DNA from: Deltaproteobacteria bacterium
Lineage (GTDB): Bacteria; CG2-30-53-67
Length of the DNA: 64,000 nucleotides
Assembly (NCBI GenBank): GCA_013151235.1
Contig: JAADIO010000032.1
Coordinates: 2,166-66,165 of the forward strand
Reading direction: 5' to 3'
In this document: positions 1 through 64,000 of the stretch, in pieces
Layout: each line of letters opens with the position of its first letter
How positions within the stretch are numbered: position 1 is the first letter of the stretch
The notes under the pieces: generated by a model
Seen by the model: only the letters and a program-made list of their open reading frames with translations
What the model was told of the DNA's origin: nothing
Database searches by the model: none
Translations under genes and position numbers: made by a program

Positions 1-13
1 AGGCCGGAAACAT

Positions 14-1342
14 TCATCTTGTGCGTGCATGTTCCATACGCTTAGTAGTTGATAGTGCTTCTTGCGGTGTATCTTGAATCTCTTTTCTTATGATAGCGGA
101 AACGATAATTTGTATCGGCAGAAAAACGGCCGTAATTGCGTTTATGAAGAAAATACAGACACAAAAACCAGCAATCCCTGCTTCTATTGCTCCTAAAAAT
201 GAAAACAGTTCTTTATTTTTTTCTGTAACCGGGATGATTTTTCTGAGTGTCCTGTTTTTGAGAAACGTACCGAAAACAAGCAGAAAGTAGGGAACAGCCG
301 CAAATAGTCCGGCATCGGAAAGAATTTCAATATAGGTATTATGAGTAACCTTGGGATTATAATTCCTGAAGACCCATGCCTTGAAATCAGGTTCCAGATA
401 GTCGAAGTTGTTTTCATATTCCATTTTTGCCAATGGGTAGGAAAGAAACCCGGTACCGAATAAAGGGTGGTCCCGGAATACCATCAGACCAGCCTTCCAG
501 AGGATTATACGGGACTTTGCGGACCATCCCAGGGTTTCTTCGTTTTCCATTGATGAGACCCTTCGCACGTAACTCTGGCTTATGAATGGTAAAACGATGA
601 CCGTGATCAGAAGGGCGGCTATCAGGGCTTTGGTTCTGTTATTTATTCTAAGAATCATCACGGCGACAACCGTGGCAAATCCCAGAAGTCCTCCCCGCGA
701 CTGAGTAAATATGACCAACAAGATCATAATAGTTGAAGCCGTGAAACCAATAAACTTTGTCTTGTTATTGTCCCCGTCGAAGAGCTTTTGAAAGGCCAGT
801 GGAGAAGTTAGGACAAAAAGTGCCGCTACACCATTCGTATCTGAAGAAGCATGTCCACCCAGACCTTCCAGACGAGCATTTCCTAAAAAGTGTTGCTGTA
901 TCCCCCAGATTCCGAGCAGCACAAAACTGAAGAGTATGAAGTTCTCAAGTGTTCTGATTTCCTGAAAGTTATTAACAAGAACAACAAGCAATACAGCATA
1001 AAGATAGGTTTTGACGATTTCGTTTGCATAATAATAGGATCTTGAAATTTCATAGTGAGACAGAAAGATAGAGAGAATCAATGCGCCATAAAGCCATAGG
1101 ATTAGCAAGGGCTGTGGTTCCAGAAATGACTTGAAGGTAAACCGACCGGAATTCAGGATAGTGGCGATCCATGTGCAAGCAAAGAGAACCACAAAAGTTT
1201 TTGCACCAGTGTTCCCACCCCAAAAAAACATCTCCGGGCGGATGATGTTGAAAAAGGTATACAGGATCAGTCCCCATAGGGGTCTTCTCCAGATGAAGGG
1301 AAGAGAAAGAAAGATGAATGCCCAATAAACGGATGCTCTCAA
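14..1342 (-). CDS. O-antigen ligase / Wzy-like polysaccharide polymerase family membrane protein
   Basis: 442-aa ORF that is almost entirely hydrophobic helices, with a loop region (HFLGNARLEGLGGHASSDTNG ... TQSRGGLLGF) typical of Wzy_C/O-antigen-ligase proteins. Last gene of the co-directional EPS operon. Confidence 0.6.
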   Translation of the reverse strand: MRASVYWAFIFLSLPFIWRRPLWGLILYTFFNIIRPEMFFWGGNTGAKTFVVLFACTWIATILNSGRFTFKSFLEPQPLLILWLYGALILSIFLSHYEISRSYYYANEIVKTYLYAVLLVVLVNNFQEIRTLENFILFSFVLLGIWGIQQHFLGNARLEGLGGHASSDTNGVAALFVLTSPLAFQKLFDGDNNKTKFIGFTASTIMILLVIFTQSRGGLLGFATVVAVMILRINNRTKALIAALLITVIVLPFISQSYVRRVSSMENEETLGWSAKSRIILWKAGLMVFRDHPLFGTGFLSYPLAKMEYENNFDYLEPDFKAWVFRNYNPKVTHNTYIEILSDAGLFAAVPYFLLVFGTFLKNRTLRKIIPVTEKNKELFSFLGAIEAGIAGFCVCIFFINAITAVFLPIQIIVSAIIRKEIQDTPQEALSTTKRMEHARTR

Positions 1343-1420
1343 AATACGCTCGTATATAAGTTGTTGAAAACTTCAGCTCTCAGGTTTTTTGCCAAGGTTC
1401 CTGAAGCTGCTGTTTCCCTA

Positions 1421-3238
1421 TTATTGCCTGACAATAAACGGTCCCATCGCGAGATAAGGAAGGTCCCCCTGATTAAAAGCCTTGATGGCATCTTGGGGAG
1501 TGCAGACAATGGGTTCTTCATGCATATTGAAACTTGTGTTGATAATCGAAGGAATCCCGGTTATGGACGCATATTCTTTGATGATGTTATAGAAACTTTC
1601 ATTTGTCTGCGGGCTTACAAGCTGTGGCCGTGCGGTTTTGTCAACATGCACGGCCGCCGGACACTTTCCCACCATAAAATCTGTACAATCAAATGTGATC
1701 GTCATAAACTGAGCCGTATATTCTGCCCCATGAATATTCTTGTAGCACTTGTTCCTTTCTTCATATAATGTTGCCGGTGCGAAGGGCATGAATTCCGTTC
1801 GTTTTAATTGCTGGTTGAGCCAGAGATTGACCGAGGGATCGGTTGCGTGGTAGAGGATGGACCTGTTGCCGAGGGCCCTGGGGCCGTATTCCATCCTGCC
1901 GTTGAATCGTGCTACGATGTTGCCGTCCGCAAGAAGTTCCGCAATCCGTCTTTCAATATTTTGAGGTCTTTCCGGTTTAAGCCCGGCCTGATGTATGGCG
2001 GAAAGCATTTCTTCCTCAGGATATTCCGGTCCCCAATAGACATCATCAATACGTTCGGTCTGAAGAGAGCTCGTCTCCTGGGTATAAAGTGCCATGGCTG
2101 CACCCACGCAACATCCACCATCCCCCATGTTCGGGTGGATGAAGATATTTTCCACCCCGTCGATCTCGAAAATACGCTGGTTTGCCTTAACGTTTGCGAC
2201 GACACCGCCGGATAGTGCGACATTCTTTATCCCGGTTTGTTTTACATAATACGCGATATATTCGCATGCGATGTCCTCCAGAACCTTCTGATAGGCTGCT
2301 GCAACTGCCGGTTTTGAAAAACGGGATGCCAGATAGCGTGAGAAAACGAAATTATGCGGCAGATGATAATAAATATCGCCGTCGGATGTTTCGAAGAAAG
2401 AGCGTACCGTATCATAGAGGATGTCGGCTTTTTCGTATGCGGCTAATCCGACGATTTTGCCTTCGTGCCGGCCGGGCTTGAAACCAAGCGATGATGTTAC
2501 CTTTTCATAAAATTCTCCAAGACTGACAGGATGCTTCAGGGCATGTATCCGTTCTATCCCGCCATTGCGGCCGATGGAGACACTTCCGGCAAGCCCGCTT
2601 CCATAACCGTCGAGTGTAATAAGCAGTGCCTCGTCAAAGCCTGAGGTAAAGTAGGTATTTGCGGCATGACAAAGGTGATGGTCGAAACGTTGCAGTTTAT
2701 GGTCAATGCCGAATTTCTGCAATCCCTTGATCAGCTCTTCCTGCCAATGTCTGTGGTCCCGGCTTGCTCCTTCCACCCATTGTTTTCTTTTACGTCTTCC
2801 CATTATGGTGCCTATCCATGAATAGGTACTCAGCATTCTATATGCGATGTTCATATATCCCGGCTTCTTCATGTACAATTTTTTTTCCGTAAGAGCCGGT
2901 ATGTTGTATTTTTTTTCCGGTTGTTCCGGCAAGTTCCGCATGTGATGGAAAAGGTTTTGAGGAGGATATACTTTTTCTTTGTCGGCATGCCAACGTGCTG
3001 AGCTTCTCATCAGCTCCGATTCCCTTTGCCAGTCATAAAATGAGTATGCGACGTGATCGACCGATTGAGCGGTAAGCCCGTATCGCTGGAAAAGCTCTTG
3101 CAAAGCCAGATAGGGGAACCCGGCATGTATCTTGATCCGGCTCAGTCTTTCTTCAGCAATTGCAGCGATCACTTTCCCGTCTTCCAGCAGGCAAACGGTA
3201 GCGTCTTTGTCTAAGGGGGATATACCGATAATTTTCAT
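1421..3238 (-). CDS. Carbamoyltransferase (NodU/CmcH family)
   Basis: 605 aa. The N-terminus MKIIGISPLDKDATVCLLEDGKVIAAIAEERLSRIKIHAGFPY, the internal GGVVANVKANQ and the C-terminal TSFNMHEEPIV are characteristic of NodU/CmcH carbamoyltransferases. Confidence 0.85.
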   Translation of the reverse strand: MKIIGISPLDKDATVCLLEDGKVIAAIAEERLSRIKIHAGFPYLALQELFQRYGLTAQSVDHVAYSFYDWQRESELMRSSARWHADKEKVYPPQNLFHHMRNLPEQPEKKYNIPALTEKKLYMKKPGYMNIAYRMLSTYSWIGTIMGRRKRKQWVEGASRDHRHWQEELIKGLQKFGIDHKLQRFDHHLCHAANTYFTSGFDEALLITLDGYGSGLAGSVSIGRNGGIERIHALKHPVSLGEFYEKVTSSLGFKPGRHEGKIVGLAAYEKADILYDTVRSFFETSDGDIYYHLPHNFVFSRYLASRFSKPAVAAAYQKVLEDIACEYIAYYVKQTGIKNVALSGGVVANVKANQRIFEIDGVENIFIHPNMGDGGCCVGAAMALYTQETSSLQTERIDDVYWGPEYPEEEMLSAIHQAGLKPERPQNIERRIAELLADGNIVARFNGRMEYGPRALGNRSILYHATDPSVNLWLNQQLKRTEFMPFAPATLYEERNKCYKNIHGAEYTAQFMTITFDCTDFMVGKCPAAVHVDKTARPQLVSPQTNESFYNIIKEYASITGIPSIINTSFNMHEEPIVCTPQDAIKAFNQGDLPYLAMGPFIVRQ

Positions 3239-4221
3239 GAAAGATTTTCCTCCAGCATCTTTGTATATGCCTCTCTTATGGTAAGGAAATCCGCGTGATA
3301 GGTTTTCTGAATGTAAGTTACAACATTTTCAATGGTTCTGAAAAAGTTCTGTTTATCCTGCGGCGTGGTTACGTAGGCCGTACTGCCCGGTCGTAGATCC
3401 GAGCTGTGAAAAAAAAGGTTAATAACGCTGTTGCCGTTATGGATGTTCATGTCAATACAGCGACAAATATCTTCGGTAGTGTAACCTTCCGGGGTAATGG
3501 CTACTTTTCGCAATAATTTCAGGCGCCACAAGATTCCGATCACATGCAGCCTGGCAACCTTGGGGGTGGAGAGAATGCGATACAACTTATTTGAGAACTG
3601 AAACCAGGGGAGAGTAAATCCTGCTGTGGCCGGTATCTCCAATAGCGAACGCTGCTTTCCTTGTGCAAGGCAGTTCTCGAAATCGGGATAATAAGGATAA
3701 AGAAGGGCGTTGTCGTACGAAAAATCCTTTTCGCTATAAAAAGGTCTGATGCTGGAGTCGACTTGATAGCCATAATGCGCTAATAAACGCATGATTTTCC
3801 CGTCCATACCCCATCTTCCTGAACGGAAAGAAAAAGGATGTATGCCGAAGCGTTCCTTGATAATATCGGTAAGCTTTTTCAATTTCCTTTCTACCAGGAG
3901 GATGGGCAGATTGATTATAAATGAGTTATGATCGTTGATTTCTTCCGTGACAGGAGGGTTGCACCATGGATGCAGATGAGCACCGATGTCGCACTCCTTT
4001 TTTTTGAAATAGCTCTTTAAAGTCGCGCAGTTTTCTTCTTTTTCCACGACGGCATGGTCAACAAAGTAGGTTGGAATAATGGAAAGAGACCGGCAAAGAT
4101 CCTGGAATTCATGAATGTACGAGATATTCTCCGTCGAGTACGGTGGAACAGGGAGCGGCCCGGACCAATCCCATTCCTCTTCCGTGTCTATGGTGATTAA
4201 AAAGATAACTCGTTTTTTCAT
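3235..4221 (-). CDS. Divergent polysaccharide deacetylase-like protein (WalW-type)
   Basis: 328 aa. N-terminal FLITIDTEEEWDWSGP and GAHLHPWCNPP motifs resemble WalW/NodB-fold deacetylase-like proteins. 4-nt ATGA overlap with the downstream carbamoyltransferase. Confidence 0.45.
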   Translation of the reverse strand: MKKRVIFLITIDTEEEWDWSGPLPVPPYSTENISYIHEFQDLCRSLSIIPTYFVDHAVVEKEENCATLKSYFKKKECDIGAHLHPWCNPPVTEEINDHNSFIINLPILLVERKLKKLTDIIKERFGIHPFSFRSGRWGMDGKIMRLLAHYGYQVDSSIRPFYSEKDFSYDNALLYPYYPDFENCLAQGKQRSLLEIPATAGFTLPWFQFSNKLYRILSTPKVARLHVIGILWRLKLLRKVAITPEGYTTEDICRCIDMNIHNGNSVINLFFHSSDLRPGSTAYVTTPQDKQNFFRTIENVVTYIQKTYHADFLTIREAYTKMLEENLS

Positions 4222-4289
4222 TCCTGAATTGCTTCGACGTAATTTCTAAGAGTTGGAAATCTTTATCCGTGAAAGAAGTACCTGTGATC

Positions 4290-5330
4290 CTACCACGAAA
4301 GAAACGATTTTCGATACTCAAAGAAGCCTGACATGCTCAATCGATAAAAGCTTTTACGTGCTGATATGTCATTGCCCACACCGACGCGAGGGATAGAAAG
4401 TGGATGGTCCTTGCCCGGATTGTACAGTCCGTAATCCGTGGCAAACGCGCATTTGTAGCCGTAATGAGCCAGTAATTTCCTATGTTCTGGTGAGTAATCC
4501 TTTCCAAACTGGCCATTCGGGTAACAGAACGCCCTGATCTCATGCCCTAACTTTTTTTCAAGCCTTATTTTCGACCCGGCCAATTCTCCTTCAAGCAGTT
4601 CCTCCGGTGTGTTTGTGAGAATTCTGTGGGTAGCGGTATGGGAGCCGAATTCAATCAGTCCTTCTTTGTCCATCTTGAATACTTCAGGCCAGGTCAACAT
4701 CCCGAAATCATCTATGTAAGTGGATCGGTCGAAGCCAACCTGGGAGACAACCTGCTGCAAAAGAGCGGATCTTTCATTGCCGTGCTTTCTCTTCAGGTAT
4801 TCCACCTCCATGTGGTAAGCTTCATAATATTGTTTTTTCGAGAAAAGAAAGTTTGCCTGTGGGTTGGTAAGCCGGAGGTTTGCTTGCTGTTTTCCGGCTT
4901 CGAGAATGGTCAGCAATAGTTCGTCAACCCAGAAAAACCGGTCCGAGTTTATGTAATCAACAGTAAGGAAAATAACGGTTGGAATCCTGTATCTTTTCAG
5001 GATCGGGTAGGCGACAGTCATGTTATTCCTGAAACCGTCATCCAGGGTGATTAAAACGGAATGATCAGGGAGGGGGTTGTCTGTTGCCGCCGCCGACAAG
5101 ACTTCATTTAATGAAACGGGGTTATAGTATTTCGCGAGCCAGGAGATCTGTTGCTCGAAGATGCGCGCAGGTAACAATGTCCATGCAGAAGGAGGATTTT
5201 TGCTTTGTGTAACTCCATGATACGTCACTACCAGAAGGCGTTTCCGGTATCTGTGCCGCAGAAATCGGCTGACGCCTGCAAAAAGCAGGATGTTACAGAA
5301 GGCAATCTTTGTGAACTCCTTAAATGTCAT
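4290..5330 (-). CDS. Polysaccharide deacetylase (NodB homology domain), PEP-CTERM-locus type
   Basis: N-terminal TM segment, then LVVTYHGV and LITLDDGFRNN (NodB motif 1) and HTATHRIL. I moved the start to MTFKEF (5330), which gives an ATGA overlap with the stop of the upstream 862-aa ORF. The track ORF extends to 5393. Confidence 0.75.
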   Translation of the reverse strand: MTFKEFTKIAFCNILLFAGVSRFLRHRYRKRLLVVTYHGVTQSKNPPSAWTLLPARIFEQQISWLAKYYNPVSLNEVLSAAATDNPLPDHSVLITLDDGFRNNMTVAYPILKRYRIPTVIFLTVDYINSDRFFWVDELLLTILEAGKQQANLRLTNPQANFLFSKKQYYEAYHMEVEYLKRKHGNERSALLQQVVSQVGFDRSTYIDDFGMLTWPEVFKMDKEGLIEFGSHTATHRILTNTPEELLEGELAGSKIRLEKKLGHEIRAFCYPNGQFGKDYSPEHRKLLAHYGYKCAFATDYGLYNPGKDHPLSIPRVGVGNDISARKSFYRLSMSGFFEYRKSFLSW

Positions 5331-7915
5331 TTGTTTTTTATACGGGCTTTCAGCCAGTTCCACTCTCTTTTTAGATTTGTCTTTGCACAACATCCGGCAA
5401 CATCAGACAGGATTCTACGAAAAAGTCCGGGCATTGTGTAACGGAATGGCGATGAACTGTATTGTCCGCTGCCGGGGCTTTTCCTTTCGTGAACGGGATG
5501 GACGGATTCGCCGGGGTCCGGGATCCATCCGTTCTGCAGGGCCAGGACCATGGGGCGTGTCAGGAATCGTGTTTCACGGCTCTGTAATTCTTTGAAACTT
5601 TCCGTCAGGAAGAACCGGCAACGTTCAATGAATCGCTTGCGATTCTCGGATGGGGCGTATCGAGCTGCAAGATAAAAGACGACGCTTTTCCGAAGGTCCT
5701 GGGCGGCCCACGTTTCGTTAGGGTATTCAAGGACTCCGGGCCTTGTCAAAGTCGGGTATTCATTCTCTGCCATCCAGCCTGCATAGTGCAGCAGGGTGTC
5801 TTTTGCATAAACGTAATCATTGTCGAACTCGTTTAATTCACTCTTTTTCTCAAGATACTTCCCGGTTGCAACCAGAAAAACCGTATAGGACCACCAGCGT
5901 TCGACATTATTCAAGTCGCGGGAGGCGATGTTGTCATTCGGGTGCACCGTGCCCTGGATCAGGCGGGTTGCGATATCGAGATATTTCCTGTCCGACGAAA
6001 GCTCAAAGGCATCTAGAGCCGCGGAAAGGCAATTTCCGGTGCCTCGGTCAAGAGGAAAACACGGCCATATTCCCGCTTCTCGTTTCCCGCGCCACCAGGA
6101 ATGCAGATATTTCTTTGCTCTCAGAAAAGATGCGAGAATGGTTTGCGGCCCTTTCAAGGAGAGGTAACACCAGTCGGCGAGCCTGAGTACCTCCTCCCGG
6201 AAACGAGGATTCCCGGTCAGAAGATGATGAACCATAAGTCCTGTTGTATAACAGTGTTGCGCGGCAGGCCCGCCTCCAACGAATGCGGGGTTTTTGTGTT
6301 TCAAGTGTTCCCTGGATGAACTTCGATGAGTACTGAGTCCGGCATCCAGGTAATGGTCGGTGTGCCAGAAAAGGCCGTGACAGTATTCCTCACGGTCTTC
6401 ATCCGTATGGTTGATATCAATGTCAATGACATGACGGGCCAGATCCGAGGCCAGCCCCGCCCATCGGAAGTCGCCGGTGCGGAAATACTCGCGATAAAAA
6501 GAGGCGACGGCATCGTATTGGTTATTGTAATGTGAGACAAAAGGCCTCTTCCCCCTGTGGTAGACCGCCTCGTGGTCGGCGTACAGTTCCCCGAAATTAC
6601 GCCATCCGTATTCGTCGACCATTTCCCGCTTGGCCATAAAATTGTTCGGTCCTTCAAGAGCTGCGGCCGTAAATTCCAGGTATTGGGGGTCGGCTGGCTC
6701 GCCGCCGGTAATGTCGTTGGACAGCCCGGACTGCCCGATCGTTTCCTGTGAAAATGTTATCTCCGGTGGCCCAAGTCCCCAACCCGCCTGATCCAGAGTA
6801 GTTGCAAAATCAAGATGAAGAAGATGTGTTTTTTGCTCCCCCCCCTGTAATTCATGCAAGTCTGGAAACTTTTCCGGGAAGAATGATATATTTATCATAT
6901 CGTCATGGAATCCCATTGCTTTGGGGAATTCCTGCCAGAATTGCGAAAGGACGACAGAAAGTCCGTTGGTGCTTGGTCCCGCCCAGAGAATCGGCCCGGC
7001 CCTCTTCCCGGTCATTATGACATGATCATCCTGCAATACCTGATATCCTCGTATCGTCATAGGGACATTGCCGTTTCGGTTCCTATGATTGGGGCTGCAC
7101 CAGTTTTCACCGCCGCTCGACTCCTGGTAAATGATTAGTGGCCCGCCTTTCTCGAAAGTCCGCCATGGTTCCCCGATAGAGGTTTTGTAATAATAATCGG
7201 CGCCGAAGTCTTTATTCAGGGACAGAGACACAACGAGTTCCTTGAACAAGAATGAAGAAGGATCACCAAGATCCCAGATTCCGTCCGGATGTTTTGCCGC
7301 TCGGGAATTGTGGAGTGTAAACTCGATGCATGTTTTTGCAGTCCCTGTATAAAAATGCAGTCTTGCCTGGAATAAGAGTTTTTTGTCCCGGCCGAAATGG
7401 CCCTTGATATTGAGCGTTAAGCGGACCGGACCACGGGCTTCAATGGCTGTTTTTTCAATGACGGCAGGCAACTTCAGGTTATCCTGATCTTTTAGCCAGA
7501 GGTCACTGCCGGTATCACCGAGGATATCCTGTCCCTCTACCCGTACCCTCCGGAAAGGGAGCAGCCTGGAAGAATCCAGGACAAAAAAAGCGGCGCCGGT
7601 ATCGATCTCGATCATATTGCCGGCTGAATTGCAGTATATTACCTCCTGCGCATGTTTCAAGGTCTTCACGGGTTCAAGACGCAGATGGACCTGTTCCTCG
7701 GGTGCCATGTCGACGAGGAAATCACAGCGCAGCCATTTAACGCTTCTGTCCGGCCAGTGGGCCAATGGTGTTGTCTGAACCGGGATTGACCGGCCCTTCC
7801 CGTTGAGAACAAAATCGCTGTCCTGCTTCACGATGCCTTGCGGGCAGGGAATGCCGATCGTGGCCGGGTATCTTGTTCGTTGGAGATGGGATGGATTTGT
7901 GATTTTTATTTGCAT
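5327..7915 (-). CDS. Large hypothetical protein, possibly a glycan-active enzyme (PcRGLX/YetA-like three-domain architecture)
   Basis: 862-aa ORF with no signal peptide or TM segment. The N-terminus (IGIPCPQG...FVLNGKGRSIPVQTTPLAHWPDRSVKWLRCDFLV) recalls the RIFT-barrel N-domain of exo-rhamnogalacturonan-lyase-like proteins. The C-terminal half looks helical and toroid-like. The CDS is solid; the function is uncertain. Confidence 0.5.
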   Translation of the reverse strand: MQIKITNPSHLQRTRYPATIGIPCPQGIVKQDSDFVLNGKGRSIPVQTTPLAHWPDRSVKWLRCDFLVDMAPEEQVHLRLEPVKTLKHAQEVIYCNSAGNMIEIDTGAAFFVLDSSRLLPFRRVRVEGQDILGDTGSDLWLKDQDNLKLPAVIEKTAIEARGPVRLTLNIKGHFGRDKKLLFQARLHFYTGTAKTCIEFTLHNSRAAKHPDGIWDLGDPSSFLFKELVVSLSLNKDFGADYYYKTSIGEPWRTFEKGGPLIIYQESSGGENWCSPNHRNRNGNVPMTIRGYQVLQDDHVIMTGKRAGPILWAGPSTNGLSVVLSQFWQEFPKAMGFHDDMINISFFPEKFPDLHELQGGEQKTHLLHLDFATTLDQAGWGLGPPEITFSQETIGQSGLSNDITGGEPADPQYLEFTAAALEGPNNFMAKREMVDEYGWRNFGELYADHEAVYHRGKRPFVSHYNNQYDAVASFYREYFRTGDFRWAGLASDLARHVIDIDINHTDEDREEYCHGLFWHTDHYLDAGLSTHRSSSREHLKHKNPAFVGGGPAAQHCYTTGLMVHHLLTGNPRFREEVLRLADWCYLSLKGPQTILASFLRAKKYLHSWWRGKREAGIWPCFPLDRGTGNCLSAALDAFELSSDRKYLDIATRLIQGTVHPNDNIASRDLNNVERWWSYTVFLVATGKYLEKKSELNEFDNDYVYAKDTLLHYAGWMAENEYPTLTRPGVLEYPNETWAAQDLRKSVVFYLAARYAPSENRKRFIERCRFFLTESFKELQSRETRFLTRPMVLALQNGWIPDPGESVHPVHERKSPGSGQYSSSPFRYTMPGLFRRILSDVAGCCAKTNLKREWNWLKARIKNK

Positions 7916-7977
7916 CTATCGACGATGGGAAAAATATTTTTCCTGCCGGACTTTTTTAAGCTTTCGGCAGGAGTGAA

Positions 7978-9165
7978 TCAGAAGCTGGGCCATTCGCCCC
8001 TGCCCGCAAAATAGAGGTAGATCGCTTCCAACTGTTGCACCCTTTTACGGAAATTGAACCTGTTCTGGATACGTTGCCGGGCCATCCGCCCCATCCGGGA
8101 TCGGAGTTGCGGCCGTTGCAGGAGTTCTGTGACCGCATCGGCAAGAGAGGCGGTATCCCCCGCCGGGCACAGGAGTCCGGTTTCATGTCCCAGAACAACT
8201 TCCGGTATGCCGCCGACGTCCGTCGAGACGACGGGAACCTCCAAGGCCATGGCTTCAAGTATCGTGTTCGGCAGTCCTTCCGTCCGCGAAGTCATCAGGA
8301 AAAGATCGAAGGATGCATAAATATCGGAAAGGTCGGTCCGGTGACCGGTAAAATGAACGACATGACCCAGGCCCATTCCGGCAGCATCTGATTTGGCCTT
8401 TTCCAGTTCATTGCCGAGACCGTCGCCGACCACAACGAATTTTACATTAGGCATCCGCGCCGTCACTTGTCGTACCACCTCAAAAAAGGTCGGCAAATCC
8501 TTGTCGTAGGTGATCCTTGCCACGGTCCCCACCAGGAGATCACCCTTTGCCAAGTTGAGTTCTTTTCTCAGTACGGGTTCCGCCAGGGAGCGCGACCAGG
8601 AAGCAATGTCGATTCCATTGTACAGCACCTGGACATCGTTCTCCTTCAGACCGCCGCGGATCAAGCGCTGCCGTGTATCTTCCGATATTGTGAGAATCGG
8701 GAGCGCATGACGCTTCATCAGCCACAGAATGAATCTCTTGCGAAACAGGAACCTCAGGTACGCCACGGTCTTTGCAAATGATTCCCTGTCGTACTCGGCA
8801 TGAGAGTGGCAGGTGTGCATGATACGCAGTCCGGGCACGAGATATTTCAGGAGGGCTCCGTAGAGGAGTGTTTTGTCATCGTGTGTATGGACTAACGTAA
8901 TCCTTCTCTGCCGGACGACCCGTCTCAAAGAACCGATGCATTTCCGATCCAGAAGATTTCTGTCGACAAAATCCACGTAATCAATCCCGAGTTGCCGTGC
9001 CATGTCGGCAATCCGGAATTCCCGGTCCTCCGGTTGACGGATGTATGTAACCAGTACCTCAACTTTTGAGCTGTTGTGCATGGCTGCGGAGTGCAGAATG
9101 GTTTTGTCCGGCCCTCCACCTCCTTTGTAGGTCCCGCGTACATCCATGATCCGGATCGATTCCAC
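7978..9165 (-). CDS. Glycosyltransferase family 4 (GT-B)
   Basis: 395 aa. The C-terminal EGLPNTILEAMALEVPVVSTDVGGIPEVV (E-x7-E region) is typical of GT4. Confidence 0.85.
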   Translation of the reverse strand: MESIRIMDVRGTYKGGGGPDKTILHSAAMHNSSKVEVLVTYIRQPEDREFRIADMARQLGIDYVDFVDRNLLDRKCIGSLRRVVRQRRITLVHTHDDKTLLYGALLKYLVPGLRIMHTCHSHAEYDRESFAKTVAYLRFLFRKRFILWLMKRHALPILTISEDTRQRLIRGGLKENDVQVLYNGIDIASWSRSLAEPVLRKELNLAKGDLLVGTVARITYDKDLPTFFEVVRQVTARMPNVKFVVVGDGLGNELEKAKSDAAGMGLGHVVHFTGHRTDLSDIYASFDLFLMTSRTEGLPNTILEAMALEVPVVSTDVGGIPEVVLGHETGLLCPAGDTASLADAVTELLQRPQLRSRMGRMARQRIQNRFNFRKRVQQLEAIYLYFAGRGEWPSF

Positions 9166-9179
9166 CGGTAGATACCCTT

Positions 9180-9692
9180 TCAGGTTTGTTTTCGGATCAC
9201 GCAGGGGTTTCCAAAGACAACCGAGTTTTCCGGGACATCTTGATTGACCATGGCATTGGCACCGATCCGGCAGTTATCACCGATCGAAATTTCTCCGATG
9301 ATCTTGGCGCCGGCGCCGAACAATACATTATTCCCGATCCTGGCTGCGTTTCCGCTTCCACCCCTGTCTCCGATGGTGACATGATGGTAGATCGTACAAT
9401 TCTCTCCGATGACGACCGACGGATGCAGGATGATCCCTCCAAAATGATGAATGCGAAGCCCTGGGCCGATGGTGCATTCCGCCGGGATGGAGATCCCCGT
9501 GGTGATTTCCGTCAACCGTTCAACCAGGAAACGAAATGGCTGGGCGGGTACGTGATGCCTGTGAAACCAGTTGAAGAAACGATACACGATGATTGCCTGG
9601 AATCCCTGGGACAAGAGTCCCCGGATCATCGGTCGCAGGGTGGATTGCCCGGAACCCAATCTTTTGAGATCGTGTTTTATGTTTCGGAACAT
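9180..9692 (-). CDS. Hexapeptide-repeat O-acetyltransferase (serine acetyltransferase-like)
   Basis: Left-handed beta-helix repeats (IHPSVVIGENCTIYHHVTIGD...IGNNVLFGAGAKIIGEISIGDNCRIGANAMV). I moved the start to MFRNIKHD (9692) so that it no longer overlaps the upstream AsnB-like gene, which ends at 9700. Confidence 0.75.
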   Translation of the reverse strand: MFRNIKHDLKRLGSGQSTLRPMIRGLLSQGFQAIIVYRFFNWFHRHHVPAQPFRFLVERLTEITTGISIPAECTIGPGLRIHHFGGIILHPSVVIGENCTIYHHVTIGDRGGSGNAARIGNNVLFGAGAKIIGEISIGDNCRIGANAMVNQDVPENSVVFGNPCVIRKQT

Positions 9693-9699
9693 GACGGAA

Positions 9700-11565
9700 T
9701 CACTGAGGTTTGAAGCACTCCAGCCATAAAGAAAAGATGAACAGGCTCCAGAGTACGGTTCCGTGGTCTTCTTTTCCCGACAGGTGCCTGTCCCATAGAG
9801 TACGAATCTCCGGGAGATGAAAATAGGGGGCCATCTGCTCATTCGCAAAGAGGGCGTCTTCGGCCATGGGTCTCAGTTCATGGCGGAGCCAGTCCGCCAG
9901 CGGGACGACAAAACCATGTTTTTCCCTGTGGATGATGTCCTTCCCGACGATTTCCCCAAACGCTCTTTTCAATAGATATTTTTGCGTGGTCCCATGCAGT
10001 TTCAAAGAGGAGGGGATCCTCGCCGCATATTCTATGATCTTATGATCCAGGAGGGGAGAGCGAACCTCCAGGGAGTTGGCCATGCTCATGCGGTCTACCT
10101 TGGCCAGGATATCGCCCGGAAGATAGAGCTTCAGATCGGTATATAAGATCCTGGACAGATGATCCGGGCCATTTGCCTTGTCGTAAAATTTTTTTACATG
10201 CCCCGAAGGATCATAAGCCTCAACTTCTTTTCGGAAGCTGTCGGATGCCACCCGGCGTAATTGCCGGTCTGTGATAAAGGTGTTTGTAACATAGAAGGCT
10301 TCCGCCGGCGAGAGGAGGGAGGATCTACAGAGCGAATGCAGCCTCTTGAGCGGTCCCCTTTCCGCTTCTTGGGTGAATCGCATGACACCGCTGAGCAGGG
10401 ATCCGGGAACCCATTGCCGGGCAAGGTTTTCATACCGGTCCACGGTATATTTGTCATAGCCGGCAAAGTTTTCGTCCCCGCCGTCACCCGACAACGCGAC
10501 GGTGACGTTCTTTCTGGCAATTTCCGAAACATAATAGGTCGGCACCATGGAGGAGTCGGCAAATGGTTCGTCACAGTGCCAGACCAGTTTTTTGATGATC
10601 CTGGCCGGTTCGTCATGGATATAATATTCGTGATGGTCGGTCCCGAGTCTTGCAGCGAACGCCTTCGCGTACACGGCTTCATCGTGTTTTTTGTCGTCAA
10701 AACCGATGGTGCAGGTCTTGACAGTCCGGTCTTTCGTCCGTGCCATCAAGGCGACGATGCCGGACGAATCCACCCCGCCGCTCAGGAAGGCCCCGAGAGG
10801 CACATCGGATATAAGTCTGCACCGTACGGCCTCTTCTATTTTATGGAGAAGTTCTTCTTCAAGTTCCGTGATGTCCGCCCGAACAGGCCTTGAGAAATCT
10901 ACATCCCAATATTCCGTGATCTTCAAGGCTCCATTTCGGTAGGTCAGATAATGCCCCGGTTCCAGTTTCCGTATTTGGCGATAGATACTTTTGGGATGAG
11001 GGACATAGAGGTATTTCAGGTAATCGATCAGTGCGGTCGGATCGATCTCCCTTCCGACGCCGATTTCGAGGAGGGACTTGATTTCAGAGGAAAAAGCAAA
11101 CCGGTCTTCGGCAAAATAATAATAGAAAGGTTTCTTGCCGATCCGGTCTCTCGCGGCGAACAGCCCGCCCTCCAGCCTGTCCCATATTGCGAAGGCGAAC
11201 ATCCCTCTAATTTGTTCCAGACAGGCCGGTCCGTATGCCGCGTAGCTGGCAAGAAGGACCTCCGTGTCGGTCCGGGTGTGGAACCGGAATCCCCGGTCTG
11301 ATAATGCGCGACGCAATTCCTGAAAATTATATATTTCCCCGTTAAAAACAATCGTAAATCTCCCGTCGGCGCTTGTCATCGGCTGTCTGCCGTCCCCGGA
11401 AAGGTCGATGATCGAAAGTCTTCTGTGGCAAAGTCCCATACTTGCATCCAGAAAGATGTCGCCCATGTCAGGGCCCCTATGGGTCATGACAGCGTTCATC
11501 CGTTCCAGCGACTTTTCCGGAAAGTCTCCCAGCATATTCCGGGTAGCTCCTGCAATACCGCACAT
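9700..11565 (-). CDS. Asparagine synthase (glutamine-hydrolysing)-type amidotransferase, exosortase-locus associated
   Basis: 621 aa. MCGIAG N-terminal nucleophile Cys, SGGVDSS PP-loop, and a C-terminal AsnB domain. Confidence 0.9.
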   Translation of the reverse strand: MCGIAGATRNMLGDFPEKSLERMNAVMTHRGPDMGDIFLDASMGLCHRRLSIIDLSGDGRQPMTSADGRFTIVFNGEIYNFQELRRALSDRGFRFHTRTDTEVLLASYAAYGPACLEQIRGMFAFAIWDRLEGGLFAARDRIGKKPFYYYFAEDRFAFSSEIKSLLEIGVGREIDPTALIDYLKYLYVPHPKSIYRQIRKLEPGHYLTYRNGALKITEYWDVDFSRPVRADITELEEELLHKIEEAVRCRLISDVPLGAFLSGGVDSSGIVALMARTKDRTVKTCTIGFDDKKHDEAVYAKAFAARLGTDHHEYYIHDEPARIIKKLVWHCDEPFADSSMVPTYYVSEIARKNVTVALSGDGGDENFAGYDKYTVDRYENLARQWVPGSLLSGVMRFTQEAERGPLKRLHSLCRSSLLSPAEAFYVTNTFITDRQLRRVASDSFRKEVEAYDPSGHVKKFYDKANGPDHLSRILYTDLKLYLPGDILAKVDRMSMANSLEVRSPLLDHKIIEYAARIPSSLKLHGTTQKYLLKRAFGEIVGKDIIHREKHGFVVPLADWLRHELRPMAEDALFANEQMAPYFHLPEIRTLWDRHLSGKEDHGTVLWSLFIFSLWLECFKPQ

Positions 11566-11615
11566 CGATCTGGACCTCCGTTGAAGCTTTGCTTGTGGTG
11601 TCGGGGGCGGAACCG

Positions 11616-12533
11616 TCAGAAAATGGCGCAGAATCTTGCAAGATAATACACATTATAGAGGAGAAGCAGATGGGGATATTGTCTCATACCCGAGTTATGT
11701 CGAATCTTCAGTCCGGCTGAGATCATCAGGGGGGTTTGCCACAGGATAATCATTGCATAAAGCCATGTGGTTTCCGCTCGTATGACGAGCAATATAAAAA
11801 TGAGCAGCACAAAGATCCCAAAATAAAAGGGAAGGACAAGACTCGGCACTTCTTTGAATCGAAAACCATGTCTGAGGGCTCCCCGGTAATTACTTTTCCC
11901 GCGCCAGAGTTCCTTGCGGAAGAACTCCCGGATTGTTCGCGCCTCTCCATGATGGATCGCTTTGATGTCCGGATCCGAGATGATTTTTCCCTGTGCCGAG
12001 AGGCGATAGGAAATGTCCACATCTTCACAGGTGGTCAAGGTTTCGTCAAAGCCTCCAACTTGTTCAAAAGCATCTTTCCGCACGAATAGATTCATCGATT
12101 CCAGCCAGTCCGTTTCCCGGAGTTTTTCCTCCGGATTCCGTACCAGGAGCCAGGTTTGTTGTACCCAGGTCGGGTTTGCGGGAATATACGGTGGCGATCC
12201 GAAACAGGCGACATCTTCCCGTTGAAAGTACCGGGAGGCACTTTCAAGCCAGTCTCGTTCCACCGTACAGTCTGCGTCAAGAAAAGCGAGCACCTTGCCC
12301 CTCGATTTTTTTGCTCCGTAATTTCTCAGCGCTGAGACCGTAACCCCGGGTCTTCGGTAGACGATTCCTCCGCAGGACTTTGCAAGGTCTGCCGTTCTGT
12401 CCGTCGAGCCATTGTCCACCACGATCACCTCGTATTCCTTTGAAGAGAACGTATTTGCATGGATCGATTTCATGCAGCGAACAATATTCATTTCTTCGTT
12501 TCTTGCGGGTATGATGATGGAGATCAGGATCAT
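11616..12533 (-). CDS. Glycosyltransferase family 2
   Basis: 305 aa. ISIIIPARNEE...VVDNGSTDRT...FLDADC (DxD-type motif), followed by C-terminal TM helices. Confidence 0.8.
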   Translation of the reverse strand: MILISIIIPARNEEMNIVRCMKSIHANTFSSKEYEVIVVDNGSTDRTADLAKSCGGIVYRRPGVTVSALRNYGAKKSRGKVLAFLDADCTVERDWLESASRYFQREDVACFGSPPYIPANPTWVQQTWLLVRNPEEKLRETDWLESMNLFVRKDAFEQVGGFDETLTTCEDVDISYRLSAQGKIISDPDIKAIHHGEARTIREFFRKELWRGKSNYRGALRHGFRFKEVPSLVLPFYFGIFVLLIFILLVIRAETTWLYAMIILWQTPLMISAGLKIRHNSGMRQYPHLLLLYNVYYLARFCAIF

Positions 12534-12540
12534 GAATCAT

Positions 12541-14985
12541 TCAGTCCGACTGCAACCTGTGGAACTTGGTCCATGTGACCGGCTGTTTGTTCAATATTCC
12601 CTTATAGATTCCGTATAATGCCGCTCCATTCATCAGGCAGAAATAATAAGGAAACAGGAATGTTTGTAATGGGTGGTCTCTCCGCTTTACCACGAAACCG
12701 GTGAAGGCGAATCCGTAGAAGAGAAACTGGACGGCCAAGATCATGCGGTAACCCGGCTGTCCGTAGGACAGGGCGAGGTGAATATTTGCAAGAAACAATG
12801 AAATCAGGAAAAAAGGCGCAAACCAGCGCAGCAGTTTATGTGACAGATAACAAAACATCTCCCGTGTGACGAGGGATGAGGGGATCCCCTGCCTCTGCTT
12901 GAGCGACTGGATGGCTCCCGCGATGACCCTTGCTTGCCGGAAGAATTCCTCCCGGGGAGAAAGAAAATTCCGTTCTTCTGCGATCGCTTCTTCTTCGTAT
13001 ATCAGGCGGTGACCGCTCGAGACGATCGTCATAGAAATTACAAAGTCGTCCAGAATGGTATCCGGCGGTGGTGGTACGAAAAGTTCTTTCCGGATGGCGT
13101 ACAGGCCGCCGTCGGCCCCGATCATGGATCCAAGATCCGTCTCTTTCCGCTGGATCCAGCGTTCATAGATGTAATAGATTGATCCGGATTTCCCCAAAGT
13201 TGTTTCCTCGCCGCGGAGGATTACGTCCGCGCTGACGGCCCCTACGGAAGGGTCGGCGAAGTTTTGTACCAGTTTACGTACGGCATCCCGTCGGCACATG
13301 GTGTTGGCATCGGAAAAAATGATGATCTCACTGTCAATCTCCGGGACCGTCTTGTTGATCACCGCTGTTTTCCCTTCTCGGGTCTGATATTGCATTAGGG
13401 TTACGCGATCCTCATCCTCCCGGAACTTTTGTATCCTTTCTCGGGTGCGGTCCGTAGACCCGTCGGAAGCAATGATAAACTTGATTTTGTCTGTTGGATA
13501 GTCCAGTTCAAGGCAGTTCCTGATTTTCTCTTCGATGACTTCCTCTTCGTTATATGCACAAATCAACAAAGAGACCGTTGGAGTGATCTCCTGTTTCTTG
13601 ATCTTCCTTCGATAAAAGAGAGTGACGATTCCCAAGATAAGCGGATAACCGACATACACGTATCCGAGCAGGAGAAGTGAGAACCGGAAAACAAGGTGTG
13701 TGAAAAACCGGAGCGGAATCCGGCCTAAGTGGAGAGCGAGACAGATTGCATAGATCGACAGCACTGCCATGAACAGGTGGATGATACAGCGGTTCCGGGT
13801 GAGGAGGTTTTCGGATACTTTGTCTTCTTGCCCTCTCGCGTGGTTCCATGTCGAGATGATATTTCCCTGCAAGCTTTTTGCGATACCCAGCAGGGAGGCA
13901 ATGTTCATCAGAATGAAGTAGTAGGCATAGGGAACAAGAGGCGCCCGGATATGTTTTTCGGAAAGGAGCATTCCCAGATAAGCCATACCGGTGAATGCTA
14001 CAATAAAGAGAAATGTGAATTGATAGACGGATCGTCCGGAAGCGGAGAGCAGGAAGCAGGAAACAAAGAATAAAAACAGAAATAGAGGTGAAAACCATCG
14101 CAGCAGTTTGTGAGAAATAACCTCAAGCGCGAATATTCCCGTTTTGAAAGGGTTCATAACGCCTTTCAGTCTCATCAGGCCGCTGAAGCTCCTGTTGACG
14201 ATCCGGATTTTACGTCTGAACTCTTTTTCATAGGTCCCGGCCGCCTCTTCATAGGAAATTGCGGCGGGTTCATAGATGCCGCGGTATCCTTTCAAAATGA
14301 TCTGGAGGGGGTTCACGAAATCATTGATGTCTGTTTCTAATAACGGTTCGTAAAGATCTTTCCGGATTGCATAGATGGCGCCATCGCCGCCGACGATGGA
14401 ATGCAGGTCGGACTCCATTTTTTTAATGAGGGTTTCATGATTCCAGTAGAGGTTTTCGCTTTTCCCGGCCATGGTTCTTCCCGGATCGGTGTAACGGGCT
14501 TGTCCCACGACGTATCCCACGGTGGGATCATGAAAATTTCGGACTAATTTTTTAATTGCATTCTTCCGGTAGATTGCATTGGCATCGGAAAAGATGATCA
14601 GTTCACCCTTTGCGAGCGGTATCGCCAGGTTGAGGCCGGATGTTTTGCCCATACGTTTTTCTTGGCGAACCAGCCTCACCCCTCGGTCCTCATATTCGCG
14701 AACGATCGAGTCTGTCTGATCCGTAGATGCATCGGAGACGACCAGTATATCCAGCTTGCCTTTTGGATAGTCCAGCGACAAACAGTTTTCAAGCTTCGAT
14801 CGGATAACATCCTCTTCATTGTAGCAGGAGATCAGCAAACTGACGGACGCTCCGGTCTTCTCCCGGAGGATTTCTTTTTTCGGAATTACAAATCGCAGTA
14901 CCACGAGGAGAAGCGGGTATCCGATGTAAGTATAGAGAAGTATCAGAAGTGACAGGAATGCAGTGACCTCAAGAAAAGGGATCAT
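12541..14985 (-). CDS. Tandem-duplicated membrane glycosyltransferase family 2 (two complete GT2 modules in one polypeptide)
   Basis: 814 aa. Module 1 reads VSLLISCYNEEDVI..LDYP..VSDASTD..IIFSDANAIY..SHKLLRWFSP. Module 2 reads VSLLICAYNEEEVI..LDYP..ASDGSTD..IIFSDANTMC..SHKLLRWFAP. Each module is flanked by TM helices. Confidence 0.8.
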   Translation of the reverse strand: MIPFLEVTAFLSLLILLYTYIGYPLLLVVLRFVIPKKEILREKTGASVSLLISCYNEEDVIRSKLENCLSLDYPKGKLDILVVSDASTDQTDSIVREYEDRGVRLVRQEKRMGKTSGLNLAIPLAKGELIIFSDANAIYRKNAIKKLVRNFHDPTVGYVVGQARYTDPGRTMAGKSENLYWNHETLIKKMESDLHSIVGGDGAIYAIRKDLYEPLLETDINDFVNPLQIILKGYRGIYEPAAISYEEAAGTYEKEFRRKIRIVNRSFSGLMRLKGVMNPFKTGIFALEVISHKLLRWFSPLFLFLFFVSCFLLSASGRSVYQFTFLFIVAFTGMAYLGMLLSEKHIRAPLVPYAYYFILMNIASLLGIAKSLQGNIISTWNHARGQEDKVSENLLTRNRCIIHLFMAVLSIYAICLALHLGRIPLRFFTHLVFRFSLLLLGYVYVGYPLILGIVTLFYRRKIKKQEITPTVSLLICAYNEEEVIEEKIRNCLELDYPTDKIKFIIASDGSTDRTRERIQKFREDEDRVTLMQYQTREGKTAVINKTVPEIDSEIIIFSDANTMCRRDAVRKLVQNFADPSVGAVSADVILRGEETTLGKSGSIYYIYERWIQRKETDLGSMIGADGGLYAIRKELFVPPPPDTILDDFVISMTIVSSGHRLIYEEEAIAEERNFLSPREEFFRQARVIAGAIQSLKQRQGIPSSLVTREMFCYLSHKLLRWFAPFFLISLFLANIHLALSYGQPGYRMILAVQFLFYGFAFTGFVVKRRDHPLQTFLFPYYFCLMNGAALYGIYKGILNKQPVTWTKFHRLQSD

Positions 14986-16133
14986 AGGCTTCCCTGATAA
15001 AGTTGCAAATAACGTGACAGCATTTTCTGGAAGGAAAAGTCTTTGGACGCCCTTTCGGCGGCATTGGCCCCCATGGTTTTTTGTTTCTCTGGGGAACGAA
15101 GCAGTTCCAGGACCTTGGTTGCCATGGTCTGTTCCTCTCCGGTGGGTACAAGGTATCCGGTTTTCCCATCGATTACAACCTCGGGGTTTCCTCCTACTGC
15201 TGTTACAACAGAAGGGACTCCGGCGGCCATGGATTCCAGGAGTGTGATCGAAATTCCTTCCGTAAAGGATGTGAGAAGAAACACGTCAAACAAGGGATAG
15301 ATTTCCGGCAGGTCGTATCTCAGTCCCAAGAAAACCACCCGGTCTTCGACGCCGAGATGTTTCGAAAGATCTTTCAGCTCTTTCTCCTTAGGGCCTTTCC
15401 CCGCGATCAGCAGATAGGTTTGCGGCATTTGAGCCAGAACACGCTTGAAAACGTGAAGCAACATGGGGATATTTTTGATCTCGTCGAGACGGGCGGCCGT
15501 GCCCATAACCCGGCTTGTGTTATCCAACTGCAGCAACCGGCGTTTTGTGGATGGAACGATATTTGTCTTGGAGTCGTCAAAGTGCACGCCGTTAAAGATA
15601 ACTTCTATCTTTTGTGCGGGGAAGTTATCATACATCACCATGGCTTTTTTCGTGCTTTCAGAGATGGAAACGATATGGTCTGTCATGCCGGCAAGCAGCG
15701 GATTAAAGAGGTATCTCTTTATTCTTCGCCGATCAGGATATAATCGACCATGCTCTGTAAATATGAGTCTGATTTTCTTTCCCATTAATGAGGAGAGAAC
15801 CGCATAGAAATAGGGGGTATATTGATGGGCATGTACCACATCGATTTTTTCTCGGACAATGATCCTGTTTAAGCGTTTAACGAGGCCCCAGTCGATGCCC
15901 CTTTTTCTTTTAAGGTAATAGACCCGGATACCCTGTGTGACCAATTTGTCACCCAGGGGGCCGATCATGTCGAGGCAGCAGACAGTGGGGGTAATGTTTT
16001 TTTGCGGAAGCCCCTGAATTATGTCATAGACCAGTTTTTCTGCTCCTCCCACACCCATAGAGAGCACCACAAACAAAACGCGAAGGAGCCTTCTGTTGTG
16101 ACTGTCTATACTTATTTTTTTGGAATATGGCAT
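14982..16133 (-). CDS. Glycosyltransferase family 4
   Basis: 383 aa. GVGGAEK N-terminal motif and EGISITLLESMAAGVPSVVTAVGGNPEVV. 4-nt overlap with the downstream tandem GT2. Confidence 0.85.
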   Translation of the reverse strand: MPYSKKISIDSHNRRLLRVLFVVLSMGVGGAEKLVYDIIQGLPQKNITPTVCCLDMIGPLGDKLVTQGIRVYYLKRKRGIDWGLVKRLNRIIVREKIDVVHAHQYTPYFYAVLSSLMGKKIRLIFTEHGRLYPDRRRIKRYLFNPLLAGMTDHIVSISESTKKAMVMYDNFPAQKIEVIFNGVHFDDSKTNIVPSTKRRLLQLDNTSRVMGTAARLDEIKNIPMLLHVFKRVLAQMPQTYLLIAGKGPKEKELKDLSKHLGVEDRVVFLGLRYDLPEIYPLFDVFLLTSFTEGISITLLESMAAGVPSVVTAVGGNPEVVIDGKTGYLVPTGEEQTMATKVLELLRSPEKQKTMGANAAERASKDFSFQKMLSRYLQLYQGSL

Positions 16134-16135
16134 TT

Positions 16136-17272
16136 TTAGAAGATGGATTCTTTGGCTCGCCGGTAATAATATTTCAGGGTTTCCAGCATGGAGGGATAAT
16201 AGACCCGCATGTTGCAGTTGTTGCAGATCGCGATCTTTTTCTTTTGCTGCAGCGACACGAATTGCCTGTGTCTTTCATTTCCCCATATTTTGTCCAGGTC
16301 TGTTTTTAGAAGATTTCCAATGACGTAGGAGCGGTAAAACGGACAGGGAACGACATCTCCGTTCGGATTGAGAGTGACAAAGGTGGTTGCAATATGACAG
16401 TGTTTATAATCATACAGGCCCGACAGAAATGTCTGTTCGCTGGTGACGTCGAGCGCTCTGAAATTTACATAGATTTTCTGATGATGTTTCTTTGTCTGCT
16501 TGATGAGTTCTTTGAACTCGACCAGTTGCTCACGGTTCAGCAGGTGTGATGCATCCTCGGAAGATACGAAGTAGGGCTCGGGCTGAACTCCGTTGATCTT
16601 GGATAAATTGATGTTCTCCTGGCTAAATTCCCCTAAAAACCGGGGGTAAACTGCATCGATATGGTATTGTTCAAGAAACCGGATAATTTGGGGAAAATCC
16701 CGGTAATTCATGTTGGAAAGCGTGTTGCATATAATGATCTTGGGGTAGGTGCGGGAGCCTCGGATATCAATGAAGTTCTCGAGTGCATCCGTTATTTTCT
16801 GAAAGGTTCCGTCGATGCCCCGGATCCCGTCATGCTTTGTGCCGACATCGTCTATAGAGAGATAGACGGTATGTAACCCGTACTCTATCAAGGTGCGGAT
16901 CGTTTCTTTGTCGCACAGATTCCCGTTTGTCGGGAAATAGGTCCGGATCCCGTTTTTTGCACAATATTGAATCATATCAAAAACGGCATCCTTTCTTAAA
17001 AGGGCATCGCCGCCGAAGATTTCAAATGACCGGATGCCGTGATCTTTCAGTCTTGCAAGAATCGTCAGCCACTCGTCTCGACCTAATTCTTGCGGTTGTT
17101 CGCTGTTCCTCTTCCATATATTGCAGGTCTTGCACCGGCTTGTGCACCGATAGGTTAAAAACCCCATAGAGTCCGCTGCGCTTAAGGATAAATGGCGATA
17201 TTCATAGCGGATCAATTCCGGGATCTCCCGGAGGCCGGGAACGATATTTCGGATGATTTTAGAGGCATTCAT
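16136..17272 (-). CDS. Radical SAM protein with C-terminal SPASM/twitch-like Cys cluster
   Basis: CTSRCKTCNIW (CxxxCxxC) near the N-terminus. C-terminal HC..x..GDVVPC...CNNC cysteines. I chose the start at MNASKII (17272) to avoid overlap with the upstream DUF362 gene. Confidence 0.75.
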   Translation of the reverse strand: MNASKIIRNIVPGLREIPELIRYEYRHLSLSAADSMGFLTYRCTSRCKTCNIWKRNSEQPQELGRDEWLTILARLKDHGIRSFEIFGGDALLRKDAVFDMIQYCAKNGIRTYFPTNGNLCDKETIRTLIEYGLHTVYLSIDDVGTKHDGIRGIDGTFQKITDALENFIDIRGSRTYPKIIICNTLSNMNYRDFPQIIRFLEQYHIDAVYPRFLGEFSQENINLSKINGVQPEPYFVSSEDASHLLNREQLVEFKELIKQTKKHHQKIYVNFRALDVTSEQTFLSGLYDYKHCHIATTFVTLNPNGDVVPCPFYRSYVIGNLLKTDLDKIWGNERHRQFVSLQQKKKIAICNNCNMRVYYPSMLETLKYYYRRAKESIF

Positions 17273-17282
17273 TGATTTGCCC

Positions 17283-18296
17283 TTACAGGGAAAGATGGAT
17301 GCTGCGCGGGTTGGTTGTCCCCAATCCACGATCGGCGGCGGTCTGGATGAAGACCGGGGCAGGAGACACCGGTTCCAGGCCGTGTTCTTTGCGTTTCTTA
17401 TCGATGATTTTCCATCCGGTATAATCTATCGCTACCGGATCGTCTGAAATGATCAGTTGATTCAAGGGATCTACATATTTCTGGTCTCTTCCGTTGATCC
17501 ACTTGTATTCGACGAAGATGGCGTCCAGCACGATCAGGCGGGTCTTGTCCCGGATTTGCGGTTGGGCGTTCAGGTGGGGCAAAAACTCCATGATATCCTT
17601 GTGGTGATGCGACGGGTTCCCGATGGAGCCGTAATGATTCTTCATGCTGAGAGATACGCCGGAGTAACCTTCCAGGGCCTTCAGGACAGGCACATTGATC
17701 AGATAATCACACCGGTATTTGTTCTCACTGAGAGGAATGCCGCCGGTTAACAATTTCGCCATACGGTTAAAAAGGAAACGGTGATAACCACCGAGATCGT
17801 CGACCGTCCCGACCTTGATCCCCGGCCCGAGATTTTTCTCGAAGCCGGCATAACGGAATGCGTGATCGGTCTTGTCATAGATGACGATATTGTCCGGTCG
17901 GACCCCACGCTGGATCAGTCCGTCCGTGACAGCCTTGACAACCTTCGATTTGGTATAGATGCCTTGGATCTGGCAGTTAATCTTGATCGCAACCCTCTTG
18001 GCCGGATCCGGAATGATTTTTGACCAAGCTTTTAACAAGTTTCTTTCACCGGTAAAAGACTTGATCCCTTCATCCAGCATCTGTTTGATCACTTGTTCAT
18101 CCAGATTCTTGTTATCGCGTTCGTCCGTAAGGTCTGATGCCCTGTCGTGATGGACGGAGACGAGCATACTCTTTCTTCCACTGTGCGCATGACTGTTTTT
18201 CAGAGAGGGCAACCACTTCAGGAAAAAACCGGCACCCAGAACAGATAAAACTTTTACCAGGAAGTGTCGCCGGTTTATATTACGTAAAAACGACAT
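17283..18296 (-). CDS. DUF362-like protein with twin-arginine (Tat) signal
   Basis: 337 aa. N-terminal NRRHFLVKVLSVLGAGFF looks like a Tat signal. The body (VAIKINCQ..., DPVAIDYTGWKII) resembles DUF362 proteins, a family call made from memory. Confidence 0.5.
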   Translation of the reverse strand: MSFLRNINRRHFLVKVLSVLGAGFFLKWLPSLKNSHAHSGRKSMLVSVHHDRASDLTDERDNKNLDEQVIKQMLDEGIKSFTGERNLLKAWSKIIPDPAKRVAIKINCQIQGIYTKSKVVKAVTDGLIQRGVRPDNIVIYDKTDHAFRYAGFEKNLGPGIKVGTVDDLGGYHRFLFNRMAKLLTGGIPLSENKYRCDYLINVPVLKALEGYSGVSLSMKNHYGSIGNPSHHHKDIMEFLPHLNAQPQIRDKTRLIVLDAIFVEYKWINGRDQKYVDPLNQLIISDDPVAIDYTGWKIIDKKRKEHGLEPVSPAPVFIQTAADRGLGTTNPRSIHLSL

Positions 18297-18314
18297 GCGT
18301 TACCCCGTGCTCGA

Positions 18315-19187
18315 TTACGTGTGGAAAACATTCTGCATGATGGAATATACCTTTTTATCCCTTCCGGTTTTGTCTTTCAGATAGTCATCGAGAATGCCTG
18401 CATCGATGTTTTGCCAGACCCGTTGAAGTACTTCCGGAGTGATCATTCGATTCAGGTACAGTGCTCCTTTCTCCGTTAATGCGCAACTCCGGGCTCGATC
18501 GTTTTCGATATCTTCTATGGCCCGGATCATCATTTCGATGCCGAGTTTTACGACCTTTACATAAAGTGTTTCCGGGTTGTCAATTCCGGATATCTCCGGC
18601 CTTCCCTGGTACAGTATGTCCCCGTCATCGATTCCCTTGTCCACGTAATGTACGGTGGCGCCGATATATTCCGGTTCTCCGTTAAAGAGTGCCCAAAGAG
18701 TCGTACACGTACCCCTGTATTTTTGTGCGAGTCCGCCATGTAGATTCAGCACTCCCTTGGGGGGGATGGAGAGGACCTTCTCCTGCAGCACGGACGTACC
18801 ACAGACGGCAATTACGTCGGGCTTGATCTCCTGGATCGCATGGATATAACCCGGTTCATTAATTGTTTTTCCCCCTTCCGTATATACCACCGTTTGGCCT
18901 GCATGAGGCAGGATATGGCGTCCTTCTTCACCGAAATATGTTTTATCAACGATTGTGGTCTTTCGGAAGTGTTCTTTGACAATCCGGTTATCCGATATTT
19001 TTTTGAAGAGAAGCAGTGGGTGTGCCATAAACCGGAGTGCCTTGAGTAACCGGAGAGGCAGATTGCTGCCGCCGTGCTGTTCTTCGACAAAAACGGCTGC
19101 GACATTCAGCCTTCGGGTCAACCGGTTTGCAAAGTAAATATCGGATGGATCCGAGCTGACAAGAATTACGACCTTTGGTTTGTTCAT
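18315..19187 (-). CDS. Formyltransferase-family protein (Fmt/ArnA N-domain-like)
   Basis: 290 aa. VLNLHGGLAQKYRG (the N-x-H...R-G formyltransferase catalytic motif) and HYVDKGIDDGDIL. Confidence 0.7.
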   Translation of the reverse strand: MNKPKVVILVSSDPSDIYFANRLTRRLNVAAVFVEEQHGGSNLPLRLLKALRFMAHPLLLFKKISDNRIVKEHFRKTTIVDKTYFGEEGRHILPHAGQTVVYTEGGKTINEPGYIHAIQEIKPDVIAVCGTSVLQEKVLSIPPKGVLNLHGGLAQKYRGTCTTLWALFNGEPEYIGATVHYVDKGIDDGDILYQGRPEISGIDNPETLYVKVVKLGIEMMIRAIEDIENDRARSCALTEKGALYLNRMITPEVLQRVWQNIDAGILDDYLKDKTGRDKKVYSIMQNVFHT

Positions 19188-19202
19188 ACGCGCTTTGAAA
19201 AT

Positions 19203-20354
19203 CTATGCTGATTTACGGAGAATACGTTTGATTGCGGGAATAAACCTGTATTCAACGCCATACAACAATTTTGAATATAATGTGACATTAAAAAGATGAA
19301 CGTTGATATGCCTTCTGCAGTTCCGTGTCCACTTTTCCTTGTAGTGGTCAGAACTTCCCCCCAGGTCATATTCGGTTATCTCCCCCTTTTCGAAGAGTTG
19401 TTGAACGATATGCGCGTCCAGAAAAACACCCGGTGACATCCGGCCGTAATCTTTTTTGTGCGATGCCCGCATGCCGTAAATTTTATCATTATATTTCAGG
19501 TGATATTCAAACGCAACCGGATCGCCTTTGACCTTTAGTAACCAGACCGAGAGCCATCCCTTTTCGGCGGCTACGCGCGAAAGTTGATCGAAGAAACGGC
19601 GGTTCGCCGGGGAGCTTAGCGAGTCTCCAATTTCTTCCGTCCAGCTGTTTCTTGCAATCTCATACAATTCCGGTGCGATGCTTTGAAATGTTGCATAATC
19701 ATTAATTTCTTGTACGGAAAAATCCCTTTCCCGCTTGAAGCGGTTGCGAATATTCCGGAGGGTTTTACGTGCTTTGGATGATCGGCTTTTGTAATAACTC
19801 TCCCAGTCTGAGTTGATTGTGATGTAGGGCGATATCAAGGCGGGTTGTGTGCCGTAAAGAAAATTCTTGTCTTTCAGGATTTTTCGGAGAAAGTCACAGT
19901 TTCGGGAATTTTCGGGGATATTCTTGAATTCGACAAGATCCCAGCAGTCCTTCTCGGCCATCAGGTGATCGAGAATCGCACGTAACGCCTTCTCTCTCTT
20001 TTCCGGATGTAAGAGAAAGTCATTGTGCAGGGAGTTTCCATTCTCGACAAAGGTGAACATCCTGATCGGGAATCCTCGATTACGTTGTCGCCGGATCATC
20101 ATCGGTGCGATCCCGATCAGCTCTTCATTCTCACGGATCAGGAAAATGCGCAGGAGATTCTGCTGCCCGAAGGTTTGCCACCAGCAGCGATACCATTCGG
20201 GCGTGTAAAATACAGTGCTTTCCTTTTTCTGCAGGATCAGCAGGTTGTTCCATTCGGCCTCCAGCGGATGGATCCGATCGAGGTTGTCGATTGAGTGAAC
20301 GGTAATCACCTTTCCCGCCCGTGAGATCTCCGGCGAACCGGAAGGGTTGTCCAA
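19203..20354 (-). CDS. CelD/BcsL-like GNAT acyltransferase (FemAB-related fold)
   Basis: RIHPLEAEWNNLL...VFYTPEWYRCWWQTFG...IGIAPMMI resembles the CelD-type acetyltransferase family. The track ORF reaches 20534 and would overlap the upstream gene by 178 nt. A TTG at 20354, 2 nt after the upstream stop, is a plausible start, but the start remains uncertain. Confidence 0.6.
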   Translation of the reverse strand: MDNPSGSPEISRAGKVITVHSIDNLDRIHPLEAEWNNLLILQKKESTVFYTPEWYRCWWQTFGQQNLLRIFLIRENEELIGIAPMMIRRQRNRGFPIRMFTFVENGNSLHNDFLLHPEKREKALRAILDHLMAEKDCWDLVEFKNIPENSRNCDFLRKILKDKNFLYGTQPALISPYITINSDWESYYKSRSSKARKTLRNIRNRFKRERDFSVQEINDYATFQSIAPELYEIARNSWTEEIGDSLSSPANRRFFDQLSRVAAEKGWLSVWLLKVKGDPVAFEYHLKYNDKIYGMRASHKKDYGRMSPGVFLDAHIVQQLFEKGEITEYDLGGSSDHYKEKWTRNCRRHINVHLFNVTLYSKLLYGVEYRFIPAIKRILRKSA

Positions 20355-20356
20355 AC

Positions 20357-21397
20357 TTATGCGATAATGTTCTTCCGTACCATCGGCCCCATAATCTTGC
20401 TCAGTCCGACCGGAAGTCTTTTCCAGACTGCGACCATCCGTGCCATGGCGGGACTGATCCGGTTTCCGGCTTCCGTCATGCCCTGGTTTTTTGCCCAGCA
20501 GTCCCAATAGAGTTGTTTCGGTTCCGCCCCCCACTGTGCCTTGAACCGGTATGTCCCCCCGTTCGGGGTGGATCTGCCGAAGTCGAATTTTCGGAATCCA
20601 TGTTCACAGGCATACTCGAGGGTCTTCCAGTACAGGAGCATGTTCGGGGCGAAACGGTTGTAGCTTCTGAGGGATGAGGCCCACGGGATTTCAAGGCGAC
20701 CGCGAAATCCGATGAGAAAACCCGAGGCGACCGGGACCTCCCGTGCGTATACAACACAGATCACGGCCCGGTTCGGGAAGAGGTCCAGGATATTACGGAA
20801 CAGCTTCTTGCCGTGTACCGGAGAGCCGAGATCCCGCATGTTTACGGCAAAGACATGGTAGAAATCATCCAGCAGTTCCTTGCTTCCGAAGTGTGCTTCG
20901 AACCCCTCCTTCATTGGTTTTTTGATCTGGCTTCTGAGCTTGGATCTGAAGGAAGTCCAGAGTTCATCGGGGGATTCGGGAAGATCGAGGATCATGGAGA
21001 CCTTGCACTGATTCCGGGTGAGGCCGAGTTCATAAGATTCCGCATGGCGTAGCTCCAGCGCCATCCGATGCTTCCCGGCAAGTTCGATCGCCGCATCGAG
21101 CAGTTTTGTCCGGACATCGTTATTCTCTGCAACGATGCCTCCGTAGTTCACGAAGGGCATGGAAACCAGGAAACGACCGAAGATCAGGCTCTTGACGTAC
21201 ACCAAGGGAAGAACCCCGACGATCTGATCTTCTTTTTCGGCACATAGGTAACAGGTTTGATGAGGAAAGGTCCTTTCCATCAGTTTCTTCCAGGAGAAAA
21301 GATGATAGAGCGATGCCGAAGGAGTCTGAAGAACGAAATCGTCCCAGGCTGTTTTTTGCTCCGGGACTAGGTAGGATATTTGAATGCTTTGTTTCAC
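20357..21397 (-). CDS. FemAB-family protein, PEP-CTERM/exosortase-system associated
   Basis: 346 aa. AWDDFVLQTPSASLYHLFSWKKLMERTF...LPLVYVKSLIFGRFLVSMPFVNYGG is typical of the FemAB-like proteins found next to exosortases. Confidence 0.7.
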   Translation of the reverse strand: MKQSIQISYLVPEQKTAWDDFVLQTPSASLYHLFSWKKLMERTFPHQTCYLCAEKEDQIVGVLPLVYVKSLIFGRFLVSMPFVNYGGIVAENNDVRTKLLDAAIELAGKHRMALELRHAESYELGLTRNQCKVSMILDLPESPDELWTSFRSKLRSQIKKPMKEGFEAHFGSKELLDDFYHVFAVNMRDLGSPVHGKKLFRNILDLFPNRAVICVVYAREVPVASGFLIGFRGRLEIPWASSLRSYNRFAPNMLLYWKTLEYACEHGFRKFDFGRSTPNGGTYRFKAQWGAEPKQLYWDCWAKNQGMTEAGNRISPAMARMVAVWKRLPVGLSKIMGPMVRKNIIA

Positions 21398-21401
21398 TGT
21401 C

Positions 21402-22046
21402 TCAGGAGGAGGTCTTTGTGGACCATTCTAATAGATAAGGATAGAATTTCAGAAGGAAATTTTGCAGGGTCCTCCATTGTTGTTCCGGTCTTTTCTCTAT
21501 CGGCATGGAAATCCGTACAAGCGCACCGTTGGTTCGGTTGTTCTGCAACGCGCGGCGGATCAGGTCAAACCGCTGGAGATACTCGTTTGCAATCACCCGG
21601 TTGTCCGCCTGGTACCAGTAGGCGACCAGCCGTTTGTCGGTGCCGTTTTCGATTATCATCCGGTTGATGTGAATCTTCCGGTCTCCAACCGGAACGGCAA
21701 CGACCTCCCTGCGAACCGGGGTCCAACCGCTGCCGGGATAACAGTGTAGGGGGGAGTGGATCTGTGTGCCGTTCTGCTGGGTTCGGTAGTAGCCGATGTA
21801 GAGCCAGATCGTTTGACCGTCGAGGGTATGGTAGGCCCGGTTCAGAATTGCATCGGCGCCGAGTTTTTTTAGGACGGCCGGTTTTAGGGGGATCTCTTCG
21901 CTCTGCCATTTACCGATCCGGTCCGGGAAGGTTGAAAAATTCCGGACGAGCGGAACCGGGATGGGGTGAGAAAGGGACCGACTGTAGAAAAAGACCCCGA
22001 TCAGCAGGATGAAAATCACCGAGAAATAGAGGTTGGATTTTTTCAT
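21402..22046 (-). CDS. EpsI-family exosortase-associated protein
   Basis: 214 aa. N-terminal TM anchor, then the IHSPLHCYPGSGW motif typical of EpsI. ATGA overlap with the exosortase stop. Confidence 0.8.
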   Translation of the reverse strand: MKKSNLYFSVIFILLIGVFFYSRSLSHPIPVPLVRNFSTFPDRIGKWQSEEIPLKPAVLKKLGADAILNRAYHTLDGQTIWLYIGYYRTQQNGTQIHSPLHCYPGSGWTPVRREVVAVPVGDRKIHINRMIIENGTDKRLVAYWYQADNRVIANEYLQRFDLIRRALQNNRTNGALVRISMPIEKRPEQQWRTLQNFLLKFYPYLLEWSTKTSS

Positions 22047-22963
22047 GATGGTTTCACCTGCTCCGGGTGTGCCGGCCGCCGATGAAACGCCTGCAGGAGT
22101 TCATTCACCCCGAATATGAGAAGCGTAGCGGTCGTATAGACCACGATCCCGGAGGTTTCGTGGAGGAATCCCTGAGCCGTGTCGGGTCCTTTGTAAACGG
22201 CGAGAAGGGCCGTGACGACAAGGCGGAGAATGTTGCTGATCACGGCTATGGGGAAGATAGCGACAACCAGGAGAGCCCGGGGAAGGAAGCGTTGCTGGGC
22301 GATGTAGGTGAAGGCGATCCCGAAGGTGAGAAGTGAGGTCAGGGAGCGCAGTCCGCTGCAGGCATCGGCGACCTCCAGGGTGGTGTTCGGAAGATAAATG
22401 ATGTTTCCTTCATGGTGGACGGTAATGTGAAGAAGGTCAATAGTGAACACCGCCCATTTCGTAGCGAAGAGTTTCATGGGGGATGCGATGGCGTAATAGA
22501 GAATGTACGGCAAGGGGATCATCAGCAGGAGATAGAGGATCGGGAATACAATCGTCTTGCTCCCTTTCTTCCCCCACATGGTCAGGAGGATTCCAAGCAG
22601 AACAATGATGAAAGAAATCCGTGTGGTAAAAAGTTCATTCCCTGCGATGCCGATCAGGTAGGTTGTAAATCCGAACAGAACGACGAACAGCCCCGGGCCG
22701 TAAGGTTCCGGCTGAATTCGTGAGATTTTTTTTCTTTTACGCCAGACGAGAAATGCCGAGATGAGAGGAACAAAGATTCCGTAACCGTAGTTCGGGTCCT
22801 GATTCCAGTCCCGCCAGAGTTCCGGAAATACGGGCGCATATAGAACAAGCAAACCGAAGCCCAGAAGGCTGAGTTGCAACGGAAAGATTTTCCGGGAGGG
22901 CGATATCTTGTCTGTCTGTACGTGCTCTGTGGCCTTCATACAGCTCCGCCCTCTCGGTTCCAT
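22043..22963 (-). CDS. Exosortase (EpsH/Xrt family transpeptidase)
   Basis: Polytopic membrane protein with the catalytic-Cys motif DACSGLRSLTSLL. It is followed by EpsI, and a PEP-CTERM substrate lies in the window. The start could instead be the internal MKATEH. Confidence 0.85.
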   Translation of the reverse strand: MEPRGRSCMKATEHVQTDKISPSRKIFPLQLSLLGFGLLVLYAPVFPELWRDWNQDPNYGYGIFVPLISAFLVWRKRKKISRIQPEPYGPGLFVVLFGFTTYLIGIAGNELFTTRISFIIVLLGILLTMWGKKGSKTIVFPILYLLLMIPLPYILYYAIASPMKLFATKWAVFTIDLLHITVHHEGNIIYLPNTTLEVADACSGLRSLTSLLTFGIAFTYIAQQRFLPRALLVVAIFPIAVISNILRLVVTALLAVYKGPDTAQGFLHETSGIVVYTTATLLIFGVNELLQAFHRRPAHPEQVKPS

Positions 22964-23115
22964 CCGGAAGAGCTTGAGGTTCTTCCTCCATATGGAACTT
23001 CACCTTCCCTCATGGAAGGGCCGGCAGGACCGGCCGGTATTTGTTGGTCTGAACAGGGCTCACCTCATTGAAGTCTTTACTGCGGCTTCATGGTGAGACC
23101 ATCCCGGGATGCCTT

Positions 23116-24069
23116 TCAGGGTTCTACCAGAACACTTTGATACCAGCGAATTGTTTCGGTCAGCCCCTTTTCCAGATCAAATTGAGGGTGATAAGCGAGA
23201 TACTTCTCGGCGTAGGAGATGTCGGCCAGGGAGTGCCGGATATCTCCTTGTCGTTTCTCCCTGTAGCTGATCTCGGAACGGGAGCCTGTGATCTCGATGA
23301 TCTTCTCCGCCAGTTCCAGGATACTGATCCGCTCGCCGTACGCGATGTTGAAGGACCGGCCGGCTGCTTGATCCTGCACAAATCCGGCGAGGTTGGCCGC
23401 AACCACGTCGTCGATGTAGGTGAAGTCCCTGGTCTGTCCACCGTCCCCTTCAATGGTAATCGGCTCTCCCTTGAGCGCAGCGGTGACAAACTTGGGAATG
23501 ACGGCGGCATAATCCGATTTCGGGTCTTGTTTTCGTCCGTAGACATTGAAATAGCGGAGTCCCACGGTGTCGAGGCCGTAGATGTCGTGGAAGACCTTGA
23601 GATAGAGTTCCTTGGTGACCTTGGAGACGGCGTAAGGGGACTGAGGGTTGTAGGGCATCGTTTCGCGCTTGGGCAGTTCCGGGGTGTCGCCGTAGACGGA
23701 GGAGGAGATGGCCGTGACGACTTTTTTTACCCCGGAGTCGAGAGCGGCCTTCAACATGTTCAGCGTTCCCGTGACATTGATCTCGTTTGTAGCGAGGGGA
23801 TCCTCCACGCTCCGCGCGACGCTGGGGCGCGCCGCCTGATGTGAAACCGCCTCAATGCTGAAGGTTTGCATCACGTCGGTTAGATGGCTCCGGTCGAGAA
23901 TGCTCCCTTCAATGAGGGTGAAATCGGGATGATCGATGATTCCCTCCAGGTTTTCCCTGCGTCCCGTGCTGAAATCGTCGAAGACGACCACCGTATGTCC
24001 CGCCTGGATGGATTGTTCGGCAAGGTTGCTTCCGATAAATCCTGCGCCGCCGGTAATGAGAATTTTCAC
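23116..24069 (-). CDS. NAD-dependent sugar-nucleotide epimerase/dehydratase (UDP-hexose/GlcNAc 4-epimerase-like SDR)
   Basis: ILITGGAGFIGSNL Rossmann motif and a YAVSK catalytic YxxxK. I prefer a GTG start at 24069, preceded by GAGGAG 7 nt upstream. The track ORF extends to the ATG at 24129. Confidence 0.85.
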   Translation of the reverse strand: MKILITGGAGFIGSNLAEQSIQAGHTVVVFDDFSTGRRENLEGIIDHPDFTLIEGSILDRSHLTDVMQTFSIEAVSHQAARPSVARSVEDPLATNEINVTGTLNMLKAALDSGVKKVVTAISSSVYGDTPELPKRETMPYNPQSPYAVSKVTKELYLKVFHDIYGLDTVGLRYFNVYGRKQDPKSDYAAVIPKFVTAALKGEPITIEGDGGQTRDFTYIDDVVAANLAGFVQDQAAGRSFNIAYGERISILELAEKIIEITGSRSEISYREKRQGDIRHSLADISYAEKYLAYHPQFDLEKGLTETIRWYQSVLVEP

Positions 24070-24139
24070 GTCTTGCTCCTCTGAATATGAATGGGGGATA
24101 ACCCTGTCAATTTTACTATTATACTTCATTCGTGTTGTC

Positions 24140-24167
24140 GGGGAAAACCTTTTTTCAGGTTTTCCCC
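24140..24167. repeat. Perfect 10-bp inverted repeat in the divergent control region
   Basis: GGGGAAAACC-ttttttca-GGTTTTCCCC. It lies between the minus-strand EPS operon and the plus-strand pilus-like operon, with no flanking T-run on either strand. Confidence 0.5.
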
Positions 24168-24391
24168 GAATTAATATTCCGCCCGGGTAGGGGTTGTGCT
24201 CAAGTTTCCGGGTTGCTGAGCCGATAAGAGAGATACTCAGTCGAAAAATGATGGAAGTCTATAGGAATCTTCACTGGAAATCTACGAAGTCAAGGGATCC
24301 TGCCCTATGGCTTCCGAACTCTTTCGGTTGTGCGGCAGGTCTAATAATCCCGGCTCATGATGGAGCCCGGGAAAATCAACGGAGGTGTACA

Positions 24392-25006
24392 ATGAAAAGA
24401 TTGGGAAGAACATCAGGTTTTACCCTGATCGAGATTATCGTGGTCATTGCCGTCATCGCGATCCTGGCGGCAATCATGACCCCCTCGATCATCAAAAATA
24501 TCGATGATTCCAGAATCGCACGGGCCAAGAACGATGTCCAGGTCCTGGGAGCGTCCGTTGCCGATTTCTACAAGGATACGGGAAAATGGCCGACCGATAA
24601 TGACCCGAGCGCCGGGAACAGTAACTATCTTTATGTGTTGGAGACTGTCGGCGGGACCACCCCCAGTCACAGTGGAACGGATACCAACGGCTGGACCACA
24701 TGGGGGGCCGCACGACGTGACACCTTTGAGAACCAGTTGGTTCTGAACGATCCGAAGGGAGGCGGCAATGCCTATCCGACGACCGGCGAGTTCCGATGGA
24801 AGGGACCCTATATTAACGAGATCAAGAGCGATCCGTGGGGGAACAAATACTACTGTAACGTAATCGGGCTCTGGTACGGCAGGGGCTACGAAGCCGTCTT
24901 TGTCCTTTCCGCCGGTCCCGACGGGGTCATCAATACCGATGTAAAACAGCTTATTTCTTCCAGTCCGACGCTGGGGGGGGACGATATCGGTTTCCGAATA
25001 AAATGA
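24392..25006 (+). CDS. Prepilin-type (GspG-like) pseudopilin/pilin
   Basis: MKRLGRTSG/FTLIEIIVVIAVIAILAAI is a class III signal with a conserved Glu at +5. IARAKNDVQ...GPYINEIKSDPWGNKYY...SAGPDG resembles GspG. Start set at the MKRL ATG (24392). Confidence 0.8.
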   Translation: MKRLGRTSGFTLIEIIVVIAVIAILAAIMTPSIIKNIDDSRIARAKNDVQVLGASVADFYKDTGKWPTDNDPSAGNSNYLYVLETVGGTTPSHSGTDTNGWTTWGAARRDTFENQLVLNDPKGGGNAYPTTGEFRWKGPYINEIKSDPWGNKYYCNVIGLWYGRGYEAVFVLSAGPDGVINTDVKQLISSSPTLGGDDIGFRIK

Positions 25007-25097
25007 TGTGATCGTTTCATGAGGATAAGCTGTTCCTGCTGACCATTGCACCGGGTCCGATTTTTACCATCGGTCACGGGATGAAAGGTTCCTTCTG

Positions 25098-26768
25098 ATG
25101 CCGGTAAGTACACCTCCGAAAACCCGTCCTTTAGGGGAACGTCTGATTGATGCGGGGCTTTTAACCTCCGAGCAGCTTCGCATCGCGCTGAAGGAACAGA
25201 AACGAACGAAAGAGATGCTGGGCCGGATCCTGGTCCGGCTGGGATTTACCACACAGGAGCAGATCGAGGCGGCCCTGGCGCAGGAGTCGGGGACCGTTCA
25301 GAAAAATCTCGAATTTGTCGAGATTGATCTTGATGCCGTCAAACTGATCAATGAGGAGACGGCCCGGAAATACAAACTGATTCCGGTCTCCCGGGAGGGA
25401 GAGGTGCTGACGGTTGCCATGGTCGACACCTTTGACGTGGTGGCCATTGACGAAGTCCAGAACGAGTCAGGTCTTGATGTGAACGTGATTGCCGCCTCGG
25501 AGAAGGATGTCCTGGAGGCGATCAACAAGTATTGCGGATTTTCCGGGTCCATCGATGAAGTGGTCGATCAGGCCCTTGCCGAGGGGCTGGGGCGTGATCG
25601 GGCCGACCAGGAGGCCCAGGAGGCTCCGATCATCCGCCTGGTCAATCAGTTGATCCTTCGCGGGATTAATGAAGCGGCAACGGATATTCACTTCGAACCG
25701 GACGAAAAGGTCCTGCGGATTCGTTACCGTCTGGACGGGGCCTTGCAGCAGGGGTTTCTCCTGCCCAAGCAGTTGCAGCCTTCGGTCATTGCCCGGATCA
25801 AAATCCTGGCCGACCTGAACATTGCTGAATCGCGCATCCCCCAGGACGGCAAGATCCGTTTTCAAATCGGGAAGAAAGATATCGATCTCCGTGTTTCCAC
25901 CCTTCCGACCATTTACGGGGAGAACGTGGTGATGCGGATTCTCGACAAGTCAAAGGTCCTTCTGGGGCTGGAGGACCTCGGTTTTTCCCCGCAGAATCTC
26001 GAGATTTTCACCGAGATGATTCAGCGCCCTCACGGGATCATTCTCGTCACCGGGCCCACCGGATCGGGCAAGACGACGACGCTCTACACGGCTCTTTCCC
26101 ATATCAACTCTCTGGACAAGAAGATCTGCACCCTGGAGGATCCTGTGGAATATCAGCTCTCGGTGATTCGTCAGACCCAGATTAATGAAGAGATCGGTAT
26201 GACCTTTGCCGCCGGTCTGCGCTCCTTGTTACGACAGGACCCCGATGTGATTCTTGTGGGAGAGATGCGGGATACGGAAACCGCGGAGATGGCCATCCGG
26301 GCGGCCCTGACCGGACACCTGGTCTTTTCCACCCTTCATACCAACGATGCCGCCGGCGCTCTGCCGCGGTTGATCGATATGGGGCTGGACCCTTATCTCC
26401 TGGCCTCTTCCATCATCATGGTCCTGGCCCAGCGGCTGGTCCGAAAGATCTGCCCCGACTGCAAGGAGGCCTATACGGTCCCTGCCGAAGAACTGCGGGC
26501 TCTTGGACTGGCCGAGATGGAAGGGTTTTCCTTCTACAGGGGGGCGGGCTGCGATAAGTGTAATCAGTCCGGCTATCGGGGGCGGGCGGCCATTTATGAA
26601 CTTCTTCCGGTGGATCACACCGTTCATGATCTGATTCTGCAAGGGGCTTCCTCCGTCGAGATTCAGAAATCTGCGATGTCACAGGGGATGACGACCATGC
26701 GGAACGACGGATTCAAAAAAGTAGTGGTCGGTTTGACGACCCTCGACGAAGTGATGCGCCTGACGTAA
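25098..26768 (+). CDS. GspE/PilB/MshE-family secretion ATPase with N-terminal MshEN c-di-GMP-binding domain
   Basis: 556 aa. Walker A GPTGSGKTTT, Asp box, Walker B ILVGEMRD and a tetracysteine motif (CPDC...CDKC). The N-terminal tandem 24-residue MshEN motifs are described in the findings. Confidence 0.9.
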   Translation: MPVSTPPKTRPLGERLIDAGLLTSEQLRIALKEQKRTKEMLGRILVRLGFTTQEQIEAALAQESGTVQKNLEFVEIDLDAVKLINEETARKYKLIPVSREGEVLTVAMVDTFDVVAIDEVQNESGLDVNVIAASEKDVLEAINKYCGFSGSIDEVVDQALAEGLGRDRADQEAQEAPIIRLVNQLILRGINEAATDIHFEPDEKVLRIRYRLDGALQQGFLLPKQLQPSVIARIKILADLNIAESRIPQDGKIRFQIGKKDIDLRVSTLPTIYGENVVMRILDKSKVLLGLEDLGFSPQNLEIFTEMIQRPHGIILVTGPTGSGKTTTLYTALSHINSLDKKICTLEDPVEYQLSVIRQTQINEEIGMTFAAGLRSLLRQDPDVILVGEMRDTETAEMAIRAALTGHLVFSTLHTNDAAGALPRLIDMGLDPYLLASSIIMVLAQRLVRKICPDCKEAYTVPAEELRALGLAEMEGFSFYRGAGCDKCNQSGYRGRAAIYELLPVDHTVHDLILQGASSVEIQKSAMSQGMTTMRNDGFKKVVVGLTTLDEVMRLT

Positions 26769-26784
26769 TTCCCGGGGACAGGCA

Positions 26785-27984
26785 ATGCCCGAATATACCT
26801 ATAAAGCGAGAAATACGGAAGGCAAACTGATCAACGGTGTGATGGCTGCGGTCAACCCGGAGGATCTCTATGCAAAGCTGTCCGGGATCGGCTGTTATCC
26901 CACCGGTTTCGAGATCCGGAAGAATGTCTCCCTCGGGGTGAGGAAAAGGGTCTCACGGCGGGATCTGATTACTTTCACGGTTCATCTCGGAACCATCCTT
27001 GCCTCGGGGATCCCGATCCTCACCGGCCTGAAGGACCTGCTGGAGCAGACCGAGGTCGGGTTTTTCCGTCAGGTCATTGAAGACATCCATCGGAATATCG
27101 AGGCCGGTCTTTCCCTCTCGGCCGCGATGGCGGAGTACCCGCAGGTCTTTTCCGAACTGTATGTGGCCATGGTTTCCGCCGGGGAGAGTACCGGGAAAAT
27201 GGAGGAAACCTTCCAGAGTCTGACCTCCTATCTGGAGTGGCAGGAGGACCTGATGGGGCAGATCAAGCAGGCGACCCTTTATCCCATTGTTGTTTTCTGG
27301 GCCATCGTTGGGCTGGTGGCCCTGATCTTTACCGTGGTCCTGCCGAAATTTCTCGTTATCTTTGAAAAGAGCCATGTGGCGCTCCCCCTTCCGACCCGGA
27401 TCATTATTTCGATCAGTCATTTCATGCTCCACTCCTGGCCGATGCTGCTGTGCGGGATCTTTCTCTTTTTCCTGGCGCTGCGCTTCATCAAAGGGATTCC
27501 CGCCACCCGGATCGCCTATGACCGGCTCAAATTGATGATCCCAGTTTTCGGGGCCTTAAGTCACAAGATTATCCTGGCCCGGTTTGCGCATACCTTCAGT
27601 TCCCTGTACCGTTCCGGCGTCAATATTATTCATGTTCTGGAATTGATGGAGAAAACAACGGGCAACCGGGTTTTTGAAAGAGCGGTCGTGGAGATCCGCC
27701 AGAGGGTTCAGGAAGGACGGGGTGTTGCCGAGACGATGCGGGAGACGGGGCTCTTTCCTCCCCTGTTCGTTCGGATGGTTTCCATCGGGGAAGAGACAGG
27801 AAGCCTTGATTTTACCCTGGAGAAACTGAGCGGTTTTTACGACCGTGAGGTTCCGATGACCGTTAAAAAGGTCTTCGGTATCATGGAACCGTTGATCATT
27901 GTGATTTTGGGGGGAATCGTGGGGACGGTGGCCATGTCGGTTTTTCTGCCCCTCTACAAGATGATGAGTGTGGCCGGAGGTTAA
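26785..27984 (+). CDS. GspF/PilC/MshG-family inner-membrane platform protein
   Basis: 399 aa. Two repeated T2SS_F domains and 3 TM segments, positioned immediately after the ATPase. Confidence 0.9.
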   Translation: MPEYTYKARNTEGKLINGVMAAVNPEDLYAKLSGIGCYPTGFEIRKNVSLGVRKRVSRRDLITFTVHLGTILASGIPILTGLKDLLEQTEVGFFRQVIEDIHRNIEAGLSLSAAMAEYPQVFSELYVAMVSAGESTGKMEETFQSLTSYLEWQEDLMGQIKQATLYPIVVFWAIVGLVALIFTVVLPKFLVIFEKSHVALPLPTRIIISISHFMLHSWPMLLCGIFLFFLALRFIKGIPATRIAYDRLKLMIPVFGALSHKIILARFAHTFSSLYRSGVNIIHVLELMEKTTGNRVFERAVVEIRQRVQEGRGVAETMRETGLFPPLFVRMVSIGEETGSLDFTLEKLSGFYDREVPMTVKKVFGIMEPLIIVILGGIVGTVAMSVFLPLYKMMSVAGG

Positions 27985-27987
27985 ACG

Positions 27988-29577
27988 GTGGTTTTTTTTT
28001 CATCCAGATTGGTTGTCGGCATGGAGATCAGCGGGAACGTCATTCGTCTGGCTCTGCTCCGGCGCTTGCGAAAAAAAGATTCTCTGGAGGGGCTGATTCG
28101 ACTGGAAGCACCGTCCGACAATATCGAGGATGTCCGCCGGACGCTCACCGATGGTGTCCGCCGGAACGGTCTGACGGGAACGCCCGCAGCCATGATTCTC
28201 CAGGACCCCCGCATCCTGCACCGGGCTTTCGCCTTGCCGAAGATGTCGCAGAAAGAGATTGATGCTGTCGTTCCCTTTGAAGCACGAAAGGCCTTCGGGG
28301 TCAGGCGGGACTTCCGGATCGTTTACCATGTACATACCCGTTATCGGGAAGAAGGGGTCCCGAAGATTGAGGTCCTTGCCGCTGCGGTCCCGGGGGAGAT
28401 CGTGCAGAATGCCCTCGATCTGATTCGGGCCGCCGATCTGGTCCCGTACTATCTCATGTCCCTTCCATTTGTACAGTCGCAGCTACCTTCAGCCGCTCTG
28501 ATCTCGGAAACGGAGGAGACGGTGGCTCATCTCCATATCACCCGTATGGGGGTCGATCTGACGGTAACCCGGGGGGGGCATTTTCTCTTTTCCCGCTTGA
28601 TCCGAAAGGAGATCGACTTTTCCCGATTTGATATGACGCCGATGTCGGCGGAACCGGCCTCTTTTGAGAACGACGGCATGGAAATTCTCTCTATTGCCGA
28701 GGAGACGACCGGTGAAAAGGACGATCCTTTCGAACGTCTCTGTACGGAAATCAATCGATCCTTCCTCTATGTCAAACAACAGAACAAGGAGTCCGTAAAG
28801 CGGATTCGGCTGACCGGGGAAGGAAAAAGATTCCCGAACCTGGTGGAGCAGTTGCAACATCACTTAAAACTTCCGCTGACCGTCCTTGAAAATTTGCCGG
28901 GGCTGGATCGGCCGGTCATCTGTACGCCGGCAGCGGGAGAGGAGGGGGAATACGATCTTTGCGTGGCGGTGGCCAAAACCCCCTCGATCTTTTCCACGGC
29001 CAATCTCCTGCCGGAAGAGGAGCAGCTTGAATGGAAAAAGCGATCCGCCCAACGGATTGCAAAGGTTGCCTACATGGTGACGTCGGTCCTGGTCCTGTTT
29101 CTTTATGTGCAGCTTTCCTATCATGTGTATCATGATCAAGTGGAGGCACGGAGATTGCGGCAGGGATATGCCCGGGTGGATCACCGGTTTGAAGGGGTGC
29201 GCCGCACACTTCAGGTTCAATCCGACCGCCTGTTGAGGCGGGCGCTCTGCCGGGGACTCACTTCGGCATCCATTCCTCCGGAGGATGTTCTGGCGGCACT
29301 TGCCCTCTATGCGCCGGATACCGTTGTCCTGAAGCAGTTGGTGGTGCAAGGGGGAAGCCGACCCTTTTTCATGAGGCTGTCGGGAAGGATCGTCCTGCCC
29401 GATTATTCCGGTGGGGAGAAAGAACTGGATCACTTTTTGAATCAATGTAAAAAGACGGGTTTATTCAAGACCGTCCGGGGACGAATCGGTGCCGCTGCGG
29501 ATCAGGGGGAATCGGGACGGGTACAAGTTGCCTCCGTCGGCCGGAGGCGGATCCCGATCGAAATCGAAGGAGAATGA
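27988..29577 (+). CDS. PilM-PilN fusion (MshI-like) assembly protein
   Basis: 529 aa. An N-terminal actin-like region of ~330 aa, a single TM segment (AYMVTSVLVLFLYVQLSY), then a PilN-like periplasmic tail. GTG start. Confidence 0.6.
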   Translation: MVFFSSRLVVGMEISGNVIRLALLRRLRKKDSLEGLIRLEAPSDNIEDVRRTLTDGVRRNGLTGTPAAMILQDPRILHRAFALPKMSQKEIDAVVPFEARKAFGVRRDFRIVYHVHTRYREEGVPKIEVLAAAVPGEIVQNALDLIRAADLVPYYLMSLPFVQSQLPSAALISETEETVAHLHITRMGVDLTVTRGGHFLFSRLIRKEIDFSRFDMTPMSAEPASFENDGMEILSIAEETTGEKDDPFERLCTEINRSFLYVKQQNKESVKRIRLTGEGKRFPNLVEQLQHHLKLPLTVLENLPGLDRPVICTPAAGEEGEYDLCVAVAKTPSIFSTANLLPEEEQLEWKKRSAQRIAKVAYMVTSVLVLFLYVQLSYHVYHDQVEARRLRQGYARVDHRFEGVRRTLQVQSDRLLRRALCRGLTSASIPPEDVLAALALYAPDTVVLKQLVVQGGSRPFFMRLSGRIVLPDYSGGEKELDHFLNQCKKTGLFKTVRGRIGAAADQGESGRVQVASVGRRRIPIEIEGE

Positions 29578-29581
29578 CCCC

Positions 29582-30214
29582 ATGGAACGACTCCCCGGGG
29601 TGAAACGATTTTTGAAGACCCACCAGAACTGGGTGCAGATGACCCTTCCAGGGCTGGTGATTGCGGGGCTGGTCCTGGTTCTGATCGTTCCGAAGGTCAG
29701 GCAGTGGTATGCCCTGCAGCAGGAGATTGGAAAGGTGGGCAGGCAAATGGAACGAGTCTCGATGGATTTGGCTTCTCTCCCGCCGGAGCGGCTTCAGCGC
29801 CTTGCCCGGGCCGATGCGGACGATCGGGAACGGCTGCCCGGCCGGGGTCGGTTCTACACCTACCTGGGGCACCTCCGGGAACTGGGCCGCTCCCTGGGGA
29901 TTGATGAGATCACTTATTTTCGGGGTGCAGTGGAACGGGTCGACATGGATGAGATTCTGGCTCGTTCGACCTTCAATGAGTTGCCCATCTCTCTGGATCC
30001 GGACTCGAATGTCTTGTATGGCATTCCCGTGAAGATCCAGTTTCAGGCCCCCTACCGGACCCTCTATCGGTTTCTGAGGTCGCTCCGGGGAGGAAAACGG
30101 TTGACCGATATCCGGGAAGTGCGGGTCAAAAAAAAATCCGGATCTCTTGCGGTGGAGATGAAGATGGAACTCTATTATCTTGTGAAAAATTCGGGAAGAA
30201 AAGATGCTGCGTAA
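29582..30214 (+). CDS. PilO/MshJ-like assembly protein
   Basis: 210 aa. One N-terminal TM segment, a coiled-coil segment (QWYALQQEIGKVGRQMERV) and a periplasmic domain. Called from position and topology only. AAGGAGAA Shine-Dalgarno upstream of the ATG at 29582. Confidence 0.4.
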   Translation: MERLPGVKRFLKTHQNWVQMTLPGLVIAGLVLVLIVPKVRQWYALQQEIGKVGRQMERVSMDLASLPPERLQRLARADADDRERLPGRGRFYTYLGHLRELGRSLGIDEITYFRGAVERVDMDEILARSTFNELPISLDPDSNVLYGIPVKIQFQAPYRTLYRFLRSLRGGKRLTDIREVRVKKKSGSLAVEMKMELYYLVKNSGRKDAA

Positions 30215-30677
30215 CAAGGTCTTCTTCCTGCTCCTGATCGTGTCGGTGTTCTTCGCCGTTTACCGGAATTATACCTTTTTCCGCAAACGGTTCCATGCCA
30301 TGACACCGTCGGCGATGGCCTCTCTGCCGGTTTCGCCGGATCGGGTGCCGGGGGAGAAGAAAGAAGACAAAGTCGATGGACTCTCCACCGCCGACCGGCT
30401 CCGGTTTGCGGCGGGCGCAGGCCGGGACCCTTTTGTCCTTCCTGGAGGAGAGACTTTCGCTGTGCCGCAAGTGTCGTCGAAAACGAACCGGTTGCCCCGC
30501 CTGAACGCTGTTCTGTGGAGCCGGGGACGTCGGGTTGCCTTGTTGGATGGGGAGATCCATCAGGAAGGGGAGAATATCTCCGGACACAGGATCCTCCGGA
30601 TTGAGCCGGATCGGGTGATCCTGGCCGGTGGGGGAGGCGAGGTGATGATCGAGCTGAAAAAGGGGGAAACCCCCTGA
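30204..30677 (+). CDS. PilP/MshK-like small periplasmic protein
   Basis: 157 aa. N-terminal TM/signal anchor. The C-terminal beta-rich segment (VALLDGEIHQEGENISGHRILRIEPDRVIL) is typical of PilP/GspC HR-type domains that contact secretins. Confidence 0.35.
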   Translation: MLRNKVFFLLLIVSVFFAVYRNYTFFRKRFHAMTPSAMASLPVSPDRVPGEKKEDKVDGLSTADRLRFAAGAGRDPFVLPGGETFAVPQVSSKTNRLPRLNAVLWSRGRRVALLDGEIHQEGENISGHRILRIEPDRVILAGGGGEVMIELKKGETP

Positions 30678-30696
30678 ACACAAAGGAGGAAATCTT

Positions 30697-32283
30697 TTGA
30701 AAAATATCCGTATCATCCTGCCGGGGCTTTTGCTCCTCATCCTCTGGGGATGTGCCGCCGGGAGCAAGACGATCGCAAAGCCGGCGCTTCCGGAACAATA
30801 TACGCCGAAACCTTCCGTGCAGTCGGCCCCTCCGGGGGCCGAGTATCTCCTCCCGCAGATGGCCGGAAAGGAGTCGATCAAGGGAATCGACGGAGAGCGG
30901 TTCTCCATCGCCGTGCAGGATACAAAGCTCAAGGATGTTCTCATGGTTCTGGCCCGGGGCAGCCGTTATAATATGATCGTCGATCCCGCCATCAATGAAT
31001 CCGTTACCATTGACCTGAAAAAGATGACCATGGGAGAGGCCCTGCAGGCGATTCTTTCTCCTCTGCACCTGCAGTACACGATTCGTGGGAACACGATTGA
31101 AGTTCTCCGCCCCCGAATGTCGACCCGCGTCTTCACCCTGAATTATATTACCGCCAGCCGGACCGGTGAAACCGGGTTGATTGTCAGCAGCGGTGGGAGA
31201 GGCGGGGAAAAGAGCTCCGCCGGGGACTACGGTACCGTAAAGTCGACGAACAAGGTGGACCTCTGGGCGGAGATCCGCAAAGGCCTGAACAGCATCCTTT
31301 TCGGTGGCGGCGGAGAGAATGGGAGTGGTCATCAGGAAGAGCGGCTGGTGATCAACGAGCATTCCGGGACCATTCTGGTCACGGCCCTGCCGGCGAAACT
31401 GATGGAGATCGCCGATTTTCTGGAGCGCGTCGAAGGATCGATCCAGCGGCAGGTAATGATCCAGGCCAAGATTATCGAAGTGACCCTTTCCGACGGATTC
31501 AAGGCGGGAATCGACTGGGCGGGGATTCCCAATTTGCGGGGCTCCTTCGTGGGGAACCTTACCTCGGGATTGGCTGCTGCACAACCCCTTCCCGCTTCCG
31601 TGGTACAGCATTTGAGTCCGGGTACCGGCAACTTCCAGATCGGCGCCACCAAGGGGGATATCTCCATTCTCCTCGACATGATCGCCACCCAGGGGAAGGT
31701 TCATGTCCTCTCCAGTCCGAGGATCTCGACCCTGAACAACCAGAAGGCGATTATCAAGGCGGGGCGGGAGGACACCTTCTTCACCGTGAACAAGGAAACA
31801 AATACCGAGGGAGGCGTCCTGCAGGAAAATTTCAATGTCGACCGGGAGGACTACACCATCGGCGTGGTCCTTGATGTGACGCCCCAGATCTCATCCGATG
31901 GGACGATCATCATGAATATTCATCCCAGCATCACCGATTTTGTTGAGGAAAAGACCTTCCCTCCGGGGGCTGTAGGGGTTGACATCTTGGCCAATGCGCC
32001 CGTTCTTGATGTCCGGGAAGTCGACACCATGGTCCGAGTCAAGGACGGCGAGACGATTGTGATTGCCGGTCTGATGCAGGAAAAGACCGAGGAATCGACG
32101 ACGTCCGTTCCGGTCCTGGGGGATATCCCGGTGTTCGGAAAACTGTTCCGGCGGGTGGAGAAGAAAAAGGAAAACACGGAACTGGTGATCCTGTTGCAGC
32201 CGGTTGTTGCCGTCGGCAGAAGCCCGGAAGCTGTCTCCTTTTCCTCTGGTGGGACACCTCCTTTGACTCTGAGGCAACCATGA
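30697..32283 (+). CDS. Secretin (MshL/PilQ/GspD family), lipoprotein-type
   Basis: 528 aa. Lipobox LLILWGC, N-domains, and a C-terminal secretin core (VPVLGDIPVFGKLFR...ELVILLQPVV). TTG start 6 nt after AAGGAGGA. Confidence 0.85.
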   Translation: MKNIRIILPGLLLLILWGCAAGSKTIAKPALPEQYTPKPSVQSAPPGAEYLLPQMAGKESIKGIDGERFSIAVQDTKLKDVLMVLARGSRYNMIVDPAINESVTIDLKKMTMGEALQAILSPLHLQYTIRGNTIEVLRPRMSTRVFTLNYITASRTGETGLIVSSGGRGGEKSSAGDYGTVKSTNKVDLWAEIRKGLNSILFGGGGENGSGHQEERLVINEHSGTILVTALPAKLMEIADFLERVEGSIQRQVMIQAKIIEVTLSDGFKAGIDWAGIPNLRGSFVGNLTSGLAAAQPLPASVVQHLSPGTGNFQIGATKGDISILLDMIATQGKVHVLSSPRISTLNNQKAIIKAGREDTFFTVNKETNTEGGVLQENFNVDREDYTIGVVLDVTPQISSDGTIIMNIHPSITDFVEEKTFPPGAVGVDILANAPVLDVREVDTMVRVKDGETIVIAGLMQEKTEESTTSVPVLGDIPVFGKLFRRVEKKKENTELVILLQPVVAVGRSPEAVSFSSGGTPPLTLRQP

Positions 32284-33248
32284 ATACCGGAGAATCAACG
32301 AGGGAACGGCGGGAAGGAGAAGGAGCCGGGTTGCACCTCTTCATGAACCGGAAAAGAATCCGGGGCTATGGCAGTCTCGCGCTGATGTTTCTCTTTGTCA
32401 TTGTCAGCCTGAAACTTCTCTTTCCGCCTGTGCCGGTAGGGGCTCTCGTGACGACAAACGAGCCCCTCATCCCGACGAAACCGCCGGTACAAAAAGGGGG
32501 AAAAAGGATAGACATCCCTGTGGCGGAACACCCGAAAATCGTCCGGAGAAAGCTGCCCGGGGAGTTCGCTCCTCCGGAAAAGGCGGAAGTCGGGCAGATC
32601 ACCATCTTGTCCCCGAAGCAGGCTGAAGTGAATGAGAAGACCTCCCGTAAGCTGATGGAACTTTCCACCTTTAATGAAGGAGTGGACGCGTTGGCGAGCG
32701 GAAACTACCTGGAGGCGGTGCTGAACTTCAACCGGACCCTCTCCGTTAACCCTCTCAATGTCCGGGCCTGTAACAATCTCGGGCTGGCCTTGATGGAAAC
32801 GGGAAAGGGGAAAGCCGCTGAAGAGGCCTTCCGCAAGGGGCTCGTCATCGACCCCGGGGATGTACGGTGCCTGAACAATCTTGCCCTCCTCTATATCCAA
32901 AGAGGAGAACCTGCCCGATCCCTCCCCTTGCTGGAGCGAATTGTTAAAGACCATCCGGGAGATGCCGTTGCCTGGACCAACCTGGGGGTGGCTGAAGGAA
33001 GAACAGGGAAAGCGGCTGCCGCCGAGACCGCCTACCGCCGGGCACTGAAACTGACCCCCGGGGATTACCGGGTCCATTTCAATCTTGCCCGAACCCTTGA
33101 AAAGGAGGGGCGGCTTATCGAAGCGATCTACTATTATCGGGCCTGTTTGCGGTTCCTTCCTTCGGCGGAAACCGGTCGGGCCCGGAAGGTGATCGCTCAT
33201 CTGAAACAACTCCGGTCATCCCTCACCATTCCCGCCGTCCGGAAGTAA
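32280..33248 (+). CDS. TPR-repeat protein (MshN-like position)
   Basis: 322 aa. N-terminal TM anchor, then several TPR units (AVLNFNRTLSVNPLNVRACNNLG..., AEEAFRKGLVIDPGD..., AETAYRRALKLTPGD...). ATGA overlap with the secretin stop. Confidence 0.75.
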   Translation: MNTGESTRERREGEGAGLHLFMNRKRIRGYGSLALMFLFVIVSLKLLFPPVPVGALVTTNEPLIPTKPPVQKGGKRIDIPVAEHPKIVRRKLPGEFAPPEKAEVGQITILSPKQAEVNEKTSRKLMELSTFNEGVDALASGNYLEAVLNFNRTLSVNPLNVRACNNLGLALMETGKGKAAEEAFRKGLVIDPGDVRCLNNLALLYIQRGEPARSLPLLERIVKDHPGDAVAWTNLGVAEGRTGKAAAAETAYRRALKLTPGDYRVHFNLARTLEKEGRLIEAIYYYRACLRFLPSAETGRARKVIAHLKQLRSSLTIPAVRK

Positions 33249-33468
33249 TTCTGCACATAAATGGTTGCAATCATTCACTGTAGGATTTCTTTTCAATCAT
33301 AACCTGCTGATTATAAAGAATTTTACGGTGAGACCCCGATTTTTCTCCCCAATCTGTCGGTTTTTCGTACAGGTTCCCCTTTGGTAGGGATGGGATCTGC
33401 GGCATTTGCCCTTTATCCATGCCGTAAATGTTCTGCAAAATGAATAGGTTACTGTAATATATTAATAT

Positions 33469-33484
33469 TGGCATCGATTATGCA
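33469..33484 (+). promoter_or_regulatory. Sigma-54 (-24/-12) promoter candidate upstream of the PEP-CTERM gene
   Basis: TGGCATcgattaTGCA, with GG and GC separated by the canonical 10 nt. It lies 73 nt upstream of the ATG at 33557. Confidence 0.6.
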
Positions 33485-33556
33485 TTCATGCTATGCAGTT
33501 ATTGATTACTGCATTTTATATGGCTTGTTTGAAAAAATATTAAGGAGGTACGGATC

Positions 33557-34150
33557 ATGATCAAGAAAATGTGGAAAATTACGATGGTTGCCTTCCTCGG
33601 GGTTTTATTCTTGGCGCCGGATCTTTTCGCTTTCCCGGTGCTGGGATATGTCGATCCTGGTTTCGGTTCTGGCTATTCCTTGTCGACGACAAAGGTCGGG
33701 ACGGCCACTTACACATTCAAAAATCTTGTCTCCGGATCAAACCTGAATCTTCAGTCGATTTCTCTGGATTTTGAGAAAGATGTTTTTGACATGGACAACA
33801 CCTCTCCTGTGTCGGGAAGCCTTCCTCCGGGCTGGTACTTTGCTCCTCCTATAGACCTTGGAACATATTCTTTTCAGATTACATTTACGCCCGGATTTGG
33901 AATACCGGAAGGCGGAGAGCTTTCATTCCAGATGGATTATACACTATGGGATGATGCCCTTTCCCTGGATTGGGACGAAGGGGGATACTGGGAACAAGGC
34001 TTCGGAGTGAAATATACAGGTGTGCATTTGCTTGTACCCGGCGGTTCAACTGCTCCCGTCCCGGAACCTGCGACCATGCTCTTGTTCGGGATCAGTCTCA
34101 TCACCGTTGCCGGGTATGGAAGGCATCGTATGAACCGTAACAACAGTTAG
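33557..34150 (+). CDS. PEP-CTERM sorting-domain secreted protein (exosortase substrate)
   Basis: Signal peptide MIKKMWKITMVAFLGVLFLAPDLFA. C-terminal VPEPATMLLFGISLITVAGYGRHRMNR gives the PEP motif, a TM helix and a basic tail. Strong TAAGGAGGT Shine-Dalgarno. Confidence 0.85.
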   Translation: MIKKMWKITMVAFLGVLFLAPDLFAFPVLGYVDPGFGSGYSLSTTKVGTATYTFKNLVSGSNLNLQSISLDFEKDVFDMDNTSPVSGSLPPGWYFAPPIDLGTYSFQITFTPGFGIPEGGELSFQMDYTLWDDALSLDWDEGGYWEQGFGVKYTGVHLLVPGGSTAPVPEPATMLLFGISLITVAGYGRHRMNRNNS

Positions 34151-34185
34151 GGTGCGATTTAAAAGAGAATAAGGGGCTTTTCGGG

Positions 34186-34224
34186 AAGGCGTTTACAGTG
34201 ATTGTAAGCGCCTTTTTCTTGTTT
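34186..34224 (+). terminator. Rho-independent terminator after the PEP-CTERM gene
   Basis: AAGGCGTTTACA-gtgat-TGTAAGCGCCTT (12-bp stem with one mismatch), followed by TTTTCTTGTTT. Confidence 0.7.
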
Positions 34225-34345
34225 GCCCGGCATGGTGGTAAACCCGGTTCCGGTAACCGGGACGTGACCCTGACCAGGGGAAAGACAACCGGAATCGCAA
34301 GGGAATTGCCGGCAACGGCTGGGTCTGGAGGAAGCGATAGGATGT
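34225..34345 (+). other. Candidate structured leader RNA of unknown class
   Basis: GC-rich segment with nested helices (CGGTT-ccggt-AACCG; CCGGAAT-cgcaaggga-ATTgCCGG; GACCC...GGGTC). It sits between a terminator and a GGAGGAAG Shine-Dalgarno. It resembles GEMM-I strings (GGTAAACC...GGACGTGACCC) only partially. Confidence 0.25.
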
Positions 34346-34347
34346 GA

Positions 34348-34860
34348 GTGATACATATGGACTTGATCCGGCGTCCTGGGAGGGCAAGCGTGCAAGAGAT
34401 CACGAAGTCCGATCGCTGCTTGAATTTTTTTTCCGGTTGTGATAGAAAATGCGACATGGGGGGATCTTCAAGACCGCTGACAGGACTGATGAGCTGGGAA
34501 CGGGTGGATGAACTGATTAAGCAGATCAGGTCCATAGGTCCCTGGTATATCTTTTCTCCCGCGGAAGGGGTTGATTCACTCTTTGAAGCAGGGGGGGAGG
34601 AGGCCTCTCGTTTTCTCGTCGCCCGTACGGAGGAGTTGAAAGCTCGTCCCTATGGTCCCGGATGGGTCTACGTTCATTCCCCCGATGCCCCCTCTTGGAT
34701 CAAGATCTACGATCCCTGCAAATGCGGTTCTTCCTGCAGTATCACAACTCCCCCTGCTTGGTGGGAGATGGATTTGATCGATCCTGCGGATCGAATCGCC
34801 CCCGAGAATTCTTCGATGGAAGAAAAGAAGTTCCTTCTGCACTTTTTTAAGGGCAAATGA
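34348..34860 (+). CDS. Hypothetical protein (no family recognised)
   Basis: 170-aa ORF with a GTG start. Its real start could be an internal Met. It has no TM or signal sequence and contains a CKCGSSC segment. Confidence 0.35.
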   Translation: MIHMDLIRRPGRASVQEITKSDRCLNFFSGCDRKCDMGGSSRPLTGLMSWERVDELIKQIRSIGPWYIFSPAEGVDSLFEAGGEEASRFLVARTEELKARPYGPGWVYVHSPDAPSWIKIYDPCKCGSSCSITTPPAWWEMDLIDPADRIAPENSSMEEKKFLLHFFKGK

Positions 34861-34972
34861 CACGCACCCGGGGGAAATCACGCACCTCCTGAGATTCCTC
34901 CTGCCGGTTTTTCCACATTCGACCTTCTTGCAACATCTGTGTTTGCGGCATGGTATGAAAAAAACTTCTCAA

Positions 34973-35014
34973 ATTGGGAATTTTTTTTCCTATATTGGGA
35001 AAAAATTTTCCAAT
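34973..35014. promoter_or_regulatory. Candidate enhancer (UAS) for the downstream sigma-54 promoter
   Basis: ATTGGGAAttttttttcctatATTGGGAAAAAATTTTCCAAT. This is a direct repeat of ATTGGGAA plus a near-palindrome, 105-146 bp upstream of the -24 element at 35120. Confidence 0.35.
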
Positions 35015-35118
35015 TCACAGATCGAAAATATCCAGAATAGAGCATAATCCATCCATATACCAGTAAAAACAGTCCTAATTATCTGTTTTTTGAGGGTATA
35101 TCCAAGTAATTGTGATTA

Positions 35119-35134
35119 TGGCATCGTATTTGCT
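35119..35134 (+). promoter_or_regulatory. Sigma-54 (-24/-12) promoter
   Basis: TGGCATcgtatTTGCT is a near-consensus match to TGGCAC-N5-TTGCW. It lies 54 nt upstream of the ORF starting at 35188. Confidence 0.7.
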
Positions 35135-35187
35135 GTTATCGAGTATGGGAAGGGATGTTTCAGTGAGAAGAAAGGGGTGGTGTCGTC

Positions 35188-35634
35188 TTGAAGGAGCAAA
35201 CCGAGAACCGACAAACGAATCGAGATCGACGCCGGAAACCGACGCCGATTTTCAGTCGGCATACCTTTTTCGGTCGCAGGAAATTGAACCGTCGAAGCTC
35301 CGACAGACATTACAATTACTATGTTGATTTATACAGTGCCCGCCTTTTTCTCATCCTCCTTCTGATTGTCATCATGTCTCTCCTCGATGCCGGTTATACC
35401 TACCGGTATATCTCGATGGGCGGCAAGGAGCTGAACCCGGTCATGGACTATTTTCTGAGCCGGGGAGTTTTCTCCTTTTTTTCTTACAAGTTCGTGATGA
35501 CGGCTATCGGGGTTTTCGTCCTCTGTCTCCATAAGAACTTCCTCTTTGCCCGGAACATGATTTCCGTGATCCTGGTCAGTTATATCCTCCTCATGTTCTA
35601 CCATGTCTCCATTCTCTACGCTACGCTTCAATAA
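35188..35634 (+). CDS. Small membrane protein with Arg-rich N-terminus (DUF5658-like)
   Basis: 148 aa with a TTG start. The N-terminal NRQTNRDRRRKPTPIFSRHTFFGRRKLNRRSSDR is followed by 3-4 TM helices. Confidence 0.5.
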   Translation: MKEQTENRQTNRDRRRKPTPIFSRHTFFGRRKLNRRSSDRHYNYYVDLYSARLFLILLLIVIMSLLDAGYTYRYISMGGKELNPVMDYFLSRGVFSFFSYKFVMTAIGVFVLCLHKNFLFARNMISVILVSYILLMFYHVSILYATLQ

Positions 35635-35785
35635 AGGCAGAGGCACAGAGTTCAAAGGCAAACGTGGTCGCCACCCATCAAGATTGATACTGTGCACTAA
35701 TTATAATCCCCCTTTTCAATATGATTAAGAATTTCCAGTTCCCCGATCCCCAATCTCTGTCAAGGTCTGCTATCCAAAGATCTTC

Positions 35786-35814
35786 TTGACGGGCTCGGGA
35801 AGTTCAACTATAGT
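35786..35814 (+). promoter_or_regulatory. Sigma-70-type promoter candidate for the PilZ gene
   Basis: TTGACG, a 17-nt spacer, then TATAGT. It lies ~20 nt upstream of the TTG start at 35835. Confidence 0.5.
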
Positions 35815-35834
35815 AAAGTTCCCGGAAAGGATTT

Positions 35835-36542
35835 TTGAGCCCTTTTCCTGCCGTTTTTTCCCAATTGCAGGTCGTTTCCATGGAGTCCTTTACAAATATC
35901 GTCAAAAAGATCGATTCGGTCCTTTCGGTGAATCAGAATATTGAGATCACTTTTGACCATCCCGATTTCATGGTGGAATACAAAAGCCGGGTGGAGAGCA
36001 TTCTGACCGACGGCATTGCCGTGGCTCCACCCACACGCAGGTGTATTGACGTCGGTACCTCCTGCTGGGTCTATTTTTTGACCAAGGGACAACGCTACGG
36101 CTTTTCAAGCCGGGTGAGAGGCTATGGAAAGGAGCGGGTCGTCCTGTTGCTCCTAGCCCGCCCCCAGGAGATCCTGCGCCTTCAGCGGAGAAAATATTTC
36201 CGTGTTCCCGTCGAGATCCCTGTCGATTTCCAGGTACGGGAAGAAACAGAGACGTCTCTCCTGTCCGGTGTGATCCGCAACATCAGTTCCGGTGGTGTTC
36301 TCCTGATAGTCTCCCGGGATGTAGTTCCAGTGGGCAAAGAACTGCGGCTGCGTTTTACCCTGAGTTCCGAGATTTCCCTTACGGAGATTCCGGGAAAAAT
36401 CGTCCGTGTGGAAGAGGCGAAGAACGGAAAGAAATATGAATACGGTGTGGAGTTCATTGATGTCCATAATCGTCTCCGGGATATCATCATGCGTTTTGTT
36501 TTTAACCGCGAAATTGAGTTGAACCGTTTGAGGCGGAGATAA
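35835..36542 (+). CDS. PilZ-domain c-di-GMP receptor (YcgR-like two-domain architecture)
   Basis: 235 aa. QRRKYFRVPV (RxxxR) and RNISSGGVLL ([D/N]xSxxG) motifs in the C-terminal half, with a YcgR-N-like domain before them. The start is ambiguous (TTG at 35835 or ATG at 35880). Confidence 0.8.
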   Translation: MSPFPAVFSQLQVVSMESFTNIVKKIDSVLSVNQNIEITFDHPDFMVEYKSRVESILTDGIAVAPPTRRCIDVGTSCWVYFLTKGQRYGFSSRVRGYGKERVVLLLLARPQEILRLQRRKYFRVPVEIPVDFQVREETETSLLSGVIRNISSGGVLLIVSRDVVPVGKELRLRFTLSSEISLTEIPGKIVRVEEAKNGKKYEYGVEFIDVHNRLRDIIMRFVFNREIELNRLRRR

Positions 36543-36647
36543 CCTGCCCTCGTATCCGGGGCTCGGATCGTCTTGCGGAGCCGGCGGAAACTGTGATATA
36601 AATGCACAATCTCCTGTGACCTATCCTGTGACGAAAAGAGGGCTTTT

Positions 36648-38393
36648 ATGGAAGATTCTACGGGTAGTTTTACCTTTGTATTGCATGCACATCTTCCCTA
36701 TGTGGCTTCTCACGGGAAGTGGCCCCACGGTACCGACTGGCTGAATGAAGCGGCTGCCGAAACCTATCTCCCCCTGCTGAACGTATTTCACCGGCTCCTT
36801 CAGGAGGGACTCACCCCCCGGGTGACCCTCGGCATTACGCCCGTTCTGACGGAGCAATTAGCGGATCCGGGTTTTAAGGAAGAATTTAAGACCTACCTTG
36901 TCCAGAAGCGGGAAGCAGCCCGTGCCGATCAGCGGGAGTTTCAGCGGACCGGAGAAAAACATCTCCGTGAAGTTGCTCTTTACTGGGAAGAGGTCTTTGA
37001 CGCACGATTACGGGAATTCACCAAAATCTACGGGGAGGACCTGGTCGGGGCCTTCCGGTCGTTGCAGGATCGGGGGGCGATCGAGATCATCACCTGCGGT
37101 GCCACCCATGGTTATCTCCCGCTGATTGGAAGGGACGAATGTGTTCAGGCACAGATCCGGCAGGCCGTCCGTTCCTATGAACGGCATTACGGTAGGCGGC
37201 CGCGGGGAATCTGGCTGCCGGAATGTGCCTATCGGCCCCGGTATGAATGGAAACGGCCCCTGAAGGAGAATGTCAAGGATCCTGCCGTTCTTCGGAAGGG
37301 GGTGGAGGAATTCCTGGGCGAAGAGGAAATCGACTTCTTTGTGATCGATGCTCACCTCCTGCGGGGCGGGAAGGCGATTGGGGTTTATCTCGACCGGTTC
37401 GAGGGATTGCAGCGGCTCTGGGGACAGTTTGCCGACCGCTACAGCCCGACAAAGGAAAATACGGAACGTTCACCCTATCACTCTTACTATGTCGGCTCCT
37501 TCGGGGAGGAAAAAAAACGTCCTGTTTCGGTCCTCACCCGGGATCCCCGGACAGGGATTCAGGTCTGGAGTGGAGAGCACGGGTACCCCGGCAATCCGGA
37601 TTATCTCGACTTTCACAAGAAACATTTTCCCGGCGGTCACCGCTACTGGCGTGTGACCGATGCGAAAGCGGACCTGGCCGACAAGCAGCCCTACGACCCC
37701 CGGAAGGTGCCGGAGATCGTGAGTCAACAGGCGGAACATTTCGTCGAACTGGTCAGGGAGATTCTTGCCGAGGCCCGGAAGAAAGGAGTGGAACAACCGT
37801 TGTTAACGGCTCCCTACGATGCAGAACTCTTCGGTCATTGGTGGTATGAAGGACCGGAATGGCTCTATGAGGTTCTGAAAAGACTCGACCGTGATCTTGA
37901 GGTCGATTTGACGACCGGTTCCCGTTATCTTTCCCGCTGTCCGAACACTACCGTGATCTCCCTGCCGGAAGGCTCCTGGGGGGAGGGAGGGTTTCACTGG
38001 ATCTGGCTCAATGAATGGACGGAGTGGGCCTGGAAGAAAATCTACGCGGCGGAGGACCGGATGGTGGATCTGGCCGGCCGGTTCCGGGGCCGGACGGAGA
38101 TTCCCCTGGTGCGGGTCTTAAATCAGCTTGCACGGGAACTCCTGCTTCTTGAAAGCTCGGACTGGCCCTTCTTGATCAGTACTCTGAGTGCCGGGGATTA
38201 CGCCGAACTGCGAATCACTGAGCATGTGGAGGCCTTTCGAAGACTCGCCGATCTGGCGGAAAAAGTTGCGGAACGGAAGGGATTCAAAGAGGAGGAAGAA
38301 GAGATGCTGACTCTTTACGAGACACAGGACCACCTTTTTCCCGATATTGATTATCGTTGGTGGGCCGAGGTTGATTATCCGGTTCGGGCGTAG
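36648..38393 (+). CDS. GH57-family 1,4-alpha-glucan branching enzyme
   Basis: 581 aa. FTFVLHAHLPYV...GKWPHGTDWLNEAAAETYLPLL, then GAIEIITCGATHGYLPL, and a C-terminal DUF1957-like helical domain. Confidence 0.85.
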   Translation: MEDSTGSFTFVLHAHLPYVASHGKWPHGTDWLNEAAAETYLPLLNVFHRLLQEGLTPRVTLGITPVLTEQLADPGFKEEFKTYLVQKREAARADQREFQRTGEKHLREVALYWEEVFDARLREFTKIYGEDLVGAFRSLQDRGAIEIITCGATHGYLPLIGRDECVQAQIRQAVRSYERHYGRRPRGIWLPECAYRPRYEWKRPLKENVKDPAVLRKGVEEFLGEEEIDFFVIDAHLLRGGKAIGVYLDRFEGLQRLWGQFADRYSPTKENTERSPYHSYYVGSFGEEKKRPVSVLTRDPRTGIQVWSGEHGYPGNPDYLDFHKKHFPGGHRYWRVTDAKADLADKQPYDPRKVPEIVSQQAEHFVELVREILAEARKKGVEQPLLTAPYDAELFGHWWYEGPEWLYEVLKRLDRDLEVDLTTGSRYLSRCPNTTVISLPEGSWGEGGFHWIWLNEWTEWAWKKIYAAEDRMVDLAGRFRGRTEIPLVRVLNQLARELLLLESSDWPFLISTLSAGDYAELRITEHVEAFRRLADLAEKVAERKGFKEEEEEMLTLYETQDHLFPDIDYRWWAEVDYPVRA

Positions 38394-38431
38394 CATCTTT
38401 TCAGCAACAACAGTAGTCGCAGGGAGGAGAA

Positions 38432-38875
38432 GTGATGCCGGAAGAGAAGAAGGAAAAAAGTTTTGTTTTTGTGGACAAGCGCAAGGTGACGGAACGTGAG
38501 GATTCGGAGCCGAAGGCCGGTACGAAACCGCCGACAGTGAGCGCCGAAGGATCAACGGACCCGCAGGCAGCCCCGGGACCCTCGGCGGAAACGCAAGAGG
38601 AGCGGGGCCGGGAAGAACCGCTCCCCGAGATTGATTTCAACTCCTTTATTCTTTCTCTTAGCAGTTCGGCCATGATGCACTTGGGACTGCTGGCCAACCC
38701 CGTGACGGAGAAGACGGAAGAGAATCTGCCCCTGGCCAAACAGACGATCGATATTATTTCAATGCTCCGAAAAAAAACCGAGGGAAACCTGAGAGATGAA
38801 GAATCAAAATTTCTCGAAGCGATCCTCTATGACCTTCGCATGAACTTTGTGAAAATCAGTCGGCGGAAAGATTAA
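38432..38875 (+). CDS. DUF1844-domain protein
   Basis: 147 aa. Acidic, low-complexity N-terminus, then IDFNSFILSLSSSAMMHLGL...NLPLAKQTIDIISMLRKKTEGNL, typical of DUF1844. Confidence 0.6.
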   Translation: MMPEEKKEKSFVFVDKRKVTEREDSEPKAGTKPPTVSAEGSTDPQAAPGPSAETQEERGREEPLPEIDFNSFILSLSSSAMMHLGLLANPVTEKTEENLPLAKQTIDIISMLRKKTEGNLRDEESKFLEAILYDLRMNFVKISRRKD

Positions 38876-38898
38876 CCGGGATAGAAGGGGAGACGGCT

Positions 38899-41169
38899 AT
38901 GAAGAAGTTCATTATCATTGCAGTCGGTCTGGTTGTTGTTGTCGTTGTCCTTCTGGCCGGACTGGCGGCGGTCTCGCCCCTTTTCCTGAACAAGTACAAA
39001 GAACCGATCCTGGCCCGGGTGGAAAAGACGATCGACCGGAAGGTTGAACTGGGCGATATCCGCCTGACCCTTTTCACGGGGATCGGGGTGCGTCTGTCCG
39101 ATCTGATCGTGGGCAATGTCGAGGGGTTTCGGAGTGAACCGATGCTGACCATGAAGGGACTCGACCTGAAGGTCAAGCTCCTTCCCCTGCTTCGAAAGAA
39201 GGTTGAAGTGGAGCGGGTCGTTCTCCGGGAACCCAGAATCGTGATCGAAAAGAATGAAGACGGGGTGTTCAATTTCTCGGACCTTGTCGGCGGCGACCGG
39301 TCGGCCCCGCAGGAGTCGAAAGCCCCTCCCGCTTCCGGGACCGATTCCCCCTCGGTCCTGGGCGCTCTGCTGGTCTCCCGGATTCGTATCACCGGGGGAC
39401 GCCTGGCATACTATGATGCAAAAATTCCCGTGTTGCAGGAGGGGGTGAAGATCGAAAACCTGAACCTCAACCTGGAGAATGTCTCACTCGATCGTGCCGT
39501 CTCCTTTTCCCTTTCCTTTGGCATCAACCGCAAGAAGACCGATCTTCAGTTGAGCGGGACCGTCGGCCCGGTGGGGCGGAAGATCGATCTGAAGTCGATG
39601 CCCCTCTCCCTGCAGGTGGCCGTCCACGATTTTGACCTGACCCGGCTTATGCCCTATCTGGGAGAGAATCCGACGGTGATGATTCGGAAGGGGACCGTGG
39701 AGATCACGGGGGACTTGGCCGGGGACCCGGAAACGGGGTTGAATATCAAAACTGAAATGCGGCTCAACGCTTTGACTGTACAGGGTCCTGAAAAAGGGGA
39801 GACGCTGGTTCGGGATCTGAACATGCAGGTCCGCAAGGAGGTGTTGCTGGAACTGAGCAGAAATCGCGTGTTGGTGAAAAAGAACGAGATCAACGTCGGG
39901 TCTGCGACCCTCCGCTTTACCGGAGAGATCAACCACCTGAAAAGTAATCCGGAGCTGGCCCTGAAGATGGAGAGTGATGGGATCCCCCTGGCCGGGTGGG
40001 AGAAATTCTTTCCCGCCCTAAAGGGCGTCGGCCTCGACGGATTGCTTCGGACCGATGGGACGGTGTCGGGGCATCCGTCCGGAAAGATGCAGGTCGTGCT
40101 GAATTTTTCTTTTCCGAACCTGGTGGTTCGGCTCCCGAAGAAAGAACCGGCCGCGGTGCGGGAGGAAAAGGTGGGGACGCTTTTCTTGCCGGGGACGGCT
40201 GCGGCGGCGGAGAGGCCGGAGAAGGAGGCTCCGCAGGGACCGTCCTCTCCCTCTCCCCTTCCTGAGAACATCGACATCAAGGGGGTCGTGGAGGTTGCAA
40301 AAGGAAAGATCGACAACCTGACCTTCTCCCGGCTTCATGCCAATTACGGAAAGGTGGGCAATCGGATCTTCCTGAAGAATCTTTCCGTCCGTGGTTTCGG
40401 CGGGGAGGGGGAGATCAAGGGCGCGGCCGGGATCGACTTCGGAAAGAAGCCTCCGGCCTATCGGACGAACCTTCAGTGCAGTCGGGTTGACCTGTCGGTC
40501 CTCCAGGAAGTCTTTCCCGCGCGGAAGGAGAAGGTCGGAGGTCTCCTCAGTGCGGATCTGAAGGTCGAAGGTGCAGGGTTCGGCATGAAGGAGATTGAAA
40601 AAAATCTCAGCGGCGGCGGGAGTTTCAAGATCGACCAGGGTGCCCTGCAGAATGTAAATATCGAGGAACGGGTCATCAAGACGGTCGCAGAAAAACTCAA
40701 TCTTCCCGTTGTTTCCGTGGCTCGGATGACTGGGGTGGAAATCACTCCGGGGAACCGGACACCTTTTGAGAAGTTGCAGGGGCTCTTCCGGATCGGCGGC
40801 GGTAAAATCGACATCCTCAATGCCATTCTCACCTCACGGGATCACGGGTTCTCCACGACCGGGGTTGTGGGGCTCAACGGAAAGATGGATCTGGCGGCTC
40901 GTATGATCCTGCGCAAGGTGGGAAAGGCCTCGGGGCGGAAATTCACCTACTATCTCGTGGATGAACAGAACCGGAAATACATTCCCTTCAAGGTGACGGG
41001 GGATGTGGCGAGTCCGAAGGTTAAAGTCGATCTTGATGCCCTTATCCGGGGGCAGGCGAAGAGGGCGATCAGGAAGGAAGAAAAGAGATTGGAGGATCGC
41101 CTTGAAAAGAAACTCGGCCCCGGAGGAGGGAAGATATTAAAACCCCTGAAGAGGTTATTCAATTTTTAA
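38899..41169 (+). CDS. AsmA-family outer-membrane biogenesis protein
   Basis: 756 aa. N-terminal TM anchor plus KYKEPILARVEKTIDRKVELGDIRLTLFTGIGVRLSDL, then a long beta-rich repetitive body and an AsmA_2-like C-terminus. Confidence 0.8.
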   Translation: MKKFIIIAVGLVVVVVVLLAGLAAVSPLFLNKYKEPILARVEKTIDRKVELGDIRLTLFTGIGVRLSDLIVGNVEGFRSEPMLTMKGLDLKVKLLPLLRKKVEVERVVLREPRIVIEKNEDGVFNFSDLVGGDRSAPQESKAPPASGTDSPSVLGALLVSRIRITGGRLAYYDAKIPVLQEGVKIENLNLNLENVSLDRAVSFSLSFGINRKKTDLQLSGTVGPVGRKIDLKSMPLSLQVAVHDFDLTRLMPYLGENPTVMIRKGTVEITGDLAGDPETGLNIKTEMRLNALTVQGPEKGETLVRDLNMQVRKEVLLELSRNRVLVKKNEINVGSATLRFTGEINHLKSNPELALKMESDGIPLAGWEKFFPALKGVGLDGLLRTDGTVSGHPSGKMQVVLNFSFPNLVVRLPKKEPAAVREEKVGTLFLPGTAAAAERPEKEAPQGPSSPSPLPENIDIKGVVEVAKGKIDNLTFSRLHANYGKVGNRIFLKNLSVRGFGGEGEIKGAAGIDFGKKPPAYRTNLQCSRVDLSVLQEVFPARKEKVGGLLSADLKVEGAGFGMKEIEKNLSGGGSFKIDQGALQNVNIEERVIKTVAEKLNLPVVSVARMTGVEITPGNRTPFEKLQGLFRIGGGKIDILNAILTSRDHGFSTTGVVGLNGKMDLAARMILRKVGKASGRKFTYYLVDEQNRKYIPFKVTGDVASPKVKVDLDALIRGQAKRAIRKEEKRLEDRLEKKLGPGGGKILKPLKRLFNF

Positions 41170-41256
41170 AGCATGTTCTAAAAGATTCTGGGGGAAAAGG
41201 TGTTGCCGTAAGCCGCCGGGCATATCTCGTCATTCAACAATACTCGGAGTGTGAGC

Positions 41257-41652
41257 ATGTCGATCGAACTGAAGGTGGAAGAGGGTTATCGTTTTGCTGT
41301 GACCTGCCGGGAACACACGGTCATCATCGATCAGCCGGTAAAAGAGGGCGGCACGAACCAGGGGATGGATCCGGTGGAGCATTTCATTACATCTCTCTCC
41401 GGTTGTGTCGGTTTTTATGCTGTAAACTTTATGAACCGGAAAAAGATCACAACCGGCGGGTTTCGGGTGACGGCGGACTGGGAGATGGCGAAGAATCCTT
41501 ACCGGATCGGAAAAATCCGAATGACCCTCCATCTTCCTGCGGGCTTTCCCGCGGAGCAGCAGGAGGCGCTGCTGGCCGTCTGCCGAGGTTGTACACTCCA
41601 TCATACATTAGAACAGGGGCCGGTTACGGAATATGCAATCCGTGAGGGGTGA
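41257..41652 (+). CDS. OsmC/Ohr-family peroxiredoxin-like protein
   Basis: ~131 aa. GGTNQGMDPVEHFITSLSGCVG and AVCRGCTLHHTL provide the two conserved Cys. The ATG at 41257 lies 7 nt after a GGAG. Confidence 0.7.
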   Translation: MSIELKVEEGYRFAVTCREHTVIIDQPVKEGGTNQGMDPVEHFITSLSGCVGFYAVNFMNRKKITTGGFRVTADWEMAKNPYRIGKIRMTLHLPAGFPAEQQEALLAVCRGCTLHHTLEQGPVTEYAIREG

Positions 41653-41679
41653 TGATTTCCCGATCATTCAGTTTTCCAT

Positions 41680-44232
41680 GTGTTGCGGAAACTTGAAGTT
41701 TGGCGGGTCGCCCTGTATACTCGGATTATGGGGTTGACAATGCACCATCAGTCGGGCCGGCTTCTGGAGATCCTGGACAGTCTGAATATTCCGCTCCTTC
41801 TTCTGGATTCCTCCGGCAAAGTGAAGTCCCACAACGGTATGGTCGAGGAGATCTTCGGGTATTCCTCCGCCGATCTGATCGGTCTTCCCTCGAATAACCT
41901 GATTGCACGATTCATAGCGTCCGAAAGTCCGGTCGGCGTCTCCTCTTCGTCCCCCGATCCTTTCCATGCAGATCTTTCTTCCCCCCTGCAACGGGAGGTG
42001 ACCTGCCGGAGAAAAAACGGTGGGGAATTCCCCGCACAGGTGACTTTCATCCCCTGGGGGGACGGGACCTTCCGGTTGATGGCGGTTCAGGATGTCTCCG
42101 GTCAACGGCGTCTGGAACAGCGTGCCACCCAGCGGACCAAGGAACTGACTCTCTTTAATACCTTCGCAGAGATCTTAAGCCGCGGTGGAAAACCCCGCGC
42201 GCTCCTGCAGGAGACCGTCGATATGCTTCCCGGGATCTTGGGGATTAAGGCCGCGATGATTCACCTACAGGATCAAGAGACCGGGAATCTTGTCCCCGCG
42301 GCCCGGCAGGGATTTGACGCTTCCTTTCTGGCTTCGGTAGGGGAGGTGGAACCGGGACAGGGGTTGTTCGGGAAGGTCCTGACCTCCGGGCTGCCTCTCC
42401 TCGTGGAGAAGGCCTCCGAGGATCCCCGAACGCTCAATTTTGATCTGCATCAGAGCGGTCTTCAAAGCTTTGCCTCCGTACCGGTTTCTTCAAAAGGCGC
42501 CGTCCGGGGGGTCCTGACCGTGGCGAGCCGGCGGGTCTCCTCTTTTACCGCCATGGACATGCAACTTCTTGATGCCCTCGGGAGCCAGTTGGGGATCGCC
42601 ATTGAGAATGCGGAACTGATTGCCCAGCTCAAAGAGAAGATGAACCAGATCGCCCTGACCAATGAATTGAGCGGGACGATCAATTCCAGCCTGAGTATCG
42701 GCACGATCTTCCGGATGATGGTTTCGGAAATCCGGAAGTTGATTGAATACGACCGTGCCGGCCTCTTGCTCTACGATGAGAAGAAGGGGAACCTGTTGAT
42801 CTTCGCCCTCGATACGGGGCTGAAGACGGAGATGACCCGGGGGGTTAAGGCACCCATCGAGGGGACCTCGGCCGGTTGGGCCTTAAAGCATAACCGGCCA
42901 TGGATCAATCGGGACCTGCTCTCGGAGATGCTCTTCCCGCTAGACGGAAAGCTGCGCGACGAGGGGATTCGCTCGACTATCAGCATTCCTTTGACCCAGG
43001 AGAAGAGGCTCGGCGTATTCAACCTCGATAGTCGGGAGGCGGCAAAGTATTCGGAAACGGATCTGCAGATCCTTCTGCCGGTGGCGAAACAGATCTCCAT
43101 CGCGCTGGAGAATGCCCTCCTCTTCGAGGAGATCTCGAGGGAAAAGAAGGAGTGGGAGAAGACCTTTGATGCATTTACGGACATGGTTTGGATCGACGAT
43201 CATCGTCAGCGGATCCTTCGGGCGAATCAAGCCCTGCTCCAGGGGGCAGAGGTGACCATGGCGGGGCTTTCGGACCTCCATTGCGCGAATCTGCTCGACC
43301 GGCTCGGCGTCGGTCCTTCCTGTCTGTGCTGCGAGACCGTAACCACGCAGCGCCAGACCTTCCGGGAGGTTCATGGGCGAGAGGGAAAGATCTTCCATTT
43401 CTGGGCTTATCCTCTCCTCGACGATGAGGGACAGCTCTATGCCGTCCTTCACTATCTCAAGGATGTGACGGAACGCAAAAGGCTGGAACAGCAGCTTCTC
43501 CGGGCGGACAAGCTTGCTTCCCTGGTGACGCTGGTGGCGGGAATCGCTCATGAGATCAACAACCCGCTCGGGATTATCGCCGGTTATGCCGAGGCCCTCC
43601 TTGATCGTGCCGGAGATCCTGCTCTTCGGGGGATGGAAGCCTTTGAGGATTTTCCCGAGTATCTGGATACCATCCACAAGGAGATCTTTCGCTGCAAGGA
43701 GACCCTGGGAAGTCTCCTGGAGTTTGCCCGGCCCCACGGGAGAAAGTCCCGGGAACTCGATATCAATGAACTGCTCAAAGAAGTGATCCTCCTGGTGAAT
43801 CACAAGGCCAAACGTCTTCACTGCCGGATTGAGCATCAGCTCAACCGGGAACTGCCGAAGATCTGTGCCGAACCGGGGAGTCTGCGACAACTCTTCATGA
43901 ATATCATCATTAATTCCCTCTACCATACGCCGGAAGGGGGAAAGATCGAGATTACGACGGAACTCAACCGGAACGATCCGAAAGAGATGATCCAGGTGGC
44001 GATTCGTGACACCGGTCCGGGGATCCGACACGAGGTGATCGACAAGATTTTTGATCCCTTCTTTACGACCAAACCGGTCGGGGAGGGGACCGGATTGGGG
44101 CTTTCCATCTGTCACAAAATTGCAGAGGAACACAACGGGGTGATCGATGTCGAAAGTGAGGTCGGCCGCGGCACGACCTTCTTTATCAAGCTGCCTGCGA
44201 AAGGGAACCATGGCCCGGATACTTGTCGTTGA
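41680..44232 (+). CDS. Cytoplasmic multi-sensor histidine kinase (PAS-GAF-GAF-PAS-HisKA-HATPase)
   Basis: 850 aa with no TM segments. H-box [12 protein letters not shown]-box [11 protein letters not shown] and G-boxes [15 protein letters not shown]. Two GAF-like regions. One PAS domain carries an H-C-x13-C-x-C-C cluster. Confidence 0.85.
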
Positions 44233-45574
44233 CGACGAAGAACCCTTTCGTCGCCTGCTGAAAAAAGAACTGACCCGGAAAGGGTTTTCCGTTGAGGTGG
44301 CCCCGGAAGGGGAAACGGCGCTGAAACTTTTGAAGGAGAGTGTCTTTGATCTGCTTCTCCTCGATGTTCTGATGCCGGGACTGGACGGAATTTCCGTGAT
44401 GAAACGGCTGCGTAAGGACCCGACGGCGCCGCCGGTGATCGTCTTGACGGGGAAGGCCACGATTGAAACGGCGGTCGAGGCGATGAAGAACGGCGCCTAT
44501 GACTATCTGACGAAACCCTACAAGCTTGATGAGTTGGAAATCGTCATCAACCGAGCCTGTGAATTCGGGAATTTGAAACACAAAAGCCGGGTACTTGAGC
44601 AGGAGCTGGTTCGAAAAGAATCCAAGGTTGAATTTATCGGGGAAAGCCCGCAGTTCCAGGCGATTTTGACGCTGATTCGCAAGATCGCCCCCACCGACTC
44701 CACGGTTCTTATCCAGGGGGAAAGCGGCACCGGCAAGGAGTTGGTGGCGAATGCCATCTGGCATCACAGCCGTCGGAATAATCTGCCTCTTATCGCCCTG
44801 AACTGTGCCACCCTTTCCGAAACCCTCATGGAATCGGAACTTTTCGGACATGAAAAAGGCGCCTTTACCACGGCTTACCGGACCAAGTACGGTATCGTAG
44901 AGGTTGCCGATAAGGGGACCCTCTTCCTGGATGAGGTGGCCGAGATGCCGATGGGACTCCAGGCCAAGCTCCTCCGCTTTCTTGATCGGGGGGAGTTCCG
45001 TCGTGTGGGCGGAAACAAGACCTTGCAGGTCGATGTCCGGATGATTGCTGCGACCAACAAGAATCTGGAGGAACGGGTTCGGCGGAAAACCTTTCGGGAA
45101 GATCTTTTCTATCGCCTCCATGTGATTAATATCAAGATTCCGCCGCTTCGCGAACGTCCGGAGGATATCCGGGACATTGCCCTTCATTTTGCCAAACAAT
45201 ATTCCCGCAAAATAGGAAAGTCGGTCTGGAAGATTGACGCCGATGCCCTGGGGATTCTCCGGCGTTATGCCTGGCCGGGAAATGTTCGGGAGCTGGAAAA
45301 TGAAATCGAGCGGAGTGTGATCCTCTGTGAAGGCGAGGCGATCGGTGTCCACGACCTTTCGATCGCCGATCGGGTTGCAACGCCCACCTCCGGGACGCAG
45401 CCGATGCTGGAGGAGATCGAGAAGGAGTGTATCCTCAGGGTCCTCCGGGAGACCGGCGGCAACCAGACCCGGGCCAGCAAAATCCTCGGCATCAACCGTA
45501 AAACCCTCTACCTAAAACTTCGCAAATACGGTGCACTTACATCGCAGGATAGCGAGATTCCCCCTGAGGTATAG
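44210..45574 (+). CDS. Sigma-54-dependent response regulator (NtrC family enhancer-binding protein)
   Basis: REC domain (ILVVDDEE...LLLDVLMPGLDG...KP). AAA+ domain with GESGTGKE Walker A and a GAFTTA (GAFTGA-type) loop. C-terminal Fis-type HTH (TRASKILGINRKTLYLKLRKYG). Start set at MARILVVDD, overlapping the kinase stop by 23 nt. Confidence 0.9.
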   Translation: MARILVVDDEEPFRRLLKKELTRKGFSVEVAPEGETALKLLKESVFDLLLLDVLMPGLDGISVMKRLRKDPTAPPVIVLTGKATIETAVEAMKNGAYDYLTKPYKLDELEIVINRACEFGNLKHKSRVLEQELVRKESKVEFIGESPQFQAILTLIRKIAPTDSTVLIQGESGTGKELVANAIWHHSRRNNLPLIALNCATLSETLMESELFGHEKGAFTTAYRTKYGIVEVADKGTLFLDEVAEMPMGLQAKLLRFLDRGEFRRVGGNKTLQVDVRMIAATNKNLEERVRRKTFREDLFYRLHVINIKIPPLRERPEDIRDIALHFAKQYSRKIGKSVWKIDADALGILRRYAWPGNVRELENEIERSVILCEGEAIGVHDLSIADRVATPTSGTQPMLEEIEKECILRVLRETGGNQTRASKILGINRKTLYLKLRKYGALTSQDSEIPPEV

Positions 45575-45600
45575 TACCCCGCATGGCGGGGTAATTTTCC
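45575..45600 (+). terminator. Rho-independent terminator candidate after the NtrC-type gene
   Basis: TACCCCGC-atg-GCGGGGTA (8-bp GC-rich stem, 3-nt loop), followed by ATTTTCC. Confidence 0.5.
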
Positions 45601-45678
45601 CCGCCTTAGATCTTCTCCTCTTTGGGAAATTCAACATTAACTTTCTTAAATCAACAGGTTAAATGTTTGATGCTGTTA

Positions 45679-45694
45679 TGGCATGGGATTTGCT
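45679..45694 (+). promoter_or_regulatory. Sigma-54 (-24/-12) promoter of the methyltransferase island
   Basis: TGGCATgggatTTGCT. The extended string TTATGGCATnnnATTTGCTGTT is shared with the promoter at 35119. Confidence 0.65.
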
Positions 45695-45707
45695 GTTCTA
45701 TTACGGT

Positions 45708-46070
45708 ATGAACGATATCCTTTTATGCTCATCGGATCCGATCTTCATAAAGAATCTCTACGGGATTCTCCGGGAGGACGGTTACCGTGTCGATATTGCC
45801 GGCCATGCGTCTATGGCCGTCCGGATGGTTTTTGAAAAGAGTTTTGCAGCGGTGATCCTCGATTCCGATGCTGTCGGTATGTCTTCGGGGGAGGCTGCAC
45901 GTATCATTTTGAGAGTCATCTCGGGGATCCCTGTAATTCTTGCAGGGGAAAGTCTGTTACCCGAGGGGGCGTTTTCGATCAGCAAACCTCTGGATCTGGA
46001 GGAGGTCCTGGAGGTTCTTCGAACCGTTCGTTTAATTCATTTTCCGGAAAGGAGTGTGAGCGGCCTATGA
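45708..46070 (+). CDS. Stand-alone receiver (REC)-like protein
   Basis: ~120 aa. CheY-like pattern ILLCSSD...AVILDSD...PVILAG...ISKP, including a candidate phospho-acceptor Asp and a K-P pair. Start set at MNDILL because the sigma-54 promoter lies inside the longer track ORF. Confidence 0.45.
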   Translation: MNDILLCSSDPIFIKNLYGILREDGYRVDIAGHASMAVRMVFEKSFAAVILDSDAVGMSSGEAARIILRVISGIPVILAGESLLPEGAFSISKPLDLEEVLEVLRTVRLIHFPERSVSGL

Positions 46071-47098
46071 CACCACGAGAGATTATTTTGCAGGCCTTTG
46101 AAGGGGGGAAGCCCGAGCGGGTGCCGGTTTCTCTCTTCGGTGCCGGCATGTGGAGCATCAAGAGTTTTGAAAGCAGTTTCGAGGAGTTGTCGACCGATGC
46201 AGCGAAGATGTCGGATATGTTGGTGACCCTGTCGGACAAACTGTTGTGTGATATTGTCTATGCCGGCTCCGGGTACAACAACTTTCACGCCGCTGCGTTC
46301 GGCGGGGAGATCAAGTTTCGTTCCATGGGAGCGCCGGATCTGAAGGAACATCTCGTTTCCTCCGTGGAGGACATTGAAAAATTTGATCTATCGGCGCTCG
46401 ACAATGAAGCGACCCTCAATATCGTCAAGGATGCCCTGCATCGTACACGGGAACAGATCGGTGACAAATATGTGGTGAGCATGACGGCCTGGGGACCCTT
46501 TACCCTCGGGGCACGTTTCGTCGGGGAAGAGACGATGATGAAGGCGACCTTCAAGAATCCCGACCTGGTCCACCGGGTCACTGATTTTGCAACGGACCTT
46601 CTGATCCATCTTTATGAACCCCTGGTTGATGACGGGACGCTGGAAGTGATCAGTCTGGCCGATCCGACGGCCTCGGGGGACCTGATTTCCCGCAAGCAGT
46701 TTGAAAAGTTTGCCGTTCCCTACCTGAAAAAGTTTACCGACTGGGCCAGATCGAAGAAGGCGTATACCCTCCTGCACATTTGCGGGAATACGACGGACCG
46801 CCTGGATGTGATGCCCGGGACCGGGGCGAGCTGTATCAGCCTGGATCACAAAACCGATATCGGGAAGGCCTATGAGGCACTCCACGGAAGGATCTGTTTT
46901 GCCGGCAATGTGGATCCTGTCGGTGTCATGCTTCAGGGCTCGGTCGACGATGTGGAGAGGGCCTGCCGGGAGGTGATCGAAAGGGCCGGCACGGAGGGGG
47001 GGTTCGTTCTCATGCCGGGATGCGATATTCCGCCGACCGTCCCTTATGAAAATATTCGGAAATTCATCCAGGTCGCGCGGGAGTGGAAATTGACATAA
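46067..47098 (+). CDS. MtaA/CmuA-type (URO-D fold) methylcobamide methyltransferase, paralogue 1
   Basis: 343 aa. URO-D family pattern with LHICGNT (H-x-C) and MPGCDIPP (C) zinc ligands, as in methylcobamide:CoM methyltransferases. ATGA overlap with the REC gene. Confidence 0.8.
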   Translation: MTPREIILQAFEGGKPERVPVSLFGAGMWSIKSFESSFEELSTDAAKMSDMLVTLSDKLLCDIVYAGSGYNNFHAAAFGGEIKFRSMGAPDLKEHLVSSVEDIEKFDLSALDNEATLNIVKDALHRTREQIGDKYVVSMTAWGPFTLGARFVGEETMMKATFKNPDLVHRVTDFATDLLIHLYEPLVDDGTLEVISLADPTASGDLISRKQFEKFAVPYLKKFTDWARSKKAYTLLHICGNTTDRLDVMPGTGASCISLDHKTDIGKAYEALHGRICFAGNVDPVGVMLQGSVDDVERACREVIERAGTEGGFVLMPGCDIPPTVPYENIRKFIQVAREWKLT

Positions 47099-47251
47099 GG
47101 CGAAGAGGGGGTAGTAAGTCCGTGTTGTTCAGGTCCCATTGACCTTGTGAGAGAGGGGGTTGTGATGGGTACATTCTGGGAAAATCTCAAAAATATGTTT
47201 GTGCGGACTGTTCCTCCGGGAGCAGCCGGGCAATCGCAGAAAGGAGCTGCC

Positions 47252-47698
47252 ATGGCTGACGAAAAGAAGATGACGCTGGAAGAAGTAAATCAGTATATGC
47301 AGGAAAAGTGCGGGTTCGTGCCGAGGATGTTCAAGATTATCAATACCGTGACGCCGGAGCCCGGCCGAACCTTTGCCGATTTCTACGCGAGCATTTTCGG
47401 GGAGGGCGCACTTTCCAAGAGCGTCAAGGAATTGATGTTCATGTCCGGTGGTGTCGCCTACTGTTCGCCTCGCTGCATCATTCATGTCGTACCGGCGATC
47501 AATGCCGGTGCAACGTCGGAACAGGTCTTCGAGGCGGCGTCCGTCGGGATGATCCTGGCCGGTTTTGTCCCGAACGGTCCGGGAATTCCCTATGCCTTTG
47601 AATATGCCTTGAAGTGCATTGACATCGACACGAAGTTCCGGAAGGGCGAGGAGTGGGAATACCTGCCGCCCCCGAAATTTGATCACGGGATTTACTGA
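47252..47698 (+). CDS. Carboxymuconolactone decarboxylase / AhpD-like family protein
   Basis: ~148 aa. KELMFMSGGVAYCSPRCIIHV resembles the AhpD-core Cys/His segment, though the Cys spacing is atypical. The ATG at 47252 lies 5 nt after AAGGAG. Confidence 0.5.
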   Translation: MADEKKMTLEEVNQYMQEKCGFVPRMFKIINTVTPEPGRTFADFYASIFGEGALSKSVKELMFMSGGVAYCSPRCIIHVVPAINAGATSEQVFEAASVGMILAGFVPNGPGIPYAFEYALKCIDIDTKFRKGEEWEYLPPPKFDHGIY

Positions 47699-47775
47699 GC
47701 GCTTCAGCCGCGGGAGGGGGGAATCCCCCCTCTTTTGCCCCCCTCCTGCGGATTTTACCCATTTTTAATTTAAGG

Positions 47776-48747
47776 ATGATACATATGTTCACCTTTGAAA
47801 CGGAACAAAAGGTTTGCAAGATCGGCGGATTAAAGGTTGGAGGCCGACCGGCGGAAAATCCCCCTCTCCTGATTGCCTCCATGTTTCATAACAAGGACCG
47901 AATCCTGCAGGATCGTAAAGGGAATTTCGACCGCGTCCGGGCGACAGAACTGATCCGGAAGCAGGAAGAGCTGACCGAAGCCACCGGCATTCCCGGTATG
48001 GTGGCCATGATGGCCAATTCCGCCGGGGAAGCAAAGATCTATATCGATTTCTTTGTGGAAACCACCGACATGCCCTTCGCCATCGATATGTGGGTTGCCG
48101 AGAAACGGATGGCCGCGACGGAATATGTGGCGAAGTTAGGTCTGCAGGACCGGTTTGTCTATAACAGTATTACCCCCTGGGACAAGGACATTCCGGGGCA
48201 GGTGCAGCGGGTCAAAGAGCTCGGCATCAAACACGTATTTGTCCAGGCCTTTGATGATGCCGATCAGTCTCCGAAAGGACGGCTGACCTCATTGGAAAAA
48301 TTGCTTGATCAGGGAGCGGGTGATTTCGAGTCGGTCCTTGTCGATTCCTCGGTGATGAATCTTCCCGCTGCCTCTTTCTCCATGCTGGCAAACCGGATGA
48401 TCAAAGAGAAGTTAGGGCTCCCCTGCGGAAGCGCCTATTCCAATGGCACCCACATGTGGAAAGAGGCCAAGGAGATCTGGGGGCTCGACGGTTTCAAGGC
48501 GATGGATGCTGTGGCCCAGGGGATGTCGACGGCCCTCTGGTCGGATTTTAATTTTTACGGTCCCATCGTGACGGCGCCCCGGATCTTCCCCGGTGTGGCC
48601 ACGGCAAACATCCTGCTTTCGACCCTGGTCTTTGATGAAACCGGGGAGGTCTCGGAAAATGAAGACCTGCCGATCCGGAAGCACTTTTCGGAATTTCTTG
48701 AGAAGATGATCGCCGGTGGTGCAAGAAAAAAGGCGCAGGCCCGATAA
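47776..48747 (+). CDS. MtrH-like pterin-binding methyltransferase (methylcorrinoid:tetrahydrofolate/H4MPT type)
   Basis: 323 aa. CKIGGLKVGGRPAENPPLLIASMFH...AIDMW...YNSITPW resembles the tetrahydromethanopterin S-methyltransferase subunit H family. Confidence 0.75.
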   Translation: MIHMFTFETEQKVCKIGGLKVGGRPAENPPLLIASMFHNKDRILQDRKGNFDRVRATELIRKQEELTEATGIPGMVAMMANSAGEAKIYIDFFVETTDMPFAIDMWVAEKRMAATEYVAKLGLQDRFVYNSITPWDKDIPGQVQRVKELGIKHVFVQAFDDADQSPKGRLTSLEKLLDQGAGDFESVLVDSSVMNLPAASFSMLANRMIKEKLGLPCGSAYSNGTHMWKEAKEIWGLDGFKAMDAVAQGMSTALWSDFNFYGPIVTAPRIFPGVATANILLSTLVFDETGEVSENEDLPIRKHFSEFLEKMIAGGARKKAQAR

Positions 48748-48780
48748 TCGATAACCCTAATATCAGAAGGAGAAAACGTT

Positions 48781-49803
48781 TTGACGGAAACCATGACATC
48801 AAGAGAACGGGTACTGAGACTGTTTCGGGGGGAACCGACGGATCGTCCGGCCTGTTTCAGCGGGATGGGTAATGCGACAACGGAAGGGCTGAACCAGCTC
48901 GGCTACAAGTTTGCCCAGGTTCATCTCGATGCGAAACAGATGGCGGAGACGGCCATGACGACGCCCCGGCTTTTCGGGTTTGACGCCTGCGTCCTTCCGT
49001 TTGACCTCTGTGTCGAAGCGGAAGCGATGGGCGCAAGGATCAATACCTATTCGAACTCGGACGACCTGCTCTATCCCACGATCAAAGAGAAGGTAATCCA
49101 TGGCGAAGAGGAGATGGAGATCAACCTCCCCTCCGACCTGGTCACGCGCGGGCGGATCCCCCTCATGAAGGAGGCGATCGGGATCGCCAGGGAAACCATC
49201 GGAGAGACCGTGGCGATCGGTTCTTACCTGCTCGGACCGTTTACGCTCGCCGGTCAGATCATGGAACTGAACGATCTGCTGAAACTTTCTTTCAAGAAAC
49301 CGGACAAGGTCGGGAAACTTCTGGCCGATCTGACCTGCGTGATCGTGGCGGTTGCGAAGGAGTATGAAGCGGCCGGTGTTGACTACCTGACGGTACGGGA
49401 GATGGGTGCAACCTCCGACGTGTTGAGCCCCAGGGTTTTCAAGAGCCTGATACTGCCCCATCTCAAGAATATTTTCGAACAGATCAGTGTTCCCAGTGTG
49501 CTGCATATCTGCGGCAAGACGAACAACATCGTCGTTCCGATGGTGGAAACGGGTGCGACGGCCATCAGTGTTGACCAGAAGAATGATGTGGTCGACAGCC
49601 GGAAAAAGCTCGGATCCGATGCCCTGATTTTCGGGAACTACGACCCCTATAACGTGCTTGTTTCGGGTACGCCGGAACTGGTCAAAGAGGCGATGCAAAA
49701 GTGTTTGGAAGACGGCGTCAGTGCCGTCTGGCCCGGCTGTGATATCTGGCCCACGGTGCCGGCGGAGAATTTTAAGGCCATGATGGAAACCATGAATGAA
49801 TAG
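48781..49803 (+). CDS. MtaA/CmuA-type (URO-D fold) methylcobamide methyltransferase, paralogue 2
   Basis: 340 aa. RERVLRLFRGEPTDRPA N-terminus, with VLHICGKT (H-x-C) and WPGCDIWP (C) zinc ligands. TTG start after AAGGAGAA, or the ATG at 48793. Confidence 0.8.
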   Translation: MTETMTSRERVLRLFRGEPTDRPACFSGMGNATTEGLNQLGYKFAQVHLDAKQMAETAMTTPRLFGFDACVLPFDLCVEAEAMGARINTYSNSDDLLYPTIKEKVIHGEEEMEINLPSDLVTRGRIPLMKEAIGIARETIGETVAIGSYLLGPFTLAGQIMELNDLLKLSFKKPDKVGKLLADLTCVIVAVAKEYEAAGVDYLTVREMGATSDVLSPRVFKSLILPHLKNIFEQISVPSVLHICGKTNNIVVPMVETGATAISVDQKNDVVDSRKKLGSDALIFGNYDPYNVLVSGTPELVKEAMQKCLEDGVSAVWPGCDIWPTVPAENFKAMMETMNE

Positions 49804-49817
49804 TCAGGAGGCATGGA

Positions 49818-50513
49818 ATGGCAACTGAAGAGAGAACCCGGGAAATCCTGGAGAAAATGGAGAAAGCCGTGATTGAGTATGACGAAGATGCGGCCAAGGA
49901 GGGTGCCCAGGCGGCCCTCGATGAAGGGGTCAATCCCAATGATGCCATCTTCGACGGTCTGGTCAGCGGGATGCAGGAAGTCGGCAAGCTCTTTGAGGCC
50001 GAAGAGTATTTCGTCCCGGAGCTGCTCATGTGCGCCGATGCCCTTTATGCCGGTCTCGATATCTTAAAACCCCATGTGAAACAGCTCGACCTGGGGGTGA
50101 AAGGCTCGGTGGTGATCGGTACCGTGGAGGGAGATGTTCACGATATCGGGAAGAACATCGTGAAGATGATGTTCGATGTCGCCGGGTTTGAGGTCCATGA
50201 CCTGGGACGGGATGTGCCGCTGGATCAGTTTGTTGAGGAACAGATCAAAACCGATTCCGAACTGGTCTGCCTCTCCGCCATGATGACGACGACCATGATG
50301 GGGATGCAGAAGGTCATCGAGGACCTGAAGAAGAAGAATCCCGATATCAAGATCATGATCGGCGGTGCTCCCGTTTCCGGTGATATCGCCGAGAAATGGG
50401 GAGCGGACGGCTATGCCGATGACGCGACCAATGCCCTCGCAGATGCCATCAACATGGTCAGCTCTCTGAAAAAGATGAAGGAAGAAGCGGAAGCCAGGGA
50501 AAAACGGAAGTGA
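49818..50513 (+). CDS. Corrinoid (B12-binding) protein, MtaC/MtbC/MttC-like
   Basis: 231 aa. N-terminal helical cap domain, then a Rossmann B12 domain with GTVEGDVHDIGKN (DxHxxG), SAMMTTT (SxL-type) and IGGAPV (GG). Confidence 0.9.
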   Translation: MATEERTREILEKMEKAVIEYDEDAAKEGAQAALDEGVNPNDAIFDGLVSGMQEVGKLFEAEEYFVPELLMCADALYAGLDILKPHVKQLDLGVKGSVVIGTVEGDVHDIGKNIVKMMFDVAGFEVHDLGRDVPLDQFVEEQIKTDSELVCLSAMMTTTMMGMQKVIEDLKKKNPDIKIMIGGAPVSGDIAEKWGADGYADDATNALADAINMVSSLKKMKEEAEAREKRK

Positions 50514-51175
50514 GCAGTGCATTCTTGAAAAAGATGCTCCTCGGTTCCGGGGCGACCGTGGTGGGTGTGGCGGAACTGGATGCGTATCTTGACGGAGAGA
50601 TCCGTCATCTCAACCGAGGGGTTTCCATCGCGGTGGACCGGACGCTTCGGGAAGATACCCTGAAACATCTGGGCCGGCTGCAGAAAAAAGTGGTCCGCTA
50701 TCTGAAAGGGAAGGGATTCCGTACCCTCAGTATCCCCCCTGATTCGGACCGCATCCGGAATAAGTTTGTTGCCGAACTTTATTCCCTTTTGACCCACAAG
50801 ATGGCAGCCACCTGCGCGGGGATCGGCTGGATCGGGCGGAATGGGTTACTGATCAGTCCCCATTTCGGGCCGCGGCTTTCCCTGGCGACGGTCCTGACCG
50901 ATGCGCCCCTGAAGAGCGATATTCCCTATGAACAGAGCCGTTGCGGCAATTGCCGGCTTTGTGTTGACTACTGCCCGTCGAAGGCGATCACGGGCAAAAC
51001 CTGGTCCCGGCGGGACCCTTACAGCGGCCTGGTCAAGCCCCACCGGTGTCGTGTACACAAAGAGGGGGCCCGGGGAGTGACGGATCGGCCCAATTGCGGT
51101 CTCTGCCTGCAGATCTGCCCCTACGGGCGGGCGAAAGGGAGGACCAAACCGAAAGATGTTATGGAGATTGTATAA
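50510..51175 (+). CDS. QueG/RdhA-like 2x[4Fe-4S] ferredoxin-domain protein
   Basis: 221 aa. GWIGRNGLLISPHFGPRLSLATVLTDAPL is an epoxyqueuosine-reductase-like core. Two cluster motifs are present, CGNCRLCVDYCP and CGLCLQICP. 4-nt overlap with the corrinoid protein gene. Confidence 0.6.
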   Translation: MSSAFLKKMLLGSGATVVGVAELDAYLDGEIRHLNRGVSIAVDRTLREDTLKHLGRLQKKVVRYLKGKGFRTLSIPPDSDRIRNKFVAELYSLLTHKMAATCAGIGWIGRNGLLISPHFGPRLSLATVLTDAPLKSDIPYEQSRCGNCRLCVDYCPSKAITGKTWSRRDPYSGLVKPHRCRVHKEGARGVTDRPNCGLCLQICPYGRAKGRTKPKDVMEIV

Positions 51176-51177
51176 AG

Positions 51178-53154
51178 ATGAGCAGCAAATATAAAGTGAA
51201 TTTTCAGCCCTCGGGAAGTCGGGGGGAAGTGGATGCAGGGAAAACCCTCCTTGATGCGGCCCAGCGTTTAGGGGTTGATCTGGAATCAGTCTGTGGCGGC
51301 AAGGGGACCTGCGGGAAATGCAAGGTCCGTGTTGAGGAAGGATATTTTGAAAAAGATGCCATGGAATCAAGAATGTCCCATCTGTCTCCTCTGACGGACG
51401 TGGAACGCAAATTCATCAAACCGGAAGACGGACCCCGAATGCGTTTGGCCTGTGCCGCCGAGGTGCGGGGGGATGTGAAACTTTTCGTGCCGGAAAAGTC
51501 CCGTGCCGGGAAACAGATCGTTCGCAAGGCCGCAAAAGATATTACGATCGCCCTCGACCCCGCCGTGAAAAAATATTGTATCCGGCTGGATGCCCCGACC
51601 CTGCACGATCTTTCCAAGGGGGATCTTGAACGGATTCTGGGGGCGCTGAAAATGGAGTACAACCTGGAAAACCTTGCCATAGACTATCTGGTCCTCCAGA
51701 AGCTCCAGGATATTCTTCGGGCCGGGAACTGGGAGGTGACGGTTTCGGTCTGGAAAGGCAAAGAGATCATCAAGGTGGAGCCGGATTTTGTGGACGTCTC
51801 CTACGGTCTGGCCGTGGATGTCGGGACGACGACGGTGGCAGCCTATCTGTGTGATCTGAACACGGGCAAGGTGCTTAACACCGAATCGATGATGAATCCC
51901 CAGGTCCCGTACGGCGAAGATGTCATGTCGAGGATTACTTACGCCATGACCCATGACGACGGTCTTGCGATCATGCAGAAGGCAATCATCGAGGGCTTAA
52001 ACGATCTGATTGAGAAGATTACCGCCGACATCCGTTCCAACGGAACGCCCGGCGGTACCTCCATCGTCGATATGACGGTGGTTTTTAATACCGCCATGCA
52101 TCACATCTTCCTGGGATTCAACCCGGTCTACATCGGACGGTCTCCCTTTATTCCTGCCGTGCAGGATTGTGTTGATCTCAAGGCACGGGATCTGGGACTT
52201 CAAATCAATGAAGCTTCCTACATTCATGTCCTTCCCATTGAGGCCGGTTTTGTCGGCGCCGACAATGTGGGGGTTCTCATCGCCGAAGAGCCGTACAATT
52301 CCGAGGACAATGTCCTGATTATCGACATCGGGACGAACGGTGAACTCCTCCTCGGGAACAAGCATGCGGTCTGTTCCACTTCCTGCGCTACGGGACCGGC
52401 CTTTGAAGGGGCCCAGATCAAGTTCGGAATGCGAGCCGCCCCGGGAGCGATTGAAAAGGTCCGGATCGATCCGGAGACGAAAGAGCCACAGTACAAGGTG
52501 ATCGGCAAGGCCGACTGGCATACCCATATCAAGGATGTCAATGCCAAGGGGATCTGCGGTTCCGCCATCATCGACGTGATTGCCGAGATGTTCAAGGCGG
52601 GAGTCATCGACAAGTCCGGGAAATTCGTCAAGGATCTTGACATACCCCGCATCCGGAAGGATGCCGACGGCAAACCGGAGTACGTCCTGGCCTGGGCGGA
52701 TGAAACCTCCATCGGGAGCGACATCACCGTGACGCAGGGGGATGTCCGGGCGTTGCAGCTCGCCAAGGGGGCACTCTACGCCGGGGCGAAACTGATGATG
52801 CAGAAGATGGGGATCGAAAAACTCGACCGGGTGGTTCTGGCGGGGGCCTTCGGGAGTCATATCAATACGGAGGCCTCGATGACCCTCGGGATGTTCCCCG
52901 ATTGTGCCATCGAAAAGGTCTATGCCGTGGGGAATGCCGCCGGCGACGGGGCGATCATGGCCCTGCTGAACCTGGGGAAACGACGTGAGGCCGGCGAAAA
53001 GGCCCGGTGGGTCCGGTTCCTGGAGATTGCCGTGGAGCCGGAATTTGAAAAGGAATTCATGAAGGCGATGCATATTCCGCACATGAAGGATCCTTTTCCC
53101 AATCTCAAGTCGTTGCTGGAGAAGGACCATTTGCCGGTGACGATCAAGGGGTGA
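51178..53154 (+). CDS. Reductive activator of corrinoid proteins (RACo / ASKHA-fold, N-terminal [2Fe-2S] ferredoxin)
   Basis: 658 aa from MSSKYKVNF. Plant-type ferredoxin motif CGGKGTCGKCKV...C, then a large ASKHA ATPase region (GLAVDVGTTTVAAYL, IIDIGTNGE). Start moved from 51046 to the ATG at 51178, 2 nt after the upstream stop. Confidence 0.85.
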   Translation: MSSKYKVNFQPSGSRGEVDAGKTLLDAAQRLGVDLESVCGGKGTCGKCKVRVEEGYFEKDAMESRMSHLSPLTDVERKFIKPEDGPRMRLACAAEVRGDVKLFVPEKSRAGKQIVRKAAKDITIALDPAVKKYCIRLDAPTLHDLSKGDLERILGALKMEYNLENLAIDYLVLQKLQDILRAGNWEVTVSVWKGKEIIKVEPDFVDVSYGLAVDVGTTTVAAYLCDLNTGKVLNTESMMNPQVPYGEDVMSRITYAMTHDDGLAIMQKAIIEGLNDLIEKITADIRSNGTPGGTSIVDMTVVFNTAMHHIFLGFNPVYIGRSPFIPAVQDCVDLKARDLGLQINEASYIHVLPIEAGFVGADNVGVLIAEEPYNSEDNVLIIDIGTNGELLLGNKHAVCSTSCATGPAFEGAQIKFGMRAAPGAIEKVRIDPETKEPQYKVIGKADWHTHIKDVNAKGICGSAIIDVIAEMFKAGVIDKSGKFVKDLDIPRIRKDADGKPEYVLAWADETSIGSDITVTQGDVRALQLAKGALYAGAKLMMQKMGIEKLDRVVLAGAFGSHINTEASMTLGMFPDCAIEKVYAVGNAAGDGAIMALLNLGKRREAGEKARWVRFLEIAVEPEFEKEFMKAMHIPHMKDPFPNLKSLLEKDHLPVTIKG

Positions 53155-53164
53155 GACGTCGAAA

Positions 53165-53482
53165 ATGACCCGTGTGAAAATCGACCCGGGCGTCTGTGGT
53201 TTTCCCGCTCTCGTGACGGTCGAAAAAAAGGACAGGCAGCACTTTCGGGTAACGATCGAGTCCAATTGTGAAATGGTACGGAAATTGGGAGAGGAAATTG
53301 CATCCCTGACGATGCAGGATGCCTTCATCCGGTTTTCCGATAACCGGGTCTATGAGAAGGCCTCAACCTGTCTGAAACACACGGCCTGTCCGGTCCCGTC
53401 GGGCATCCTGAAGGCCCTGGAGGTTGAGGCCGGTCTGGCGGTGCCGCGGAACGTAACGGTGGAATTTCTTGCCGGGGAGTGA
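53165..53482 (+). CDS. Small conserved-Cys hypothetical protein
   Basis: 105 aa with four Cys (C11, C35, C69, C75). Translationally coupled to the next gene by a 4-nt overlap. Confidence 0.4.
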   Translation: MTRVKIDPGVCGFPALVTVEKKDRQHFRVTIESNCEMVRKLGEEIASLTMQDAFIRFSDNRVYEKASTCLKHTACPVPSGILKALEVEAGLAVPRNVTVEFLAGE

Positions 53483-54744
53483 CAGTGATGAGCGACTATC
53501 TTCTGCATTGCCGGAAATGCGGTGCTCTTTTGCAGCCGCAAGAGTCCGCTTCCGGGGTTCATTGTCCCGATGCCTTGATGAAAAGTGAATTTCCCGACCG
53601 GCGGTTCCGCCTTGAGGGGCGTCGGGGGATCTGGCGCTTCAACTGGCTTCCGGTGCATGCACCCCGTGAAGATACCGCCGCACCGGTGGTTTATCACGCG
53701 GAGGGGCTGGGGCGGCGTCTTGGACTTCGGCATCTCTTTGTCGTATTCAACGGTTTCCGGCCGGAAAAGGGGGCGGAGATCGAGACCTGTACCTTCAAAG
53801 AGTTCGAGGCCGAGGTTGTTCTGCAAAACGCACGGGAACTTGGAAAGGGCGGCCTCGTCGTCGCCTCGGCGGGGAATACCGCCCGCGCCTTTGCCCACCT
53901 TTCGATTCGGACCGATTTCCCCGTGTTCATTGTGGTTCCACGCATGTGTCTTCATGAGATGTGGTTTCTGAAGTCGAAGGAGTCCGTTCCGACGGCTGTC
54001 CTGCAGGACGGTGACTATGCCGACGCCATCGATGTGGCCGAGCGGATCGCCCGGATTTCAGGTATTCCCTTCGAAGGAGGGGTACGCAATTCGGCCAAGC
54101 GGGACGGACTCGGTGTCGTACTGATGGAAGCGGTCTCCTTCCTCGGCCGCCTGCCCGATGCCTATTTTCAGGCAGTCGGGAGCGGCGCCGGGGCGGTGGC
54201 CACCTGGGAGATGGCGGAACGGTTTTTGCGGGACGGCCGTTTCGGGAACCGGCTTCCCCGTCTCCACCTGGCACAGAATCTCCCCTTTGCACCCATGTTT
54301 CATGCCTGGAGACGGGGGGAACGGAATCTGAAACCTGAGGACCTTGATCCGGGCCTGATTGAGAAGATTTCCACCCGGGTTCTGTCCAGTCGTTATCCCG
54401 CCTATTCGATTCTGGGGGGGGTCTACGATGCCTTGACGGCATCCGGGGGGAACATGTACGGGATTACCAACGGAGGGATGGCCGAGGCCCGGACGCTCTT
54501 CGAAGAAACGGAAGGGGTCGATATCGTTCCCGCGTCGGCCATTGCCCTGGCGGCACTGAAAGAGGCCGTAGCGGCGGAAGAGGTCTCTCCCGACGAGCTG
54601 ATCCTGCTCAATATCACCGGGGGTGGGGAAAGGGCCATCCGGCGTGCGGGACGTGCCGTCCCGGTGGCGGGAGACGCAATCTCGAAAAATATTACGGATG
54701 ATGAAATCGAAGAACTTTTATGCACAGTCCTGAAAAAGAGCTGA
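53479..54744 (+). CDS. Threonine-synthase-fold PLP enzyme, cysteate synthase-like
   Basis: 421 aa. N-terminal Cys ribbon (HCRKCG...HCPD), TFKEFEA (PLP-Lys region), ASAGNTARAF and LNITGGG. Its size, ribbon and pairing with ComDE mirror archaeal cysteate synthase. I cannot exclude a different beta-replacement specificity. Confidence 0.55.
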   Translation: MTVMSDYLLHCRKCGALLQPQESASGVHCPDALMKSEFPDRRFRLEGRRGIWRFNWLPVHAPREDTAAPVVYHAEGLGRRLGLRHLFVVFNGFRPEKGAEIETCTFKEFEAEVVLQNARELGKGGLVVASAGNTARAFAHLSIRTDFPVFIVVPRMCLHEMWFLKSKESVPTAVLQDGDYADAIDVAERIARISGIPFEGGVRNSAKRDGLGVVLMEAVSFLGRLPDAYFQAVGSGAGAVATWEMAERFLRDGRFGNRLPRLHLAQNLPFAPMFHAWRRGERNLKPEDLDPGLIEKISTRVLSSRYPAYSILGGVYDALTASGGNMYGITNGGMAEARTLFEETEGVDIVPASAIALAALKEAVAAEEVSPDELILLNITGGGERAIRRAGRAVPVAGDAISKNITDDEIEELLCTVLKKS

Positions 54745-55856
54745 TTTCGATTCTGAAAGGGGCGGGCGTCGATCTTCTAGCGACCCTTCCCTGTGACCGG
54801 GTGCGCAACCTGATCGCCCTTGCGGATGCATCGATTGACCGCATCCCTCTGACCCGGGAAGAAGACGGCGTCGGGATTTGTGCCGGAGCGGCCCTGGGCG
54901 GGCGGCGGCCGGCCATGATTGTTCAAAGCTCCGGGATCGGCAATATGATCAACGCCCTTCTCTCCCTGACCGGATTCTATGAACTTCCCTTGGCACTTTT
55001 CGTCAGTCAGCGGGGAGTCTATAAGGAGGGGATCGACGCCCAGGTTCCGATGGGCAAGGTCCTGCCGGGGCTTTTTGAATCCGTGGGGATCGGTTACACT
55101 CTGATCGACCGGTCCGAAGCGATCCCCGCCATCGGGAAGGAACTGGAGTCTCTCTACCGGGAGAAACGGATCCATGCTTTCCTGCTCAGCCCGGCCCTCT
55201 GGGAAGGCTCCCCCCTGGAGATTTCCCAGAGCCTCAAACGCCGCCATTGTGAAGCGATCGATCCTGAACGGGGTCGGGAGAATCCGGCCCCGGTCCTGAC
55301 CCGCTATGGGGTCCTTTCGACCCTCTGTCCCGAACTGGAAGGGCAGGCGGTGATCTGCAATCTGGGGGTCCCGTCGAAGGAACTTCATGCCCTCCTTCCC
55401 CAACCATCGAATTTCTACATGCTGGGCAGCATGGGATTGGCGACGCCCATCGGTCTCGGTGTGGCCTTCTCAACGGACAAACCGGTTTTCGTCATTGACG
55501 GGGACGGCAGTCTGCTTATGAATCCCGGGACCCTGGCGACGGTCGCCATGGCCCGACCGGGGAACCTGACCATTATTGCTGTTGACAATGCCTCCTACGG
55601 TTCCACGGGGGATCAACCGACCCTGACGGCCGGTTGTGTCGATCTGGAACTGGTGGCCCGTGGATTCGGTATCTGTAACTCTGTGAAGGCTGCGTCCCGG
55701 GAGGAGCTGCGGGAGGCGTTGCAGACCCCCTTCGGCGGTGCCCTCTTTGTCCATGCCCTTGCCCTGCCCGGAAATGCCGCCGTCCCCAATATCCCCCTGG
55801 GTGCCCGGGAGATCAAGGAGGGGTTCCAGGCGTTCCTGGAATCCGGGAGGTTATAG
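54720..55856 (+). CDS. comDE: Fused sulfopyruvate decarboxylase alpha+beta (ComD-ComE), ThDP-dependent
   Basis: 378 aa. The N-half DLLATLPCDRV...TREEDGVGICAGAALGGRRPAMIVQSSGIGNMINALLSL closely matches the ComD pattern. The C-half GSMGLATPIGLGVA...VIDGDGSLLMNPG...NASYGSTG carries the ThDP motif and matches ComE. The homologous phosphonopyruvate decarboxylase is the alternative assignment. Confidence 0.7.
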   Translation: MHSPEKELISILKGAGVDLLATLPCDRVRNLIALADASIDRIPLTREEDGVGICAGAALGGRRPAMIVQSSGIGNMINALLSLTGFYELPLALFVSQRGVYKEGIDAQVPMGKVLPGLFESVGIGYTLIDRSEAIPAIGKELESLYREKRIHAFLLSPALWEGSPLEISQSLKRRHCEAIDPERGRENPAPVLTRYGVLSTLCPELEGQAVICNLGVPSKELHALLPQPSNFYMLGSMGLATPIGLGVAFSTDKPVFVIDGDGSLLMNPGTLATVAMARPGNLTIIAVDNASYGSTGDQPTLTAGCVDLELVARGFGICNSVKAASREELREALQTPFGGALFVHALALPGNAAVPNIPLGAREIKEGFQAFLESGRL

Positions 55857-55891
55857 GAATGATCGTCTCTTGTGGGAGTGGATGCAAGGGT

Positions 55892-56731
55892 TCAAGGATC
55901 GGGGAGACGGCCACCGTCCGGAGTTGAAAAGTGATCGGGGTTTTTCCGATACTTTTCCGGGATGGTTGCGATCCTCGGTACCGGGCTCAAGGGGTATTGA
56001 TCGACCAGCAGCGTGCAGCCGTAACTCTTCCGTAATTGTTCCGCCGTCAAGACCTCTCCGGGGCGTCCGGTCTTTTCAATTTCCCCCTCCTTCAGAAGAA
56101 GAAGGCGGTCTCCGTAGAGGGCCGCCAGGTTCAGGTCATGGGAAATCATGATCACCGTGATCCGCCGGGTGCGGCGGAGCCGTTCCATCAGATCCATAAT
56201 GCGGGATTGGTGGGAAGGATCGAGGGAGGCCGTCGGTTCATCGAGAAAGATGATCCGGGGTTGCTGGCAGATGGCCCGGGCGATCATGACTCGCTGCCGT
56301 TCTCCGCTGCTTAACTGATCCAGCCGTCTTTCCGCCAGGTGTGTAATGTCGGTAAAGTGCATCGCCTCTTCGGCAATTCGGTAATCCTCACGTTTTTCCA
56401 TGCTCCAAAGCCCGAGATGAGGAGAGCGGCCCATCAGGACCGTTTCCGTAACGGGAAAGGGGAAATCAAGGGGGACCTGCTGTGGGACCACGGCGAGAAG
56501 ACGGGAGAGGGATCGCCGTGAATAATGATGAAGCGCTTTGCCCAGAATGTTAATCTCCCCCCTTTGCGGCTGGATCATGCCGGCGCAGGCCTTGAGTAGT
56601 GTGGTTTTTCCCGCGCCGTTGGGGCCGATGATGATGAAGAATTCCTCCTCCGGGACGTGGAAGGTGAGCCCGTGAAGAATCCCTTTATGTGCATAGTCGA
56701 GATGGAGGTTTTCGACGGAGAGGGCGGTCAT
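55892..56731 (-). CDS. ABC transporter ATPase, BtuD/FecE-type (cobalamin/iron-chelate uptake)
   Basis: 279 aa. Walker A GPNGAGKTT, signature LSSGERQRV and Walker B IIFLDEPT. Confidence 0.85.
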   Translation of the reverse strand: MTALSVENLHLDYAHKGILHGLTFHVPEEEFFIIIGPNGAGKTTLLKACAGMIQPQRGEINILGKALHHYSRRSLSRLLAVVPQQVPLDFPFPVTETVLMGRSPHLGLWSMEKREDYRIAEEAMHFTDITHLAERRLDQLSSGERQRVMIARAICQQPRIIFLDEPTASLDPSHQSRIMDLMERLRRTRRITVIMISHDLNLAALYGDRLLLLKEGEIEKTGRPGEVLTAEQLRKSYGCTLLVDQYPLSPVPRIATIPEKYRKNPDHFSTPDGGRLPDP

Positions 56732-57735
56732 TGGTTTGCTCTCCAGAGAAGGTAGACAAAGAGGGGCGCTCCGATCATGGCCGTGATGATTCCCACGGGC
56801 ATTTCCCCTCCGACCGACAGGATGCGTGCCAGGAGGTCGCAGAGAATCAGGTAGGTTGCCCCCCCCAGGATGGAAGCGGGGATCAGCAGGCGATGATCCG
56901 GTCCCAGCACCAGCCGCAGGAGGTGCGGAATCACCAGTCCGACGAATCCCACCAGGCCGGACTGACAGACCACCAGGCTGACCATCAACGACGTCAGGAC
57001 CAGGAGAACCAGGGTGACGGTTTTGACATTTACCCCCATGGAGAGAGCGCTTTCCTTTCCCATTACGAGGAGATTCATCGGACGGGCCAGCAGAAAGATG
57101 ACCAGGAAACAGAGCAGGATCGGAAAGAGGACCGGCAGTTGCCGGGTGCTGACCCGGGAGAGATCTCCCATCAGCCAGAAGAGAATCTGTTGGACCTGTT
57201 CGGATCGGGTAATCGAGATCAGGAAGAGAATGACGGCGGCGCAGAAGGCATTCATCATGACGCCTCCGAGGAGCAGTGCATCCCTGCTCTGCCGGGGCCG
57301 CCCCATGACGAGCAGGAGGATCAGGCCCAGGACCGCCATACTGCCGGTGAAGGCCGCCAGGGGGACTCCCGGAAAAGGGGAAAGCCCGGCCAGCAGCCCG
57401 CCGATCGCCCCGATTGCCGAACCGCCCGAAATGCCGAGGATGTAGGGTTCGGCCAGGGGGTTTCGCAGGAGTGCCTGAAAAACCAGCCCGCCGAGGGAGA
57501 GGGTGGAACCGACGGCGGCTGCCAGGATGACCCGGGGAATCCGGATGCGCCGGATGATGGTGGCGGCGATTGAGTTCTGATCTCCGTAGCCGGCCAGGAT
57601 GGCGAGAGTCCCGGACAGGTCGCTGCCGGAAGAGCCCATGGAGACGCCGAGGAAGGCCGCGATCATCAGCAGTGTGCCGAAGAAGAGTGTGATCGTGATG
57701 AGCTTCCGGGGGAGAGGATGGAACCTAACGTTCAT
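56728..57735 (-). CDS. ABC transporter permease, BtuC/FecCD family
   Basis: ~335 aa, ~9-10 TM helices, with the AAAVGSTLSLGGLVFQALLRNPLAEPYILGISGG motif. Start set at MNVRF (57735). 4-nt overlap with the ATPase gene. Confidence 0.85.
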   Translation of the reverse strand: MNVRFHPLPRKLITITLFFGTLLMIAAFLGVSMGSSGSDLSGTLAILAGYGDQNSIAATIIRRIRIPRVILAAAVGSTLSLGGLVFQALLRNPLAEPYILGISGGSAIGAIGGLLAGLSPFPGVPLAAFTGSMAVLGLILLLVMGRPRQSRDALLLGGVMMNAFCAAVILFLISITRSEQVQQILFWLMGDLSRVSTRQLPVLFPILLCFLVIFLLARPMNLLVMGKESALSMGVNVKTVTLVLLVLTSLMVSLVVCQSGLVGFVGLVIPHLLRLVLGPDHRLLIPASILGGATYLILCDLLARILSVGGEMPVGIITAMIGAPLFVYLLWRANQ

Positions 57736-58690
57736 CGGTGCGCTTCCCTTTTTTCGCAACCTCCGGGTGAATAATCGCCAGCAGGGTCTCCAGTCCGTCG
57801 ACCAGGTGGGGAGTCGGACGATCAAAGAGGTCGGAATCGACAAGATAGATCTTTCCCTTCCGGACGGCCGGGATTTGCGGCCACTTCCGCCAGCTCCCTT
57901 TCAGCCATTGCGGGGTATGACCGCCCGCCATGGAACTGATGATGACAATCTCCGGTTGAAGGGTCAGAACCTTCTCCCAGGTCAACCGGGGATAAGGGGC
58001 CTTCCCTGCGGTCACATTGGTTCCCCCTGCCAGGGTGATCAGTTCGTTGATGGAGGTCCGGCTTCCCACGGAGACCATCGGTTCGGCATCAATCTGAAAA
58101 AAGACACGAGGTCGGGTGTGGGTCCGGGCGACACGGGAGCGGACCCGGTCGATCCGCCGTTCCATATTCCGAACGATTTCCTCCGCACGGGTGGAAGCGT
58201 TCAGAAGATCTCCGATCCCTTTGATAGTCGTCATGATCCCCTGAAGGTTTAATGGATTGACGACATAAACCGGGATTCCGAGGGCCTCAATTCGCGCCAC
58301 GATATATTTGGGATTGCCGTCTTTGATGGCCAGGCAGAGATCGGGGTGGAGAGCAACGATCCGTTCCAGGTCGAGGTGGACATAGGAGCCGACCCGGGGC
58401 AGGGCACGGGCCGCTTCCGGGGTTGTACTGAATCGGGTGACCCCTTTGAGGCGGGGGCCTTTGTTCAGAAGAAAAATGATTTCCGTGAGACTCGGTGCCA
58501 AGGCGATCACCCGCCGGGGGGAGGCCGGCACATCGACCCTGCGGCCCACCGGATCCGTGAGCGTACGGGCTGAGGCAATGGGAAGGAAAAGTTGGAGTGC
58601 GAGGAAGATCACCGGCAGGAGTATGCCGGGGGAAACTCTCCGAAAAGAGCCCTGTCGTCGATGGAGAATGTGCAGGAACGCAGGTATCAT
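57725..58690 (-). CDS. Periplasmic substrate-binding protein, BtuF/cluster-A type
   Basis: 321 aa. Signal-anchor N-terminus, then PRRVIALAPSLTEIIF...LHPDLCLA...PEIVIISS, typical of cobalamin/siderophore-binding proteins. Preceded by a cobalamin riboswitch. Confidence 0.8.
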   Translation of the reverse strand: MIPAFLHILHRRQGSFRRVSPGILLPVIFLALQLFLPIASARTLTDPVGRRVDVPASPRRVIALAPSLTEIIFLLNKGPRLKGVTRFSTTPEAARALPRVGSYVHLDLERIVALHPDLCLAIKDGNPKYIVARIEALGIPVYVVNPLNLQGIMTTIKGIGDLLNASTRAEEIVRNMERRIDRVRSRVARTHTRPRVFFQIDAEPMVSVGSRTSINELITLAGGTNVTAGKAPYPRLTWEKVLTLQPEIVIISSMAGGHTPQWLKGSWRKWPQIPAVRKGKIYLVDSDLFDRPTPHLVDGLETLLAIIHPEVAKKGKRTDER

Positions 58691-58727
58691 GCCGGTCTCT
58701 TCGCAATCCCAACGCCCGGGCCTGAAG

Positions 58728-58762
58728 AAAAAAAAACCCAGACCAATAAATATTGATCCGGG
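58728..58762 (-). terminator. Riboswitch expression-platform intrinsic terminator
   Basis: Minus-strand RNA CCCGGAUCAAUAUUUAUUGGUCUGGG forms a stem of ~11 bp including G-U pairs. It is followed by U9, 38 nt upstream of the btuF-like ATG. Confidence 0.7.
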
Positions 58763-58820
58763 GATGTCCCTTTTTATCCACAGAACCGGTCGGTGAATCT
58801 CTGACCTCGAAGATTCGGCC

Positions 58821-58985
58821 GCTCATTTCCAGGCAGGTCTTCTGACTCTCGGTTCGTCCTACTTACCGTGTCTTCCCATCGTATTTCCCGACAGTGACAT
58901 CTTTCGGTTTTCGTCCCCGATCACAGCGGCGGGCCCGTCCCCGTTTTTACGGGATTCCCTTCTCAGCTCCTCATGGAAGCACCTG
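58821..58985 (-). promoter_or_regulatory. Cobalamin (B12) riboswitch aptamer
   Basis: The minus-strand RNA contains AAGGGAAUCCCGUAAAAACGGGGACGGGCCCGCCGCUGUGA, ...CACUGUCGGGAA...GAUGGGAAG..., and a canonical B12 box AGUCAGAAGACCUGCC (58832-58847). Confidence 0.9.
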
Positions 58986-58996
58986 AAAATATCCGA

Positions 58997-59025
58997 ACTT
59001 TACTTGAAAAACCCTGCAGAGTCAA
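58997..59025 (-). promoter_or_regulatory. Sigma-70-type promoter candidate for the riboswitch-btuFCD transcript
   Basis: Minus strand TTGACT, a 17-nt spacer, then TAAAGT. The predicted start lies just upstream of the aptamer 5' end. Confidence 0.5.
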
Positions 59026-59077
59026 GTAGAAAAAGAGGTTCGGAAAGTTCATCTGCGATGAAGGGAATTCGAATTGC

Positions 59078-59106
59078 TTGACAAATCGAAAGGATCTCTC
59101 TATAGT
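59078..59106 (+). promoter_or_regulatory. Sigma-70-type promoter candidate for hsp20 (copy 1)
   Basis: TTGACA, a 17-nt spacer, then TATAGT. It lies ~40 nt upstream of the ATG at 59145. Confidence 0.6.
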
Positions 59107-59144
59107 TTGTACGTCATTGACACGATGCAGGCAAAGGAGCTTTT

Positions 59145-59585
59145 ATGGCAATCCGACGTTGGGATCCCTTCCAGGATTTTTCCTTGACCCAGGAACGGCT
59201 GAACCACTTCTTTGATGATTCGGTCTATTCGGCGTCGGGTCTGGAGACGGAGAAAAGCTGTGTTTTTATGCCGGCCGTCGATATCTTGGAGACGGGCAAG
59301 GATATTATTCTCCGGGTTGAACTTCCCGGCGTGAGAAAAGAGGATATTGATATTCAGATTGATGGAGAGGTTCTCCACTTACGGGGGGAAAGAAAATTCA
59401 TCCGGGAGACGGGCCGGGAGAAATATTACCGTATGGAATGCTCCTACGGTTCCTTCCAGCGGGCGTTTACTCTTCCACAGAGTATCGTCAAGGAGGAAGT
59501 CCAGGCCCAGTTTGATAAAGGGGTCCTGGAGATCACTTTGCCCATAGAAAAAAAAGAAAAGACCATTCAGGTGGAAGTGGAATAG
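59145..59585 (+). CDS. Small heat-shock protein (Hsp20/alpha-crystallin family)
   Basis: 146 aa. WDPFQDF N-terminus and an alpha-crystallin domain (PAVDILETGKDIILRVELPGV...GVLEITLP). Confidence 0.9.
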   Translation: MAIRRWDPFQDFSLTQERLNHFFDDSVYSASGLETEKSCVFMPAVDILETGKDIILRVELPGVRKEDIDIQIDGEVLHLRGERKFIRETGREKYYRMECSYGSFQRAFTLPQSIVKEEVQAQFDKGVLEITLPIEKKEKTIQVEVE

Positions 59586-59710
59586 AATCTTCCTGAATTC
59601 TTGTCCCCGAAATGAGGTTTTGTTAACTTTTCTTCCTTTCATCAAAGCTGTTTTTTCTGAAGTTTCCCCCAATTCCGTCTTTATATTTGATTTTTTATTT
59701 CCCGGCAACA

Positions 59711-59739
59711 TTGACAGAAGGGGACTCAATAATTATATT
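59711..59739 (+). promoter_or_regulatory. Sigma-70-type promoter candidate for dnaK with overlapping HAIR-like half-palindrome
   Basis: TTGACA, a 17-nt spacer, then TATATT. The string aTTGAca-gaagggg-ACTCAAt matches 10 of 14 positions of the HspR operator consensus CTTGAGT-N7-ACTCAAG. Confidence 0.55.
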
Positions 59740-59804
59740 TCAGACAGACTCATATTTTTGAAGAAAAATCTTTTTATTTTCGTTTCATAAGGAGGGACGG
59801 CAAA

Positions 59805-61715
59805 ATGGGTAAGATTATCGGAATTGACCTGGGAACGACCAACTCCGTGGTTGCAGTGATGCAGGGGAATGATCCGGAGGTAATTACGAACGAGGAAGGA
59901 GGTCGGACAACTCCCTCCGTGGTGGCCTACGGCAAAGACGGGACCATTATGGTCGGACAGGTGGCGAAACGGCAGGCGGTCACCAATCCGGAGAATACGA
60001 TCTTCTCCATCAAGCGTTTCATGGGAAGGCGGTACGGGGAAGTCAGTGAGGAGATGCAGCTCGTTCCTTACAAAGTGACCTCCGGGGCGAACAACGAGGC
60101 GAAGGTCGTCGTCAAGGGGAAGGAATATTCACCGCCGGAGATCTCGGCCAAGATTTTGCAGAAGTTGAAAAAGTCGGCTGAGGATTTTCTGGGAGAAAAG
60201 GTGACGGAGGCCGTCATCACGGTTCCCGCCTATTTCAATGACAGTCAGCGACAGGCGACCAAGGATGCTGGAAAGATTGCAGGGCTCGACGTGAAGCGGA
60301 TTATCAATGAACCGACGGCGGCGGCCCTTGCCTACGGCCTGGACAAGAAAAAGGATCAGACGATCGCCGTGTACGATTTCGGCGGCGGCACCTTTGATAT
60401 CTCCATCCTGGAGGTGGGAGACAATGTGGTGGAGGTCAAGGCGACCAACGGTGATACCCATCTCGGCGGGGACAACCTCGACCAGCGGGTCATCGACTGG
60501 CTGATTGCAGAGTTTAAAAAGGACCAGGGAATCGACCTGAGTTCGGATCAGATGGTCCTGCAGCGGCTGAAGGAAGCGGCGGAGAAGGCAAAGATTGAGC
60601 TTTCCACCGTACAGGAGACGGAGATTAACCTTCCCTTCATTACCGCCGACGCTGCCGGTCCGAAGCATATGAATATCAAGTTGACCCGATCGAAATTCGA
60701 GCAACTGATCGAGGACCTGGTGGATCGGAGCAAGGAACCCTGCCGAAAGGCCTTGGCCGATGCGAAGATCTCGGCCGGTGAGGTGGATGAGGTGGTCCTG
60801 GTCGGTGGTTCGACTCGTGTTCCCCTGGTGCAGAAGGTGGTCAAAGAGGTCTTCGGAAAGGAGCCGGGCAAGGGGGTCAATCCGGATGAAGTCGTGGCCA
60901 CGGGTGCGGCCATTCAGGGGGGGGTTCTGGCCGGGGATGTGAAGGATCTTCTGCTTCTTGATGTAACGCCGCTCTCCCTCGGGATCGAGACGCTGGGCGG
61001 TGTGATGACGCGGCTGATCGAACGGAACACGACGATCCCTACCAAGAAGAGCCAGGTCTTCTCCACGGCGGAGGACAATCAGACCAGTGTTGAGATTCAT
61101 GTGCTCCAGGGAGAACGGGAGATGGCCCGGGACAACCGAACGCTGGGACGGTTCCACCTCGTGGGGATTCCCTCGGCACCCCGAGGGCTTCCTCAGATCG
61201 AGGTCTCCTTTGATATCGATGCCAACGGGATTGTGAATGTTTCCGCCAAGGACCTCGGGACCGGGAAGGAGCAACAGATTACGATCACCTCCTCCAGCGG
61301 TCTTGCGGAAGACGAGATTGACCGGATGGTCCATGAAGCCGAGTCCCATGCCGAAGAAGACAAGAAGAGGCGTGAGGCCATTGAGACCAAAAACCAGCTC
61401 GATAGTCTGATCTATAATACGGAAAAGACCTTGAATGAAAACAAGGACAAGCTGACCGAAGAGGACCTTAAAAACGTGGAAGAGGCGCTGGAAGAGGGGA
61501 AGAAGGCGCTCACCTCCGAAGAGACGGAGCCGATGAAGACGGCCATGGAGAAAATTACCCAGGCGTCTCATAAACTGGCGGAAGTTATCTACCAGCAGCA
61601 TGCCCGGCAGCAGGCTGCCGGACCGGAAGGGGGGGGCGGTGAGGCGACGGCCGAACCTGCGTCGGAGGAGGCGGAGGCCGAAGTTGTGGACGCGGAGTTC
61701 GAAGACGAAAAATAG
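59805..61715 (+). CDS. dnaK: Molecular chaperone DnaK (Hsp70)
   Basis: 636 aa. [17 protein letters not shown] and [10 protein letters not shown] signatures, with an acidic EEVD-less C-terminal tail. Confidence 0.98.
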
Positions 61716-61956
61716 GAACGGCACAGCTCACCTCTCTTTTGCCGAATGACTGGTTACGCCTTTGGCGTGACCCGCCTTAGATTTATCTTTGCCGCTTTCA
61801 GCGGCTCTGATGAATAAGGGATCTGGGGGTGTTGCGGTGCTCGAATCCTCAACGTATGACATATACGTTTCCGGTTCTGTGCTCCGCGCGCCTTGTCCTG
61901 CGGTAAAATCGAGGCAACCTGAACGGTTCCACACCATATGAGAAAAGGATACGATT

Positions 61957-62406
61957 ATGTCGATGAAAAAATGGGACCCCTTCCGGGATCTTCTATCGAT
62001 TCAGGACCGGATGAATCAGCTCTTTAATGAAACCCGGGCCCTGCAACCGGAGAGAGGGGAGGACTTCTGCAAGGGAAGTTGGTCGCCGCCGGTCGATATT
62101 TATGAAAACGGTCCCGATATTGTCCTGAAGGCGGAGATCCCGGGGATCTCTCAGGATGAAATCGAAATCAAGATCGAAGACGATACCCTGGTCCTGAAAG
62201 GGGAGAGGAAGTTCCGGAAAAAGACGGATGACGAGAACTATTACCGGATCGAACGTTCCTATGGGACGTTTGTTCGATCCTTTACCCTGCCGAACAGTGT
62301 CGATCAGGAGGGGGTCAAGGCCACCTATGAGGCCGGCGTTCTGAAGATCGTTATGCCGAAAAAAGAAGATAAAAAACCGAAGAGCATCCGGGTGAAAGTC
62401 GATTGA
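61957..62406 (+). CDS. Small heat-shock protein (Hsp20 family), copy 2
   Basis: 149 aa. WDPFRDL, then [21 protein letters not shown]...GVLKIVMP. Confidence 0.9.
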
Positions 62407-62447
62407 TCCGGGGAACATCTTCGAAAAAGGATCCGATCCGATACGTT

Positions 62448-63368
62448 ATGGCAAAGCGCGGTTATTACGAAATTCTTGGTGTATCACGAAATTCCGGGGC
62501 CGATGAGATCAAGAAGGCCTACCGGAAGCTGGCCCGGAAATATCATCCGGACGTCAACGTGAATTCCAAGGAGGCTGAGGCAAAATTCAAAGAGATCTCC
62601 CAGGCCTATGAGGTGTTGAGCGATCCCGAGAAGAAAAAGCAGTATGATCTCTTCGGGGAAGCGGGAACAGGGCCGGGGGGGAACGGAGCGCGGGGAACCT
62701 CCGCCCGGGGTGCGGGGTTCGATGGTTTCGATTTCAAGGCCGGGAATTTCGGGCGGGGAGGATTCGGCGGGTTTGAGGATATTTTCAGTGATCTCTTTGC
62801 CGGCGGTGGGCGGGCACGACCGAGCGGTCCCCGGAAAGGGCAGGATGTTCAGTATTCCATGGAGATCTCTTTCGAGGATGCTGCAAAGGGACTGAAGACA
62901 AGGATCAGCCGGAACGGAAGCCGGATTTCCGTAAAGATCCCGCCGGGTGTTGACACGGGTTCGAAGATTCGGATTGCCGGGAAAGGGGAGCCTGGTGTGC
63001 GAGGGGGGCCTCCGGGCGATCTTTTTATCGTCACCAAGGTCCGTCCCCATCCCCTCTTCCACAGGAAGGGGGATAATCTCTATCTTGATCTACCCGTTAC
63101 CTTCGCGGAAGCGGCGCTGGGAACCAAGATCCGGGTGATGACCATCGACGGTCCGATCCAGATGACGATCCCCCGGGGGACTCAGAGCGGTCAAAAACTG
63201 CGCCTCAGGGGAAAGGGGATGCCTCACCTCCGGGGAGGAGGAAGAGGAGACCAGTTCGTTGTGGTGAAAGTGGCCGTTCCGAAGAAACTGGATAAAAAAT
63301 CTGAAAAGCTGCTCAGAGAATTTGAACAAATGACCCATGAGGAACCGCGGCGTCATCTGAGGTGGTAG
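62448..63368 (+). CDS. cbpA: DnaJ-class co-chaperone lacking the zinc-finger domain (CbpA-like)
   Basis: J-domain YYEILGV...[14 protein letters not shown], a G/F-rich linker and C-terminal substrate-binding domains. No CxxCxGxG repeats. Start set at MAKRGYY. Confidence 0.85.
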
Positions 63369-63369
63369 T

Positions 63370-63732
63370 ATGGTTTCGGAAGAATATTTTACGATCAGTG
63401 CCGTGGCCCGGCAGTTTGACGTGCATCCTCAAACATTGCGTGTCTATGAGCGGGAAGGGCTGATCCATCCGCAACGTTCACCGGGGAATACGAGGCTCTA
63501 TTCCCGGCGGGATATTCAGCGGCTCCGGACGATTCTTAACCTGACCCGGGAGATGGGGGTGAACCTGGCCGGTGTCGAGGTGATCCTCCGGCTCAAGGAA
63601 CAGGTGGAGGCGTTGGAGCAGACGCAGGAAGAGATCCTCCGCTTCGTTATGGAAGAATTGCAGCCGATCAAAGGAAAGAGGGACGCCCTGGTCCGGATTC
63701 GGACGGGGCAACTCTGGAGAAAACAGTCATGA
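63370..63732 (+). CDS. hspR: MerR-family heat-shock repressor HspR
   Basis: 120 aa. HTH motif FTISAVARQFDVHPQTLRVYEREGLIHPQRSPGNTRLYS. The cbpA-hspR-clpB gene order is typical of HspR regulons. Confidence 0.8.
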   Translation: MVSEEYFTISAVARQFDVHPQTLRVYEREGLIHPQRSPGNTRLYSRRDIQRLRTILNLTREMGVNLAGVEVILRLKEQVEALEQTQEEILRFVMEELQPIKGKRDALVRIRTGQLWRKQS

Positions 63733-64000
63733 GACTTGATCGATTTACATTGAAGGCACAGGAGGCCGTGCAGGAAGGACAGACCCTTGCACGGCAGCTC
63801 GGGCACCAACAGGTTGACGGTGAGCATTTTCTGATGGCACTGCTCCATCAGGAAGGAGGAATCATTATCCCGATCCTGAAGCAGTTGGAGGTCGATCCTT
63901 CGCTGTTGGAAGGAACGTTGCGGGAAATGATGGAGAAGAAGCCGAAGGTCTCCGGCCCCTCGGCTCTGGATCAGATCTATGTAACAAAGGAACTGGAGCA
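63729..64000 (+). CDS. clpB: ClpB disaggregase, N-terminal fragment (runs off the window)
   Basis: MRLDRFTLKAQEAVQEGQTLARQLGHQQVDGEHFLMALLHQEGGII is a typical Clp_N repeat. ATGA overlap with the hspR stop. It is absent from the ORF track because no stop codon lies within the window. Confidence 0.85.
   Translation, partial: MRLDRFTLKAQEAVQEGQTLARQLGHQQVDGEHFLMALLHQEGGIIIPILKQLEVDPSLLEGTLREMMEKKPKVSGPSALDQIYVTKELE

Follow-up and report, generated by a model that had tools for sequence, protein, structure and literature searches.

Two paralogous membrane GT2 modules joined head to tail in a single protein of a bacterial exosortase locus

The membrane-bound GT2 glycosyltransferase PcManGT, the Pcal_0472-type enzyme of Pyrobaculum calidifontis with a 'minimal cellulose-synthase-like fold', is the described structure closest to the protein reported here. 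Three antiparallel transmembrane (TM) helices are described for PcManGT (PMC10569066), whose activity is disputed (PMC8993221). The chondroitin polymerase of E. coli K4 (K4CP) and PmHAS and PmHS2 of Pasteurella unite two GT-A domains, and with them two active sites, in one polypeptide; these enzymes work on free chain ends and belong to ABC-transporter-dependent capsule systems. In many environmental bacteria, among them Nitrospira, relatives of Geobacter, sulfate reducers, Acidobacteria and anammox bacteria, flocculation and biofilm formation are driven by exosortase/PEP-CTERM exopolysaccharide systems, whose glycans and enzymes are, to our knowledge, almost uncharacterised. Exosortase-linked clusters have been treated as Wzx/Wzy-dependent (PMC10599522; preprint 10.64898/2025.12.21.693542). 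A literature search for membrane GT2 enzymes in tandem, dual or fused form, or for such a gene in exosortase clusters, returned nothing specific. Here we describe a fused GT2 gene found in a stretch of 64,000 nucleotides of a deltaproteobacterial contig (hereafter the window). The features of the locus are as follows:

14..24129, minus strand: XrtA/PEP-CTERM exopolysaccharide operon, assigned from profile matches; cut by the window edge at a Wzy-like gene
12541..14985, minus strand: fused GT2 gene; single uninterrupted open reading frame (ORF) of 814 aa with ATG start
13801..14985, minus strand: module 1 (residues ~1-395); TM1 2-33, GT-A domain 48-246, interface helix 252-272, and hydrophobic helices 299-315, 319-343 and 351-372 after H292-K-L-L-R296-W297; key residues D85, D89, D134-A-N136, N221-D222, R258xxR261-I262 and H292-K-L-L-R296-W297 (BLASTP, Pfam, AF2, alignments)
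13726..13800, minus strand: inter-module connector (residues ~396-420; hydropathy, AF2, homologue alignment)
12541..13725, minus strand: module 2 (residues ~421-814); TM1' 425-457, GT-A domain 471-672, hydrophobic helices 723-741, 744-766 and 774-797 after H716-K-L-L-R720-W721, and a basic C-terminus; key residues D508, D512, D559-A-N561, D646-D647, R683xxR686-V687 and H716-K-L-L-R720-W721 (BLASTP, Pfam, AF2, alignments)
33557..34150: PEP-CTERM protein, nearby in the window

The start codon of the fused gene and the stop codon of the GT4 gene upstream of it overlap (ATGA), and the following GT2 gene begins 7 nt past the stop codon of the fused gene. Comparison of residues 1-400 with residues 401-814 by BLASTP yielded 39% identity over 385 aa (E 1e-76). 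The GT2 model PF00535 matched with 165 bits (cut-off 23.3) in two stretches, one in each module, both modules matched PF13632 over its full length, and the AF2 model of the 814-aa protein had a mean pLDDT of 91.1 and a pTM of 0.71. These results confirm an architecture of two paralogous TM-GT2-TM modules, head to tail, in one protein, and bear out an earlier note on this DNA, which had recognised two complete membrane GT2 modules from the sequence. Every motif named in that note was found in both halves and in the same order (VSLLISCYNEE/VSLLICAYNEE, SDASTD/SDGSTD and HKLLRWFSP/HKLLRWFAP in module 1/module 2, with LDYP and IIFSDAN in both), and its by-eye estimate of 40-45% identity for the catalytic cores agrees with the 45% over 193 aa obtained here. 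The C-terminal helix regions of the two modules are 31% identical over 131 aa.

The donor-binding Asp is D85 in module 1 and D508 in module 2, and the catalytic-base Asp is D222 and D647, respectively, the latter pair being aligned by hhalign with the E-D of PgaC. The DxD-type motif (D134-A-N136/D559-A-N561) has an invariant Asp in first place and Asn in third. A loss of catalytic Asp residues from one module was looked for and was absent, as these columns are invariant in both modules in an alignment of 46 homologues that includes the window protein; the donor-binding and catalytic residues are likewise invariant when each module is aligned separately. A degenerate second module in the window protein was rejected because the key residues are invariant in both modules. 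Judged from these residues, both modules are apparently catalytically competent, which makes two different glycosyl transfers by one protein reasonable. To this extent, the earlier suggestion of a two-sugar enzyme is supported; the processive, channel-forming copolymer synthase that went with it is unsupported (see below). The HKxxRW motif forms a conserved basic cluster at the predicted membrane interface.

PcManGT (6YV7) was the closest structure in Foldseek searches (TM-score 0.80-0.81, E 4e-18, ~387 columns) and was also matched by the module profile (E 1e-33). Hydropathy and AF2 predict nine hydrophobic helices in the whole protein. Four of these fall in each module, the last being weakly hydrophobic, and an extra helix at ~398-420 (AF2 helix 392-420) lies between the modules, without counterpart inside either of them. 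This helix, which does not appear among the features in the earlier note, follows a basic connector loop of low pLDDT (372-399) and is hydrophobic in 42 of 46 homologues. Counts of Lys plus Arg rise from 0.2 at the N-terminus to 4.2 behind TM1, and amount to 4.8 in the loop between the modules and to 4.0 at the C-terminus. Each module probably has about three true TM helices, to which one linker helix is added, and we infer from the charge pattern that the number of membrane crossings per module is odd. With odd crossings, a single extra TM helix would be needed for both catalytic domains to face the cytoplasm.

The same fused architecture was found in more than 110 independent protein clusters of ~800-815 aa; at least 45 species genomes, spread over five or more phyla, encode it as a single ORF. 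Geomonas limicola and Desulforhopalus sp. IMCC35007 are among the bacteria that have the gene. Full-length orthologues (800-815 aa) are 44-86% identical to the window protein; the closest one has 812 aa and 86% identity. Relatives are nevertheless mostly single-module, as had been expected; only 18 of the best 150 representatives (50% identity) contain two modules. N-modules and C-modules fall into separate clades, and single-module proteins belong to both, which indicates that the two kinds of module are diverged paralogues, likely with different specificities. Elsewhere, the module is fused to GT4, another GT2, ATP-grasp, a deacetylase, or an exosortase plus EpsI, a variety that would be expected of step-wise assembly-line enzymes.

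Along the minus strand, the operon encodes an epimerase, an exosortase, EpsI, two FemAB-like proteins, a formyltransferase-like protein, a DUF362 protein, a radical SAM/SPASM protein, a GT4 and the fused GT2, followed by a GT2 (305 aa), an XrtA-type amidotransferase, a hexapeptide acyltransferase, a GT4, a PcRGLX-like protein, a CE4 deacetylase, a hypothetical protein (328 aa), a carbamoyltransferase and a Wzy_C/PEP_O_lig_1 protein. The operon contains four glycosyltransferase genes besides the fused one, and encodes a Wzy_C protein, whose score is below the PEP_O_lig_1 cut-off. The exosortase (TIGR02602; 189 vs cut-off 105.6), EpsI (PF11984) and pepcterm_femAB (TIGR03019; 340 vs cut-off 260) mark the locus, on profile evidence, as an XrtA/PEP-CTERM exopolysaccharide locus; TIGR03108 is the best match of the amidotransferase, with a score below its cut-off (656 vs 817). 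Gene order is identical in L085 and L168. On the latter contig, which carries the orthologue with 86% identity, a Polysacc_synt (Wzx) flippase gene is located 1.6 kb beyond the point that corresponds to the window edge, and L004-L006 and L012 have Wzx homologues in the neighbourhood of the fused gene as well. Genes for a priming transferase or for Wza/Wzc were not seen within the 64-kb window. Metagenome searches found no relatives of the Wzy_C protein; those with the carbamoyltransferase recovered only relatives of 49-67% identity, and the syntenic contig was not among the short contigs that encode them. The idea that the fused protein supplies a 'missing translocation function' was not sustained, as the window is cut at the Wzy-like gene and Wzx is present in relatives. 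The fused GT2 does not speak for a new mechanism of export.

On the architecture, the conservation of catalytic residues, the fold, the distribution and the gene context observed here, we consider it somewhat probable (about 0.55) that the protein unites two non-processive membrane GT2 enzymes as a covalent pseudo-heterodimer and extends a lipid-linked repeat unit by two sugars. It would be an inner-membrane glycosyltransferase in which a small PcManGT-like GT2 module is present as two paralogous copies of old origin. Each copy would comprise one TM helix at the N-terminus, a GT-A domain in the cytoplasm, interface helices and a short bundle of C-terminal helices, and is presumably oriented with its N-terminus out and its C-terminus in. 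The two modules would catalyse distinct and probably consecutive inverting transfers from nucleotide sugars, and their acceptor may be the undecaprenyl-diphosphate-linked oligosaccharide repeat unit of an exosortase-associated exopolysaccharide or glycan. The repeat unit would then be decorated by the deacetylase, the FemAB-like proteins, the amidotransferase, the carbamoyltransferase and the acyltransferase, flipped by Wzx, and polymerised or ligated by the Wzy-like protein. Fusion would set a 1:1 ratio of the two activities and place the two steps side by side.

A two-site processive synthase, in contrast, would alternate two sugars and thread the growing chain through a channel of 7-9 membrane helices, independently of Wzx/Wzy. 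Such a reading draws on the presence of two intact GT2 sites in a single membrane protein, on a cellulose-synthase-like fold with Foldseek matches to BcsA, HAS and Chs1 (TM-scores 0.3-0.5) and with PgaC and NodC as the top NCBIfam matches, on a pTM that suggests that the modules pack together, and on polar and aromatic residues that are conserved in the last helix of each module (e.g. Y356/Y781 and W380/W805). NodC, moreover, has a comparably small TM region and yet is processive for short oligomers. However, neither module has the Trp of QxxRW. In hhalign, QRLRW of E. coli PgaC is placed opposite R258-K-I-R261-I262 and R683-Q-A-R686-V687, so that the acceptor-platform Trp is replaced by Ile in module 1 and by Val in module 2, and the position reads I/V/M/T across N-modules, C-modules and 105 single-module relatives. 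K293-L-L-R296-W297 was considered as the true QxxRW equivalent and rejected, because both hhalign and the 36-residue spacing from the catalytic Asp favour R258..I262; HKLLRW sits one helix beyond this site. Similarity to PgaC ends at or just beyond the same position, and the scores of the protein are 2.6- to 14-fold under the cut-offs of the processive-synthase models (PgaC_IcaA, 161 vs 422 bits; NodC, 92 vs 550 bits; CelA, 49 vs 699 bits). Also at odds with a processive synthase are the small number of true TM helices per module, probably about three, the number described for PcManGT (PMC10569066), the Wzy-like and Wzx genes in the same operon of close relatives, the single-module relatives that stand alongside Wzx in the same operon position, and the fusion of the module to non-processive GT4 domains. 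We regard a two-site processive synthase as unlikely; with the Trp lost, the scores under the cut-offs and PcManGT as the closest structure, the assignment of the modules to the cellulose, PNAG or hyaluronan type in the earlier note was not upheld. A compact two-site synthase that passes an alternating disaccharide through a channel at the helix-bundle interface and uses a Trp-less acceptor site seems improbable; if real, it would do in the membrane what the bifunctional glycosaminoglycan polymerases do as soluble enzymes.

One or both modules might instead be polyprenyl-phosphate glycosyltransferases of the GtrB/ArnC/DPMS type, which would make Und-P-sugar donors that, once flipped, serve to decorate the glycan or PEP-CTERM proteins in the periplasm. 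The module profile does match GtrB (5ekp), DPMS (5mlz) and ArnC (8vxh, 9hwj) with E-values of 1e-10 to 1e-5, and the basic H-K-x-x-R-W at the predicted interface could bind a lipid phosphate, but these matches span only the N-terminal half of GT-A (~34-150) and are much weaker than that to PcManGT, the C-terminal architecture is unlike the two-TM GtrB type, and the operon showed no periplasmic transferase of the GT-C type, all of which makes this assignment distinctly doubtful. That only one module is catalytic and the other serves as scaffold or in acceptor binding recalls three divergent fused lineages that have kept a module which has lost catalytic residues (the C-module in P0131, the N-module in P0141 and in P0159); the key residues of the window protein and 45 aligned homologues, however, are invariant in both modules, which indicates purifying selection on both active sites and makes such a structural pseudo-dimer quite improbable here. 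Finally, a sequencing or assembly artefact could have joined two adjacent genes, as MAG L059 encodes the modules in two genes with a stop codon between them. A frameshift or stop was accordingly looked for across genomes, and the fusion holds: the modules are in one frame in the window and in 45 of the 49 independent species genomes that carry both, the large set of clusters of full length and the 812-aa orthologue agree with this, and the fused proteins have a dedicated linker TM helix that is absent from the naturally split pair in L059. An artefact is scarcely credible and was rejected on these comparative data.

In this fusion, which is present in many lineages, a membrane GT2 fold that is poorly understood occurs naturally as a 'linked dimer', and the linker helix, natural split forms and half-dead variants make the fusion a convenient target for structural and biochemical studies. 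Such studies will bear on how small cellulose-synthase-like GT2 enzymes recognise lipid-linked acceptors, on whether they work in pairs, and on how a cellulose-synthase-like fold without the QxxRW Trp binds its acceptor.

Among the known systems, PcManGT matches each module nearly end to end, from the N-terminal TM helix through the GT-A domain and the interface helices to the small helix bundle, and it also has an H…W motif where the C-terminal helices begin. It is, however, a single archaeal module of 356 aa with DAD instead of DAN in the DxD motif, whereas the protein described here is bacterial, is encoded in an exosortase operon, and has two diverged modules and an extra TM helix. The single-module membrane GT2 enzymes of exosortase loci (~380-420 aa; Marinobacter, Saccharospirillum, Dasania) are 40-53% identical to either module, share the same motifs and the same position directly after the pepcterm_femAB gene, and differ in having one module and lacking the linker helix; they are the ancestral and majority form. 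With BcsA, PgaC/IcaA, NodC, class I hyaluronan synthase and chitin synthase, the modules have in common the GT-A core, the arrangement of D, DxD and catalytic Asp, the conserved Arg of QxxRW and the interface helix after it, and the spacing between catalytic Asp and QxxRW is the same as in PgaC; unlike these synthases, the modules have other residues in place of the Trp and Gln of QxxRW, contain fewer TM helices each, and stand in a context of the Wzx/Wzy type rather than in a synthase-type operon. K4CP, PmHAS and PmHS2 likewise combine two active sites in one chain, and K4CP is retrieved by Foldseek because both domains align, with an overall TM-score of 0.2-0.3; these enzymes are soluble or peripheral and without TM helices, in contrast to the membrane-embedded modules of the fused GT2.

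The fused GT2 gene is one uninterrupted reading frame:
12541..14985, minus strand: fused GT2 ORF, 814 aa, ATG start (ORF list)
Its start codon shares bases with the TGA stop of the preceding GT4 gene (ATGA), and a 305-aa GT2 gene begins 7 nt past the stop codon, which places the fused gene in a tight operon. Residues 1-400 and 401-814 align at 39% identity over 385 aa (BLASTP, E 1e-76), with 45% identity over 193 aa in the catalytic cores and 31% over 131 aa in the C-terminal helix regions, and PF00535 and related GT2 models (Pfam) each match the protein twice. The earlier note had described two modules in one 814-aa protein, which the single ORF and the alignment of its halves bear out; all the motifs that it listed recur in both halves, and its by-eye identity for the cores was correct.

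When 5.8 billion proteins were searched by word index, the matches listed comprised at least 120 clusters, nearly all of 790-830 aa, with 95-100% query coverage and 44-86% identity; where named, these were 'glycosyltransferase family 2 protein' or 'cellulose synthase/PNAG synthase-like' and nothing else. Exhaustive comparison with 1.84 billion representatives at 50% identity yielded 3,491 relatives at E<1e-30; of the best 150, 18 contain two modules and the others one module of ~370-420 aa that shares 35-53% identity with one half or the other. In a neighbour-joining tree, N-modules stand apart from C-modules and single-module proteins are nested in either clade, so the halves are old paralogues and did not arise by a recent internal duplication.

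AlphaFold2, given 46 homologues, produced a confident model (mean pLDDT 91.1, pTM 0.71) with the following parts:
residues 2-33 (module 1) and 425-457 (module 2): long N-terminal helix
residues 48-246 and 471-672: GT-A domain
residues 252-272 and 677-696: basic helix right after the GT-A domain
residues 284-297 and 707-721: amphipathic helix with H-K-L-L-R-W at its end
C-terminal part of each module: three more hydrophobic helices
residues 373-391: poorly ordered basic loop between the modules
residues 392-420: extra hydrophobic linker helix after this loop, without counterpart inside either module
In the 46-sequence alignment the K+R count is 0.2 at the N-terminus, 4.2 in the segment past the first membrane helix (TM1), 4.8 in the inter-module loop, 1.3 in the short loop past the linker helix and 4.0 at the C-terminus. 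The final helix of either module is no more than weakly hydrophobic; at the linker helix, 42 of the 46 proteins show a clearly hydrophobic stretch. Under the positive-inside rule, the charge pattern fits modules that each start outside and end inside, and thus an odd number of crossings per module; the linker helix would let both GT-A domains face the cytoplasm.

Among the 46 full-length homologues (43-86% identity), D85, D89, D134, D222, R258, R261, H292, R296 and W297 are invariant in module 1, and D508, D512, D559, D646, D647, R686, H716, K717, R720 and W721 in module 2; separate per-module alignments agree. Profile-profile alignment places the catalytic E-D of E. coli PgaC on N221-D222 and D646-D647 and its Q-R-L-R-W on R258-K-I-R261-I262 and R683-Q-A-R686-V687, at a spacing between catalytic Asp and QxxRW equivalent (36 residues) equal to that of PgaC. 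The DxD motif is D-A-N in either module. By the invariant residues and the PgaC alignment, both modules keep what donor binding and catalysis require, and the worry that one had lost its catalytic Asp is answered by the invariant D222 and D647. In the synthases of cellulose, chitin, hyaluronan, PNAG and Nod factor, the acceptor sugar is stacked against the Trp of QxxRW. Here both Trp and Gln are replaced in both modules, and nearly all of 26 N-modules, 26 C-modules and 105 single-module representatives carry I, V, M or T at the Trp position, a replacement that is family-wide. The invariant basic H-K-x-x-R-W at the predicted membrane interface would, speculatively, make a plausible acceptor lipid-diphosphate site.

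The surroundings are those of an XrtA/PEP-CTERM exopolysaccharide locus:
14..24129, minus strand: exopolysaccharide operon
20357..21397, minus strand: pepcterm_femAB gene (TIGR03019)
16136..18296, minus strand: radical SAM/SPASM and DUF362 genes
5327..7915, minus strand: PcRGLX-like protein, 862 aa, with rhamnogalacturonan-lyase-like N-terminal domains
4290..5393, minus strand: deacetylase
14..1342, minus strand: Wzy_C ORF, listed start TTG, 442 aa
33557..34150: PEP-CTERM protein
The operon reads epimerase, exosortase, EpsI, two FemAB-like (one scoring above the TIGR03019 pepcterm_femAB cut-off), formyltransferase-like, DUF362, radical-SAM/SPASM, GT4, fused GT2, 305-aa GT2, XrtA-type amidotransferase, hexapeptide acyltransferase, GT4, PcRGLX-like, CE4 deacetylase, 328-aa hypothetical, carbamoyltransferase and Wzy_C/PEP_O_lig_1. 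In nearly all related loci (L004-L083) pepcterm_femAB lies directly upstream of the GT2 gene, fused or single, and the two are a conserved gene pair; in the window, five genes lie between them (the second FemAB-like, formyltransferase-like, DUF362, radical SAM/SPASM and GT4). A small GT2, amidotransferase, hexapeptide transferase, GT4, PcRGLX-like protein and deacetylase are common downstream across loci. The radical SAM/SPASM and DUF362 genes, kept in the syntenic contig L085, suggest an unusual sugar or peptide modification, and the PcRGLX-like protein, conserved in many related operons, may be a glycan-processing lyase or hydrolase. With its deacetylase, carbamoyltransferase and FemAB-like acyl/aminoacyl transferases, the operon is reminiscent of the NodB/NodU/NodA scheme.

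Divergent from the exosortase operon runs a type II secretion/type IV pilus-like set (25098..33248, plus strand; GspE-like ATPase, GspF-like, PilM-like, secretin and TPR protein), followed by the PEP-CTERM protein and a PilZ protein (35835..36542). Candidate PrsK/PrsR-type regulators of the PEP-CTERM system (PMC1569441) are a PAS-GAF histidine kinase and a sigma-54-dependent response regulator (41680..45574, plus strand), and a corrinoid-dependent methyltransferase cluster (46067..53154, plus strand; two URO-D/MtaA-like, MtrH-like, B12-binding protein, ferredoxin and RACo reductive activase) points to a source organism that metabolises methyl groups anaerobically.

The window edge truncates the operon, since the Wzy-like gene (P0270, a 405-aa database version of the protein, is 100% identical) ends at position 14. 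The contig of the 86%-identical orthologue (L085/L168) has exactly the gene order of the window and continues beyond the Wzy-like gene with a small hypothetical, an APH-like kinase, a 505-aa Polysacc_synt/Polysacc_synt_3 protein, which is a Wzx-type flippase, a sulfotransferase, a CapK-like protein and a GT2. Nitrospira-type loci L004-L006 and locus L012 have Wzx homologues within 10 kb of the fused gene, and such homologues also adjoin the single-module version in gammaproteobacterial loci. Exosortase-linked clusters have been treated as Wzx/Wzy-dependent in Geobacter sulfurreducens (PMC10599522) and in a preprint (10.64898/2025.12.21.693542). In view of these flippases and reports, the apparent lack of translocation, for which the earlier note had offered the fused GT2 as a possible remedy, is most likely a window-end effect.

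The best solved relative by sequence is PDB 6YV7, the Pyrobaculum calidifontis membrane GT2 PcManGT (E 2e-22 for the whole protein, 1e-33 with a module-1 profile), and BcsA matches more weakly (1e-5 to 1e-7). Foldseek likewise gave 6YV7 (E 4e-18, TM 0.80 relative to target, ~387 columns), with BcsA, hyaluronan synthases and Chs1 at TM 0.3-0.5. Mannosyltransferase activity of PcManGT is proposed and said to be unconfirmed (PMC8993221). The top NCBIfam matches, PgaC_IcaA (161 bits vs cut-off 422), XrtG-associated GT2 (107 vs 364), NodC (92 vs 550) and MftF among them, all fall well short of their cut-offs, and no curated family covers the fused GT2.

Related modules occur in varied fusions: with GT4 domains (P0147, P0247), other GT2 domains (P0168, P0210, P0245) or an ATP-grasp domain (P0218). 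P0257 (955 aa) unites a membrane GT2 module, exosortase (EpsH) and EpsI (DUF3485) in one polypeptide and directly ties glycan assembly to PEP-CTERM protein sorting. P0127 (1154 aa) is a two-module orthologue with a C-terminal CE4 polysaccharide deacetylase, which, as no TM helix intervenes, would be on the same, probably cytoplasmic side; this suggests that a module makes an N-acetylated sugar that is deacetylated afterwards. Repeated fusion with neighbours in the pathway marks the module as a step-wise enzyme rather than a self-sufficient synthase.

We favour, with a probability of roughly 55%, two non-processive, inverting membrane GT2 enzymes of the PcManGT kind, covalently linked as a pseudo-heterodimer, that would add two different sugars to a lipid-linked repeat unit. 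The modules would act at the cytoplasmic face, probably consecutively; the unit would next receive its decorations, Wzx would flip it and the Wzy-like protein would polymerise or ligate it. The alternating copolymer synthase with its own channel proposed in the earlier note is unlikely, even though NodC combines a small TM region with limited processivity, and polyprenyl-phosphate sugar synthase activity is similarly unlikely. A pseudo-dimer with a single working site is quite improbable for the window protein, with its two sets of invariant residues; three divergent two-module proteins, in which the C-module (P0131) or the N-module (P0141, P0159) lacks catalytic and donor-binding residues and the partner is intact, do look like natural half-dead pseudo-dimers. 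Since these three fused lineages retain the inactive module, the two modules may be physically paired.

That the fusion is an artefact is practically negligible. Among GTDB contigs (one genome per species) both modules occur in 49 loci, in one frame in 45 (Acidobacteriota 14, Desulfobacterota 11, Nitrospirota 10, Planctomycetota 4, Poribacteria 1, others 5), with the isolates Desulforhopalus sp. IMCC35007, Geomonas limicola Red745 and Rhodopirellula sallentina SM41 among the one-frame carriers. In a Nitrospira MAG (L059, 9761-12337) the modules are adjacent N- and C-type genes with a stop codon between them, the second of which lacks the linker helix and opens directly with its own TM1. This helix is kept in Desulforapulum P0145, a C-type module alone; a lone module (L001:8001-9266) keeps a linker-like helix, and such a helix trails the lone N-type module of a Geobacter MAG (L081, 9953-11275).

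In agreement with the odd number of crossings proposed for each module, PcManGT is reported to have three antiparallel TM helices (PMC10569066), and it was described as a 'minimal cellulose-synthase-like fold'. The soluble two-domain chondroitin polymerase K4CP differs from the fused protein (Foldseek TM 0.2-0.3). Multi-domain glycosyltransferases are common, and the GT2 family, fold and pathway type seen here are already known; the fusion is neither surprising in principle nor evidence for a new export route. New is the conserved tandem fusion, in many lineages, of two complete membrane-embedded modules joined by a topological linker helix, which is undescribed in the curated families and the searchable literature and offers a useful handle on this GT2 enzyme class and on exosortase-linked glycans.

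Follow-up and report, generated by a model that had tools for sequence, protein, structure and literature searches.

Gene organization of the locus

The analyzed window comprises 64,000 nucleotides of contig JAADIO010000032.1 from a deltaproteobacterium. The original prediction had singled out three consecutive genes in this window, and we recovered all three open reading frames, together with every motif quoted for them, tightly packed on the minus strand: a stand-alone formyltransferase-fold enzyme of 290 aa (18315..19187; Pfam Formyl_trans_N, E = 5e-21), a 337-aa DUF362 protein with a twin-arginine N-terminus (17283..18296; Pfam DUF362, E = 2.6e-18) and a radical SAM enzyme with a Twitch-type C-terminal domain (16136..17272; Radical_SAM PF04055, E = 3.4e-19; SPASM, E = 6.3e-13). 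The Pfam scores of all three proteins exceeded the curated cut-offs, and none of the three reached an NCBIfam equivalog cut-off. The radical SAM gene had been listed as 16136-17329 with a GTG start at 17329; we corrected its start to the ATG at 17272, which follows at 7 nt an AAGGG Shine-Dalgarno sequence lying just past the DUF362 stop, and the homologues are 374-382 aa long.

Upstream of the three genes lies a putative FemAB-like double-GNAT acyl/aminoacyl transferase (19203..20354, minus strand; Pfam Acetyltransf_6 PF13480, E = 2.2e-28). Its start is uncertain (TTG 20354 or GTG 20309), and the listed start, GTG 20534, overlaps the upstream gene. That upstream gene, directly adjoining the cassette, encodes a second FemAB-family protein, the XrtA/PEP-CTERM-associated TIGR03019 (20357..21397, minus strand; 339.7 bits against a cut-off of 260); it matches Pfam FemAB, whereas the cassette gene matches Acetyltransf_6 and not the FemAB or FemX models. 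Directly downstream of the radical SAM gene, after a 2-nt gap, is a GT4 glycosyltransferase (14982..16133, minus strand; GT4/stp2-like in Pfam and NCBIfam), which likely performs a glycosyl-transfer step coupled to the cassette. A NodB-type polysaccharide deacetylase (4290..5393, minus strand; Pfam Polysacc_deac_1), approximately 11 kb away from the cassette, is a candidate for exposing the sugar amine.

The genes for EpsI (21402-22046, minus strand; NCBIfam EpsI_fam, 149 against a cut-off of 42.8) and an exosortase (22043-22963, minus strand; NCBIfam 8TM_EpsH, 189 against 105.6) head the same gene string as the cassette. Together with the TIGR03019 protein and a PEP-CTERM protein within the window (33557-34150), they identify the host locus as an XrtA/PEP-CTERM exosortase system, with the XrtA-specific model falling slightly under its cut-off (191 against 208). 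The radical SAM family was absent from all 26 exosortase-anchored metagenome loci (each at least 9 kb), in agreement with the earlier view that the flagged genes lie outside the usual exosortase equipment. In addition, the literature found on DUF362, on exosortase with radical SAM and FemAB, and on Geobacter exosortase loci contained no description of this cassette.

Conservation and gene fusions of the cassette

The radical SAM family was followed through 43 loci, which span more than 8 phyla; enough flanking sequence for neighbor counts was available in 25 of them, and the cassette set comprised about 45 clusters at 50% identity. Of these 25 loci, 23 had Acetyltransf_6 beside the radical SAM gene and 22 had a formyltransferase or a GNAT acetyltransferase, both occurring together only in L036, where the formyltransferase match is weak and distant. 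GT4 was found near the radical SAM gene in 15/25 loci. DUF362 was present in 14 and missing in 11, and the gene order often parts it from the radical SAM gene (L015, L016). The trio proposed originally is thus not kept as a syntenic unit, and it omitted the obligatory partner, the upstream Acetyltransf_6 gene. The natural unit consists of Acetyltransf_6, an N-acyltransferase (formyltransferase or GNAT) and the radical SAM enzyme, a conserved and horizontally portable cassette that GT4 usually follows and of which DUF362 appears to be an optional periplasmic accessory.

Fusion proteins, all of them metagenome gene calls in which single cases could be frameshift artefacts, joined the same partners. 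Acetyltransf_6 is fused to the radical SAM domain in P0241, P0265, P0269, P0271, P0274 and P0242; the Acetyltransf_6-RadicalSAM-SPASM arrangement was seen in five independent clusters and RadicalSAM-GNAT in two, while one 1183-aa protein (Acetyltransf_6-GNAT-RadicalSAM-GNAT) unites all three activities in one polypeptide. In addition, Acetyltransf_6 is fused to GNAT in L021, RadicalSAM-SPASM-GT4 forms a single ORF in L012, and GT4 and Polysacc_deac_1 are fused beside the cassette in both orders (L016, L017, L023, L024).

Most of the loci are glycan loci, containing GT4, Wzy, a flippase, a deacetylase and initiating transferases, and the deacetylase gene stands directly ahead of Acetyltransf_6 in Geobacter and Citrifermentans loci. 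The GT4 adjacency and the radical SAM-GT4 fusion make the glycan role suggested at the outset plausible. One locus argues for a wider view: in L033 the radical SAM-Acetyltransf_6-formyltransferase cassette stands alone among unrelated genes, with neither a glycosyltransferase nor sugar-nucleotide genes, and its target therefore need not be an exopolysaccharide. FemAB-like GNAT-fold transferases also serve several small-molecule pathways (PMC12945691). Products other than a glycan, such as a small molecule, a lipid or a peptide, might accordingly be made or modified by the cassette, an N-capped aminoacyl conjugate being one example; co-regulation would then explain why it lies in EPS loci. Given the majority of glycan loci, the fusion to GT4 and the operon-tight spacing in the window, with only 2 nt to GT4, we consider a non-glycan product quite improbable.

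The radical SAM enzyme

The radical SAM protein carries the motifs CTSRCKTCNIW, HC..., GDVVPC and CNNC. The CX3CX2C residues C43, C47 and C50, which place it in the radical SAM superfamily, are invariant in 38 sequences, and an AF2 model of the barrel has a pLDDT of 93. Its auxiliary cysteines, described originally as a partial set, turned out to be exactly four and invariant: C292, C310, C350 and C353 (CX17C...CX2C). Instead of the seven or eight cysteines and two auxiliary clusters of the full SPASM motif, only CX12GX4C and CX2C are present, and the CX5CX3C...C portion is absent from the enzyme. The pattern corresponds to the Twitch type, with one auxiliary cluster and about four ligands as in BtrN, and we predict from these residues that the enzyme carries a single auxiliary cluster. 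The invariance of the CX3CX2C and auxiliary cysteines suggests that the enzyme is catalytically competent. The Pfam SPASM HMM still aligns with it end to end.

In the profile search, SkfB was the best match and the BtrN C-terminal domain was matched at E = 6.5e-10; the structural neighbors include the sugar modifiers BlsE, DesII and BtrN. For known Twitch and SPASM relatives (BtrN, BlsE, DesII and SkfB, and anSME, respectively), the substrates are sugars of aminoglycosides or nucleosides, or peptides. The window enzyme differs from them in sharing just 16-19% identity and reaching no equivalog model, and we know of no member of these types that operates with a FemAB-like partner. Pfam gave only Radical_SAM, SPASM and Fer4_12 for the enzyme and no B12-binding domain, so that C-methylation, one of the reactions first suggested, finds no support here. 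We also considered C104, which is nearly invariant, as the H-atom-donor cysteine for an epimerization and dropped it; the model puts it in a surface helix (90-106) before a strand, and it is probably structural.

That a RiPP role is unlikely, as stated in the original prediction, was supported by three observations. First, the gaps between the genes of the block measure 2-47 nt and every small ORF of at least 20 aa overlaps a large gene, leaving no space for an adjacent precursor-peptide gene. Second, only one helix (residues 3-28) precedes the CX3CX2C core in the model, so the enzyme lacks an RRE or PqqD-like domain. Third, the partners conserved beside the gene are enzymes and not small ORFs. 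Nor did the 1.3-kb stretch preceding the L033 cassette contain a credible or conserved small ORF that could encode a precursor peptide.

The DUF362 protein

The DUF362 protein begins with MSFLRNINRRHFLVKVL, and its twin-arginine signal covers approximately residues 1-37 (window ~18186-18296). The orthologues all have R9 and R10, and F12 is conserved in at least 90% of them, whereas the remainder of the signal varies; AxA sites or a lipobox cysteine come after this region, and RRxF is also present in a second DUF362 subgroup. The Tat signal proposed earlier thus stood at the level of the motif and drew no match from the Pfam TAT_signal HMM in 38 orthologues at E <= 1. Because this HMM is short and hmmscan filters apply, we treated the latter result as uninformative and relied on the motif invariance, from which the protein is predicted to be Tat-exported and periplasmic.

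Searches of the PDB with the DUF362 sequence and profile gave chance-level matches only, and there was no sequence-level match to DUF2088. The structural model matches the LarA racemase fold only, suggesting a relation visible at the level of the fold. LarA enzymes, nickel-pincer nucleotide lactate racemases, are cytoplasmic, and the hallmarks of their class are a cofactor-tethering lysine, a nickel-binding histidine and the maturation genes LarB/C/E; the window protein would share their fold and differs in its conserved export signal.

Tat export implies cytoplasmic folding or cofactor loading, and radical SAM maturases have precedents in anSME with sulfatases and QhpD with QhpC. It could therefore be proposed that the radical SAM enzyme modifies DUF362, or builds its cofactor, in the cytoplasm before export, and DUF362 proteins of the window's subfamily, in which two cysteines and two histidines are invariant, were found only beside the cassette in the loci examined. 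Such a maturase role is nevertheless highly improbable in our judgment: the 11 loci without any DUF362 keep the radical SAM gene, the two genes are often apart, the radical SAM fusions involve Acetyltransf_6, GNAT and GT4, and the conservation of C108 does not extend to the second DUF362 subgroup, where the motif reads IKPNFN.

The FemAB-like transferase and the predicted capping enzyme

Sequence and profile searches of the PDB with the Acetyltransf_6 protein gave chance-level matches and reached no solved structure. Among 21 orthologues, 15 matched the model of the acyl-CoA-dependent crotonyltransferase BspF, and one weakly matched the FemX model, against which the cassette protein gave 16.9 bits, the cut-off being 500. 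A candidate Fem-type aromatic-lysine dyad, Y338-K339, was kept as a lead and given up as a firm assignment, for Y338 is invariant, position 339 is lysine in 17/21 and leucine in 4/21, and the mapping to FemX K305 was made by pattern, not by alignment.

The formyltransferase contains LNLHGGLAQKYRG. In the PDB it best matched the formyltransferase domain of ArnA and Fmt, and the Asn-x-His...Asp triad lined up; none of 13 orthologues departs from the triad residues N148, H150 and D187, which suggests that the enzyme is catalytically competent. The Formyl_trans_N fold and this triad are common to the window enzyme, the ArnA domain, Fmt and the sugar N-formyltransferases. Unlike these, the window enzyme gave no match to Formyl_trans_C in Pfam, has a folate-loop variant, HGGL(A/S)QxYRG, and has a longer N-terminal half. 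It scored 63.6 against 201.5 for the Fmt equivalog, 78 against 777 for the ArnA equivalog, and far under every sugar-formyltransferase equivalog cut-off.

In sister lineages, the closest relative included, a GNAT acetyltransferase takes the slot of this gene, and at least three switches between the two occurred among sister lineages. Mapping by blastn against an 88%-identical relative (L008) revealed a clean local replacement of the formyltransferase by GNAT. Since the two are interchangeable, N-formylation is a variable cap and not part of the core chemistry, and the enzyme is predicted to be an N-formyl cap transferase.

The best characterized relatives of the enzyme, the ArnA domain and the sugar N-formyltransferases, and the glycosyltransferase-rich locus would also agree with a nucleotide-sugar route, in which the formyltransferase N-formylates an NDP-amino sugar in the manner of ArnA, WlaRD or VioF, the radical SAM enzyme epimerizes, dehydrates or oxidizes an NDP-sugar, and the FemAB-like neighbor is unrelated. 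In pathways of the WlaRD, VioF and WbkC type the partner is an NDP-sugar aminotransferase, and Pfam and NCBIfam scans found no aminotransferase among the scanned locus genes (14 to 24129), a result that speaks against classical NDP-amino-sugar formylation; nor is an aminotransferase a conserved cassette neighbor in related loci. The cassette contains no NDP-sugar 4,6-dehydratase either, its tightest partner and fusion partner is Acetyltransf_6, and it can occur without any sugar-nucleotide genes, as in L033. Together with the low equivalog scores, these findings render the nucleotide-sugar route unlikely.

Proposed pathway

We put at about even the chance that the cassette (a FemAB-like Acetyltransf_6, a capping N-acyltransferase and a Twitch radical SAM enzyme, usually with GT4) tailors an amino sugar of the exopolysaccharide. 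In the best reading, the decoration is an N-acyl group, probably a capped aminoacyl, on a hexosamine, combined with one radical step. From the observed gene associations we infer the chemistry of every step as follows. In the cytoplasm, GT4 would install the hexosamine of a lipid-linked repeat unit and the NodB-type deacetylase would remove its N-acetyl group. The FemAB-like enzyme would then acylate the freed amine, most likely by transferring an amino acid from its tRNA, and the formyltransferase would formylate the new alpha-amine from N10-formyl-tetrahydrofolate, a step at which relatives would acetylate. Deacetylase and GNAT occur together in L009, L013, L015 and L027; because it would be pointless to strip an acetyl group from an amine and then put one back, the cap target is more likely a new amine. 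The radical SAM enzyme would take an H atom from the same pendant group or from the sugar, resulting in oxidation, epimerization or decarboxylation, as in BtrN, anSME or BlsE. In loci with the LarA-fold DUF362 protein, sent out by Tat, a further step on the exported polymer may follow in the periplasm. Several observations count against the scheme: the BspF matches of 15/21 Acetyltransf_6 orthologues, the lysine missing from the dyad in 4/21, the failure of the Acetyltransf_6 profile to reach a solved structure, the L033 cassette without a glycosyltransferase, and the roughly 11 kb between deacetylase and cassette in the window.

In a bolder version, which we think very unlikely, tRNA-dependent FemAB-like ligation would equip the EPS hexosamine with a short, N-capped side chain of aminoacyl or peptidyl nature, and the Twitch enzyme, in some lineages fused to the ligase, would modify this side chain. 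DUF362 would in this version be the first exported LarA-fold enzyme, receiving its cofactor in the cytoplasm, crossing the membrane by Tat and acting on the polymer in the periplasm. If true, radical chemistry of the RiPP style would here take place on a non-ribosomal, glycan-attached peptide, and DUF362 might unmask or epimerize the side chain to yield an anchoring point for exosortase-sorted proteins.

Little is known of EPS chemistry in sediment and biofilm bacteria such as Geobacter, Nitrospirota and their relatives, and the same holds for exosortase acceptor chemistry. The cassette is a compact, recurrent enzyme set, supported by fusions, for which neither a curated family model nor a characterized member exists. 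Tailoring of the EPS amino sugar predicts an N-formyl- or N-acetyl-capped substituent that differs between sister strains, and because Geobacter sulfurreducens carries the same block, this prediction is genetically testable. In addition, the orphan family DUF362 gains a modeled LarA-like fold, a predicted periplasmic location via Tat and a pathway context.

Comparison with known systems

In mycothiol biosynthesis, the GT4 enzyme MshA transfers GlcNAc, MshB deacetylates it, MshC ligates cysteine and MshD adds an N-acetyl cap, the product being a small thiol. The steps suggested for the cassette come in a like order, and the parallel is one of logic only: the mycothiol route involves no radical SAM enzyme and, unlike the pathway proposed here, does not end in a polymer. 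The window GT4 showed sub-threshold matches to BshA and MshA.

In Caulobacter crescentus, the FemX-like tandem-GNAT protein HfsK is genetically coupled to EPS, and its proposed role is acylation of the amines freed by the deacetylase HfsH (PMC5362036). This holdfast pair, likened here by description, links a FemX-like tandem-GNAT protein and a NodB-type deacetylase to EPS as in the cassette; unlike the cassette enzyme, HfsK is regulated by c-di-GMP and is accompanied by no radical SAM enzyme, capping transferase or DUF362. The aminoacyl-tRNA-dependent peptidoglycan transferases FemX, FemA and FemB belong to the same fold family as the cassette Acetyltransf_6, whose acceptor is presumably a glycan and not lipid II, and the tandem Acetyltransf_6 paralogues present in 8 of the 25 loci recall the stepwise addition by FemXAB.

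Gene organization of the cassette in the window

The three consecutive minus-strand genes described in the original prediction were found, with the motifs quoted for them, at 16136-19187. They encode a formyltransferase (18315-19187; Pfam Formyl_trans_N), a DUF362 protein (17283-18296; Pfam DUF362) and a radical SAM enzyme (listed at 16136-17329; Pfam Radical_SAM and SPASM), all on the minus strand and all scoring above the curated cut-offs. No NCBIfam equivalog was attained by any of the three; the top match, NirJ1, scored 96 bits where 650 are required. The true start of the radical SAM gene is the ATG at 17272, which lies directly after the DUF362 stop and has an AAGGG ribosome-binding site 7 nt upstream; its homologues are 374-382 aa long. 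Upstream lies a FemAB-like Acetyltransf_6 gene (19203-20354, minus strand), the second FemAB-like gene of the string. Its listed ORF (19203-20534) begins at a GTG at 20534 and runs 178 nt into the upstream FemAB gene; both the sequence and the lengths of homologues favour TTG 20354 or GTG 20309 instead.

All of these genes are closely packed, with 2-47 nt between neighbours, in a single string that runs from exosortase through EpsI, a TIGR03019 FemAB, Acetyltransf_6, the formyltransferase, DUF362 and the radical SAM gene to a GT4 glycosyltransferase, and then through more glycosyltransferases, an AsnB-type amidotransferase, an acetyltransferase, a PcRGLX-like protein, a NodB-type deacetylase and a carbamoyltransferase to Wzy. 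GC content falls to 0.44-0.48 in parts of this exopolysaccharide (EPS) locus (within 1-6000 and 14000-20000), the cassette among them, and is 0.53-0.60 in the rest of the window, a pattern compatible with horizontal exchange of glycan genes.

Several other genes of the window were also noted. An 814-aa protein (12541-14985, minus strand) carries a tandem pair of complete GT2 domains, each PgaC/IcaA-like, together with hydrophobic segments, and has an 805-aa counterpart in the Geobacter sulfurreducens locus. The 862-aa protein at 5327-7915 (minus strand) is only weakly PcRGLX-like (rhamnogalacturonan-lyase-type) in its N-terminal domains and is strongly conserved (685-810 bits) beside the deacetylase in Geobacter, Citrifermentans and Geomonas loci. 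A NodU-like carbamoyltransferase (1421-3238, minus strand) suggests O-carbamoylation of the polymer, and the 328-aa protein that follows it (3235-4221, minus strand) had no match in Pfam or NCBIfam. Divergent from the exosortase locus is a type II secretion/MSHA-pilus-like set (25098-33248, plus strand), encoding a GspE/PilB-like ATPase whose N-terminus is of the c-di-GMP-binding MshE type, GspF, a PilM-like protein, an MshL-like secretin and a TPR protein; it is followed by a PEP-CTERM protein (33557-34150, plus strand) and a PilZ-domain protein (35835-36542, plus strand). A PAS/GAF histidine kinase and a sigma-54-dependent response regulator (41680-45574, plus strand) may be PrsK/PrsR-type regulators, as is typical for XrtA systems. 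The corrinoid methyltransferase-type cluster at 46067-53154 (plus strand), with two URO-D/MtaA-like proteins, an MtrH-like methyltransferase and a RACo-type reductive activator, is unrelated to the EPS locus.

The natural unit revealed by synteny and fusions

The radical SAM homologues form a coherent unnamed family found in Nitrospirota, Geobacterales and other Desulfobacterota. Scanning species-representative genomes extended its range to Gammaproteobacteria, Brocadia, Zixibacteria, Ignavibacteriales, Cytophagia, Planctomycetales and Omnitrophota, and the relatives collected number 411. We mapped 43 loci by local HMM and phmmer searches, counted on the 25 with at least 2.5 kb on either side of the radical SAM gene, and scored a partner when it lay within 4 kb of that gene. 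Acetyltransf_6 was present in 23/25 loci, a formyltransferase in 12, a GNAT acetyltransferase in 11 and one or the other of these two in 22, while GT4 was found in 15 and DUF362 in 14. The formyltransferase and GNAT occurred together only in L036, where the formyltransferase match is weak and distant.

Protein fusions confirm this grouping. Acetyltransf_6-RadicalSAM-SPASM fusions were found in five independent 50%-identity clusters and RadicalSAM-GNAT fusions in two; one protein of 1183 aa combines Acetyltransf_6-GNAT-RadicalSAM-GNAT, and single loci encode Acetyltransf_6-GNAT (L021) and RadicalSAM-SPASM-GT4 (L012). DUF362 was not a partner in any cassette fusion found. Thus, synteny and fusions revealed that the trio is not the natural grouping; it is one gene too narrow and leaves out the upstream Acetyltransf_6.

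The formyltransferase, a swappable enzyme with a proposed capping role

In the closest relative, locus L008, whose radical SAM protein is 88% identical to that of the window, the order is exosortase-EpsI-FemAB-Acetyltransf_6-GNAT-DUF362-radical SAM-GT4. The two DNAs are collinear on both flanks (69% and 82% identity), and similarity is lost only at window positions 18030-19326, that is, in the formyltransferase gene and the DUF362 signal region. In the radical SAM tree, sister lineages differ in their formyltransferase/GNAT state in at least three cases (window versus L008, L016 versus L015, and L010/L011 versus L012/L013). Citrifermentans bremense is of the formyltransferase type, and a Geomonas relative is of the GNAT type. 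Formylation and acetylation appear to be evolutionary alternatives at the same step.

The formyltransferase orthologues, variously labelled Fmt or PurN in public records, belong together in one subfamily of stand-alone enzymes, about 285-315 aa long. Their triad Asn148-His150-Asp187 is invariant and their folate loop has the variant motif HGGL(A/S)QxYRG; the window enzyme should therefore be a working formyltransferase.

DUF362 is an optional, predicted exported partner

In 38 DUF362 orthologues the twin arginine is invariant and the following phenylalanine at least 90% conserved, the remainder of the N-terminus being variable; a second, more divergent subgroup from other cassettes likewise has RRxF. 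The motif is followed by a hydrophobic stretch, after which comes either an AxA-type site, as in the window copy (AxA-like, SHA|HS), or a lipobox cysteine. Several orthologues (P0211, P0213, P0215, P0216 and P0228) have lipobox-ended signals such as LLQGC and LYSCG and would be Tat-exported lipoproteins. The Pfam Tat HMM gave no match, which we took as uninformative. The DUF362 domain would lie outside the cytoplasm whether this segment is cleaved as a Tat signal or stays in the membrane as an N-in anchor.

All orthologues of this DUF362 subfamily with context examined lie in the cassette, which itself lacks DUF362 in 11/25 loci. This asymmetry speaks against DUF362 maturation as the purpose of the radical SAM enzyme, and is compatible with DUF362 adding a further step in the periplasm.

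A portable module recruited into exosortase loci

Of 80 loci obtained by scanning metagenomes with exosortase as the anchor, 26 were at least 9 kb long, and the radical SAM family was present in 0/26 of the latter. The cassette is therefore not general exosortase equipment, which bears out the view that the trio genes lie outside the usual exosortase-locus repertoire. In L033 the three-gene cassette stands by itself among unrelated genes, indicating a portable module. Its recruitment into exosortase/EPS loci is mainly a feature of Desulfobacterota and Nitrospirota; Geobacter sulfurreducens, which has the block at 2.138-2.159 Mb of CP074693.1, and Citrifermentans bremense are examples. In one hydrothermal-vent Desulfobacterota locus (L003) the cassette is accompanied by a sulfatase gene and by another, distinct radical SAM/SPASM gene (4438-5820 and 14617-15810), which may be a sulfatase/anSME pair in the same EPS locus.

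The original observation is correct and non-trivial, and part of its interpretation holds. What it describes is an uncharacterised cassette, supported by fusions, of the probable glycan-tailoring type and assembled from known superfamilies; it has no curated family model, and no description of it was found in the literature searched. Proof of the capped-aminoacyl chemistry, or of a LarA-fold enzyme that is exported and bears a cofactor, would make it more interesting.

Proposed chemistry of the cassette

Besides the CX3CX2C triad, exactly four cysteines are invariant in the radical SAM family (C292, C310, C350 and C353). Their spacing, CX17C...CX2C, is read as a Twitch arrangement with one auxiliary cluster and not as a complete SPASM motif. 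A single helix precedes the core, and the enzyme therefore has no RiPP-recognition element, in keeping with the earlier judgement that a RiPP role is unlikely. Pfam detected no B12 domain, which removes support for the suggested C-methylation.

The gene associations were observed directly, and from them we infer the chemistry. Because several loci have fusions of GT4 with NodB-type deacetylase domains next to the cassette, and because the deacetylase lies directly ahead of Acetyltransf_6 in Geobacter-type loci, the sequences suggest that GT4 transfers a hexosamine whose N-acetyl group the deacetylase then removes. The FemAB-like enzyme would next acylate the exposed sugar amine; Caulobacter HfsK and HfsH provide an experimental precedent for this deacetylase/FemAB-like acylation logic (PMC5362036). 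Both aminoacyl-tRNA and acyl-CoA are candidate donors: among 21 Acetyltransf_6 orthologues, 15 match the acyl-CoA-dependent BspF model, and only 17 have the candidate Fem-type lysine. Deacetylase and GNAT occur together in several loci; the capping enzyme would more plausibly act on a new amine, that of an amino acid presumably delivered by the FemAB-like enzyme, in an order of steps like that of mycothiol synthesis. Because it is fused to Acetyltransf_6, GNAT and GT4 in other lineages, the radical SAM enzyme should work on the intermediate shared with these partners, and, by analogy with its neighbours, the radical step would most likely be oxidation, epimerisation or decarboxylation.

Follow-up and report, generated by a model that had tools for sequence, protein, structure and literature searches.

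An MSHA-like gene cassette divergent from an exosortase operon in a deltaproteobacterial contig

The cassette and its flanks

The window, meaning the whole 64-kb stretch of DNA that was analysed, contains an operon of eight genes at positions 24392-33248 on the plus strand, with intergenic gaps of -11 to +91 bp. The genes encode, in order, a GspG-like prepilin, an MshE-type ATPase, a platform protein, a fused MshI, MshJ, MshK, an MshL-type lipoprotein secretin, and a TPR protein. An earlier sequence-only reading had listed eight co-directional genes here, and all of them are present on a single strand at these positions. The operon (hereafter the cassette) and its neighbours are as follows; where two numbers are given in brackets, the model score is followed by the cut-off.

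20357-24129, minus strand: head of the divergent exosortase operon, neighbour of the cassette
20357-21397, minus strand: PEP-CTERM-system FemAB protein (TIGR03019, 339.7 vs 260.35)
21402-22046, minus strand: EpsI (149.3 vs 42.8)
22043-22963, minus strand: exosortase (8TM_EpsH, 189 vs 105.55; XrtA-specific model, 191 vs 208)
23116-24129, minus strand: UDP-sugar epimerase, which heads the exosortase operon and is the divergent neighbour of the pilin gene
24130-24391, no strand: divergent intergenic region of 262 bp, from the epimerase ATG at 24129 (minus strand) to the pilin ATG at 24392
24392-25006, plus strand: prepilin with a class III signal peptide (G/FTLIE) and a GspG-like C-terminal domain with an insertion of ~60 residues
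25098-26768, plus strand: assembly ATPase of the MshE/PilB/GspE type (T2SSE, 460.8 bits; MshEN, 58.2)
26785-27984, plus strand: inner-membrane platform protein of the MshG/GspF/PilC family (two T2SSF domains, 186.6 bits)
27988-29577, plus strand: MshI-like fusion protein, 529 aa (PilM_2, 33.3 vs 27)
29582-30214, plus strand: MshJ-like (PilO/GspM-like) protein (weak GspM match, E 0.0011)
30204-30677, plus strand: MshK-like (PilP/GspC-HR-like) protein (hhalign to gammaproteobacterial MshK, 96.9%, E 1.6e-10)
30697-32283, plus strand: outer-membrane secretin of the MshL type, a lipoprotein of 528 aa with N0/STN, one N-domain, and a secretin domain
32280-33248, plus strand: TPR protein in the MshN position (several TPR Pfam families; N-terminal membrane anchor)
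33469-33484, plus strand: sigma-54-type -24/-12 element, TGGCATCGATTATGCA, 73 nt 5' of the PEP-CTERM gene
33557-34150, plus strand: PEP-CTERM protein (Pfam PEP-CTERM, 24.9 vs 20.7; TIGR02595, 18.1 vs 16)

The dN/dS ratio of every cassette gene against L004, an 80%-identical relative, is 0.05-0.35, with dS saturated. All eight genes are therefore under purifying selection, and they are real, maintained genes. A six-frame regex scan of the 64-kb window found one pilin-like and one PEP-CTERM-like ORF and no second pilin-like ORF, and MshA-D of the Neptuniibacter MSHA reference locus L074 have no match in the window. Peptidase A24, PilT, and MshM are absent from the annotated ORFs of the window. 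These results bear out the earlier description of a single GspG-like pilin with no prepilin peptidase, minor pilins, retraction ATPase, or MshM in the window. When the MshM of L074 was used as a tblastn query, MshM was found neither in the window nor in nine tested relatives sharing the cassette gene order; the same query matches L009 and L014.

The cassette adjoins the exosortase operon, as the sequence-only reading had it, with the epimerase gene that heads this operon as the immediate neighbour. The operon also encodes an AsnB-like amidotransferase, stp2-like glycosyltransferases, and an O-antigen-ligase-like protein. The control region between the two operons measures 262 bp, not the 320 bp first given. 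A block at about 24195-24260 in this region is conserved with L004 and partly with L001 in the alignment; the region has no Rfam match and no sigma-54 consensus within 2 mismatches.

On the other side, the PEP-CTERM gene starts 308 bp past the TPR gene. The sigma-54-type element at 33469-33484 belongs to the PEP-CTERM gene and not to the cassette. The element is conserved in L004 as well, and both L088 and L091 have a perfect sigma-54 consensus, TGGCACATCATTTGCA, 5' of their PEP-CTERM orthologues. At 34183-34217, 3' of the gene, lies a terminator-like hairpin. Orthologues of 51-59% identity are found in L004, L088, and L091. In the window and L004 the gene lies next to the cassette, and in L001/L089 the cassette is kept and the adjacent PEP-CTERM gene is missing. 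Because L088 and L091 carry the PEP-CTERM orthologue together with PrsT (475 vs 312) and PrsR (557 vs 502.6) and are cassette-free, we conclude that the PEP-CTERM gene belongs with the exosortase regulon rather than with the cassette. The PEP-CTERM protein had been described as following the cassette as its substrate. It does follow, but its orthologue stays at cassette-free exosortase loci, and the gene has its own conserved sigma-54 promoter and terminator-like hairpin; the substrate assignment is not supported.

Assignment of the cassette proteins

The N-terminus of the prepilin is MKRLGRTSG/FTLIE. Its Pfam scores for N_methyl (27.3) and T2SSG (37.1, cut-off 21) both exceed the cut-offs, and its score on the GspG equivalog TIGR01710 is 66.5, under the cut-off of 88.85. 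The top PDB match is 5wda, the PulG pseudopilus subunit (GspG), aligned in two segments that include the C-terminal DPWG...GPDG motif. We note that a GspG-like pilin, as opposed to an MshA-like one, could equally form a pilus or the pseudopilus of a secretion system.

The ATPase has an N-terminal MshEN c-di-GMP-binding motif (Pfam MshEN, 58.2 vs 23.1; NF053729, an MshE-related c-di-GMP motif model, 63.6 vs 38), and it falls under the cut-offs of both PilB (623.4 vs 675.65) and GspE (610.1 vs 630.25). The MshEN glycines G13/G20/G42/G49 align with G11/G18/G40/G47 of Vibrio cholerae MshE (PMC5013675). Both arginine residues of the motif are replaced (P11 and M40), and c-di-GMP binding by the ATPase is therefore not certain. 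The platform protein is likewise under the cut-offs of both models, scoring 320.6 on GspF and 290.8 on PilC.

Three parts make up the MshI-like protein: an actin-like domain of the PilM type in the cytoplasm, a transmembrane/coiled-coil helix, and an alpha/beta domain in the periplasm, a topology like that of PilN or GspL. Its N-terminus matches gammaproteobacterial MshI-1 in hhalign (95.3%), and its C-terminal part shows weak homology to MshI-2 (E 0.007). The AF2 model is of low confidence (pLDDT 51.8), and its top 10 Foldseek PDB matches are all PilM. For the MshJ-like protein, the start was set at ATG 29582 rather than at GTG 29489 of the longest ORF; its homologues in L001 and L003 were called at 210-213 aa. 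Direct hhalign comparison with gammaproteobacterial MshJ gave 42.5% over 171 co-linear columns, and a transitive link connects the window protein to deltaproteobacterial J (90.8%) and that group to gammaproteobacterial MshJ (95.4%). The MshK-like protein has weak T2SSB and GspC matches, and its phmmer matches are the gene immediately 5' of the secretin in ~40 loci. Profile-profile cross-controls gave values below 1% in hhalign. The genes for MshI, MshJ, and MshK lie in this order directly upstream of an MshL-type secretin, as they do in the MSH class.

The secretin matches Pfam Secretin (146.3 bits), STN, and Secretin_N_2. Its top family is MshL (TIGR02519) with 246.2 bits, 4 bits short of the cut-off of 250.2; the secretin of L074 scores 279.4 on the same model. 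Scores on the rival models GspD (185.7 vs 351.35) and PilQ (167.5 vs 284.35) are below the cut-offs. The Gly-Cys lipobox is kept in the family consensus. In the secretin tree, the window protein falls in a non-gammaproteobacterial clade, apart from the gammaproteobacterial loci. The TPR protein is a probable secretin-assembly factor: related cassettes likewise have a TPR gene 3' of the secretin, and MshN was reported to be homologous to the Tad pilotin-like protein TadD (PMC6668835). The MSHA-like classification first proposed is right, given the I-J-K-L-N order, the MshE-type ATPase, the lipoprotein secretin with MshL as its best family, and the lack of a peptidase and of MshM.

Occurrence of the cassette and of the exosortase operon

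We compared 80 species-representative secretin-related loci and 41 informative exosortase-related loci, with flanks of up to 10 kb. An exosortase is present in one of the 80 secretin-related loci, that of the closest relative, and the adjacency is missing in the other 79, about 10 informative loci with the identical eight-gene order included. The cassette is found in 0 of the 41 informative exosortase-related loci; their exosortases are 37-46% identical, and pilin, ATPase, and platform genes are absent from all of them. The sequence-only reading had proposed that the cassette could be a conduit or piston for the EPS or for PEP-CTERM proteins, and had named an adjacency that is not conserved as evidence to the contrary. 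Since the adjacency is not conserved, this proposal is not supported; a conduit role may still exist, but comparative genomics adds nothing to it.

The adjacency is confined to four related contig lineages (the window, L004, L175, and L001/L089) of one compositional group with a GC content of 53-54%, and in the secretin tree the cassettes linked to an exosortase group together as a single shallow clade. Across these lineages, identities go down to 42% for MshI and to 63% for the exosortase. Selection for linkage, or for co-regulation via the 262-bp region, could account for such persistence. None of the eight ORFs is disrupted in the window, L004, or L001/L089, and the short contigs L003 and L175 show the covered parts only.

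The pilin-E-G-I-J-K-L-TPR order recurs in L005, L006, L020, L024, L027, L032, L084, and L086. The GC content of these loci is 55-72% (68-72% in the five measured besides L020), as compared with 53% in the window. No exosortase, EpsI, epimerase, or PEP-CTERM tail was found near them. Upstream of these cassettes lie an HDOD gene and additional pilin-like genes, and a second pilin-like gene kept by sister cassettes was lost in the window lineage. No conserved candidate cargo gene was found beside the cassette. These comparisons of gene order indicate that the cassette is an autonomous module.

The sister exosortase loci L088 and L091 (exosortase identity 62-63%) and L174 (56%) are cassette-free. 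In L088 and L091, PrsR is divergent from the epimerase-exosortase-EpsI genes, and in L174 a PrsR-like regulator is divergent from the epimerase. PrsR and PrsT are missing at this junction in the window.

Interpretation and comparison with known systems

We believe that the cassette is a self-contained, compact type IV filament machine of the MSH branch, and that its adjacency to the exosortase operon came from a lineage-specific rearrangement; we assign this reading a probability of roughly 0.55. The gene identities, operon structure, purifying selection, exosortase-free recurrence of the cassette, and synteny break are observed here; the c-di-GMP gating, the function as a filament, and the direction in which the rearrangement went are inferred. 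The MshE-type ATPase would dock on the platform protein and polymerise the single GspG-like pilin, probably turned on by c-di-GMP via the MshEN motif. MshI, MshJ, and MshK would connect this motor in the inner membrane with the lipoprotein secretin, whose assembly the TPR protein would aid, and the filament would exit via the secretin. The prepilin peptidase, as well as any minor pilins or retraction ATPase, would be encoded elsewhere in the genome, which is normal for MSH loci; these are single loci without a prepilin peptidase (PMC6668835). The likeliest output would be a surface filament by which biofilm-state cells attach or aggregate. In this one lineage, the cassette sits where sister loci have PrsR, with the PEP-CTERM gene on one side and the epimerase-exosortase-EpsI operon on the other. 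Nothing in our analysis shows a dedicated exporter role for the exosortase genes. Counting against our reading are the persistence of the adjacency in four contig lineages, the GspG-like pilin, the loss of the second pilin-like gene, the replaced MshEN arginines, and the lack of a Wza/OPX-type outer-membrane exporter in the EPS operon of the window.

Several observations could also be read as a sign that the cassette carries PEP-CTERM proteins, by analogy with the GlyGly-CTERM proteins of rhombosortase and the MYXO-CTERM proteins of myxosortase, whose surface display depends on T2SS. The pilin resembles GspG and has the C-terminal motif of PulG, the adjacency is retained in four related lineages, the PEP-CTERM gene flanks the cassette in two of them (the window and L004), T2SS handling of other C-terminally sorted proteins has precedents (PMC11980579), and how PEP-CTERM proteins cross the outer membrane is explicitly described as unknown (PMC12188702). 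We nevertheless consider this role unlikely, as every other sampled lineage has the cassette family without nearby exosortase or PEP-CTERM genes, relatives of the exosortase lack the cassette, including sisters with the orthologous PEP-CTERM gene, and L001/L089 keep the cassette without the adjacent PEP-CTERM gene. Moreover, the short MshL-type secretin is without the GspD N1-N3 vestibule, and minor pseudopilins are absent from the 64-kb window.

Equally improbable is a general, atypical T2SS for exoproteins unrelated to the exosortase, like the Geobacteraceae Pul/OxpG system exporting a multicopper oxidase. Such a system would agree with the GspG-like pilin and with the autonomy of the cassette and its spread over distant lineages; in addition, MshEN-bearing ATPases serve T2SS and pili alike (PMC5013675), and Desulfuromonadales have atypical Pul systems alongside an Msh pilus (PMC3543383). 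However, the secretin, I-J-K, and TPR genes match MSHA over Gsp components, the GspD and GspE scores are under the cut-offs, and no cargo candidate is conserved beside the cassette.

That the cassette extrudes the exopolysaccharide of the neighbouring operon, as a pilus-like pump of the kind proposed for cyanobacterial hormogonium polysaccharide, is very unlikely. The window's 24-kb EPS operon has no recognisable Wza/OPX, PCP, or flippase, and T4P export of Hps has been proposed (discussed in PMC12188702), but this operon runs past the window edge and export genes may lie beyond, related exosortase EPS loci work without the cassette, the cassette proteins have no polysaccharide-handling domain, and PMC12188702 itself prefers a Wzx/Wzy-Wza route. 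Finally, a decaying remnant of a larger MSHA/T4P locus, without a product, would explain the absence of MshM, minor pilins, peptidase, and retraction ATPase, but hardly deserves consideration given the intact ORFs, the low dN/dS, and the same reduced gene set in distant lineages.

Among known systems, the window shares with MSHA/MSH (PMC6668835) the MshI-J-K-L-(M)-N block, the MshE-type ATPase with MshEN, the short lipoprotein secretin matching MshL best, and the single locus without a prepilin peptidase, and its proteins show the same NCBIfam score pattern as those of L074. Unlike in MSHA, the genes for the pilin, ATPase, and platform protein come before I-J-K-L-N and not after it, MshI is fused into a single protein where MSHA has two, MshM (a GspA/ExeA-like ATPase that the TXSScan MSH model requires) is lacking, and one GspG-like pilin stands in place of MshA and MshB, C, D, O, P, and Q.

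The likeness to T2SS (Gsp/Pul, 5wda) lies in the pilin, with its GspG N-terminus and C-terminal DPWG...GPDG region, in the ATPase and platform protein, which score nearly as high on the GspE and GspF models, and in the GspL-like topology of MshI. In contrast to T2SS, the window has neither GspH-K minor pseudopilins nor a recognisable GspC with a PDZ domain, its GspC and GspM matches are marginal (E about 1e-3), its short secretin has N0 and one N-domain where GspD has N0-N3, and none of its components reaches a Gsp equivalog cut-off. The type IVa pilus (Pil), which has PilB, PilQ with AMIN domains, separate PilM/N/O/P genes, and the retraction ATPase PilT, was rejected as a candidate: PilB and PilQ are under the cut-offs, PilM is fused, and there is no PilT in the window.

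The neighbouring operon, with its exosortase, EpsI, and TIGR03019 FemAB protein, and the nearby PEP-CTERM protein with a sigma-54 promoter resemble XrtA/PEP-CTERM systems (Haft 2006, PMC1569441). A pilus/secretin cassette is not in the defined PEP-CTERM gene set, and the sole MSHA-related marker of canonical PEP-CTERM loci, the MshM/GspA-like ATPase TIGR03015, is absent from the window. The cassette is probably not a component of these systems: within the flanks of up to 10 kb compared, the co-location is not conserved (1/80 and 0/41), and L088, L091, and L174 have PrsR instead.

GlyGly-CTERM/rhombosortase in Vibrio and MYXO-CTERM/myxosortase in Myxococcus (PMC11980579) combine a sorting membrane protease with a secretin-based filament machine, as found here. 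Those systems use the general, complete T2SS of the cell, encoded away from the sortase, whereas the link in the window consists of adjacency in one lineage. It is unlikely that the compact MSH machine replaced PrsR and became the outer-membrane step for exosortase-processed PEP-CTERM proteins in this uncultured lineage; if it did, the machine would be the PEP-CTERM counterpart of T2SS-dependent GlyGly-CTERM and MYXO-CTERM display.

Composition of the cassette and its surroundings

The cassette contains eight co-directional genes (24392-33248, +), all present as the sequence-only reading had described, with spacings of 91, 16, 3, 4, -11, 19 and -4 bp, and HMM typing backs their identities. The prepilin has the N-terminus MKRLGRTSG/FTLIE and a C-terminal domain above the Pfam T2SSG cut-off; among solved structures it is closest to the PulG pseudopilus subunit (5wda), a similarity that extends to the DPWG...GPDG segment. 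The ATPase matches T2SSE (460.8 bits) and MshEN, its MshE-related c-di-GMP motif scoring 63.6 against a cut-off of 38, and the platform protein contains two T2SSF domains. Next come a 529-aa MshI-like protein that carries PilM_2 at its N-terminus and, at the MshJ and MshK positions, two small proteins whose matches to GspM and GspC/T2SSB are no more than marginal. A 528-aa lipoprotein secretin whose top family is MshL (246.2 against a cut-off of 250.2) and a TPR protein complete the set. Prepilin peptidase, PilT and MshM are absent from the annotated ORFs of the 64-kb window, and a six-frame regex scan of the same 64 kb found one pilin-like and one PEP-CTERM-like ORF and no other, in agreement with the absences (minor pilins among them) claimed earlier.

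The intergenic region shared by the pilin and epimerase genes measures 262 bp, not 320 bp as first stated. A block in the pilin leader (~24195-24260) is conserved in the closest relative (L004) and in another exosortase-linked cassette locus (L001), which suggests that co-regulation is possible. An Rfam search of the leader, covering for example c-di-GMP riboswitches, gave no match; neither this block nor the inverted repeat at 24138-24169 matches a known RNA family, and there is no sigma-54 promoter within 2 mismatches in the intergenic region. On the divergent side lie a UDP-sugar epimerase, the exosortase, EpsI and a PEP-CTERM-system FemAB protein, and beyond FemAB a further 20-kb set with glycosyltransferases, an AsnB-like amidotransferase and an O-antigen-ligase-like gene. 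This 24-kb exosortase EPS operon (14-24129, -) has no recognisable Wza/OPX exporter, chain-length determinant, tyrosine kinase, priming sugar transferase, PrsT or PrsR. It also encodes a radical SAM/SPASM enzyme, a DUF362 protein, a formyltransferase and a carbamoyltransferase.

Features in and around the two operons and elsewhere in the window
5327-7915, PcRGLX-like 862-aa protein, within the exosortase EPS operon
24138-24169 (+), inverted repeat with a 13-bp stem, directly upstream of the epimerase start
33469-33484 (+), sigma-54 -24/-12 element TGGCATCGATTATGCA, upstream of the PEP-CTERM gene
33557-34150 (+), PEP-CTERM protein, downstream of the cassette
35119-35134 (+), second sigma-54 -24/-12 element, upstream of a DUF5658 gene at 35188
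35835-36542 (+), YcgR-like c-di-GMP receptor (PilZNR and PilZ domains), 2.6 kb downstream of the cassette
41680-44232, PAS histidine kinase, adjoining the AtoC-like regulator
44147-45574 (+), AtoC-like sigma-54 response regulator, the nearest sigma-54 activator in the window
46067-55856 (+), corrinoid methyltransferase set, then cysteate synthase and sulfopyruvate decarboxylase
55892-57843 (-), BtuC/BtuD-like ABC transporter genes, downstream of the cobalamin riboswitch
58815-59001 (-), cobalamin riboswitch RF00174 (104.7 bits), upstream of a 179-aa ORF

The corrinoid set comprises two MtaA/CmuA-type enzymes, an MtrH-like protein, a corrinoid protein and an AcsV/RamA-like activase. The adjoining cysteate synthase, which scores above its cut-off, and the sulfopyruvate decarboxylase, whose alpha and beta parts are fused, are coenzyme-M-type biosynthesis genes, here on a bacterial contig.

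Distribution of the exosortase linkage

A secretin-alignment scan of one genome per GTDB species returned 80 loci of 31-80% identity. Only L004 among them carries an exosortase, EpsI or epimerase gene within 10 kb, and only L004 has a PEP-CTERM tail. The exosortase-side scan, made with a broad exosortase alignment, gave 80 metagenome loci with exosortases 37-65% identical, and a pilin, ATPase or platform gene was found in none of the 41 that span at least 8 kb. Comparative genomics therefore lends no support to the proposal that the machine is dedicated to the exosortase system. Among loci of the exosortase's own clade (56% identity or more), the window, L004 (76%), L175 (74%) and L001/L089 (63%) share the adjacency, whose recurrence is confined to them, and the sister loci L088 and L091 (62-63%) and L174 (56%) lack it. 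In a neighbour-joining tree of the secretins, every exosortase-linked cassette falls in a single shallow clade.

The identical eight-gene order is found in L005, L006, L020, L024, L027, L032 and the metagenome contigs L084-L087, where the upstream genes are instead an HDOD protein, a small ORF and extra pilin-like genes. The GC content of these same-order cassettes is 55-72% (68-72% in all measured except L020) versus 53% in the window; the cassette is therefore a module that crosses distant lineages. Such sister cassettes have a further, larger pilin-like gene (262-428 aa) that lies upstream or else separates the genes for the platform protein and MshI, and in several of them an HDOD-domain gene is found upstream. 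Both features have been lost from the window lineage.

Two apparent links were rejected. L086-type cassettes and L088-type exosortase loci do not come from one organism (GC 72% versus 48%), and the GspE family ranked 34th in the PEP-CTERM phylogenetic profile of Haft 2006 is a low-ranking table entry, not linkage. Separately, the sole secretin adjoining an exosortase among the 41 informative loci is a small 438-aa protein on metagenome contig Ga0209979_1000528 (L101:11019-12335, -); 270 bp separate its gene from a convergent exosortase gene whose product shares 41% identity with that of the window. Upstream of the secretin gene are four genes without annotation, a PorV/FadL-like barrel is encoded close by, and L101 showed no pilin, ATPase or platform gene.

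The synteny break can be located from the sister loci that lack the cassette. L088 and L091 have, in order, PrsT (TIGR02917, 475 vs 312), a PEP-CTERM gene 51-52% identical to that of the window, and PrsR (TIGR02915, 557 vs 502.6), with PrsR divergent from epimerase-exosortase-EpsI; a similar PrsR-type regulator adjoins the epimerase in L174. In the window lineage the cassette occupies the place of PrsR in the same orientation, with the PEP-CTERM gene on one side and the epimerase on the other, and L004 retains a PrsT-like gene convergent with its own PEP-CTERM gene. Since the PrsR arrangement occurs in the most divergent locus (L174) and in two others, and the relatives of the cassette elsewhere are not linked to exosortases, insertion in the window lineage is the more parsimonious direction of change. 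Pairwise identities leave the branching of the exosortase loci undecided, and the cassette may alternatively have been lost in the other lineages. We infer that the cassette came to lie beside the exosortase operon through a local rearrangement confined to a single lineage.

The PEP-CTERM gene had been read as encoding the substrate of the cassette, which is not borne out. Its sigma-54 element is kept in L004 and matches the consensus perfectly in L088 and L091, which carry orthologues and no cassette, and a terminator-like hairpin with a 16-bp stem lies 3' of the gene. These observations mark it as an independent unit of the exosortase regulon. PrsR is missing from the window junction that carries this sigma-54-preceded gene. 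The window would be a clear case of PrsR displaced in a PEP-CTERM locus with the PEP-CTERM sigma-54 promoter retained.

A proposed filament machine and its alternatives

The evidence best supports reading the cassette as an autonomous filament machine of the MSH class. Its MshE-type ATPase and platform protein would polymerise the single pilin, MshI/J/K would couple the motor to the lipoprotein secretin, and the TPR protein (MshN/TadD-like, PMC6668835) would assist secretin assembly. By analogy with Vibrio cholerae MSHA (PMC7096442), the output may be a c-di-GMP-dependent filament for attachment or aggregation, produced in the same lifestyle as the EPS and PEP-CTERM matrix. In the MshEN motif, the four glycines line up exactly with those of V. 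cholerae MshE (PMC5013675) and Q34 is retained, but both arginines are replaced (P11 and M40), so c-di-GMP gating of the ATPase is likely but not certain.

A secretion role is possible, given the GspG-like pilin. The cassette could export PEP-CTERM proteins, for which the handling of GlyGly-CTERM and MYXO-CTERM proteins by T2SS is a precedent (PMC11980579), or unrelated cargo, as the Geobacter Pul/OxpG system does (PMC3543383), but conservation lends support to neither. The cassette is unlikely to extrude EPS or to consist of decaying genes; dN/dS against L004 is 0.05-0.35 for all eight genes, with dS saturated.

The route by which PEP-CTERM proteins pass the outer membrane once the exosortase has cleaved them is recognised as an open question (PMC12188702), and a secretin machine fused to an exosortase locus would have been a direct pointer to it. 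As the link appears to be a local rearrangement in one lineage, the locus is no evidence for such a route.

Comparison with MSHA

We used the bona fide gammaproteobacterial locus of Neptuniibacter caesariensis (L074) as the MSHA reference. There, I1-I2-J-K-L-M-N-E-G precede a row of pilin-like genes, which were assigned as MshF, B, A, C and D by gene order. The NCBIfam pattern is identical in the two sets of proteins: the ATPases score similarly for PilB and GspE, both below cut-off, the platform proteins score higher for GspF than for PilC, MshL is the top secretin family, and a weak YscD-like match marks MshK. In profile-profile comparisons with gammaproteobacterial MSHA loci, the second small protein matched the gene at the MshK position at 96.9%, the 529-aa protein matched MshI-1 at 95.3%, and the MshJ position was reached by a transitive link (90.8% and 95.4%), with all cross-controls below 1%. 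The original MSHA-like typing is correct. The C-terminal half of MshI has no significant match to gammaproteobacterial MshI-2 (E 0.007), so the 'PilN' part of the fusion is a topology-based assignment. A low-confidence AlphaFold2 model of the 529-aa protein (five sequences, pLDDT 51.8), used for secondary structure and a cautious fold search only, has a long helix and, after it, an alpha/beta domain, and its ten best PDB matches are all PilM structures.

We note that the best NCBIfam match of the bona fide MshM (L074:11366-12268, +) is TIGR03015, 'XrtA/PEP-CTERM system-associated ATPase' (220 bits, below cut-off), which ties the accessory ATPases of MSHA/T2SS to PEP-CTERM loci at the family level. 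MshM, the protein with this tie, is exactly the one missing from the window cassette.

MSH loci are typically single-locus and without a prepilin peptidase (Denise et al., PMC6668835), so such absences are expected here. The locus defines a recurrent compact MSH-like cassette that differs from canonical MSHA in its order (pilin-E-G-I-J-K-L-N), its fused MshI, its lack of MshM and minor pilins, and a pilin that is GspG-like rather than MshA-like, and this cassette moves among distant, mostly uncultured diderm lineages.
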